DNA of 64,000 bases from Octopus sinensis (Eukaryota), in the NCBI RefSeq assembly GCF_006345805.1, contig NW_021837039.1, positions 1 to 64,000 on the forward strand, read 5' to 3'. Of this stretch, positions 1 to 64,000 are shown piece after piece; the stretch's first letter is position 1, and every line of letters begins with the position of its first letter. The position numbers and the translations under genes were made by a program. Below the pieces are notes generated by a model. That model searched no databases. It was not told the DNA's origin and saw only the letters and a program-made list of their open reading frames with translations.

Positions 1-40
1 AGTATGTAGAGATATAAGTATATGCATGTGTATATGTGTG

Positions 41-77
<37 letters not shown>

Positions 78-301
78 GGTATGTGTATCCGTGTATATGT
101 GTATGTGTGTGTGTATGTATATGTATGTATGTGTGTATATATGTATGTGTATATGTGTATATATGTGTATATATATATATATGTATGTATGTGTATGTGT
201 ATGTGTGTGTATGTGTGCATGTATGTGTATGTGTATATGTGTATATATATGTATGTGTATATGTATGTATATATGTGTGTGTGTATGTGTGTATATGTAT
301 A

Positions 302-340
<39 letters not shown>

Positions 341-905
341 GTATGTATGTGTATGTATGTATATATATATGTATATATGAGTGCGCGCGTGTGTGTATGT
401 ATGCATATAAGTATGTATGCATGTATATGTGTATGTATATATGTGTGGAAGTGTGTGCATATATGTATATGTAAGTATGTGCGCGTGTATGAGTATGTAT
501 GTATGCTTGCACACGTGTATATATATGTGTGCGTGTGTATATATATGGATGCGCGTGCGTGCGTGCACGTGTATGGGTACGCATGTGTATATGTGTATGT
601 GCGTGTATGTGTATGTATGCATATATGTATGTATGCATGTATATGTGTATGTATATATGTGTGTAAGTGTGTGCATATATGTATATGTAAGTATGTGTGC
701 GTGTATGAGTATGTATGTATGCTTGCACACGTGTATATATGTGAGTGTGTGTATACATATGGATGCATGTGCGTGTGTGCACGTGTATGGGTACGCATGT
801 ATATGTGTATGTGCGTGTATGCGTATACGTGTATGTATGTATGTATGTGTGGGCGTATATTTGTATATGTATGTGTGAGTGGGTATATATATATATATAT
901 ATATA

Positions 906-941
<36 letters not shown>

Positions 942-1159
942 TGGGTGTGTGTGTATGCGTATAAGTGCATGTAAGTATGGATGTATGGATGTATGTATGT
1001 ATGTTTACGTATGTATGTGTTTGTGTGTATATGTATGTAGGTGTGTGTATGTATGTGTGTATATATGTATATATATATATATATGTGTGTATATATGTTT
1101 GTGTATGTATATATATGTGTGTATGTGTGTGTATATATATGGGTGTGTGTGTATGTATG

Positions 1160-1212
<53 letters not shown>

Positions 1213-1390
1213 ATATATGTATATATATATATGTGTATATGTATGTGTGTGTATGTATATATATATATATAGGTATGTATCTGTATGTAGGAGTATATAT
1301 ATGTGTGTGTGTGTGTGTATGTGTATATGTGTATATATATATGTATATGTGTTATATATATGTATATTTATTGGTGTATATATATAGACT
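1..1390. repeat. Compound (TA)n/(TG)n/(TATG)n microsatellite containing a 216-bp higher-order duplication
   Basis: Near-continuous purine/pyrimidine alternation. Landmarks recur 216 bp apart (gcttgcacacgtg at 505 and 721; gtgtgtgcat at 451 and 667). Confidence 0.95.
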
Positions 1391-1416
1391 AGCCTCCTAA
1401 AGTGTAGACATGAATC

Positions 1417-1727
1417 TGTAGGTACGAGTACGTATGTGTATATACGTGAACGTATGTAGATGTTGTATGTATGAATATAACGCGTGCGTACGTGTATGTG
1501 TATGAGTGTACGAATGGGTGTATGTACGTGCTAATGAGTGTGCGTGCGGGAACGAGTACTTGCCTTCTAGTAGACAGACAATTTGGACATGCTGCCATCG
1601 CCAGGATCCTTAGCTCTAGCGATCAAAGATAACAAAAGTAATAAATGAAGATAATAAAATTAAAATTAGGGAATGGGCCTGTATTGGATTGTGTATATAT
1701 ATATATATGTGTATATATATATATGTG

Positions 1728-1763
<36 letters not shown>

Positions 1764-2204
1764 TATATAATATGTATGTGTATGTGTGTATGTGTAGGTA
1801 TGTATAGGCACACATGTGTACGTATGTGTGTGTGTATGTATATGTGTTTATGTATGTATGTGCACACTTTTATTTTTTATTTTTTTATTTTTTATTTTTT
1901 ATTTTTATTTTTTTATTTATCTATTCTTTCATCTAACTTACCACTGACTCCTTGACCACTCCCCCAAGTATGATATTTTGCGCTATGCCTACCCCCAAAA
2001 AAGTCCCCCACCACCTCTCCTTTAAACCTGCCTAAATGTATAAATGCTAATACAATTCTTGTTAAATAGCGGTTCCTGAGATTTCTCTTGAATGAAACAG
2101 TACTAGTCCTGTAGAAGCTCCTTCTATATAATAAATTAATTTTACTCTGCTATGTATTGAGTACCTTACTTACTGTGGTTAACCCCGATCACCCGGGACC
2201 TACA
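1417..2204 (+). mobile_element. Possible solo LTR, interrupted by microsatellite
   Basis: Starts TGTAGGT (1417; alternative start 1793) and ends ACCTACA (2204), a 7-bp inverted terminus of TG..CA type. TATAAA near 2039, AATAAA near 2130. No TSD or PBS seen. Confidence 0.25.
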
Positions 2205-2297
2205 TATATATATATATATATATAATATATTCATACATATATATATATGTATATATATATATATTCATACATATATATTATATGTATATATATTATG

Positions 2298-2328
<31 letters not shown>

Positions 2329-2392
2329 TCATACATATATATATGTATGTATATATCTATATATATATATATGTGTATGTATATATATGTAC

Positions 2393-2429
<37 letters not shown>

Positions 2430-2456
2430 TACATATATGTATATACATTTATATGC

Positions 2457-2493
<37 letters not shown>

Positions 2494-2520
2494 TATATAT
2501 ATATATATATATATATATAG

Positions 2521-2852
2521 GACGCCCATCGGTCATGAATGACCATGGCATCGCATCTAGAAAGTAACCCTCCGAGGCACTAGATCATAAGATCGGGCAA
2601 GGTTGTTTATGGAAGACCAGGAGTCACCCATGCATACCAGCCTCTCCTCTCCACGCCACCAAGGACAAAAACAAAGGCCGATACAGTTTGGCACCAACAG
2701 TGATGTCGCAACACATTCCTATAGCATAGTGAACTGGAGCAACGTGAAACAAAGTGTTTTGCTCAAGAACACAACACGCAGCCCAGTTTGGGAATCGAAC
2801 TCTCAGCCTCATAATTGTGAGCCCGACGTTCTGACCACTGAGCCATGCACTT
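2521..2852 (-). mobile_element. tRNA-derived SINE, family 2 (~330 bp)
   Basis: The reverse complement aligns to the copies at 15137-15480 and 62203-62467. tRNA-like head with A/B boxes at the 2852 end. Confidence 0.9.
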
Positions 2853-2864
2853 TTCATGCATACA

Positions 2865-2906
<42 letters not shown>

Positions 2907-4099
2907 TGTATGTATATTCATACCGTCTTGACAAACAACATACAGCACAAATTCTTGATTCATTAAATTTATTTTCCACTTTAGAGGATGTGTCACGATA
3001 CCCAGATTGTATTTGAGAAGATCTTCATATGAACAGGGGAAGATCAGCTCAAGGATGAAGAATTCTTCAAAGATGTCATGGAAATAAGGAAAAGGGCAGG
3101 CCTATTGTCAAGAGACATGTTGACAATCGTGGACACTTGTTTCTGGCTCAATAACTGTCACTAGCATGACAATTGTCCGACCTTATCTCCAGTAGCCAAT
3201 GGATTTAGACTTATACAAAACAGAGAAGGATCAATTTACAGCCTAGGCAATTTGCATAATTTATACATTATTGTATGTATGTATGTATGTATGTATGTAT
3301 GTATGTATGTATGTATGTATGTATGTTTGTATGTATGTATGTATGCATGCATGCATGCATGCATGTATGTATGTATCTACCACTCGCTATATGCATATAT
3401 GTTTATATATAAATATCTATATGTATCTCTATACACTCTCAGGTGCACACATATACACACACATATAAAAGCGGAATTGAAACCATTATTTTTCGGTTAT
3501 GGTAAATGATCATTCATGTGAAGTGGTACGGATGACAAGCGTTTGATTAAGTAACTGCAACAATCGCAATAAAGGGTTTAGTTATCCAAGATTTTAATTG
3601 GAAAGAGGCTTGTTCCGCCTCTTCTCTTCCTGGGATATGATATATATCAACAACGTGATCCATCGATCATTAATGTTCGTGCTGAATTATATTTTGTAAC
3701 TTCTTATACTCTCACGATGTTTTCTGGAATTTTATTCGACATATTGAATGATTATTTCTCGTTTTATCAGAAATTGTTGCAACACTGCTAAGAAAGAATC
3801 TCTAGTGTCATCTATAGAAAAAATAATCTAATGATATTTAAAAGAAAAATAACCTTTAAAAGCCATTTATTTATAGTTTTCAAAGAGAGTAAATTTGAGA
3901 AATATAATGAAACATATTGATTTAAAACAACTAAAGCAGTATCATCGGATTATGTTCTTATAGATACACTCAAAAAACATACAAAAGTACACGTATTTCT
4001 ACCCGTCACGAGCGAAGAAGTACGTCTTGAAAACGTATTATGCTTTCTCTAATAATTTTGGAAGCTGTATAGACGCTAACAGACATAGGCATTCACTCA

Positions 4100-4325
4100 G
4101 CTTCCTCACCCAATCCATGCCCAGCATGTATTAATTCCAGGAAATAAGTACCCGCGGGTATTGGTAAATGAGAACCAAACCGGGTGACAGACTATTGCAG
4201 TTGAGTTAACTAGTGCAATATAAAATAGGCTGCCTCGTTCAAGGATACAGCGCACCACCCGGTCCTGGAATTGAGTACGACATTATGGTCGTGAGAGCAA
4301 GAACCTAATCACTCGGAAAGTAGCC
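4100..4325 (-). mobile_element. Degenerate tRNA-headed SINE
   Basis: The minus strand begins ggctactttccgagtgattagg...actcaattccaggaccggg, a decayed A/B-box head resembling family 2. Confidence 0.5.
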
Positions 4326-4461
4326 TTTTCAATCGCAATCCTGAACATATCGGATATTAAAAAAATTTTTTCTCATTATTGAACGTTTATTCACTACAAA
4401 CATAACATTTAGATGCTTTATATATTGCATTTATTTACTACAGCGATATACACAAACTATT

Positions 4462-4672
4462 GGTTTCTAATTATGAAATAAGGCCAGCAATTTTAGGGGA
4501 CAGAGTAAGTCGATTACATTGACCCAAGTGTTCAAATGGTGTTTATCTTACCGACCCCGAAAGGGGACGAAAGACAAGTCGACCAGACCGGAATCCGAAC
4601 TCAGAATGTTATGACGGATGAGATGTCTGCCAGGATTTTGCTCAGCGTGCTAACGAGTCAGCTAGCTCGCCA
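4462..4672 (-). mobile_element. SINE family 1, non-Tx1 tail variant
   Basis: Contains the family core (ccccgaaagg...gtcgacc...gaactcagaa) shared with 18841, 39074 and 58380. Tail reads ...gctggccttatttcataattagaaacc. Confidence 0.8.
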
Positions 4673-4789
4673 ACTTATACTCACATAATATTTACGCACC
4701 TTATATTTTGTAATATATTTCTGTTACTACACCTACTGCAAACTCAGGGATGCAAAAACTTCTGTTGTAGACTTGTTTCAACAGATTTA

Positions 4790-5770
4790 CCATTATTAAA
4801 TTCAATTTGTATTAACTTCATAACCTCACCAATCATTTTCTTATAACAAACGATTCACTTGCAACAGAAACTATAAACAACTAAGATATTAATATAAATG
4901 ATATATTTGTAAACACAGCAAATATTCGCATACATACATACAAGCATACACAGGCACACACACATGTACATGTATATGCACATACATACACATGTACACA
5001 TACATACACTCACATGTACACATACATACACTCACATGTACACGTACATGCACATACATGTATATTTAGGTATAACTTAGAGTTATATATACACATATAT
5101 TTATGTATAACTTAGTTATATATATACATACATATATACATATATATACATATATACACATATATATACACATATATATACACACACACATATATATACA
5201 CACACATATATATATACACATATATACACATATATACATATAATATATACATATATACACATATATATATATACACATATATAAATATACATATATATAC
5301 ATATATAAATATACATATATATACATATATAAATATACATATAAATATACATATACATATATATACATATATATATATATATACACATACACAAACATAT
5401 ATACATATATATATTTGCTCACATATACATATATATACATACATATATAGGCTTTTATATTTTATATTGTTTCAGTATATTAATATTATTAGATCAATTT
5501 TTATAGCTTCACCAATTATTTATTTACAACTCAGAATTCACGTGCTACAGAAACTTAAGACTTTAAATATAATTGATATATTTGTAAACAAGTAATGTTA
5601 GCATGTTTACACACATCTATCAATTCTTCTGTATTTTAGATTATTTCAGCATATTTAGCTTTATTAGATATAAAGTTTATGACCTCACGAATCATTTATT
5701 TATAAGTAACAACTCATGTGTGACACAAACTATAAACAGCTAAGATCTTAATATAAATAACATATGTATT
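4790..5770. repeat. Three diverged ~150-175-bp AT-rich repeat units split by a (CA/TA)n tract
   Basis: The motif order ttatta..(c/t)tcac(c/g)aat..ata..aaact..taaga..aatata recurs at ~4793, ~5486 and ~5661. Confidence 0.6.
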
Positions 5771-5917
5771 TTATGATTTCGCTTGTGAATGGCGATACTA
5801 ATAACCAGTTTTTAGAATTCAAAGTACGTATGCTTTACAGTAAAATGTTAGACGAGTTCAGAGTGTAATATTAATTATTGAATGACAAAAGAATAGGAAT
5901 TACGTAATTATCTTTGT

Positions 5918-5999
5918 TAACTTATAGCTGTTTTGCTATAAGAAGCAGAGCACTCAAAGTTGAGTGTTTATGCAATATCTTATAGCTTCCTCAGAGTCA
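5918..5999 (-). ncRNA. Degenerate minimal type-I hammerhead ribozyme motif
   Basis: Minus strand: tgact-CTGAGGA-a-gctataaga...tcttatagc-AAAA-c-agct-a-TA-agtta. 5-bp stem I, perfect 9-bp stem II plus inner hairpin, palindromic AGCT loop. GAAA reads AAAA and the stem-III pair is C.A. Confidence 0.55.
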
Positions 6000-7374
6000 T
6001 TAAGATCACATGTGTAAAAAACAAAATTTCGTCTGGGAAGCCGATCATAATTCTAACAATTCAAAGTGAGATACGCAAGTGACCGAAGTTAATATCTGTA
6101 TTTCTATATTTTCTAAGTTCAGTCTTTTGTACGTTGGTTAAAATGTTCGTATGTTTGAATGGTATTATCAGAGCATCAGGTTTTATTATATTCGCTTCGA
6201 TTCACACAAGCACTATTGTCTGAAAGGTTAGGTCATTTCTTACGTGTATAAACAATTTCGAAATAAACATTCAGTTAATAATAAATAAAAAAAAAGAAAA
6301 TTGAGTTTTCATTTCGCTGCCGACTTGTAGTCGCCTGTTAATATGGAATTTTACCAAATTCATTCTTGAATTTCTACCAACGAAAAAAAAAAAAAACATT
6401 CACACACGATTTAACTGTCTCTGGTATTTACTGCTCCTTAGCTATTTAAATTTTGAAAGGTAAATATGATATAATGATATTCTCAAATATACAGCCTTTC
6501 AAAACTTTAAATGCACGGCTTTTAAGATCATTTGTTTTAATTACTGCTGCTTAAAATTTTTCATAATTCGTAGTATCGATATTATAGCATTCGCTTTTCT
6601 GAGTTTTCTATTTTTTTTTTAAATCTTACCACAACCTTCCTTTTTCGATGTTTGAAAACTCGGCCTTGTCACGTCCGATCAAGGCGTGTTCGTTGTTATA
6701 GTTCAAACTTACTTATGTGTGTGTATGTGTGTGTATGTGTGCTTGTGTGTGTGTGTTTGTGTGTGTATGTGTGTGTATGGGAGTGTGTGTGCAAGTGTAT
6801 ATACATAGAACCGTGTATTGTTCACGTTGTGTATGTACTTACGTTGGCATTGGTCTCCAAAAACGGTTGTTTTAATACTTCGACAAATATATTAAATTGA
6901 AATAAGTGCCACGGATCAATATGACCGACTAAAATTCTTTAAGCCAGTGTCTCATCATCGCTGCAGTTAAGCTAATAACTAAGCAGAATTTATAATTGAA
7001 TGTGAAAGAATATGATTTTAAGATTGCATTCCACATAAATTATGTGATTTCATTAAATTGCTAACACGAATACTAGACATGTTGAGCAGACAAAGAGAAA
7101 AATCAAGGAAAACCGTCTTAGCTGATTAAATAGATCAAAGTAGCTGTTTATTTATTGTAGAAGGAGTGAAAAACCGCAGAGTTGGGCTCGATGAGATTTG
7201 AACTCAGAGTGTAGAAAAAAAAGCCGATCAAGCACTTTTCCGACGTTTAATTCACCATCTCGTCATGGTACGTATTAGAGATAAGATATAACATATTTTC
7301 CCATGTGAAAATTCTTAACTATAGATAATGTTGAGAAAATATTATACATTGTTCATGTGCATAATTACACTCAG

Positions 7375-7535
7375 CACGTAAGGCCGAAGAAGTCCCGCAT
7401 TATGATCACAAATATTTGATGGGACTGAAGCTCGATAGCAGGAACGTACTTTCGATGCTATCGCTCCGAGATTTATCTTCTTCGATCCTACACATAATAG
7501 ACGGAAGGAGCCCATGCGTGGTGAAAGGGAGCTGG
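7375..7535 (+). other. Possible isolated coding exon, unidentified
   Basis: Non-repetitive, higher-GC stretch between ctcAG (7374) and a GTAAAT donor-like site (~7536), open as RKAEEVPHYDHKYLMGLKLDSRNVLSMLSLRDLSSSILHIIDGRSPCVVKGS. No recognisable domain. Confidence 0.2.
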
Positions 7536-8099
7536 TAAATGGATTGGATGTACTGGGGAAATAAAATGTCTACGTCATCACTGAGGAACTGTAATTTAAC
7601 TTGCACAAGGGGAACATATCGAGAGGAGTCTCCTTGTGTGCATCGAGATGCCCATTGACTACAGTTTCAGAAAAAGATGCTTTACGACTTTTAAATCGCT
7701 TTTAATTTCAGAGTTATAATTCCCGATCCTATTGAAAAATACAAAAAAAGTTGTCTTTTTTCTGAAAGGTAAGGATTTCTAGGTTCGAATCATGTGCCAA
7801 AATTTCGAAATGTTGAATGGATAAGATTTCAGATTTCTGCTTCTTACCATTGCCTAAAAAACAAAACCCCTCAAATTCTGCTGAGGATTGAGTAGCAACG
7901 GGAAGATAAACTCTTATTAAGTAAAGGAATCATTAACTGTTGGGGTGTTTGTACATAATCGAGTGTTTAAGATGTCAGTTTGTCAATCACGAAGTTCCTG
8001 GTTCGATCCAAATGCGTAACAATTTAAAAATAAATTCTAAATTAGATAATGACTATTTGTAAATCTTACAACGAGAGATATTCAGCAACAGTACTTTGT

Positions 8100-8416
8100 A
8101 GTAAAGATTGTTTGCCAACATAACATGGCAGTCCTGGTTGGTGTAATTTAGCCCCAGGAGACATTGTCTCCAGCTGGCTATACGACACGATCAATGTCTT
8201 TATATTTTCGAACAAGGAAATCTAGCACCCCCACTCAGCTCAAAACAATATCTGTATATCGCGATTTCTGGGTTATTTCTCTTCATCAGCACAGAAAATA
8301 TAAGGACACAGATCGTGTCGTATAGCCAGCTGGAAACGATGTCTCCTGGGGCTAAATTACAGCAACATTTGTCCTAAATCAGGACCGCCATGTTATGTTG
8401 GCAAATAATCTTTACT
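8100..8416. mobile_element. Foldback / MITE-like element with ~90-110-bp inverted arms around a hammerhead-containing spacer
   Basis: The left arm agtaaagattgtttgccaacataacatggc...gctggctatacgacacgatc (8100-8191) is the reverse complement of 8307-8416 with one short indel. Confidence 0.85.
8252..8294 (-). ncRNA. Minimal type-I hammerhead ribozyme motif
   Basis: Minus strand: ctgtg-CTGATGA-agag-aaataa-ccca-GAAA-t-cgcg-a-TA-tacag. 5-bp stem I, intact core, palindromic CGCG stem-III loop, AUA triplet. Stem II is weak (A.A and A.C mismatches). Confidence 0.7.
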
Positions 8417-9589
8417 CCAACTTCTAAATTGCTTGAAACTTTTTGTTAATTTGGGCTGAAAATCTATGTGCAGAAGCCCGATGGTTAGAATCTACAAGAA
8501 TTTAGAAGAATTAGATTTACGAGCACTTAGCACTATCCATAAAATAGGAAGCATTAACTTATCGGCTAATTTTCCCGTTGTTGCACAAATTTATTCTAAT
8601 TATCTCCTTTAAGCCTATTGTTATGTATATTCACAATCGCAAAATGAAACTTGTTATTTCATATCAAATTCAAATTCCGCCTTTTTCATTCCTTTCCAAA
8701 ATCATTTCTTCTTTTCTTTTGTTTGTACTCAGCAAGATTAGATCCAAAGCCTTAGCCATTATCGTTGTTTCAAACACTACAACAAACTGACTCTTTTAAC
8801 TCTCTCCTTTTACTAATTTAGGAAAATGAAAATATTTCCTTTGTTTAGTTTTTTTAAAAGGTTCTTAATTTATTGCTTGGAAAGTAACAAGACACTTCTT
8901 GGTACTTGTTACGACCTTAACGCACACGTACACACACTCACAAACACATACATATTTATGAATGCGTATATATGTGTGCGTGTATACATGTGTATATGTG
9001 TGTGTGTATACATACACACACACACGTATTATATTGCCATCTATTACTTAATAAGAATACATTGCAAAACTTATTATTCTAAATTGAATTCTACTTAAAA
9101 CAAAAATAAATCCGCCTCTTGAAGTGCAAACGTTTCCTCGTGATTGATGGCGCTATTATTATTGAAATATAATGGATTCTAAATGCCATGAATAACACAA
9201 ATAGATAACTTAAAAGCCATTGTAACAATATTGAAAAGTAAACTGATCCCGGTCGGAATTTCCAGTGACGGGGGTTCAATTGTCTGATGAATTAAGCACC
9301 AATTTCCATGAAGAGATATATTGAAGAATGGCTAAGCATTCACGAACACTCCTTTACTCTTTTACTTCAATCACGCGGGCGTGGTCATACTGGACGAAAT
9401 TGAACTTTTGAATTATTAAGGACTATTCATCCGATGGGATTCCACGCATTTTCCGCTTAACCATTTCTATTTTACAGATATGGGTTGAAATTTAGATATA
9501 TAAAAATGACATTTTCTCGTAAAAACTAACTTCTTATTGTCCCAGCATGGCCGCAGCTCTCAGGCTGAATATAACGAATGATTTCTTTG

Positions 9590-9880
9590 TGAAGGCGACT
9601 AACTTATTGGATGGGTGTAATTTGATACCCGTCGGCGCTTTCTGTCTTTCAGCAACGCACTTTATTTCACGTAGTTTCAGACCACTTAGTTAGCAAAAAT
9701 GAACAGTACCTGTATTTAAAAGGGCCAGCCTTGTCCCACCGTATCTCCCTGAGAATTACATTAAGGGTACACGTGTCTGGGGATTGCTCAGCCACATGAA
9801 CGTTTATTACACGAGCAAGCTTTTCTGTTGATTGGGTCAACTGGAACGATCGTCGAAATCACCGACGGTGTGCCAGTTAG
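9590..9880 (+). mobile_element. Decayed SINE-like repeat with tRNA-like head
   Basis: The head shares cactttatttcacgt with family 2, followed by a different body (ccctgagaattacattaagggtacacgtgtc...accgacggtgtgcc). Confidence 0.55.
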
Positions 9881-10689
9881 TTAAAAGAATTCTTTGCCAT
9901 TCGGCCATATTGAGTGAGCCTACAACTGATAAAATCTAATGAGAAGTTCAGAATAAAGTCTTTTCTTAGACAGAGAATTAGTCCATTGAATATTTGCAAC
10001 TCCTAAAAGATTATCGGAAATCTAAGCCTGTTTCCGAAACAGTACAGTGTAGGGGTTGATGCGGAATAAAGAGTTTTACTTGGTGATGGGTAAGGCATGA
10101 TCTAAAATTGAGAATTACTATTTGGCTGAGAGGTCTAAAATTAAGAGTACAACTCAATTATAACATGAAACACTTTGATACTTTTCGAACATATAACCTG
10201 TGGTTAAACATCTTATCTACTCAATCATCACGTTACTAATTTAGAATTTTATTGGCTCTCCAGCAACGTGATTGCTGGCTGTATCTGACCATTCATAAGC
10301 TGCTGGTTGGAGAAAAGCTGGGTCCTTATTATCCGCATTTATCACTACTCTGTGTACCATCTTTCTTCCTCAAAAATTTTAAAGCTGAAATCGATTAAAT
10401 TAAATATAACGCATCTCCCCTATCTTCAATCATTGACTCATTGGTACCAAATGGAAAAAATCAATAACGTTAATGTAGCTTCTATTACTGATATTGTTGT
10501 GGCTATTTAACCCAAAGTCAACCGTGATTATGCATACATATGTTCAGAATTAATCTAGCCGTGACCACCTCGTCTTTTTTTACAGCACAGTTTATTACAT
10601 ACATTTTTCAAATGTGGCATTATATTGTTTTACTGATATTTCTTGCAGTTTAACTGATCACAGCGGCTCTCTTTGTAGTTATTGTTTAT

Positions 10690-11049
10690 GGTGATGACAT
10701 GGGAGGTGGTGAAGGCGATGATGATGATGATGATGATGACGATGATGAAGATGATGATAATGATGATGGTGTTGGTGGTTGTGGTGATGATGATGATTAT
10801 CATGAGAATGACGATGTTGATGATGATGATGGTGATGGTGGTGGTGGTGGTGGTGGTAGTAGAGGTGGTGATGATGGTGATGATGATATAATAACGATTT
10901 TATTTTTATTATGATAATAATGATAATAAAAATGCTGATTGTTCTGATCATGTTGATAGTTATGTGGGTAATGATAATGTTGATGCTATTGAAGTTAATT
11001 TAATGTTGCTGCTGCTGCTACAGTTACTACAGTTACTGCTGCTGCCGCT

Positions 11050-11080
<31 letters not shown>

Positions 11081-11580
11081 ATGATCAAGCTGATGATGGT
11101 GGTGGTGGGGGTGGGTGTGGTGGTGGTGATGATGAAAGGGAGGTTGATGATGCTGATTGTGATAAAGATGATAATGATAAAGATGATGATGTGGAGGAGG
11201 GGAATATTGCTGATAGTGTTATAGTCAGCGTCGTTAATTTGATGTTAATACTACTGCTGCTGCTTATGATGATGATGATGACGACGACGTTGACGATGAT
11301 GATGATCATCATCATCACAGAAGATAATGGGGGATATTGCTGATGATAATTTTTGGCATTAATGATGAGGGTGATGACGACGATGACGACGATGTTGATG
11401 ATGATAATGTGATGATGATGATAATATAATGATGATGATGATATGACGATGATGATGATATGATGATGATGATAATGATATGATGATGATATGATGATGA
11501 TGATAATGATATGATGATATGATGATGATGATAATGATATGATGATGATGATGATGATGATAGTGATGAGGTGGTGGAGA
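10690..11580. repeat. Compound (GAT)n/(GGT)n/(GCT)n trinucleotide microsatellite
   Basis: Direct reading. It explains the poly-Asp/His/Met/Ile ORFs. Confidence 0.95.
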
Positions 11581-12259
11581 GGAGATCGGACGTATTTGAG
11601 AAAAAGAATACCAATGAGAATGTCGGCAATGATTTTTTTTTGATATTTCATTTCATTTTTTTTTGTCTTGATTAGCATTACATAAGATGAAAGAATTATG
11701 AATACATTTTTTTCTATAAACAACAACAACAACAACAAACAAACAAACAAACAACGAAAATAGCTACACTACAACAAAGATATATGTATATATAAATTAG
11801 AAAATCTATGTTTGAGAGAATAAAGATAAATTGAAATGTTTATAAATATAAATTAATTGTAGTTAATGAGAGAAACAGTAATATTAATAGTTCGATTGGC
11901 ATAAGATATAATAGATCGATAGATTTAGGATATTGTCAGAAAAGAATATGAATAAATGATTATTTCTTAAAAAAAACAAAACAATGATGGAAAAACAGTC
12001 AAACAAACATATCAACCTATAAATTATTATTATATTCAGGTTTTACAAAAGGATGATGATGATGATGATGATGATGATAATGATGGCGATGATGATGATG
12101 ATCATCATTATCATGATAACAACAATAACGACGACAACAACAGCAATAATAATTTCTTTTATTTGACAGATGACATCAGATGAAGTGGACATTACAAGGA
12201 CAGTTTACGTTTTGTGTGGAGGTTTACGTAAAGACATGATGCAAATAATATCAACAGCA

Positions 12260-12308
<49 letters not shown>

Positions 12309-12317
12309 TGAGAATGG

Positions 12318-12362
<45 letters not shown>

Positions 12363-12384
12363 CGACGATGATGATGATGATGAT

Positions 12385-13170
12385 AAAGTTGGGATGTGAT
12401 CTGGGAAGAGGTAAGGGAAGACTAAACCACTTGCTATTCATGAACGACCTGAAGCTATTCACAAAACAAAAATCTGAGGCAGAACTGGACAGCCTAATCC
12501 AGTCTGTACGGATTTTCTCCAACGATATTATAATGGAGATTTGACTCTCAAAATGTTCTACGATGGTGATGAGACGAGGAAAGCTTGCCACGACAGAAGA
12601 CAGATATGGTTGCCAAATGAAATGCTGAAGGTAATTCAACCTCAATCCAGCTATAAATACCTGGGAATATTTGAGGCAGATAGAATAAAAACCACGACAT
12701 GAAGGAAAAAGACAAAAAAGAGAGTACCTGCGGAGATGGAAGGAAAATATTGGTTTCACAGCTGAATGCCAGAAACATAATTTCGGCAATAAACTCGCGC
12801 AGTCGTAGTAATTCGGTATGGCACTGGAATCCTTAAGTGGACAGATAAGGAGCTAAAGGAGATGGAGCTAAAGTCTAGAAAGCTCCTAACGATGCATGGA
12901 GCCCATCATCCACGTGCAGACACTGATGGCCTATACATGAAGGGAGTAAATGGAAGAAGGGAATATGTGTGGAGGACTGCGTGCGTATCGAACTCGAGAG
13001 TTTAATGAAATACCTATCCCAAAGTAAGGAAACCTTGCTAGTGACAGTTAGAAACGCGGGAGTATTGAGAGCAGAGAAAAAGGTAAAACAAAGGAAGAAG
13101 TAGAAAAAGGACAAGAAGAAGAATTACGCAAGAAGGGACTACACAATCAATTCCATGTAGCCACAGGAAT
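12385..13170 (+). mobile_element. R4/Dong-like non-LTR retrotransposon, RT fragment (pseudogenised)
   Basis: LNHLLFMNDLKLF (FMDD motif decayed), YKYLG, MHGAHHPRADTDGLY and LHNQF, with stops and frameshifts. Starts right after (AAT)n(GAT)n. Confidence 0.85.
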
Positions 13171-13519
13171 ATTCTTTAAACAAGACCAATCACTTCATTC
13201 GTCAGGTCCTTATGGTATGATGTGGCGTTGGTATTCACAAAGACTGTGTTAGGAGAGAGATGTGGATGTCAAAGCGCATGCACTGTTGTTATGGCGTATC
13301 GGTATATTGCTTATGAGTGACCTTCGGTGCTCGCTGTGGAATTACTATTTGTGCTCTTGGTTTTCCCACGCGGCTGTGATGTTGAGGTTGTTTTTTTTCT
13401 CCCCCAATCTCTGATATTATGGTAATTACTGCAGTCATTGCTGCTTGTAACAACTGTTCTACCTGTTGCTGCTACCGTTGTTGTAACTGTACTTACTGGT
13501 GCATTTCTTTTTTTATCGT

Positions 13520-26395: not shown

Positions 26396-28091
26396 TTCCT
26401 TCAACCACTGCTCACTCCATCACCAACAAGTGAAAAAATAACAACGACAACCAAACAAAATGCCGAAATTGCGCAATAATGCAGGACTAAATTACGCAGA
26501 CAATTTTCCACCCCTGCTAGTTGCATAATCAGCAACCACAAACCTACAACCCCACACCCTGCCATCAACACCAACACCACCGGCAGTAACAACAATAACA
26601 AAACAACAACAAACTTCGCCGAGGCGATAAAAAGAAAAAGTAACAAGAGTTTCGTTTACTACACAACAAATAAAAGATTGCAGAAACCTTATCACCAATG
26701 AAAACGGCAAAAATACTCTTACACATACCACAACACATACTGAATGAGGAAAAAAAGAAAACCATTGTTTATAAAATAACAAATAAAAAAACTAAAAGTC
26801 CAGAAAAGGCAAGCACGGACAAAATAGAAAAGTGCCTACGCCCCATCTGGGGATACAAGGATTATGTGACTTGTGGTTTTTCAGAATGAAGAATTGGCGA
26901 AGAAATTCTCAACGATAACCCTTTATTCTGATGAACTAACGATGACACCGAGTTACCTTGGACAGAAGGTGACGAAGGTCATTATCAAGAATGTCCCCCA
27001 AGTAACAACAACACTGTGGATAACATCCGCCATAACATCCGAAATGGAGGACTTAAACATCCTAGATATCGGTGTTGCGAATAACAAGGACTGGCTGGGA
27101 AAGGGAATGGAGTTCCTCTTTCACATAAGTCAAGACGACATCAATAAAATTCCCACCCACGTACATCTTGAGGATAGCCGCAAGTTGTACGTAGTAGTCG
27201 AGGGCAGAAGGCCACGATGCTATACATGTGGCAGTGAGGCACACCTCAAAAAGGAGTCCAAATCTGCCGCTAAATTACAACAACAACAACAGCCACAGGA
27301 AAAACCACAAAAGCAGCATTATTGCCCACACAACAATATGGACGGCTAGTCAAGAAGCTGTAAGCAGAAATGCATGAAAAACAACACAAAACAAGCCAAC
27401 CCAACCAAACAACACCAACACCAGCGCCAAGAACAGAATCATCACCACCAACAACAACTAAACCAATGCCAACACCGAGATAACAACGAAGAAGACAACA
27501 CACCAAGGATATAGGAGAAGACAAAACCCAAACAAACCCACCAGCAACACCCTCCCGCGCCACAACAACAATATTTACAACCGCAACAAAACAGACCCAG
27601 ACCGCTTTACCCTTACCCCTGCTAATTCGTCAGACTTTTCATCTAACGATGAAATGATGAAAGTTCGACAGATGGCAAATAGCCAGAGGGGGGAAAAGAA
27701 AAAGATCAAGAAAAACAAACAAGAAATCGCAACCAAAGCAGGGAGATACCTGAACCTGAAAACTCCATACACACAACCAAACAAGCACCAACACCACAAA
27801 AACACACACAATGCTATCAGCGATAGACACCAAAGACTCCAAACTAATGGGTACGTAATCCCACCCACACAAACATCTGTTGAAGATGACTTTAAAAATA
27901 GCAATCATCCACGCACTACACCACCCAACACATCAAAATACTACACATCACACAAACACAACACACAAACTCAAAGCCCTCTTCCCAAATGTGTAGGGGG
28001 TTTCCAAAAATATCTCTCCCAAAAACTTTATAAAAACCTTCTCGAAGGACACTCAAAAGAACGAGGAAGCCAAAACTTTCGACACAAGTAA
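25870..28091 (+). pseudogene. Tx1 copy A ORF1 (gag-like; frameshifted)
   Basis: ORF 26873-27349 ..IIKNVP..LYVVVEGRRPRCYTCGSEAHL (CX2CX4H knuckle), T/Q-rich linkers, C-terminal VGGFQKYLSQKL conserved with copy D. The start position is inferred. Confidence 0.75.
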
Positions 28092-28145
28092 GTAACTCTC
28101 TGTACCTTCCTTTTTGTGTTTTAAAGCACACACCCCAATAGAATC

Positions 28146-31100
28146 ATGGTCAAGATTGGTTGTGTGAATGCGCGTGGCTTGTGGTCTCCTTGGAAACAAG
28201 GATACCTCCTAAAGACATCAAGTCACATGATTTGAGGAATCATAGCCATAAGTGAGACCAGACTCCACAAGCCACGGGCCCTAAAGTCATGTTTGGCGGA
28301 CAGTTTAACATATTTCGCTCCCTGTCTGCCGAGGATGGGCGGTAGTGGCACCGCGGTACTTTTTCACAAGAGCCTGGATCTCGAAGTCAAGACGATATTC
28401 GTAGACCCGGAGGGTAGACTGATCGTTCTGGATGTCGACGGCAGCAATGGGTGCGCTTTTTCGACTCGTATCAGTCTACGCACCGCCTTTAACAGTGGTC
28501 GGGCGGATTTCTTTCGACGTCTAGAAGTATTCCTGGGAACGTCTCGTCCTTTACTTTTAGTGGGGGGGATGGAATGCTACCTTGGACACACATCTAGACT
28601 ATGTGGGGAGAGACAAAAACAGAAGGGGATGCAAATGCCTCAAGAGACCTGCTCCAGACGATTCCAACTGTCTGACAGGTACCGATTCGACCACCCAAAT
28701 GCACCAACGTGGACATGGAGCAACCGCAGTGGTCGTCGAGATCGTATCTAGATAGGATACTGTGTAGGACAGTAGACAAGGATAACTTAGGATGTCCACA
28801 TTCTACACAGTCAGCTACACGGATCACAAATTGGTGACGTGTTACGCTAGACTTAGATAAGGCACATAGACAGGGTCCTGGGTACTGGAAACTGAACGCA
28901 TCATTCCCGTCCGGACAAGTTTTCAGAGACAGAATCAAACGTTAGTAAAAAGGGCTTTAACGGGAGCCATTGTCAACAACAAATGGTGGTTCACCCTCAA
29001 GAGAGCAGTAAGCGGAGCAATTAGAGTATAGCAAGCACTAGCAGGTAGATAGAAAGAGAGTAGAGGGTGAGTTAGTTAAGAAGTTAGAAGGGCAATAAGA
29101 AGTGGCATCACATCCGACGTTTAGCGGCGAGGTTGGCCTTGAACAACACTTAAACGCCCAACAAGAAGGGGTGCTGTCAGGGCTAGGATGCGTGCTCTAA
29201 GGATGGAAAGGTGTTGGAGCCGCGAGGGAGGCCGGGTGGCGGAGGGCGCAGCAGGGCAACAAAGCCACCATTCGGTCTCTGGTAGATGAACAGGGGCGCG
29301 AATTGCTCGAGCCCAGCAAGATGTGCGAGACATTTCAGCGGCACTTTGCCCGACTGTACGGGACGAGTGGTGAGCGTGAACGCAGGGTGGACTTCAGTGC
29401 CTGCCTGCACAGCCTACCACGACTCTCGTCAAGAGAGGCAGAGTGCTGCGAAGGTGCCATCACGGCGGCGGATATGTAGGACGCGATGGCAGAATGCTCA
29501 AGAGACAAATCGCCGGGTTTAGATGGTCTGCCCTACGAGTTTTACAATTGTATGCCAGACTTGTTTGGAGACGTCTTGGCAGCGGTATACTGCAACTGCA
29601 GCAAAACGGGAGCATACCCGGTTTTGTGAGTCGAGGAGCTGTAACTCTGCTGAAGAAAGATCCAAACAGGGGAACATTATAGATAACTTTAGACCAATCA
29701 CTCTGCTCAATGCAGACCTGAAAATTTGACAAAGGTGTTAGCCCAAGAGTTGGTTGCTTGTCATCGAGAAACTGGTCGACAACGCACAAACGTGCGCCGT
29801 GCCGGGCCGGAGCATCCATGACAACCTCCATCTGATGCGCTACATCATAGACAGAGTAGTTAACGAACCTGGCATGGGTGGGGCCCTGATCAACTTGGAT
29901 CAATCGAAAGCTTTCGATAGGGTAGAACATCGATACTTGGAGGCAGTCCTGAGAGCGGCTGGTTTCGGTCCCGTCTTCCGCGGCTGGATAGCTGCCTTAT
30001 ACAGAGGCATCCGTTCGGTAATTCGCGTAAATGGACATCTATCGAGACCTTTCGACATTGAACGTTCGGTCTGTCAGGGATGCCCCCTCTCGGCGCTTCT
30101 ATACGTATTGACTCTTGAGCCACTACTGCGGAAGCTGGCGATTCTGAGGTGCATCCCGCGAGAATTAGGATGCGGGACGAGCGTGTCTGCATACGCGGAC
30201 GACGTCACCATCATAGTGTCAAGCCACACGCACATCGAGCGGGTCGGCGAGACACTGAAAGACTACGAAGCGGTGACAGGAGCAAAAATCAACCGGGAAA
30301 AGTCAGTGGGCTTGCTGCTCGGCACCTGGAGAAGCAAACCCATGCCGTCCACCAGTACCTCCGTCGTGGGACGCTGGACAGACGGCCCGGTTAAGTTGCT
30401 CGGCGTCTGGTTCGGTCCGGACCTCCAAATGGAGAAGAACTGGAACGAGATAACGAGTAGGGTGGTCACTCTCGCCCAGCAATGGGCCGAGAGGAAACTG
30501 TCCCTAAAAGGTCGGGCGGAGGTGGCGAACGCGTACTTCGCGTCCATCATCTAATACCGCCTGACAGTCGTACCTTGTCCCGACCCTACCATCACCAAAC
30601 TAGAACGCATTCTCTTCCGGTTCTTGTGGAAAGGATGCGTCCCGATGGTCAGGCGATCCATTTGCTGTCAACAACCGTTAAAAGGAGGGCTGGGCATGCC
30701 GTGGTTGATGATGTGCAGACACGCGCTGAGACTGCGACATCTCTGGCTCTATGTAGACGACGGTGAACAGGTGTGGTCGCCGTTTGTGAGGCACGCGTTC
30801 CCGCAGCTCGTCTCCATGACCGAACTGCAGTCGTGGATCAAAAAGAGGCCGAGGAAGGGCGAAAGGCACCGCGAGTGTCGCGTTGCTCTCAAGCAACTCT
30901 GCCGTCCCGGGTCGACCTTGAATGACTTCAACACGACCAAAGCATTCTATAGGGGATTAGTGGAGGGGAGGTACGACGACGATCTCGGGGCAAACCTGGG
31001 CGTCGACGAGGAATACCTGACCCGCCTGTTTCAAACGACTTTCGGCCCGGGACCTATAGATAACTTCCAGAGATCCCTGGCCTGGCAGTGCTACCGAGAA

Positions 31101-31577
31101 GCGCTACCCGTTCGGGATAAGCTCTATAGGCATGGCTCGAGAAATACGGGGCCGACCTGCCCGAGATGCGGGCAGAGCGACGAAACCGCTCTGCACGCAA
31201 TCGTGCAGTGTCCAACAATCTCCGACTTGTGGACTTATGTCGAACGACTGCTTTCACGTGTGGGACGTGTCGGTTTATCAGCCGAGTCTATCGTTAATAT
31301 CGTCACGCCTCCTTCCTTCAAACGGGAAGGAAGAGCTATTTTTATCATACTTGTGGCTATGGCGAAAGAATGTATCTGGTGGACGCGCCTGAAAGGATTA
31401 GAGACAAACACTTTCCTCTCTGGTCAATCTCTCATCAACTTCTTCAAGTATCACTTAAAGAGGAAAGTGAGAGTAGAGAGGCAAGTTTTGTCTAGTGAAT
31501 GTTTTAAAAAAAGATGGGTGAATGTAGCAAGGATGGCACGTATGAATGACGAAGCCACTTTCACTATGATTCTATGA
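28146..31577 (+). pseudogene. Tx1 copy A ORF2 (APE endonuclease, reverse transcriptase, CCHC finger)
   Basis: MVKIGCVNARG, SETRL, YTDHK, NFRPITLLNADLKI, LDQSKAFDRV, QGCPLS, YADD, CPRCGQSDETALHAIVQC. Several frameshifts and stops. Confidence 0.93.
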
Positions 31578-31954
31578 ACCGTAAAAATTAATACAGAGAA
31601 TTGCTTATTTGCAAAACAAAAAAAAAGAAATATAACATGTGACTTCATTGACCGAGGTTACTGTGGTCTTTTCCGTAGGCTTTTCTTTCCACGGGTAAAC
31701 CTCACCTGTCCTCCCCTTTACACTTCATATTGACATTTCTGTGATAACGATCCCTATTGATCAATTTTTCTCTCTCCCCCTGTTTTTTTACCCCCTCTTT
31801 TTGTCCTCTTTCTCCTCTTTTACGATTCCTTTTGATCGAACCCCCCCTTTGTTTATTTAAACCCCCAAAAGAAAAGCTCTACCTTGTAATTTATTCTATC
31901 TGTGTGCAGCCCTGTGTGGCTAATAAAGAAACATATCTATCTATCTATCTATCG

Positions 31955-31995
<41 letters not shown>

Positions 31996-32015
31996 ATCCA
32001 TCTATCTATCTATCT

Positions 32016-32052
<37 letters not shown>

Positions 32053-32134
32053 ATTCTACTATCTATCTATATATCTAATATATCTATCTATCTATCTATC
32101 TGTCTATCGATCTATCTATCTATCTATTTATCGA

Positions 32135-35100
32135 CGGACGTGTTGTCACCTCGGCCCCGAAGGTAATCGTTTATTTTGACTATTTATAGCCCATATTTTG
32201 CGTACATTTTTGTAAATAAGGTGTGTAAGGCACCCAACTTTCTTTTGAGTGCTTTTCCAAGGGAGGAATTCACCCCTAGTGGCAGTTTCAACCAATTTTA
32301 TTTTGTGTATTTTTCTTCTCGACATTAAAAAATTTTGAGAAATGTTATTGTAGAACGCTGGTCGCGTTCCTTTATGGACCAGCATTTTCCTAGTCTGGAA
32401 ACGCTAGGAGAAAAAAGAACTTATGCACGCAAAGTGCAAAACTGAATGACGTGGTAGTGAACGCTGCAACCACTTGCGGTAACAGTCCTGTCACCACCAC
32501 CAGCACCACTAACAACAACAACAACGAGACTACTACTGCTACCACCACCAGGTCCACCACCACCACCACCACCACGACCAACTTAAATGATAAAAATGAA
32601 ACCCACGCGAAAATTATTAACAAAAACAACAACAACAACAACAATAAAAATGAAATAAATATTTTACCATCTAATAGTGAAGATATTAATATAAAAGAAT
32701 CAACAACAACAGTAAATTTCGCTGACACTCAGAAAAAAGAAATAATAAAATTTACGAATGAAGAGTTAATAGAAACGAGAGCACTCTTTACAACCCAAGG
32801 GCAGGATTTAGTGCTGCATACACCTCAACACATAAAGCAACAAATAGAAAATAAGGCAATTATATATAAAATTATAAGAAAAAACAAAAAAACAAAATGA
32901 ACAGATTACACAAACGGACATAGAAAAGTGTTTAAGAAACATAATGAAAAAAAAAAGAATATATAAACTGGGGTCCCCAGTTTAATACAGTGGTGGTCCG
33001 CTTCCCTAACAAGGAAGTGGCAAAAGCTCAATCAACGGAGTTTTTGCAAAATGATGAAATCATCATTGTACCATATTACAAAGGCCAGAGAGTGAGTAGA
33101 ATAAGCATTAAAAATGTACCCCACGAGATACCTAACAAATAGATAACAGGGGCAATCTGTTACCATTTGAAAACGATAAACATATTAGAAACCGCCGTGT
33201 ACCTAAACGACAATTGGGGTGGTAAAACAATAGTAGTGACCATCCAGATTGAGGGATCCTCTATCGAGAACCTACCCGATAGGATCCAGCTAGAAAATGG
33301 GCAAAGCGTGGCAACAGATCCACCATTCGGTCTCTAATAGATCAACAGGGATGCAGTTTACTCGAACCCGAAAAGATGTGTGAGGCCTTTCAACAGCACT
33401 TTGCTCCACTGTTCGGTGCGAGTGGTGGGTCAGAACGCGGGATGGATTTTAGTGCCTACCTGACCGACCTGCCGCGGCTCTCGGCAAGAGAAGCGAAGTG
33501 TTATGAAAGTCCCATCACAGCCGCTGACGTGCGGGAGGCGATGGCGGGCTGCATGAAGGATAAGTCGCCTGGATTGGATGGTTTACCCTACGAGCTATAT
33601 TGTCAAATGCCAGACTTGTTTGGCGACCTCTTGGCATCAGTCTACTGCAACTGGTAACAAAACGGGAGAATCCACGGTTTCGTGGGCCGAGGTGCAGTGA
33701 CGTTGCTGAAGAAAGACCCAAACAAGGGGAATTTTATAGATAATTCCAGGCCCATCACTCTGCTCAACGCAGATTTGAAAATTTTGGCCAAATTAATAGC
33801 CGAGAGGTTGGTGCTTGTCATTGGTAAACTGCTCGACAGGGCGCAAACATGCGCCGTGCCGGGCAGAACCATACATAACAACCTCCATCTGATGCGCTAC
33901 ATTGTGGACAGGGTAGTTAAGGATCCTGGCATGGGTGGGGTGCTGATCAATTTGAATCAGTCTAAAGCCTTCGATAGGGTCGACCATCGGTACTTAGCGG
34001 CCGTCCTCAGCGCAGCTGGCTTCGGTCCCGTCTTCCACGGTTGGATCTCCGCCTTGTATAGCGGCATCCGATCGGTGATTCGGGTGAACGGTCACCTGTC
34101 GAAACCGTTTGACATCACGCGTTCGGTCCGTCAGGGGTGTCCCCTGTCGGTGCTTCTGTATGTATTGACTCTCGAGCCGCTACTGCGGAAGCTGGCGACA
34201 CTGAGGGGCATCCCACGGGAACTGGGTTGCGGGACGAGCGTGTCGGCATATGCGGACGATGTCACCGTCATGGTATCGAGCGACAAACACATCAAGATGA
34301 TAGGCGAAACACTAAGATAATACGAAACGGTGATGGGAGCGAAGATTAACACGGAAAGGTCAGTGAGTTTGCTACTTGGCACCTGGAGAAGCAAGCCCAT
34401 GTGGGACGCTGGACGGACGGACCGGTTAAATTGCTCGGGGTCTGGTTCAGTCCGGACCTCCAAATGGATAAGAACTGGGACGAGATCACGAGTAGAGTGG
34501 TCGCTCTCAGCCAAACATGGGCCGAGAGAAAGCTGTCTCTAAAAGGCCGGGCGGAGGTGGCGAACGCAAACATCACATCCGTCATCGATTACCACCTGAC
34601 CGTCGTACCTTGTCCCGACGCCACCATAAACCAAACTGGAACGCCACCTCTTCCGCTTCCTATGGAAGGGTGGCGTTCCGATGGTGAGGAAGTCCATTTG
34701 CTGTCAAAATCCGTTGAATGGAGGACTGGGCATGCCGTGGTTGATGATGCGCAGGCATGCGCTGAAACTGCGACATCTCTGGAACTTCATCGACGACGGT
34801 GAACAGGTGTGGGCGCCGTTTGTGAGGCACGCCTTCCCGCAGCTCGTCTCACTGACCGAACTGGAAACGTGGATCAAGAAGGGACCGAAACTGGGCGATT
34901 GGCACCGAGAGTGTCGCCAAGCTCTACAGCAGCTCTGCCAACAGTGGTCAAACTTGTGCAACTTACAAACGACTAAAGCGTTCTATAGAGGACTAGTGGA
35001 GGGGAGGTCCGACGACACACTCGGGGAAAACCTGGGCGTCGACGAGGAATTCCTAACCCGCCTGTTCAGGACGACGTTCGGGCTGGGGCCTATGGATGAC

Positions 35101-35901
35101 TTCCAGAAATCCCTTGCTTGGCAGTGCTATCGAGATGCACTACCTGTTCGAGAGAAGGGCTACAGGCACGGTTCGAAAACCATCACCGGACCGACCTGCC
35201 CGAGATGCGGTCATAGCGACGAAACCGTTCTGCACGCACTCGTGCAGTGTCCAAGTATTTCAGAGCTGTGGACCTTCGTCGAACAGCTGTTGTCACGTGT
35301 AGGTCGGGCCCGCCTATCGGCCGAGTCTATCGTGAATATTGTTCCACCACCTTCCTTTAAACGGGAAGGGAAAACGGTTTTCGTTACGCTGAGCTATGGC
35401 GAAAGAATGTGTGTGGTGGACGCGTTGAAAGGACTGCAAACAAACACCTTCCTCTCTGGTCAGTCTCTCGTCAACCTTTTCAAGTACCACTTGAAAAGGA
35501 GGATGAGAATCGAGGGGAAGGCTTTGTCGAACGAATGTTTTAATAAAAAGTGGGTAAAAGTGTCAAAAATGGTCAGTATGAAAGACGACACTATTTTAAG
35601 CATAAATCTGTAACCAAAAGAAACAACGAGAAGTAAGGCGACTTACTCATGTGTTCATTTTCGAACTGTCTGAGGTGACCTTGGTCTTTTTTGTAGGTTT
35701 TTCTTTCCAAGGCTACACCTAAACCGTGAACTTTATATATATATATATTGCTTTTTTATACACCACACAACCCACAGATCCCTATTGATGAAACGTTTTT
35801 TTTTTGTGCCCCACCCATTCCACCTCGAAAATAAAAAATTCTACATTGTATTTCGTCCATTTTTTATTCTGTGTTTAGCCCTGTGTGGCTACAGTAAAAA
35901 G
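32135..35901 (+). mobile_element. Tx1 copy B (subfamily 2), both termini intact, ~1.9-kb internal deletion
   Basis: Same 5' terminus. ORF1 joins post-endonuclease ORF2 at 33307/33308 (agc microhomology). RT ORF 33682-34320 has YADD; ORF 34681-35613 has CCHC. Flanked by (TCTA)n. Confidence 0.92.
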
Positions 35902-35949
35902 TTATCTATCTATCTATCTATCTATATTCTATCTATCTATCTATTTATC

Positions 35950-35980
<31 letters not shown>

Positions 35981-35988
35981 CTATTTAT

Positions 35989-36076
<88 letters not shown>

Positions 36077-36077
<1 letters not shown>

Positions 36078-37168
36078 GCGAGTGTCGCGTTGCTCTCAAG
36101 CAACTCTGCCGTCCTGGGTCAACCTTGAGTGACTCCATCACAACCAAAGCATTTTATTGGAGATTAGTGGAGGGGAGGTACGACGACGAGCTTTGGGCGA
36201 ACCTAGACGTCGACGAGGAATACCTGACCCGCCTGTTCAGGACGACTTTCGGGCCAGGACCCATGGACAACTTCCAGAGATCCCTGGCCTGGCAGTGCTA
36301 CCGAGAAGCGCTACCTGTTCGGGATAAGCTCTACAGACACGGCTCGAGAAACACGGGGCCGACCTGCCCGAGATGCGGTCAGAGCGACGAAACCGTTCTG
36401 CACGCACTCATTTATTGGCCAACCATTTCCGACCCGTGGGCTTATGTCGAACAACTGCTGTCACGTGTGGGACGAGTCGGTTTATCAGCTGAGTCTATCG
36501 TCAATATTGTCACGCCTCCTTCCTTCAAACGGGAAGGAAGAGCTATTTTCATCATCCTTGTGGCTATGGCGAAAGAATGTATCTGGTGGACGCGTCTGAA
36601 AGTTGGAGACAAACACTTTCCTCTCTAGTCAACCTCTCATCAACTTCTTCAAGTATCACTTGAAAAGGAATTGAGAGTAGAGAGGCAAGTTTTGTCTAGC
36701 GAACGTTTTAAAAAAGATGGCTGAATGTAGCAAGGATGGCACGTATGAATGACGAAGCCACCTTGAGCATAATCCTATGAACCCAGAAATTGAAAACAGA
36801 GGGTTACCCACTTGCAAACAAATGTGGTAACATATAACAATATTGACCAAGGTTACCGTGGTCTTTTTCGTAGGCTTTTCTTCCCACGGACAAACCTTAC
36901 TTGCTTTCCCCTTTACACCATACATCATGACACTGTGATACACGATCCCTATTGATCGCTTTCTTTTCCTCTTCCCCTTTTTTCCTCCTTTTTCTTCTTT
37001 TTCATTTTTCTTTTCTTTTGTTCGTTTTCCCTTTTTTTTCTTTTCCTTTTTTTTGTTCTTTTTTCCCTTTTACGATCCCTTTTGATCGAAAACCTACGCC
37101 ACCCTTTTTTTTTCATCCCCCAAAAGAAAAGCTCTACCTTGTAACTTGTCCCATCTGTGTGCAGCCCT
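36077..37168 (+). mobile_element. Tx1 copy C (subfamily 1), 5'-truncated
   Basis: Begins directly after (TCTA)n at cgcgagtgtcgcgttg, closely matches 30871-31910, and ends at gcagccct|tatcta, lacking the last ~20 nt. Confidence 0.92.
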
Positions 37169-37195
37169 TATCTATCTATCTAACTTATCTATCTG

Positions 37196-37267
<72 letters not shown>

Positions 37268-37333
37268 CCTACCTACCTATCTACCTACCTATCTATCAAG
37301 CTAGCTAGTTATCTATCTATCTATCTATCTATC

Positions 37334-37405
<72 letters not shown>

Positions 37406-37517
37406 CTTTATCTAGCTATCTATCAATACATCAGTTTGTCCGTCTGTCTGTCTGTCTGTCAGTCTACCTGCCTGTCTGTCTGTCTATCTTTCTAGATATT
37501 TGTATTTAAGCAATTAT

Positions 37518-37550
<33 letters not shown>

Positions 37551-37739
37551 CCTGCATGTGCGCCGCTGCACTTGTGTTTATATCGACTTATAATGGAAGC
37601 AATTTTACATTAAACTGAAAAATTACTTAATACGTTTCTGAAGAGTAAATATTTGTTATAGTTTTTCAAGAGGGGTGGTCCAACGACGGCTTGCAATCCG
37701 AAGCATCAGCTTCACCGTCACCATCTTCTTGTATATATA

Positions 37740-37951
37740 GGTACTACTTGAGAACGGTGGTCCCGGTGCGCGCATTACGGTAGTCGCGCATCCGCGCTAG
37801 CTAGTCGTGACTAGTCGATGCTACAACGACTACTTAGCAAAGTAAATAAAACACAAAAACTCAAAGTAAACATCGACTAATCATGATTAGCTAGCGAGGA
37901 TGCACGAGTACGCGAGTGCGCGCACCGGGACCATTCTTCTCAAGTAGTACC
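37740..37951. mobile_element. Palindromic MITE-like element, copy 1
   Basis: Terminal inverted repeats ggtactacttgagaa..tggtcccggtgcgcgca / tgcgcgcaccgggacca..ttctcaagtagtacc, with an inner palindromic gctagtcgtgactagtcg block. Confidence 0.85.
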
Positions 37952-38055
37952 ATATATACATATATATGTGTATATATATGTATGTATATATACATATATA
38001 TATATATACATACATATATTCATGTATATATATGTGTGTGTGTGTATGTGATGCA

Positions 38056-38094
<39 letters not shown>

Positions 38095-39073
38095 GCACAC
38101 ACACGCGCATCACAGTATCTACCATGCCGTCAGATGCTGCTATACTTTGCTGGTCATAGCACGCTTCTAATTTTGTCTTCATTGCGCCATTCACTTCCAT
38201 ACTGACCCGAATTGCCTGACTAAAATATCTTCCCAGCCTCGTAGAGAGCCTCGAAGTGGGTCCGTCTTTTGTCTGTGCTCACTTAATGATATTCCTTCCA
38301 ATGAATCATCCCGTGAGCCTTTGCGTCGATAGATGCTGTATCCTCTTCTTAGTAGCGCACGTCTCACTTGCGTATCAGAGTCTTTGCACGTATGGCATTG
38401 TTTAGCTTTGGTACGCACCCTTTTTTTCAGTTAAATGCCTTCCATTCTGCTCTTTTTCTCTTTGAGATTCTAGCATTCATATTTCGGGGCATATTCACTG
38501 TGTGCACAAAGTAAACGTATTCATTTACCTCTTCCATTTCATTGCTTCTTACATCTCTCCTGCCTTATGCTACGTCTTCCGACTGCATATATTTTGTTTT
38601 CATATGGCTCGTTTAAAGGCCAACAGTTAAGCTCTAAGTGTTCAGCTCTGACAGCATGGACTGTAGCTAATCTGTGGTTTCTGCAAAAAGAAGCGTGTTA
38701 GTTGCTCGCCATTGATATTCACACCACCTGTCCAGTCGATCTTCTTAATGATCATTCCTAGACAAGCAGTAAAGATCTTTGGAGAGATGTTTTTTTCCTG
38801 CTCGACACCCTACTTGAGGATTCCTGTTGTTCGTGATAGCAGAGTTATACCTGTTGTGCATTCAGAGATCGCATCACTGAGCGGTTTGATTTATTACGCT
38901 TCTACACCTTGCGTTTCCAGAGATTTCAATACTACTCTGATCTCGACACTAATGAAAGCCTTTTCGTAATCAGCGAAGCCGATACACAGGGGAAGCTGTA
39001 TTCATTCACTCGTCCTATGAGCTTTGTTAAAGTGAATACGTGATCAATCATAATATAGGTTTTACGACAGCCT

Positions 39074-39314
39074 ATAAAGGGCGGCGAGCTGGCAGAAACG
39101 TTAGCACACCGGGCGAAATGCGTAGCCGTATTTCGTCTGCCGTTACGTTCTGAGTTCAAATTACGCCGAGGTCGACTTTGCCTTTCATCCTTTCGGGGTC
39201 GATAAATTAAGCACCAGCTACGCACTGGAGTTGATGTAATCGACTCAATCCGTTTGTCTGTCCTTGTTTGTCCCCTCTGTGTTTAGCCCCTTGTGGGTAG
39301 TAAAGAAATAGATC
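39074..39314 (+). mobile_element. SINE family 1 with Tx1-like tail and 12-bp TSD
   Basis: tRNA-like head ggcggcgagctggcagaa..gttctgagttcaaatt. Tail tttgtcccctctgtgtttagccccttgtgggtagtaaagaaa. TSD ttacg(a/g)cagcct at 39062-39073 and 39315-39326. Confidence 0.93.
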
Positions 39315-39558
39315 TTACGGCAGCCTGCTCGCTTTGTTGTCTGTCAGCCCCCGACTTCTTTTAATGGTCTATGACCTTTGGAAACAACTTACAGAGGTGA
39401 GACAAGAGGCATAGAGGGCGATAATTATTTAAAACCTTCTTCATCACTCTTCTTATGAAGCAGCGGGTTATTTGATTCTTTCCTCAGTGAAGGTATTTTA
39501 CAATCTGTCATGTAGTAATTAAAACGTAGAAGGAGAATTTTCCACAGCACTTCACCAC

Positions 39559-39823
39559 GGTACTATTTAAGAAGAGTGGTCCCGGTGCGGGCCCTCGAGT
39601 ACTCGCACATCCGCGCTAGCTAGTCGTGACTAGTCGATCCTACGATTACCTAGCAAAGTAATTAAAATACAAAATAAATATTTTTTTACACAGAGTAAAT
39701 AATTGTTTTATAGAAAGTAAATAAAGTACAAAAACACAAAGTAAGGATCGACTAGTCACGACTAGCTAACGCGGATGCGCAAGTACGCGAGCGCGCGCAC
39801 CGGGACCACTCTTCTTAAATACC
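39559..39823. mobile_element. Palindromic MITE-like element, copy 2
   Basis: Perfect 24-bp inverted repeat tatttaagaagagtggtcccggtg. Same family as 37740. Inserted in the RTE coding sequence. Confidence 0.87.
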
Positions 39824-40609
39824 CTTCATCTCTGCATCTGTCGTAGTGCCACCTTCCACTTCCAATTTGTCTGTTTCCATCAGTTTGAGGGCATTTTGAA
39901 TTTCACTGATTATAATACCTCGGAGCTCTTCAAGCGTTTCTAGTGGTGTTGGGTAGAGCTTCGCTGATAATTTAAAAGGCATTGTGTAGATGTTTTTGCA
40001 TATAAACGCTTCACAGAAGACTGCTGTTTTTGTTCGCTGACTCTCAGCAATGAGAGAAAGCATAATCATTTTACATACATACATAGAGAGAAGCTTGTTT
40101 GAATGAGTTCCCTTTGAAAAACGTCGTAAGTGATGGACCCTTGATGAAATTGCAGCGACTAGGATACATAATTGCATACAGAATAATGTGCAGCCGCTGC
40201 AGTAGAAACATGCTGGTCATTATTATATATTCTGAAGAAAACATTTTTTAATAAAAGGTTTTGGATTTGAATAAATCTCCACTCTCGTCTTCATTTTCAA
40301 TATATATATTATATATATTATATATATATATATATATTATATATATATATATATATATGTATAATTATATATATATATTTATATATATATATTTATATAT
40401 ATATATAATAATAAAAATTGGGAATTTTACCAATAGAACTGCAACTCCTATTTCAGATAACCTTATTGTATGGATACACATAGAAAGTTATATCCAATAA
40501 AGTAATATAAGCATTAAAAAAAACTACTATAAAATGCAATAAAATTACTTGAAAAAATACATATCACTTACCTGTTATAAGTCTGTGGAGAAAGAAGATA
40601 TTTTTAATC

Positions 40610-40682
40610 AACGCTACACGTGTTTCTCCGCTGGTGGGTTGTTTATCAACAACCTAAATCCACCAGTGCGTGCTCAGGCTAT
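40610..40682 (-). ncRNA. Decayed minimal type-I hammerhead-like motif
   Basis: Minus strand: atagc-CTGAGCA-cgca-ctggtgg..(ggttgtt/aacaacc hairpin)..ccaccag-cgga-GAAA-c-acgt-g-TA-gcgtt. Palindromic ACGT loop and GUA triplet. The core is one substitution off and stem I is imperfect. Confidence 0.45.
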
Positions 40683-41689
40683 TTATCTTATTGTTATTAT
40701 TACTAACGGATCAAAGTTAAAAATACATATTATAAGTCATATTCAATAAAGAAATAAGAATATGAATAAAAATATAATAAAAATATATAAATTACAAATA
40801 TATTAAAAGAAAATTTTTTAATTTAAAAAAATTTAAACAATTGAACACCTAAAATTACATTACCGATGTATATATAGAAAATGCTAAACCTTAGAAAACC
40901 CTCAACGACTATATTAGAAACACACCAAATCCTACAACCTATCTATATAAACATTACGGGAATTAATAATTTAGTGTAAAATTTACCCCAATCTATACAA
41001 GTATTAATTTCCATTTTTAATGTCAAACGTGAGTTAATAGTATTTAAAAAGATTATTTAGTATAAAATACTATATACGTTATAAATTTATTGAATAAAAC
41101 TAGTAAAAAATCTAGTAAAAATTAATAAAGGAAGAATACTTATCGACATAATTTTTACTCCTTGTTCCTGTGCAAATGGCGGCTCCCTCTGTCATGCGCT
41201 AAGTATTATGGATATAAGATAAATAAAATAAAATTTTCTGAAAAATTCTCTAAGACTAATAATATTAGAGAGGTTGACTCCAAGGGGAGATAATAACTAG
41301 ACACTCTTAAATCTAGCTGTAACTAGATATTTAAAATAGTGTTTAGGATTTAGAGTTTTATGTTAGATTAAATGTGGCCTGTCTATTCCTTTTAAGGTAA
41401 TATTGTTTAATAAATTCTTGGTTCCTGGTATATCCGTATCTAATCCTACTATAAAATTCTATTATAACTACATTTAACTATCTTCCTCATAATTGTTTAA
41501 GAGATTACATACTGGGTGGATGGGGAGTTACAATTTATTCACCGTCTAAACTATGCAAAAATGAAAATAATACATTTCATTTTAACAGATATATTTACCA
41601 AAATTACGTAAAAATGTCTTGAAATACTAAAGAATAAGTTTATTCAATAAAATTGCTTGTTTAAGTTGGTGAATGATACTATATTCCTT

Positions 41690-42706
41690 GCCTTCAGTTC
41701 TGTGCCCCACACATAATAATGAATGAGGTTGCAGTCTGGGGAGTTAGGTGGACAGATGTTAGGGGTGATGTGGTCTCAGAAATTGTCTGACAGCCATGAC
41801 TCGCTTCCCCTGCTTGTGTGCCATGGGGCAGAGTCCTGCTGCCAGACATAGGATCTTCCAGTAGCCACCCCCTTGATGCAGGGCAGCACTACTTCCGCCA
41901 GGCACTTGATGTAGGCCTCCGTGTTGAGTGTGAGGCCATGTGGGAAGATGAACGGAGGCATATTCATTTACATACAAACTAGTGATCACTCCAAACACCA
42001 TGATGTTGACTGGATGTTTGATTTTTATCACTCCCAGTGCATGTTTTTGGATACAATAAGCCAACGGTTTTTTCTGTATTTACCATCTGATCCTGGCAGA
42101 CATTTTTCTCGTTTGAGAAAACCAAAGCATGTTCGGTAGGAGAGCTTGTTTGAGCTTGTTCAAAAGTTTGTAGCGCAGTCTTTCCTCTTGTCCTTGATGG
42201 CTTGGGGTTAAAAGCTGACCCTTTCTCATCTTGTATGAGGAATACCAAATGTTTTCATGCTCTACCTGCCTGATAAAAATCTCAGACACTCCTATATATC
42301 TGGCGATGGATTTGATTACTTGATCGTTGTCAATCATGGCTTGGGTCTCACCAACAAATTCAGGAGTTCTTTTCTTATCAGAATAATCAGAGTGAATTTT
42401 CCGAACTGTCGTACCATCGTAATCACCATTAGACTCATCCAACTCCTTCTGAATCCTCTGCACTGTCCTCAGATTGGCACCAAATACTTTCAATTATTCG
42501 TATTAGAGATTCCGGCGCAGATGCCAAGCATTACAGCATGTTGTTCCAAAATTTCTGGCAGAGTGAACTGCGTCATGGTGCTGTATTTCTCACAGACGGT
42601 GTCCAATTGATCCGACTATACTGTGTAGTCGACAAAATCAAAAACAGACAACGTACATGCGCGAATAAAAAATTACAAAATGGCGATTTACCTATCGCAC
42701 CCAATA
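41690..42706 (-). mobile_element. Tc1/mariner transposase relic, DD37D (maT-like) spacing
   Basis: FSNEKNVCQD (D1 decayed), WQQDSAP, NSPDCNLIHYYVWG. 37 residues separate D2 from the expected third-D position (now H). One TIR-like end at ~42706 followed by (TA)n. Confidence 0.85.
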
Positions 42707-43637
42707 TATATATATATATTATATATATATATATATATATATGTACATACGTACATATATACACAGATTCATACATTCATACATATATATACATACATAC
42801 ATAGACGCACAATATATATATATATATCAAAAGATGTGTGTATATATATTAGTTTGTAGTTACACCTGTACAAAAAAAAATTTTATGCAAACACCAGAAG
42901 TAACTGCACCGTTCTTTATCTATAGTCAATACTTATATACATACATCTTACTCAGTTTAACCTAATATTCGAAACCCGGCCACTTAAATTTCTGAATATC
43001 ATCTATATCTGAGCTGTATTTCTATACGAATCTAGTTTCCCCTCACCTCTGTTGCATATACGTTGGAATGAACCCTGACTAGAAAATCAAGCTATTTCTT
43101 TTTATACTATAAACATCAAACGTAATATGCTGTGTGAGGAAAGCAGCTAAACCGAAAATTCTACGTCATTGTCAACCTTTCCCTTCTGAAAATAATATGC
43201 GTTTGTATTTGCAGGTAGTATTAAGAATAAACTAATGTAAGGAAAATGTAAATAGTACTCAACAGAATAAATTTTTATTACATTATATCTAATGTAACAC
43301 TACCTTAACAAATATAATTTGATATTTTGTGAAGTCGTTGTTATTATCAGATTGCTTTTTGAAAAGTGTTAGCGCTTTAAATGTATTTTACTCTTTATCT
43401 GGTATCTCGATCAAATAGCGTAAATATTTGTGGCATTATGAGGTAATGAATGAACAGACCACTTTCCTTGTGATAATTAGTAATCTATCTACAAATATCC
43501 AAAACAATATGCTGCCTTCGACTGGTACAGTTAGCAACACGTGTAATCCAATATAATAAAACACCAGAGTATGGGTTGTTTTTTTAATATTGTTTCTTGT
43601 TCGTAACATTCGAATAAAATTGAACGTTAAAGAGAGA

Positions 43638-43674
<37 letters not shown>

Positions 43675-46253
43675 AGCGAGAAGGGGAAGCGGAAGGTGCG
43701 AGTATTATAAAAAAAATAGTGAGGGATTGAATGTGCGCTAAGAGTAAGCTTGGCAGATCGAGAATGAGATTTAGAATTGAGAATTATACTAAGACAAGCA
43801 ATATGTACGACGCTAAACTATGTGGTGTAGGCTGGAAGTTTCGACAGCATTTGCTTTTATAATAGAGCATAGGTTGCAATTAAAGATCATGTACACATTT
43901 TACTGTAATATAACAGTTGTAGTAAACAGCAATATTTACATTACAGAAAAACTATACAGCTTGCAGTGTGTAATATTACATTACATTTTATAACATGATA
44001 CTACTGCATTTTACAGGGTTATTCAAAACATTTCATAAAAATATAGAGTATCCGTTTACACCAACGTTTACATTTTACACCATTTTACGGAATGCAGTTT
44101 ACAAGAACGATATTATTTCACAATATATTACAGGTAGTCGTTTACAAATATTTACAATATGTATGTATATATTATGGCAGAGATGGAAGCCAAATATTTA
44201 CTACCTTCTCTAATAGGATATAGTTACAGAACGGCGTATACAACCTCTTACTCTATCAACAAATATTAAATGCGCATTAAATCTAAAGTTCTCTACCAGC
44301 AACATTTTTTACATCTATTTTAGAGGGAAAAGAAACAATTTGTCAGTCTGTTTTGTTAATTAGTTATCACAGGTTTCCACTGTTCTTATTTCTACTAAAG
44401 AACACATTCAATATTTTTTTTTGACAAATATATTTCAGATCTAACATATGTGTCGAGATCTGTTATTTTCGCAACAATGGGAAGAATACTATGGAACTGC
44501 TTTATCTTCAATATAAAGGGTTGAGTTATATGACTTGGAACTATATTCACTGTAGGCATCAATACTCTGTCTCCTCTTCTGCTGTCACTCTTAATTTCTG
44601 GAATGCATTGATGCAATGAATTCCTGAAGGTCTAGAGTCTTTCAGTAGGCTATTCCTGGTTACAGGTTGACATGAACATTATAAGAGAAAAAGCATTTAG
44701 TATTTGCTCACGAGAAGGTAATCCCAAAAGATAAGCTGATTCAAATCATCTTAAAAATAATTTACTTCCGGGTGCAATAGAATGGTATTCGTACTCATAT
44801 TTTCTAAGAATATAAGAATATAAAAGGGCATTTGGTAATTCATCTGTTAACATCGGAGTTGCATTTACTGTTTTGTATTGAAGAATTTCTAAGCGAAATT
44901 GCAAAGATGATAAAGATGTAACTAGGATGGGTACAGGAAGACTGAGTTTACTGTGAATTGTTATCACTCGTCAACAAATAAACAGAAATGTCAGTTGTTG
45001 CAGAGGACCACACGTTCTTACTATGAACGTTTTGTAAATCTATTGTTTTATTGAACTTTTATAAGCATTATGGAAACGCCCTTCACTATCGCCAACGAAT
45101 ATTTTCAGAAACTCGTTCAAAGCATATAAGTTGAGGTCATTTAAACTTTGTGGTGGTGTTAAATTGCATCATTCTCCACGTAAAAATCTTTATTGACATC
45201 ATTAAAAGTTGTTATACATCCAGACAGTCCTCTGTTACTGCAGTGCATGAAGTCAATTACGCTAATAAATTACGCAAAATACATTTTAGCGAACTTCCCT
45301 GTATGTTCCTACCATCTGCTAAGAAATCTTAAATAAATCCTTACTCAAGCCATTGGAATAAGGACAGAGGACCAAGCTGTCCAGTTAGAAGTTATCTAAC
45401 GATCCAAAATTCTTTTAGTTGATGACACAATCTGTTTTTCTTTACAGCTTCCGATATATATCGTACCATTATATTGTTATCATTATTTAGAAAATTTTTC
45501 TTGCAGCTGATGCTTTTATAAGTGTTATGAATAACGTTGTCACGAGCAGGAGCTCTCTTCAAGTATGTAATAATGATAACAATGCCAACAACAACAACAA
45601 CAACGATGACGACGACGAGAGCAACAACAACAACAATCTTAAATATAATCTCTCAATTTTCTGCAGATGAACAGCATGCATTCTTGTGATTATTTTATCT
45701 CCTCAATTATTTTCTGTTTTCATGCTGTTGTCCTTTTGTTACAGTCACAATAACAGAGAATTTTAGAGTAGGCATACCCTCTGGCAGCTTCTTAATTTTC
45801 CATTTTAGTCTAAAATATACCGTAAATAATTGTTTCTATGTAAGGCATTTTTTAAAGAAAGGCTCTATTTCAGGTGTATTCTGGGAAGTAAATTGGATGA
45901 TCATGGTTCGAAATGTATTGGAACTACGTAATGAAAGTGTAGGAAGAACCATGCACTCAGTATACCATCAACCTCCACCTTATTTCTGTGAGCGTTGACG
46001 TATTAGCTATTTATGTATTGAGTAATTCCATCATAAATAAATACATTACGTTCTTGTATTTCTACGTCTGTACAATTATATTTGCAATAATTGTCCTTGG
46101 AAATATATTTCACAGAGATAAGGAGTAAATTCTAGAGTTGATGTGTCGTTGTTGCACATTACTTATTTGTTGCCTGGTACATTTCAGTTGTCAATTTGAT
46201 AATTACCTGTTTACAGCAAACTTCAGAAGAGAGAATAAGACAGGGAGATAGTG

Positions 46254-46303
<50 letters not shown>

Positions 46304-47455
46304 GGAGAGAGAGAGAAAGAGAGGGAGAGAGAGAAAGATGGATAGTATTTCTTTATCTTGTAGCTTTTGTAGCATCTCTGAGGTCTTTAGAAAACTATTT
46401 GGAATATTTATTGTTTGCCATAGAGGGTTCATTGGTTTGACGTATAGAATATTGTAAACAGTTAACTCTATGATAGGATCTGGAAGCACTGCACACAAAA
46501 GTTCCGCAGTTCATGTGAGATCATTGAAAGCAACTTTGTCTTGTAATATGATGATAAAATAAGAGTGAAATATTCCACATTTTGAAATACAATAGGACAA
46601 GGAGAACTTATCCAATGGAATTTACCGTGCGTAAACCACAATATGCCAGGAGAGTTATTAACAGGAAAGTGCGAATTAATGTTTCTCTTTTCTCAATCTC
46701 CAATGAAATCCGATCTTTATTTTCGAGCATGATGACAGTAATGGACATGTTTCGGATTTGTTAGACCTCATTAGTGATGATAAGCATCACAGTACTATTA
46801 TCCATATTACAGTCTTCGTTAAAAAAGGTTTCTTTTAAGACATTTCTCTCGCTCTCTACCTCTTTCTCTCTCTCTCTCTCTTTCTCTTCCTCTCTGATCA
46901 CCCCTCACCCACAGAGACATATATGGAGAAAATAAGCGAAATACTTTATTTCAAGTTCAAAACATCAGAAACCGCAGCTGCAAGTTTTATGGAACTGGTC
47001 GCCAGATAAGAGTGAATTTATGAAGAAGTACAATGGTTTTACATGGTACCGTGTGAATCAGTAGAGAAATCATCAAATAAACTTTGAAAACTGATTGTAG
47101 AAGAGTTTGTTCACATTTCAAAACTGATAGAATCTTTTGGAGAAATCGATTGATCATTGAAAAATAATGTAACACAAACATGAATAACGAGTGTATTTAG
47201 TTGAATAAAACGAAGTATTATGCCTTGAAGAAAGAAAATATTTATATATTTTCTGCCGTCAAGAAAAAAATCCAGGTGAAAAAGCCATTTTAGAACTTAA
47301 GAAACATACACAAAATGGTTTGATAATAACATTAAAAACCAAACAAGAACAAATTCATAGCTGTAAAATAAAATTTGTTGTAATGGACGGGTGCAGAGAG
47401 TAAAAAGGAGTGAAAGTGAGTTTTGTATAAAATAAAGTGAGGCGAGGTAGTGAAG

Positions 47456-47543
<88 letters not shown>

Positions 47544-48590
47544 ACAGAGAAGAGAAAGAGAGAAGGAGGGAAAGAGAGAGAGAGAGAGAGAGGTTTGTTA
47601 AAGAAGTATGGAATGAATAAAATGCTTGAATAGCGAATGGGTACAAACGTAGGTGCATCGATACTTAATTTCAGTCTGAACAATATGAATGGAGTCATAC
47701 ATACATACATATATACATACATACATAGATACATACATGCACACACAAACTCATGCACACATGCACACACACACACACAAGCACGTACATTATTTGTACG
47801 ATTAAGAATACTACAGAAAGTTTTCAAGAAAAGCGTTTGCCTCTTTTTTTTTTCTTAAGTGTTGGAAGCAATTGGTAAAATGCCCCTAGATTTTGCGTCC
47901 AACACATTAATTGAACTACACGAATAATTATATGGATAACATCTCTTACATTATATTCTCTCTTCCCCAAACCGTCACCACCTCCTTTATTTAGCCTTCT
48001 TTTATCCTGTTAGATAAGCTGTTACCGTTCTCTTATAAATTTCTCCCTCCCAACCCAACGACAACCAAGATACATACACAAGGTACATACACAACCCCAC
48101 CTCACCCTCTCTGCAAAAACCCTTCGTACCATTCTTCGATTTAATTTACCGCTTCGTTACCGAATATATACCTAAAAGAGAACACTTCTAAGTATTATCA
48201 CTTTCTCTCTCCTTCCGAAAAAGGACAAGTATCTGAAACGTCAATTTATTATCTTCTTTACAACATAAAAAGATATTCCACTGATCTATTAGTATTGCTT
48301 TTACTGAAGCAGAATATAACAATTTCATCAGAATCTAATAAATGTATCTTCATCTATGTTTATATGTATTCAGTGTGTATATGTGTGTGTATGTGTCAAG
48401 TGTGTGATTGTACAGGCACATGTGGGTATGCTAGATTTTAATCAACTTCAACGAAAGTAAATTTTATTGATATTCCAGAAATGATCTTTTTCAGCTGTTA
48501 CATTAATTCTTTCATTATCTTTGTCTTTCCATCTCGCATACACAAACACTAACACACACAGTCACATACACAAGCATGCACACACGTACA

Positions 48591-48621
<31 letters not shown>

Positions 48622-48744
48622 TCATATTCGTGTGTATGTGCTCATATTCGTGTGTATGTGCGTGTGTTCATGTTTGTGTGTGCGTGCGGTGTAGCAAGAA
48701 TATTTACCAGTCGGTATCTTTAACCCTCCATATATTAATATCTC

Positions 48745-48799
48745 GTTATCTATCCATCTATCTATCTATCTATCTGTCTATCTAACTATCTATCTATCC

Positions 48800-48867
<68 letters not shown>

Positions 48868-48896
48868 GTCTATCTAACTATCTATCTATCCATCTG

Positions 48897-48947
<51 letters not shown>

Positions 48948-48956
48948 GTCTGTCTA

Positions 48957-48997
<41 letters not shown>

Positions 48998-49010
48998 GTG
49001 TCTGTCTATC
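48745..49010. repeat. (TCTA)n/(TCTG)n array with no Tx1 terminus attached
   Basis: Direct reading. The flanks do not match either Tx1 end. Confidence 0.93.
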
Positions 49011-49262
49011 AATCAATTAATCAACTGGCTGTTGTCGCGACGTCACCCGTAAGTTTAAAGAGTTTCTGCTTTATTAATTTGTAAACAATTTTTGTCAATA
49101 AATTCTCCCTTTAAGTATTTAAGGGAGAATTTTCGGGTTTCAAAAAACTATTTAAAAAAATGAATAGCTTGTTCCGAGACCAGCAGCGTCTCTCTAACCC
49201 ATTTGGACGTTGACATTTCTCCGTTACCAACAGCAACGAGTAAGATAGAAAGCATTCCCTCA

Positions 49263-49338
<76 letters not shown>

Positions 49339-49539
49339 CACAGTTGAACAACGACACTAGCGTTCCTACCGAACAAATGGGAAGAGAAAGGAAACACAAT
49401 GACTGTTGCTACCACCACTGCCTCCACCACCGCCTCTACCACTTAGACCACTTAGACCCGGTGGGTAGGCTGGTCTTCTTGGATGTCGATGGCAGTAATG
49501 GGTGTGCTCTCCGACTGGTAACGGTATATACACTGTCCT

Positions 49540-49945
49540 GAAGGTGGCGAGCTGGCAGAAACGTTAGCACGCCGGGCGAAATGCTTAACGGTATTTCGTC
49601 TGCCGAGGATGAAAGCCGAGGTCGACTTTGCCTTTCATCCTTTCGGGGTCGATAAATTAAGTACCAGTTAAGCACTGGGGTCGAAATAATCGACTTAATA
49701 CCTATGTCTGTCCATGTTTGTCCCCTCTATGTTTAGCACCTTGTGGGTAATAAAGAAATAGGTATTTCGTCTGCCGTTACGTTCTGAGTTCAAATTCCGC
49801 CGAGGTCGACTTTGCCTTTCATCCTCTCGGGGTCGATAAATTAAGTACCAGTTACGCACTGGCGTCGATGTAATCGACTTGATCCGTTTGTCTGTCTTTG
49901 TTTGTCCCTCCTGTGTGTAGCCCATTGTGGGTAGTAAAGAAACAG
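49540..49945 (+). mobile_element. Dimeric SINE family 1 (Tx1-like tails) with decayed 16-bp TSD
   Basis: TSD gtatatacactgtcct (49524-49539) vs gtatgtgcaccgtcct (49946-49961), 13/16 identical. Internal restart at 49763. Confidence 0.88.
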
Positions 49946-50358
49946 GTATGTGCACCGTCCTTATCAGATCAGGCGGATTTCCTTCGACGTCTAGAGGTTT
50001 TCATGGAAACGTCTCGAGCTATCTTGGACACGCGTCTAGACTATGTAGGTATAGATAGGAAGAGAAAGGGATAGAAAAATGCCTCAAAGACATGCTCAGC
50101 TGTTTCCACTCGATTGTGCCAATGTGGACATGAACCAACCGCATTGAGTCGTCCAGATCGTATTTAGATAGAGTATTCAGAAGGACAGTAGATAGGGATA
50201 ATGTAGGTTGTCCACAATTTCCCATAGTCCGTTACGCAGATCAAAAATTCGTGACCTGTACGCTCGATTTAGGTAAGGATCATAGGCAGGGTCCCGGATA
50301 CTCGAAATTGAACGCATTGCTCCTGCTCAACAAGTTTACAAAGACGTATTAAAGCATT

Positions 50359-50920
50359 AGAAGAGAAAAAGAAGAAGAAGAAGAAGAAGAAGAGAGAAGA
50401 AGAGAGAAGAAGAAGAAGAGAAGAAGAAGAAGAAAGAAGAAGAAGAGAAGAAGGAAGAAGGACAAAAGAGAAGAAGAAGAAGAAGAAGAAAAGACGAAGA
50501 AGAAGAAGAAGAGAAGAAGAAGAAGAAGAAGAAGAAGAAGAAGAAGAAGAAGCGAAGAAGAAGAAGAAGAAGAAGAAGAAGAAGAAGAAGAAGAGAAGAG
50601 AAGAAGGAAGAAGAAGGAGAGAAGCTTCGTGGGAATATGTGGATTTGACGAGCGGTCCCCAACAATCCCGCATGTAAAGACATCCTGTTTGCCACAGATT
50701 GTCCACAGACGCAGGGGCAGAACGACCGAGGAGCCGCCGGTTGCCAAAACAGACACTCCGAGGATTTTCTCCGGGTTGTGGCCCTAATACCACTCGGTGT
50801 CCGACCAATCCGCCTTGGGTGGCTCTGCCAGGAACCGAAGTTCCCGACGGCATAGCTCTGACACTACCCGTTGCCAGCGTCCCCACCACGGTGAGGAGGG
50901 GATGGACTTTGGGGACGCAC
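50359..50920. mobile_element. (GAA)n tract plus ~290-bp GC-rich insert inside Tx1 copy E
   Basis: The Tx1 sequence resumes at ~50921 (gcattag / gcactag junction repeat). The insert recalls Expander/Rex3-type RTE 5' regions, from memory only. Confidence 0.45.
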
Positions 50921-51265
50921 TAGTTAAGAGGGAGTTGACGGGAGACATTGTCAACAACGATTGGTTGTTTTCCCAATAGAGGGCAATTAAAGCAGAATCG
51001 CTTAGTTATAGCAAGGCTTTAGCGATAGAGCGAAATAAAATAGAGGGAGAAATATCCATGACAACCATCACCTCAAGGTAGTTAAGGAACATGGCATGGT
51101 ATGTGTCGACCATAGATACTTGACGGCTGTCCTTAAGGCGACTGGTTTCGGTCCAGTCTTTCGCAGTTGGATCGCTGGTTTATACAGCGGCATCCGCTCA
51201 GTAGTTCGAGTAAATGGCCATCAACGTAGACCATTTACCGTCTCGTCACTACTGTATATATTGAC

Positions 51266-51385
<120 letters not shown>

Positions 51386-54300
51386 CGGACGTGCTGTCAC
51401 TTCGGCTCCGAAGGTAATCGTTTATTTTGACTATTTATAGCCCATATTTTGTGTACATTTTTTAAATAAGGTGTGTAAGGCACCCAACTTTCATTTGAGT
51501 GCTTTTCCAAGGGAGGAATTCGCCCCTAGCGGCATTTTCAACCCTATTTAATTTGCGTAATTTTCTTCTCGACATTAAAAAAATGTCGAGAAATTTTATT
51601 GTAGAACGCTGGTCGCGTTCTTTTATGGACCAGCATTTTCCTAGTCTGGAAACGCGAGGAGAAAAAAAGAACGTATGCACGCAAAGTGTAAACCTGAATG
51701 ACGTGGTAGTGAACGCTGCAACCACTTGCGGTAACAGCCCTGTCACCCCACCACTAACAACAACAACAACGAGACTACTACTGCTACCACCACCACCTCC
51801 ACCACACGACAACATAAAATGATAAAAATGAAACTCACGCGAATACTATTAAGAAAAAACAACAAAAACAACAATAACAATAAAAATGAACTATCTAATA
51901 GTGAAGATGTTATATAAAAATCAACAACACCAGTAAATTTCGCTGACACTCTGCGTCAGAAGAAGAAAAATAGTAAAATTTACAAATGAAGAGCTAATAG
52001 AAACGAGAGCTCTCTATACAACCCGTGGGCAAGATTTAGTGCTGCATACACCTCAACACATAAAGGAACAAATAGAAAATAAAACAATTATATATAAAAT
52101 TATAAGAAAAAACAAAAAACAAAATGAACAGATTACAAAAACGGATATAGAAAAATGTTTAAAAAATATAATGAAACAAAAGAATATATAAACTGGGGTC
52201 CCCAGTTTAACACAGTAGTGGTCCGCTTCCCTAACCAGGAAGTGGCAAAAGCTCACTCTACCAAGTCTTTGGAAAATGAGGATATCAAAATGGTACCTTA
52301 TTTCAAAGGCCAGAGAGTGAGTAGAATTACTATTAAAAATGTACCCCCCGAGATCCCGAACAAATGGATAACAGGGGCAATCTGTTACCATTTGAAAAAG
52401 ATCAATATTTTAGAAACCATCGTGTACCTAAACGACAATTGGGGTGGAAAAACAATAGTAGTGACCATCCAGATTGAGGGGGCCTCGATCGAGAACCTAC
52501 CCGATAGGATCCACTTAGAAAATGGGCAAAGCCTATATGTTGTGGCAGAAGGCAAAATGCCTAGATGCTACAACTGTGGCAGCCTAGAGCATTTAATTGC
52601 CAAGTGCGCTCTAGCACAGAAAAAAACAAGAAAGAACAAATCAGAAAACAAATAAAAAAAACCCGTTGCCAACACCAACACCAACACACTCAATTATGGA
52701 ACAATGCCAAGAAGAAAACCAACAATCCAGCAAACAAACCCCAAAACATCACCAAGAAAAGAAACAGTACCAACAAAATCACCGTTGACGACGCAACCAA
52801 TTCATCATGCTGAATCAAAAGATAGCACCACACCAACATCCAGGACGACAATTAAAAAGACAGAAAACAGTGACGAGAAGACAAATTCTACCCCTAACAC
52901 CACAACAACACAAACACCGCACAAAACATCAACAATTTCTACAAGCATACATATTAACGCAAATGCTTTGCCTTTACCCCCTTCTGATACGCCGGACGAC
53001 GAAAGTTCGACGGAATGGCAAATAGCCACAGGAGGTAAAAGTAAAAGATAAAAAAGCCCACCAAACAAGGAAGTAAAGCAGGGATATATTTAACTCCGGA
53101 CAGCATCCCCTAGACAATAAAAAAATCAATGAACCCGCAAAACCACACACACAACTAACTGCAATAGTCATAGACAATAAAATATTAATGGATTACATTG
53201 TATCCAACACGGACATCTGTGAAGATGACTTTAAGACAAACAATCATCCGCGCACCACACCACCGAAGCTCATAAAAATTGTACACATAACACAAACACA
53301 ACACCATACACTGAAAACAATATTTCCAAATGCGGTAGGCGGGTTTCAACGTTACCTCTCCAAAAAACTACACAAACACCTCATCAAAGACACTACAAAA
53401 GAAGAAGAAAAATATGAAACTTTCGAAATGAGTAAGTGACCTTCCCTCTTGCCTCTTGTCTCTTCCAATGTAGTGTGTGAAACACAATTTTCGTAAACGT
53501 CAATTATGCTTAAATTAGGTTGTGTGAACATGGGTGGTGGAGGTACCGCGGTGCTTTTTCGAAAGAGTCTAAATGTAAAAGTAAGAGCAATATTCCTAGA
53601 CCCGGAGGGTAGGCTGGTTGTCTTGGACGTGGATGGCAGAAATCGGTGTGCATTCCGTCTGATGACAGTTTATGCACCGTCCTTAACGGGTCGGGCGGAT
53701 TTCTTCAGACGGCTAGAGGTTTCCTGGTACGTCTAGACCTTTACTGTTAGTAGGGGATTGGAACGCTACCTTGGACGCATCTAGATTATGTGGGAAGGGA
53801 TAGGAATAGAAGGGGGTGTAAGAGCCTCAAAGACCTGCTCAGACGTTTCCATTGTCTGACAGGTTCCGACTCGACCATCCGAACGTGCCAACGTGGACTT
53901 GGACAAACCGCGTCGGATCGTCGAGATCTTATCTAGATAGAATTCTATGCAGGACAGCGGATAGGGATAGTGTAGGATGTCCACAATTTAAAATAGTCAG
54001 CTACACAAATCACAAATTTATGACGTGTTCGCTCAACTTAGATAAAACACATAGGCAGGATCCCGGTTACTGGAAACTGAACACGTCGCTCTTAGCGCGA
54101 CAGGTTTACAGGAACCGGATTAGCGAATTAATTAAGAGGGCACTGACGGGAGCCGTCGTTAACAACCGCTGGTGGTACGCCCTGAAAATGGCAATAAAAT
54201 CGGAATCAATTAGGTTTAGCAAAGAATTAGTGATAGATCGAAATAGAGTAGAGGGAGACCTGGTTACGAAACTAGAAGAGGCACTCACCACTGGCGGCGC

Positions 54301-54760
54301 AACCAACGTGCTAGATGCGAGGATGGCCCTCAACCAACACCTCAACGCCAAGCACGAAGGTTGCGTCGTCATAGCTAAAATGCGTGCCTTAAGGAACGAA
54401 GGGATCGAAGCTGCGCGAAGGGCCCGGGTAGCGGAAGTGCAGCGTGGCAACAGAGCCACCATTCGGTCTCTAATAGATCAACAGGGATGCAGTTTACTCG
54501 AACCCGAAAAGATGTGTGAGGCCTTTCAATAGCACTTTGCTCGACTGTTTGGTGCCAGTGGTGGGTCGGAACGCGGGATGGATTTTAGTGCCTACCTGAC
54601 CGACCTGCCACAGCTCTCGGCAAGAGAAGCGAAGTGTTGTGAAAGTCCCATCACAGTCGTTGACGTGCGGGAGGCGATGGCGGGCTGCGCGAGGGATAAG
54701 TCGCTGGATTGATGGTTTATCCTACGAGCTGTATTGTCAAATGCCAGACTCGTTTGGCGA
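51386..54760 (+). mobile_element. Tx1 copy D (subfamily 2): 5' end, ORF1, endonuclease; 3'-truncated
   Basis: 5' terminus follows (TCTA)n. ORF1 52155-52655 has CYNCGSLEHLIAKC (CX2CX4HX4C) and ends ..EMSK* at 53439. ORF2 ATG at 53506, with ~165 bp missing after CVN. Confidence 0.92.
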
Positions 54761-57535
54761 GCAGATTTCTTTCGACGTCTAGAGTCTTTCATGGGAACGC
54801 CTCGTCCTTTACTTTTAGTGGGGGATTGGAATGCCACCCTGGACATGGCATCTAGACTACGTGGGCAGAGATAGCAATAGAAGGGGATGCAAATGCCTCA
54901 AAGACCTGCTCAGACGTTTCCAACTGTCTGACAGGTACCGACTGGACCACCCGAATGTGCCAATGTGGACATGGAGTAACCGCATCGGGTCGTCCAGATC
55001 ATACTTAGATAGAGTATTCTGTAGGACAATAGATAAAAATAGTGTAGGTTGTCCACAATTTCATATAGTCAGTTACACAGATCACAAGTTTGTGACTTGT
55101 ACACTTGACTTAGATAAGACACATAGGCAGGGTCCTGGTTACTGGAAACTGAACGCGTCTTTTACAGCACGACAGGTTTACAGGGACCGGATCAGCACAT
55201 TAGTTAAGAGAGATTTGACGGGTACCATCATCATCAACAGATGGTAGTATACCCTAAAAAAAAAGCAATTAAAGCAGAATCAGTCAGATACAGTAAAGCC
55301 CTATCTTTAGACCGAAATAGAATAGAGGGAGAATTAGTTAAGGTTTTAGAAGGGGCACTTAGAACTGGCATCGCGTCCAACGTGCTGGCGGCGAGATTGG
55401 CCCTCGACCAACACCTCAACGCCAAACACGAATGATGCGTTGTCAGAGCTAGGATGCGTGCTCTGAGGAACGAAGGAGTTGGAGCCGCCCAAGAGGCACG
55501 AGTGGTGGAGACGCAACGAGGCAACAGAGCAACCATCATGGGGCGCGAATTGCTCGAGCCTAAAAGGATGTGTGGGGCTTTTCAAGAACACTTCACCCAA
55601 CTGTTTGGGACAAGTGGTGGGTCAGAACGCACAGTGGACTTTAGTGCCTACCTGCATGCCTTGTCACGACTCTCAGCAAGAGAGGTGGAGTCTTGTGAAA
55701 GCCTATCACAGCTGCGGACGTACAGGATGAGATGGAGGCTGCGCGAGAGACAAGTCACCAGGCTTGGATGTCTGCCCTACCAACGTTATTTGTCATATGC
55801 CAGACTTGTTTGGAGGCGTCTTGGCAGCTGTCTACTGCAACTGGCAGCAAAACGGGAGTATTCCTGCTTTTGTAAAGCGAGGAGCAGTGCACTGATTAAG
55901 AAAGACCCAAACAAGGGGACGTCATAGATCATTTCAGGCCCATCACTCTGCTCAACGCAGATTTGAAATTTGGCCAGGTGTTAGCCGAGGTTGCGCTTGT
56001 CATCAAGAACTATCGACAAGGCGCAAACATGCGCCGTGCCGGGTAGAAGTATTCATGACAACCTCCATCTGATGCGCTACATCATAGACAGGGTAGTTAG
56101 AATCCTGGCATGGGTGGGGCGCTGATCAATTGGATCAATCAAAAGCTTTCGATAGGGTAGACCATCACTACTTGGAGGCTGTCCTCAAAGCGGCTGGTTT
56201 CGGTCCAGTTTTCCGCGGTTGGATCGCTGCCTTATACAGCGTCATCCGCTCAGTAGTTCGCGTAAATGGTCATCTATCCAGACCTTTTAACATCATGCGT
56301 TCGGTTCGTCAGGGATGCCCTCTCTCATCGCTGCTGTATGTATTGACTCTTGAGCCACTACTGCGGAAACTGGCGACGCTGAGGGGCATCCCACGAGAGC
56401 TGGGATGCGGGAGGAGCGTGTCTGCATACGCGGATGACGCAACCGTCATAGTGTCGAGCTACCAGCACATCGAGCTGGTCGGCGAGACACTAAAAGAATA
56501 CGAAGCGGTAACGGGAGCAAAAATTAACCGGGAAAAGTCAATGGGCTTGCGGCTCGGCACCTGGAGAAGCAGGCCCATGCCGTCCAACTGCGTCTCCATC
56601 GTGGGACGCTGGACGGACGGACCGGTTAAATTGCTCGGGGTCTGGTTCGGTCCGGACCTCCAAATGGAGAAGAACTGGGGCGAGATAACGACTAGGGTGG
56701 CTACTCTCACCCAGAAATGGGCTGAGAGAAAGCTATCCCTAAAAGGTCGGGCGGAGGTGGCGAACGCGTACATCGCATCCGTCATCGAGTATCGTCTGAC
56801 CGTCGTGCCTTGTCCCGATCCTACCATCACCAAACTGGAACGTATACTCTTCCGCTTCCTGTGGAAGGGAAACGTTCCGATGGTTAGGCGATCCATTTGG
56901 TGTCAACACCCGCTAAATGGAGAGCTGGGCATGGCGTGGTTGATGACATGCGCTGAGACTGCGACATCTCCGGCGCTTCATAGACGACGGTGAACAGGTG
57001 TGGTCGCCTTTTGTGCGGTGCGCTTTCCCGCAGCTCGTCTCCTTGGGCGAACTACAGTCATGGATCAAGCAGAGACCGAGTCTAGGCGAATGGCACCGCG
57101 AGTGTCGTGTTGCTCTCAAGCATCTCTGCCGTCCGGGATCGAACTTGTGCGACTCCACCACAACAAAGGCATTCTATATATATGTTGCAAAGATGGTGCG
57201 TGCGAGTGACGAAACCATTTTGAGCATGACCCTGTAAATCGTAAAAAAGAAAGAGAGAGAGCATTTTGCTCTCATGTGGTTATTTCCTCCCTGACTGAGG
57301 TTCCCGTGGTCTTTTTTGTAGGCTTTTCTTCCCATGGATGAACCCAATCTTGTTTTATCAATGTTTTTATCAATGTTTCTGTGATACACGATTTCTCCCC
57401 CCCCCCTTTTTTTCCTCTCGATCCCTTTTGATCGCAATCTTACATTTATATCCTTTTTTCCACCATCGAAAAGAAAAGCTCTACATTTGTATTTGTCCCC
57501 TCTGTATTCAGCCCTGTGTGGCTAATAAAAGAAAG
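54761..57535 (+). mobile_element. Tx1 copy F (subfamily 1-like), fused to D; ~570-bp deletion near the 3' end
   Basis: Restarts inside the endonuclease (gcagatttctttcgacgtc). RT ORF 56130-56993 has YADD. The CCHC region is deleted at ~57180. The 3' terminus is followed by (TCTA)n. Confidence 0.92.
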
Positions 57536-57570
57536 TTATCTATCTATCTATTTATCTCACTACCTATGTT

Positions 57571-57647
<77 letters not shown>

Positions 57648-58379
57648 TTATCCAATATGTTTGTGCGTGTGTGTGCGAGTGTACACCTCTATATCTGTCT
57701 GTCTGTTAGGTTATATGTCTATGTGTCTATCCCTCCTTCTTTGCAGCTTTATGCACACCCGCCTACATACACACACGCACGCACGCACACACACACACAT
57801 ACACACATACACGCACACATACACACACACATTCATCTGAAAGCCACTTTTCCCTTCTTCCTTTTACATTTCAGGCGTGAAACCAATAACACCTTTCTGA
57901 AAATTGTCACACACACAGCCACACACACACACACGCATACTCACACACATGCATACACACACGCACACACACACACGCACACATACACACACGCACGCAC
58001 ACGTGCATGCACACACAGATACAGACATACACACACGCAGACGCACACACAGAGACACGCACGCACACGCACCCATACACAAATACTCATACATAATATA
58101 CATTTCAACTCAGACATACGTGGGCGGTTGCAAATGTTTATGTCTGTGCAACACATATGTAACACTGCTCATGATATATACAAGTGGTCACCGACAAAAT
58201 AACAGAATCAAACATAATGACCAACAAAATTGGAGGGAAAAATTCGATAGCAGATGCTGCTAACTGGAACGAGCGCTGTAGGGAATGGTCAGTTTGTAAA
58301 GATTCTAAACAATTTTTAAAAATCTTGTAAGTGGCACTAGTGATAAGACAAAGCAAATTTTTTTAGGCAGAAAGGTATA

Positions 58380-58747
58380 TATTTCTTTACTACCCACAAG
58401 GGGCTAAACATAGAGGGGAGAAACAAGGACAGACAAAGGAATTGAGTTGATTTCATCGAACCCAGTGCGTAACTGGTACTTAATTTATTGACCCCGAAAG
58501 GATGAAAGGCACAGTCGACGTCGGCGGAATTTGAACTCAGAACGCAGCGGCAGACGTAATACCTATTTCTTTACTACCGACAAAGGGCTAAACCTAGAGG
58601 GGACAAATAAGGACTGACAAAGGAATTGAGTTGATTATATCGACTCCAGCGCGTAACTCGGCGGAATTTGAACTCGGAACGTAATGACAGACGAAATACG
58701 GCTACGCATTTCGCCCAGCGTGCTAACGGTTCTGCCAACTCGCCGCC
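58380..58747 (-). mobile_element. Dimeric SINE family 1 (Tx1-like tails) with 19-bp TSD
   Basis: TSD ttttaggcagaaaggtata at 58361-58379 and 58748-58766. Same internal restart as 49540. Confidence 0.93.
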
Positions 58748-60289
58748 TTTTAGGCAGAAAGGTATAATAGTTTGTGACATACAGTCGAGACAGATGTGTA
58801 TGTATTAGTCGTTGGTTAGCGTATTAAGGATAATTACAAGGTGGACTATGCGAATGCGCGGTGTTTATTTATAACCGAGAATGAGGAAGTGCCTCGGCTA
58901 AATATGACGACAAATGTAAGGAACGTTAGAGTTCCCGTTTCTTCACGGCAATAAATTTATTCGGCTGTTTTATTATTTGCAGTACGTATAAATAGCTGTC
59001 AGAAAACCTCTTAATTTTTTTACACAGACTTAGAGGACAGTATACACTGAAGTAAACTGAATAAATTCACATGAAAGACTAGACATAATTTTAAACAGTC
59101 TCATACACCATTAATCATTGTCACATTCACATACGTACACAAATATAACTAAAGGTACTCTCGGTCTTGTGCGCAATGATCTGTGCACACATACTCACAC
59201 GTGCACATGGGCACACTCACACACACACACACTCACATACACACATAGCCACATACATACACACACACACTCACAGACACATTCCGATACATATACATAC
59301 AGACGAATACGCATAGAATATCAATCATGCTATAGCTCATACGCAGGCTGAAAAGCTAATCGCTTTCGTTTGACTAAACAGTCCAACTCTGAAAAACTGG
59401 AAAGTTGAAAGCTGAAAGCTAAGAATTTAACTGTTTTTAACTGAGTAAACAGACTAAATTAGACATAAAATAAATCCCAGCTGATATGCTGAGTATTTGA
59501 AAGTAGACTGTGGTAATATAAGAGTATGTAAGCAAAAGTAATATCGCAAACAAGTATGGCAATTGAACGAAGAGAAAACTACTTAGGATGTCATTTTGTA
59601 AATGCTTATCGACTTTACCATTTGCATTTTTTTTTTAATATGAGATCCGGGGAAGATGGCGGTGCATTCATATGTTCTGTGGAATCACTAGTTGAAAGTA
59701 AAACTAACAGCGGTTTCGCGATGGTTTGATCATATAAAGGATTATTGGTATTTCTATTACTGTATTAGCCAGACTGAATATATTTTCGAAAAAGAAAGGA
59801 GAATATATATTCGATTGAACCACTGCGATTTATAACTGGTATTTGTTTTATCTGTTTAAGAGTGTTGAAATGTTAAATCAATCAAGCGAAATGTGATGTG
59901 AACCACATTATGATACGGTATATTTTCTTGATATCCTTTTACTTGTCTAACTCATTGGACTGCGACCATTTTGGGGAACAGACTTCAAAGATTTAGTTAT
60001 CAAATCAATCCGGTACTAATTTATTTACTGTAAATGTTTGGTTCTGATACTCTCTGAAAATTTTTGCTCAAATGCAAAGTTACATGGATTGTAAAAATAG
60101 AACACTGGTTGTCAAGCGGAGACGGTAAAACACAACCAGTCATGCGCACAGATACACTCATACACAGCGGGATTCCGAACAGTACCAAATTTCAATTTGA
60201 TAAAAACAACGTATATTAACTGGAAATTAAAGATATCAATGAATTTACACCCAGGCAAGTCATCAAGTGCTATCAGCGGAGAAAGTTCG

Positions 60290-60435
60290 ATTGAGAAACA
60301 GCTTAGTATTTCAGTATTGATCGTCACACAGAGGTTGTGTAGAGAACGGTATAGTTAGGTGAAGAAGAAAACAGGGTGGCTGCAGAAATTGTGTGAGAGA
60401 AGGGGGGGTGAAAGAGTGAGGGGAGACAAGGAGAG

Positions 60436-60466
<31 letters not shown>

Positions 60467-61290
60467 AAGGGAGAAGAGAGAGAGCGAGCAAAGTTGGCAG
60501 TTAAAAATATCATTAAACATTGATGTGCAACTGAGAGAAGGATTGCAGATTCTAAGGACGTGTTGTTCATATAGTTGCGTAAGAACAGAACTGAAAAATT
60601 GTAGTTAAGACCGAAGATTTGCAAGAAAGAAGCCAATTATTTCAAATGTTCATAAGACCAAAATGTTTAACTGGACTAAAGAGTTTTGCAACGTGGAGGT
60701 CAAGTTTTGGTCGTTAATAGCCTAGTGCGACGAAAGCAGATGCTGCCACATTTCTGGTTAAAGATAAATATCTGTGTGCTGGAACACAAGTGAAACATAG
60801 GAGGTGGATTGTTGCTTGCTTGCAAAGAGTAACGAAACAAGGAAGGGATGGATTATTACATTAGTGTAAGGAAAGAAGATAAGCTAGCCATAGCTAATGC
60901 TGGTTGAAAATCATTTAAGCGGCCCGAAATATTGCCAAAGACTTGCAAAAAAGGTCTGTTCCAAATCATGGAACTTATATGATAATGAATTATTTCCTCA
61001 AGAAGACGAAGTTTTATGACGTATAAGCATGGAAACAAAACTTGGATCAAATCTTTGAAATGGGTGGCTCATCCGATATTAATCCAATAATATACACCTG
61101 GGAAAATCTTGATATAAGATTAGGTACTTGATCATTGAACATTGAATTACTTACACTGATGAAAGAAGCATTCGCTGTTGAGAGGATAAACATGGAATAA
61201 TCTGTCATTGATAATTTAATCATGTCTACGTCTAATTGGGTTAAAGCCGTGATGTTAGCAAAAGGTGGGCCTTCTAGTTACCGAGGTAAA
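60290..61290 (+). mobile_element. Tc1-like transposase relic
   Basis: RFARKKPIISNVHK..FNWTKE, CDES-like, SDINPI..W, DNLIMSTSNWVKAVMLAKGGPSSY (Tc1 C-terminal pattern). Many stops. Confidence 0.75.
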
Positions 61291-61767
61291 TATTTGGCTA
61301 ATTTTTCACGAAGTTAAATTGAGGTAGTGTTATACGTATTATGCTGATTGTAAAGTTATTACAGTTCACTGTAAACAAACACACACACACGCACACACAC
61401 AGAGGCAAACTCACGGTCACCATTAAGATGGAACTCTAAGGGAAAACAGTCTTTGTACGGCATGAATAGATCGCTGAACGACCACGGTTCATTAGTTGGT
61501 CACAAGTTCAGCCCCTAGTTAGAGCTGCTGTTATTAATTTGCAGCCAAGAAGACTGTGAAGCAACACTAATGAAATCCCTTATTCGAGTAGTCATTTGAT
61601 CATTGAACTCTGTGATTCGAAACCACCCCAAATACAAGGTCACATATCCAGCATCAATTAAACAATTAGTGCACATGTTTTTGAACGAGAATACTTTCCA
61701 GTCGTCTTCAGGTGCAAAGTATTTTGATGCTTATTTTTCAGCTGAGATTACTTAAACTTGTAATGTT

Positions 61768-62160
61768 GGTTTCAAATTTCGGTTCAAGGCGGCAATTTCG
61801 GAGGATCTCAGCGCTCTTTCGGTCGTCGTTGTTTCTTCGGCGGCGGTGAGCGGGCGCTCGCGTCGCGCCGTCGGTGGGCCGGTTTGACGTCGGGGTGTCG
61901 CGCGCGTTTGCGACGATGAAAAACCGCTACTTCCGTAGTTTCCTCGCTCACTCGATGGAGAAAGGATCGGGCCGTCGCCGAGTGGTGGTTCAGTTTCGGA
62001 GGATCTCAGCGCTCAAGTAGAACTTATCTTATTAACCACGAAAGGATGAAAAACAAGGTTGACCTTGGCGTAATTCAAACTCAAAACGTAAGGAATTCAA
62101 CTCAAATCGGAATTCAAACTCAAAACGTAAGGACGAACGAAATGCCTGTAAGCATTCTAC
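61768..62160 (-). mobile_element. Decayed SINE family 1 interrupted by a GC-rich insert
   Basis: ggtttcaaatttcggttcaaggcggcaatttc..ccacgaaaggatgaaa..ttgacc..tcaaactcaaaacgtaa matches the family core. Confidence 0.75.
61817..61993. other. 177-bp, 64% GC orphan insert with 21-bp direct repeat
   Basis: tttcggaggatctcagcgctc at 61796-61816 and 61994-62014. Hand count 113/177 G+C, CpG-rich. Confidence 0.85.
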
Positions 62161-62202
62161 CAACTCTGTGCTTTAACTAAATGAGTAATCTTTATGCTGA
62201 GA

Positions 62203-62467
62203 CCCCCTTCGGTCATGAAGGTTGTTTATGGAAGCCCAGCAGTTACCTATGCATACGGACCTCCCCTCTCCACGCCGCCTGTGCTATCCAAGGGAAAGGC
62301 AAAGGCCGATACAGCTTGGCACCTGTGATGTCGCAACTCATATCTACAGCTGAGTGACCTGGAGCAACGTAAAATAAAGTGTCTTGCTCAAGAACACACA
62401 CGCAACCCGATCCGGGATTCGAACTCACGACCTCACGATCGCAAGTTCGACGCTCTAACCACTGAAA
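62203..62467 (-). mobile_element. tRNA-derived SINE family 2
   Basis: The reverse complement matches 15137-15480, including the B-box gagttcgaatccc. Confidence 0.9.
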
Positions 62468-63001
62468 CAATATTAATGCCAAAATATAATATATATATCT
62501 ACCAATTAAAGAGTATGTTCTGTTTGAACATAGGATACTGCATTATTTATCATGAACGATTCTCTCATATGGACTTATGGTGAATAATAACAAACCTTTA
62601 TATCACGCTGACAGGCGATAGTCGCTAGCTACGGCCACCGGGACTGCCTGATCATGTGACTTCGCCCTTCATTGTGTGTATGTGTGTGAATGGCTGACGT
62701 TAAGGTAGACAGAGCAGCTGATATAAGGAATCTCAGTGTCTATTCAGTCCCTGGTGTCGCAAATAACCATTGAGCTTATTAAAACAATTAATTAATCGAG
62801 ACAGAGGCAGTAATAATACCAAAATAAAATATTTATTTTCCACTTAAAAGTGGATGTTGTGTTCGAACACAAAATACTAGGTTATTTATCTCGAGAGAAC
62901 CTCTCATTTGGAAAACACTTGTGCTTATATCGCTTTCGGTGATAAAAGTTCGATACGTCTGTCAGAATAGCCATCTCACTTGCTACCCTTCTTGTTTATA
63001 T

Positions 63002-63426
63002 TCGCATACTACATGATGAATTTATTCGTAAAATTCTTCCCGGCATGCCCGTGTAAATTTTGCGTCTGCGCAGAGATTTGAAAAGTTAAGATCTGCTAGT
63101 AGTCGGGTTTAACACATAGTCCCACATCGCTGCAGACCTCGATTAAATTCAGGCGACTCGCTGATGAAGCTGGCCTTAGCAAACATATTCTGTGTTTTGC
63201 TAGAAAGAAGCAGAAACCGCGGTACGAGTTGTTAAAGTTATCGGTAAACGTTTTTGATTTTCACTCTCGATAAATTCATCCCCTTTTGTGTTCCCAGCAC
63301 TCGGCATCTTTATTTAGGAGCCCTTAATTGTATAACTACATGAATAATATTTTTCTATATGAATAATATTTTTGTCTTATGACTAATTCGTCTTTTGTGC
63401 TGAGCACCTGGTAGTAAATAATATTA
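63002..63426 (+). mobile_element. 425-bp non-coding retroelement with 19-bp TSD carrying a hammerhead (solo Penelope pLTR / retrozyme-like)
   Basis: TSD ctacccttcttgtttatat at 62983-63001 and 63427-63445. No ORF. Hammerhead at 63155-63230. Confidence 0.75.
63155..63230 (+). ncRNA. Minimal type-I hammerhead ribozyme motif
   Basis: gactcg-CTGATGA-agct..tagcaaacata/tgtgttttgcta..agca-GAAA-c-cgcg-g-TA^cgagtt. 6-bp stem I, intact core, extended stem II, palindromic CGCG loop, GUA triplet at 63222-63224. Confidence 0.8.
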
Positions 63427-63437
63427 CTACCCTTCTT

Positions 63438-63484
<47 letters not shown>

Positions 63485-63487
<3 letters not shown>

Positions 63488-63640
63488 CTGGGCGTAGGTC
63501 CGTTAATCCGTTATTCGTTAATTAATGATGTTAATATTTTCGTCAACGATTTAGATTTTAAGTTAACTTTGAAAATGATTATCGGACTAATTGACTTCTT
63601 TTACATTTAGCTTCCGTTAACTCAAGTCCGTTAACCACCA
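63485..63640 (+). mobile_element. Possible DNA-transposon end with ccgtta subterminal repeats
   Basis: gctgggcgtaggtccgttaatccgttattcgttaa..ccgttaa..ccgttaa. No partner TIR in the window. Confidence 0.3.
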
Positions 63641-64000
63641 AATTTCATAAAAACCAGTAAACATTTAAAAGTTTCTATTGTTTTCATAGCATACTTAATA
63701 CTGTACGCGTCATTCTTTCAACCCCGATATATTATTATAAACAACTTGTAGGTCCTCGTTTGGCCATGCCTGGATTTGATACCAAATCTACCCGTTTGTT
63801 GCTTGCAAAGTCAGCGGAAACTTTCTTTGTCCTGTCAAGATGGAACAATGATTGATGTGTTTCCACATGCTCAGTGACCTTGCTGAAGTGGATGTGAACA
63901 GAGAATATATTGACCTCCATATAGTGGAAAAAATAAATGGCATGCTACAAAAAGCAGCACGTTCATGCGGGATTTCGATGTCACGTTTGCTGAAAGCATG

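What the first reader, a model, noticed from the sequence alone, without database searches (positions are those of the whole stretch)
39262..57535. SINE 3' tail matches the Tx1 3' terminus: a candidate Tx1-dependent SINE that ignores the LINE's target
SINE tail tttgtcccctctgtgtttagccccttgtgggtagtaaa(gaaa) vs Tx1 copy F end tttgtcccctctgtattcagccctgtgtggctaataaa(agaaa): 32/38 identical. Copy B shares tctgtgtttagccc exactly. Both can form a small terminal stem-loop (agcc/ggct; gccc/gggt). Shared 3' tails are the established signature of SINE-LINE partnership, mostly with L2/CR1/RTE partners. The three SINE insertions here (39074, 49540, 58380) have 12-19-bp TSDs at non-TCTA sites, so either trans-mobilisation relaxes specificity or a non-specific Tx1 relative is the driver.
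Basis: partly seen in the sequence, partly recalled or inferred. Interest (0 to 1): 0.8.

Follow-up and report, generated by a model that had tools for sequence, protein, structure and literature searches.

The report
Octopod SINE carrying a Tx1-like LINE tail
A short parasitic repeat (SINE) in this octopus-type genome ends in the same ~45-base module as a family of L1/Tx1-like LINEs, so it very probably borrows that family's machinery to copy itself; this is an ordinary kind of SINE-LINE partnership with an unusual LINE clade, and the LINE copies next to it are not shown to be the actual driver.

Summary
The SINE's last ~45 nt occur five times in the window. They match the 3' termini of the LINE copies that sit in (TCTA)n arrays: 32/38 as reported, 36/43 when extended to LINE F. 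Local-alignment scores are 18-28 against a null maximum of 15.

The LINE is an L1-group element. It has RVT_1 and zf-RVT domains, relatives carry an APE domain, and the best solved-structure match is human L1 ORF2p. It inserts precisely into (TCTA)n. Tx1-clade placement is likely but was not tested phylogenetically.

The three SINE insertions have 12-19 bp TSDs at non-TCTA sites. Two of them are dimers.

New evidence comes from a second octopod, Argonauta hians. It has the same SINE family and the same LINE family, and there the tails agree 36/38. The LINE and SINE copies seen there are dispersed, not in TCTA arrays. The window SINE tail matches an A. hians LINE tail (35-36/42) as well as it matches the window's own LINEs.

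So "SINE with a Tx1-family tail" is well supported. "Ignores the LINE's target" is more likely explained by an unsampled dispersed LINE subfamily than by relaxed trans-mobilisation. The hairpin is positionally conserved but thermodynamically unremarkable.

Precedent: SINEU/Tx1-Mar (Kojima 2015).

The parts
39080..39311 (+). SINE monomer. It has a tRNA-like head, a conserved core and a LINE-like tail. It is preceded by 6 extra nt (39074-39079). TSD TTACGNCAGCCT at 39062-39073 and 39315-39326.
39263..39311 (+). LINE-derived 3' module of the SINE: ...TTTGTCCCCTCTGTGTTTAGCCCCTTGTGGGTAGTAAAGAAATAG.
49543..49945 (+). SINE dimer inserted inside LINE fragment D/E. Unit 1 is 49543-49761. Unit 2 is 49762-49945 and is 5'-truncated, starting at monomer position ~59. 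TSD at 49524-49539 and 49946-49961.
58380..58747 (-). SINE dimer with the same internal junction. Unit 1 is 58747-58563 and has an internal deletion. Unit 2 is 58562-58380. Perfect 19-bp TSD at 58766-58748 and 58379-58361.
25674..31933 (+). LINE copy A, full length (~6.2 kb) but with a degenerate ORF2. It lies between (TCTA)n arrays 25571-25673 and 31934-32132. Its tail is 31886-31933.
32135..35902 (+). LINE copy B, with internal deletions. Its tail at 35856-35902 contains TCTGTGTTTAGCCC. It is followed by the (TATC)n array 35903-36077.
36077..37168 (+). LINE copy C, a 3' fragment. Its tail is cut after ...GCAGCCCT. It is followed by the (TATC)n array 37169-37494.
49453..51237 (+). LINE fragment D/E. 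It is truncated at both the 5' and 3' ends and carries the SINE dimer. It is followed by the (TCTA)30 array 51266-51385.
51386..57536 (+). LINE copy F, a composite. F1 (51386-54757) and F2 (54758-57536) overlap over ~1.06 kb of ORF2 at 75% identity. The tail at 57492-57536 is the one quoted in the finding. It is followed by the (TATC)n array 57537-57652.

Best explanation
What it is. This is a dispersed, non-autonomous retroposon (SINE) family of octopods. Each unit has three parts:
- a tRNA-like head (box A-like TGGCAGAAACG, box B-like GAGTTCAAATTCC);
- a conserved core (GGTCGACTTTGCCTTTCATCCTTTCGGGGTCGATAAATTAAGTACCAG);
- a ~45-nt 3' module that is homologous to, and was taken from, the 3' terminus of an octopod L1-group, Tx1-like LINE family.

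Inferred mechanism. The SINE is transcribed from its internal promoter. The LINE family's ORF2 protein (APE endonuclease + reverse transcriptase + C-terminal zinc-binding domain) binds the shared 3' module, a short hairpin followed by UA(A/G)UAAAGAAA. It then copies the SINE RNA into a staggered nick by target-primed reverse transcription, leaving 12-19 bp duplications.

Which LINE drives it. The LINE copies visible in this window are a subfamily that inserts precisely into (TCTA)n arrays. The SINE most likely uses a sister subfamily of the same LINE family that inserts at dispersed AT-rich sites, as seen in Argonauta hians, rather than these array-bound copies.

Shown versus inferred. Shown: the homology, its terminal position, the TSDs, the LINE domain content and array specificity, and conservation of the pairing in a second species. 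Inferred: the direction of capture, recognition by ORF2p, and the identity of the driver.
For: (1) Tail match. It is far above chance and terminal in both elements.

(2) The module belongs to the LINE. It is contiguous with the 3'UTR in every relative whose 3' end was recovered:
- window copies A, B, F;
- A. hians LINE_1 and LINE_2 (L002);
- A. hians LINE_3, directly downstream of ORF2 (L113);
- a metagenomic octopod LINE (L003).

(3) The tail is the swappable SINE part. Sibling SINE copies with the same head and core carry other tails (18847-19050, 20043-20258, 4671-4480).

(4) Second species. A. hians has the same SINE architecture. Its SINE tail consensus matches a local LINE tail 36/38, as similar as SINE copies are to each other. 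About 28 SINE-related hits occur in 35 kb, at dispersed sites. 10 of 12 intact tails, and LINE_2, end in AAATCTAT.

(5) LINE class.
- Window copies have RVT_1 + zf-RVT.
- Relatives have Exo_endo_phos + RVT_1.
- The ORF1 region has a weak CCHC knuckle.
- The best solved-structure match is human LINE-1 ORF2p, 174 bits versus 88 for R2.
- All three 5' ends (CGGACGTG...) and all four 3' ends abut (TCTA)n/(TATC)n.
- All ORF2 fragments in the window lie in the two array clusters.
- Octopus genomes are reported to hold recently active L1-Tx1 families (PMC13282606).

(6) Hairpin. A 3-4 bp helix sits at the same place in every lineage, with one G-C to C-G swap (LINEs and A. hians SINE GGCC/AGCC...GGCU versus window SINE GCCC...GGGU) and an A-U / G.U / G-C series at the outer pair.

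(7) Timing. A SINE dimer sits inside a LINE fragment, so the SINE was active after that LINE insertion.

(8) Mechanism precedent. Shared 3' tails as the handle for trans-mobilisation: Kajikawa & Okada 2002 and Hayashi et al. 2014 (PMC4176376); surveys in PMC3472496 and PMC3747384.
Against: - No intact, same-species LINE with a tail >=90% identical to the window SINE was recovered. The best are 84% (window F) and 83-86% (A. hians LINE_3).
- The last 3-6 nt differ between the window SINE (AAATAG) and the window LINEs (AAACA/AAAGT + TATC repeats).
- The hairpin is not thermodynamically better than shuffled sequence (z -0.3 to -0.8; only LINE F reaches -2.2). Covariation rests on about five lineages.
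- ARAGORN and Rfam do not call the head a tRNA.
- All LINE copies in the window are degenerate, so contemporaneous activity is not shown here.
- Other LINE clades of the genome (RTE, CR1, Dong-R4) could not be screened for a better tail match.
- Tx1-clade placement was not tested phylogenetically.
Confidence: 0.75

Rival explanations
1. The (TCTA)n-specific LINE subfamily seen in the window is itself the driver. When it acts in trans on SINE RNA, target specificity is lost. The reason would be that array choice depends largely on annealing of the LINE RNA's 3' (UAUC)n extension to the nicked array, and the SINE RNA lacks that extension.
For: - LINE F gives the highest score against the G-variant of the SINE consensus (28) and the longest gap-free match (36/43; it shares TTTGTCCCCTCTGT exactly). 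Against the A-variant, A. hians LINE_3 scores higher (29 versus 26).
- SINE and LINE copies are interleaved in the same region.
- SINE TSDs start with T-rich/TAT-like sequence (^TATACC, ^GTATAT, ^TTACG), faintly like the LINE's ^TATC junction.
- In crocodilians, two of the three SINEU families show only weak retention of the Tx1-Mar target (PMC4494074).
Against: - In target-specific APE LINEs the endonuclease is the main determinant of the site (Takahashi & Fujiwara 2002, as cited in PMC4494074). A total loss of specificity (0 of 3 insertions in arrays) is therefore unexpected.
- An A. hians LINE tail matches the window SINE equally well (35-36/42).
- Loop sequence and terminal nucleotides differ from the window LINEs.
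- In A. hians, the LINE copy that matches the SINE is itself outside arrays.
Confidence: 0.2
2. The tail is a relic. It was captured from a Tx1-like LINE in an octopod ancestor, but the SINE copies seen here were mobilised by another LINE clade, or by relaxed recognition, and the similarity no longer has a function.
For: - Window SINE versus window LINE identity is only 74-84%.
- The SINE family with this tail predates the Argonauta/window-species split.
- The hairpin energy is unremarkable.
Against: - In A. hians the SINE and LINE tails are 95% identical although the lineages are old. That argues for continued co-evolution or re-capture, i.e. ongoing selection for the match.
- Within the window, the five SINE tails conserve the module about as well as the rest of the SINE.
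Confidence: 0.12
3. The similarity is not due to capture by the SINE. Either the LINE 3' ends picked up a SINE fragment, or the match reflects low-complexity or poly(A)-signal-like sequence.
For: The shared segment ends in an A-rich AATAAAGAAA stretch.
Against: - The complex part (GTCCCCTCTGTGTTTAGCCC...GTGG) carries most of the score.
- No SINE core or head sequence is present in any LINE 3'UTR.
- The module is present in every LINE subfamily whose 3' end was recovered, in three sources.
- Control windows never exceed score 15.
Confidence: 0.03

Closest known systems
Stringent-type SINE/LINE pairs with a shared 3' tail (e.g. eel UnaSINE1/UnaL2; tortoise SINE/CR1; zebrafish ZfL2 stem-loop recognition)
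   Same: - The SINE's last tens of nucleotides are homologous to the partner LINE's 3' end.
- A short hairpin lies near the end.
- TSD-flanked, dispersed SINE copies.
- Tails are exchanged between SINE subfamilies that keep the same head and core.
   Different: - The known pairs are overwhelmingly CR1, L2 and RTE. A survey of 58 pairs found only three with L1-clade tails, and no mollusc appears in its table (PMC3472496, PMC3747384).
- Here the LINE is an L1-group, Tx1-like element.
- Trans-mobilisation is not demonstrated here.
SINEU mobilised by Tx1-Mar in crocodilians (Kojima 2015, PMC4494074)
   Same: A SINE whose proposed driver is a target-specific Tx1-clade LINE. Some SINE families keep only a weak version of the LINE's target preference.
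   Different: - SINEU was linked to Tx1-Mar by a shared target (Mariner-N4_AMi) and shared snRNA-derived 5' ends. It has a poly(A) tail, and no LINE with its 3' sequence is reported in the passages read.
- Here the link is a shared 3' tail, the head is tRNA-like, and no target is shared.
Microsatellite-specific Tx1-clade LINEs: Kibi (TC)n, Koshi (TTC)n, crocodilian Tx1 in (TTCC)n/(TTTC)n (Kojima & Fujiwara 2004 as cited in PMC4494074)
   Same: An APE-type LINE of the L1/Tx1 group, inserted precisely and repeatedly into one microsatellite, giving head-to-tail clusters separated by the repeat.
   Different: - The repeat here is (TCTA)n and the host is an octopod.
- Sister copies elsewhere end in (ATT)n or at dispersed sites.
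- Clade membership was not tested phylogenetically.
Monocot L1 lineage with a conserved structured 3' end shared with maize/sorghum SINEs (ZmSINE2/3; Ohshima 2012, PMC3472496)
   Same: An L1-group LINE that appears to use stringent 3'-end recognition and shares its last ~45 nt with SINEs.
   Different: That case is a plant L1 lineage, not target-specific, with a more stable predicted structure.

Membership tests
SINE/LINE pair sharing a 3' tail (stringent type) | The SINE 3' end is homologous to the LINE 3' end, and the match is terminal in both. | tested here: met
   32/38 to 36/43 identity. Scores are 18-28 against a null maximum of 15. blastn E = 2e-6. In A. hians the match is 36/38.
SINE/LINE pair sharing a 3' tail (stringent type) | The SINE has a small-RNA-derived head with a pol III internal promoter. 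| tested here: inconclusive
   ARAGORN found 0 genes and Rfam gave no hit at E<=1. By eye there are a box A-like TGGCAGAAACG and a box B-like GAGTTCAAATTCC. The A. hians head has a canonical GTTCGAATCCC.
SINE/LINE pair sharing a 3' tail (stringent type) | SINE copies are dispersed and flanked by target-site duplications. | tested here: met
   There are three independent insertions with TSDs of 12 bp (11/12), 16 bp (13/16) and 19 bp (19/19).
SINE/LINE pair sharing a 3' tail (stringent type) | The tail contains a conserved RNA structure. | tested here: inconclusive
   A 3-4 bp helix lies at the same place in all lineages, with one compensatory G-C/C-G swap. RNAalifold gives no consensus on the MAFFT alignment. 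Energy z-scores are -0.3 to -2.2.
SINE/LINE pair sharing a 3' tail (stringent type) | SINE and LINE were active over overlapping periods. | tested here: inconclusive
   SINE units are 84-92% identical to the 39k copy. LINE copies are 75-94% identical to each other and all are degenerate. One SINE lies inside a LINE fragment.
SINE/LINE pair sharing a 3' tail (stringent type) | The LINE protein mobilises the SINE in trans through the tail. | not testable with these tools
   This needs a retrotransposition assay.
Tx1 clade of non-LTR retrotransposons (L1 group) | ORF2 with an APE endonuclease, a reverse transcriptase and a C-terminal Cys/His zinc-binding domain. | tested here: met
   Window copies have RVT_1 + zf-RVT. 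Relatives P0022 and P0028 have Exo_endo_phos + RVT_1. Their N-terminal APE region aligns to window copy A by tblastn at 28149-28727. The APE ORF of window copy A is itself too decayed for Pfam.
Tx1 clade of non-LTR retrotransposons (L1 group) | The RT domain groups with L1/Tx1 rather than with other LINE groups. | tested here: met
   The best solved-structure match is human LINE-1 ORF2p (E 3e-50, 174 bits), against R2 at 88 bits.
Tx1 clade of non-LTR retrotransposons (L1 group) | Phylogenetic placement of the RT inside the Tx1 clade rather than L1 proper (RTclass1-type test). | not tested
   No named Tx1 or L1 reference set was available in the tools. The only support is that octopus L1-like LINEs are classed as L1-Tx1 in the literature (PMC13282606, PMC8967140).
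Tx1 clade of non-LTR retrotransposons (L1 group) | Target-specific insertion. | tested here: met
   All three intact 5' ends (25674, 32135, 51386) and all four 3' ends abut (TCTA)n/(TATC)n. No ORF2 fragment lies outside the two array clusters.
SINEU / Tx1-Mar type partnership (shared target) | The SINE inserts preferentially into the partner LINE's target. | tested here: not met
   None of the 3 window SINE insertions lies in a (TCTA)n array, although the window holds seven arrays. The A. hians SINE copies are also dispersed.
SINEU / Tx1-Mar type partnership (shared target) | snRNA-derived head. | tested here: not met
   Rfam gives no U1/U2 hit on the SINE. The head has tRNA-type boxes.
Deu / Nin-DC core SINE superfamily | The central domain is homologous to the Deu/Nin-DC consensus. 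| not tested
   The core ...TTTCATCCTTTCGGGGTCGATAAATTAAGTACCAG resembles the Deu domain from memory only. No reference sequence was available. Octopus SINEs are reported as mainly tRNA-Core and tRNA-Deu (PMC8967140).

The most novel reading that the evidence does not exclude
The array-bound (TCTA)n-specific Tx1-like LINE is the real driver. Its SINE passenger shows that, for this clade, microsatellite targeting is imposed mainly by annealing of the LINE RNA's 3' repeat extension to the nick, not by the endonuclease. On this reading an RNA lacking the repeats is integrated at dispersed AT-rich sites. That would be a natural experiment separating template recognition from target choice in a site-specific LINE. 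It would also be a route by which a 'safe-haven' LINE fuels a genome-wide SINE expansion in octopuses.
Probability: 0.2. Interest if true: 0.75.

Novelty: new member of a known kind. Interest (0 to 1): 0.45.

Why it matters
SINEs are reported to be the main components of the Octopus repeat content (about 40% of TE content and 11.6% of the O. vulgaris genome: PMC8967140, PMC13282606). Nearly all recently active SINE families there are 'unclassified', with no named LINE partner. Tying one widespread octopod SINE family to the L1-Tx1 LINEs through a shared 3' module does three things:
- It names a candidate engine for part of that expansion.
- It adds an animal L1-group example to the short list of L1-clade LINEs with stringent 3'-end recognition.
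- It offers a tractable pair (in A. hians the tails are 95% identical) for testing how a target-specific LINE family and its SINEs divide template recognition from site choice.

It is an incremental finding, not a new principle.

Tried and rejected
- Metagenome scans. A protein-pattern scan of JGI metagenome contigs for LINE relatives matched 105 pattern stretches, but none was confirmed. A DNA-pattern scan for the tail found 0 hits. The octopod-containing samples are evidently not in that collection.
- Bacterial/archaeal genomes. A degenerate tail pattern gave 105 hits, all chance. No SINE or LINE similarity was found by blastn.
- Contig look-ups for more LINE tails. P0001/L001, P0003/L004, P0007/L006, P0121/L114, P0126/L115 and P0130/L116 all end before the tail. 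L005 has a divergent end. P0005 is not on record. P0009/L112 is from a non-octopod genome with no SINE.
- RNAalifold on the MAFFT tail alignment gave no consensus structure, because the 5' arm is in different registers in different lineages. I did not build a covariance model, since only about five independent lineages are available.
- (ATT)n-ended SINE subfamily versus the (ATT)n-ended LINE tail of L003. The score is 13, at about the 99th percentile of the null, which is not significant. I kept it only as a lead.
- tRNA identity of the head. ARAGORN and Rfam were negative.
- Naming the species. No hit was close enough. I can say only that it is an octopod, because the best protein relatives are from Argonauta hians and other cephalopods and the SINE family is shared with A. 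hians.
- Chance or low-complexity similarity was rejected.
- LINE capture of a SINE fragment was rejected. The module is present in all recovered LINE 3' ends, and no SINE core occurs in any LINE.


Full report

Yes. The quoted SINE tail occurs at 39267-39304 (exact), 49717-49754 (3 mismatches) and 58386-58423 on the minus strand (2 mismatches). None is expected by chance. The quoted LINE tail is at 57492-57529, and TCTGTGTTTAGCCC is exact in LINE copy B at 35868.

A blastn of the whole 39-kb SINE copy against the window finds its last ~40 nt at the ends of LINE A (E 8e-5) and LINE F (E 2e-6). With a simple local-alignment score, the last 57 nt of the SINE score 23, 21, 18 and 28 against the last 64 nt of LINE copies A, B, C and F. 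The best of 20,000 control 60-mers from the same window scores 15. The 32/38 figure is reproduced. Against a SINE consensus the match to LINE F extends to 36/43. The similarity is at the extreme 3' end of both elements (alignment A1).

**2. Anatomy of the SINE copies**

There are three independent insertions, all outside (TCTA)n:
- 39080-39311 is a monomer. It has 6 extra nt at its 5' junction and a TSD of TTACGaCAGCCT / TTACGgCAGCCT.
- 49543-49945 lies inside a LINE fragment. Its TSD is GTATATACACTGTCCT / GTATGTGCACCGTCCT. The insertion is independently shown by a 14-bp duplication of LINE coordinates.
- 58747-58380 on the minus strand has a perfect 19-bp TSD, TATACCTTTCTGCCTAAAA.

Each is a full unit followed by a unit truncated at monomer position ~59, and both share the junction GAAATAG|GTATT(T/A)CGTCTGCC. 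Because they share one junction but have independent TSDs, a dimeric master was amplified.

The head has box A- and box B-like motifs, but neither ARAGORN nor Rfam calls it a tRNA.

Older relatives with the same head and core carry different tails. They lie at 18847-19050 and 20043-20258 (both ending in long (ATT)n), at 4671-4480, and as a fragment at 62023-62091. The tail is therefore the exchangeable module of this SINE group.

**3. The LINE**

Self-comparison and tblastn place all LINE material in two clusters, 25.6-37.2 kb and 49.4-57.5 kb:
- Copy A (25674-31933) is full length but frameshifted.
- Copy B (32135-35902) and copy C (36077-37168) follow it head to tail.
- D/E (49453-51237) and the composite F (51386-57536) form the second cluster.

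Every intact 5' end begins CGGACGTG... immediately after (TCTA)n. Every 3' end runs ...AAAGAAA(CA/GT) into (TATC)n. Copy A has unique DNA upstream of its 5' array, so the array pre-existed. This is precise, repeated insertion into one microsatellite.

Domain content and affinities:
- Pfam finds RVT_1 and zf-RVT in the window copies.
- Relatives have Exo_endo_phos + RVT_1, and the ORF1 region has a weak CCHC knuckle.
- The best solved-structure match of an intact relative (P0001) is human LINE-1 ORF2p, 174 bits against 88 for R2.
- The closest proteins in the public collection come from Argonauta hians, other cephalopods, and unnamed metagenome or run assemblies.

So the element is an L1-group, APE-type, target-specific LINE of an octopod. 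Target-specific members of the L1 group are what the literature calls Tx1 (PMC4494074, PMC3747384). Octopus genomes are reported to contain recently active L1-Tx1 families (PMC13282606). I could not run the RT phylogeny that would formally separate Tx1 from L1.

**4. Evidence from elsewhere that changes the picture**

Two A. hians loci (L002, L113; 35 kb) contain about 28 matches to a SINE of the same architecture. The core is recognisably the same, and the tail is ...TTCTGTGTTCGGCCCTTGTGGCTAATAGAGAAATCTAT.

Three LINE 3' ends were also recovered there:
- One lies directly after the P0004 ORF: ...TTTCTGTGTCAGCCAGGTGGCTAAGAAAGAAATTTAAT.
- One is a 3'UTR-only copy: ...TTCTGTGTCGGCCCTTGTGGCTAATAAAGAAATCTAT|TTTTAAAA.
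- One lies directly after the P0123 ORF...GTCCCCTCTATGTTTTTGCCCTTGTGGCTAATAAAAGAAATA(ATT)4.

A metagenomic octopod relative (L003) ends ...GGGCCCTTGTGGCCAATAAAAGAAATC(ATT)n. The module is thus an ancestral feature of this LINE family's 3' end, whatever follows it.

In A. hians the SINE consensus and the second LINE tail agree at 36/38. That is as high as SINE copies agree with each other, and both end in AAATCTAT. None of the three LINE tails there lies in a TCTA array, and the SINE copies are dispersed. Their flanks mostly begin with T and are AT-rich. One clean TSD (CTATTTCAAGGAA, 13/13) includes the terminal CTAT, which indicates microhomology at the priming site.

The window SINE consensus matches the third A. 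hians LINE tail (35-36/42) as well as it matches window LINE F (36/43). Its loop (CTTGT) is the one found in the A. hians and L003 LINEs, not the CTGTGT of the window LINEs. Its last bases (AAATAG) also differ from those of the window LINEs.

**5. The hairpin**

RNAfold places a 3-4 bp helix at the same position in every lineage:
- Window LINEs: AGCC/GGCU, loop CUGUGU.
- A. hians LINE_1: AGCC/GGCU, loop AGGU.
- A. hians LINE_2 and SINEs: GGCC/GGCU.
- L003: GGCC/GGCC.
- Window SINE: GCCC/GGGU.

The second pair is G-C everywhere except the window SINE, where it is C-G. That is a two-sided compensatory change. The outer pair runs through A-U, G.U and G-C. An outer extension (UCU...AGA, UGU...AUA) is possible in several sequences.

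Individually, however, the folds are no better than shuffled sequence (z -0.3 to -0.8; only LINE F reaches -2.2, 3/200). RNAalifold finds nothing on the unadjusted alignment. The stem-loop is plausible and positionally conserved, but it is not established.

**6. How it most likely works**

The SINE carries the 3' recognition module of this LINE family and is reverse-transcribed in trans by the family's ORF2p at staggered nicks. This is the standard stringent-type mechanism (Kajikawa & Okada 2002; PMC4176376; surveys PMC3472496, PMC3747384).

I favour a dispersed sister subfamily as the driver, for four reasons:
- In A. hians the LINE copy whose tail matches the SINE is itself dispersed.
- The window LINEs are not a uniquely good match.
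- The terminal nucleotides disagree.
- In target-specific APE LINEs the endonuclease is the main determinant of the site.

The alternative is that the array LINE is the driver and that specificity is lost because the SINE RNA lacks the (UAUC)n extension. This is not excluded. LINE F gives the longest gap-free match and the top score against the G-variant of the SINE consensus, although A. hians LINE_3 scores higher against the A-variant. SINEU families also retain the Tx1-Mar target to very different degrees (PMC4494074). With only three insertions in the window, no site logo can be drawn.

**7. Comparison with what is known, and novelty**

SINE/LINE tail sharing is textbook. A Tx1-clade driver for a SINE has been proposed once, for crocodilian SINEU, on the basis of shared target and shared 5' ends rather than a shared tail (PMC4494074). 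L1-clade LINEs with SINE partners sharing a structured tail are rare: three of 58 pairs, with no mollusc in the survey table (PMC3472496, PMC3747384). Kojima's 2018 systematic SINE-LINE comparison (PMC5786205) does not mention Tx1.

In the searchable literature I found no description of an octopod tRNA-type SINE with a Tx1-like tail. I cannot check Repbase or Dfam annotations, where this may already be noted. I therefore rate it a new member of a known kind, of moderate interest. Its main value is in naming a candidate engine for part of the octopus SINE expansion and in providing a good pair for experiments.

**8. Limits**

- The species was not identified.
- No intact same-species LINE with its tail was recovered, because all contig look-ups that reached a relative from other samples ended before the tail.
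- Other LINE clades of the genome were not screened.
- Age overlap was not measured.
- Clade placement is by inference.

Noticed in passing
window 18847-19050 (+), 20043-20258 (+), 4671-4480 (-): These are older SINE relatives with the same head and core but other tails. Two end in long (ATT)n, and the 20-kb copy has (ATT)n on both sides. Sister LINE tails ending in (ATT)n exist (L003; A. hians L113:11150-11210). The direct tail comparison (score 13, about the 99th percentile of the null) is not significant. A Dong-R4 type (TAA)n LINE is an alternative partner.
   Followed up: partly
window 49543-49945 (+) and 58747-58380 (-); L002 10824-11316: The two window SINE insertions are dimers with an identical internal junction (GAAATAG|GTATT...; the second unit starts at monomer position ~59) but independent TSDs. 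This implies an amplified dimeric master. A. hians also shows head-to-tail SINE copies. The SINE 3' end may itself be a favoured insertion site.
   Followed up: partly
window 51386-57536 (junction 54757/54758); also 33305-33626 in copy B: LINE F is a composite of two subfamily copies overlapping over ~1.06 kb of ORF2 at 75% identity. Copy B shows a related junction. Possible causes are template switching, recombination between tandem copies, or nested insertion. F2 also lacks the last ~200 codons of ORF2.
   Followed up: no
window 62023-62133 (-): This is a SINE head/core fragment in which the box-B region (CCTTACGTTTTGAGTTTGAATT) is triplicated in tandem (TRF period 22).
   Followed up: no
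protein P0005: A protein annotated in NCBI as 'MAG: zinc-binding domain-containing protein [Herbaspirillum sp.]' is 58% identical to the C-terminal part of this octopod LINE ORF2. This is probably host (cephalopod) DNA binned into a bacterial MAG.
   Followed up: no
L113 5165-5203 and 5322-5360: In A. hians, two identical tail-only units (TGAAAACTTGTTTGTCTGCTTCTGTGTTCGGCCCTTGTGGCTAATAGAGAAATCTAT) lie 157 bp apart. Many further hits cover only the last ~40 nt of the SINE. They are either extreme 5' truncations or other short elements that use the same tail.
   Followed up: no
window 1-1386, 2204-2519, 5084-5449, 21053-24392 and others: The window is unusually rich in long microsatellites: (TG/TA)n-type blocks, (AT)n, (ATT)n, (GAT)n, (AGA)n and seven (TCTA)n arrays. 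One array (48747-49014) grades into (TCTG)n and has no adjacent LINE tail.
   Followed up: no
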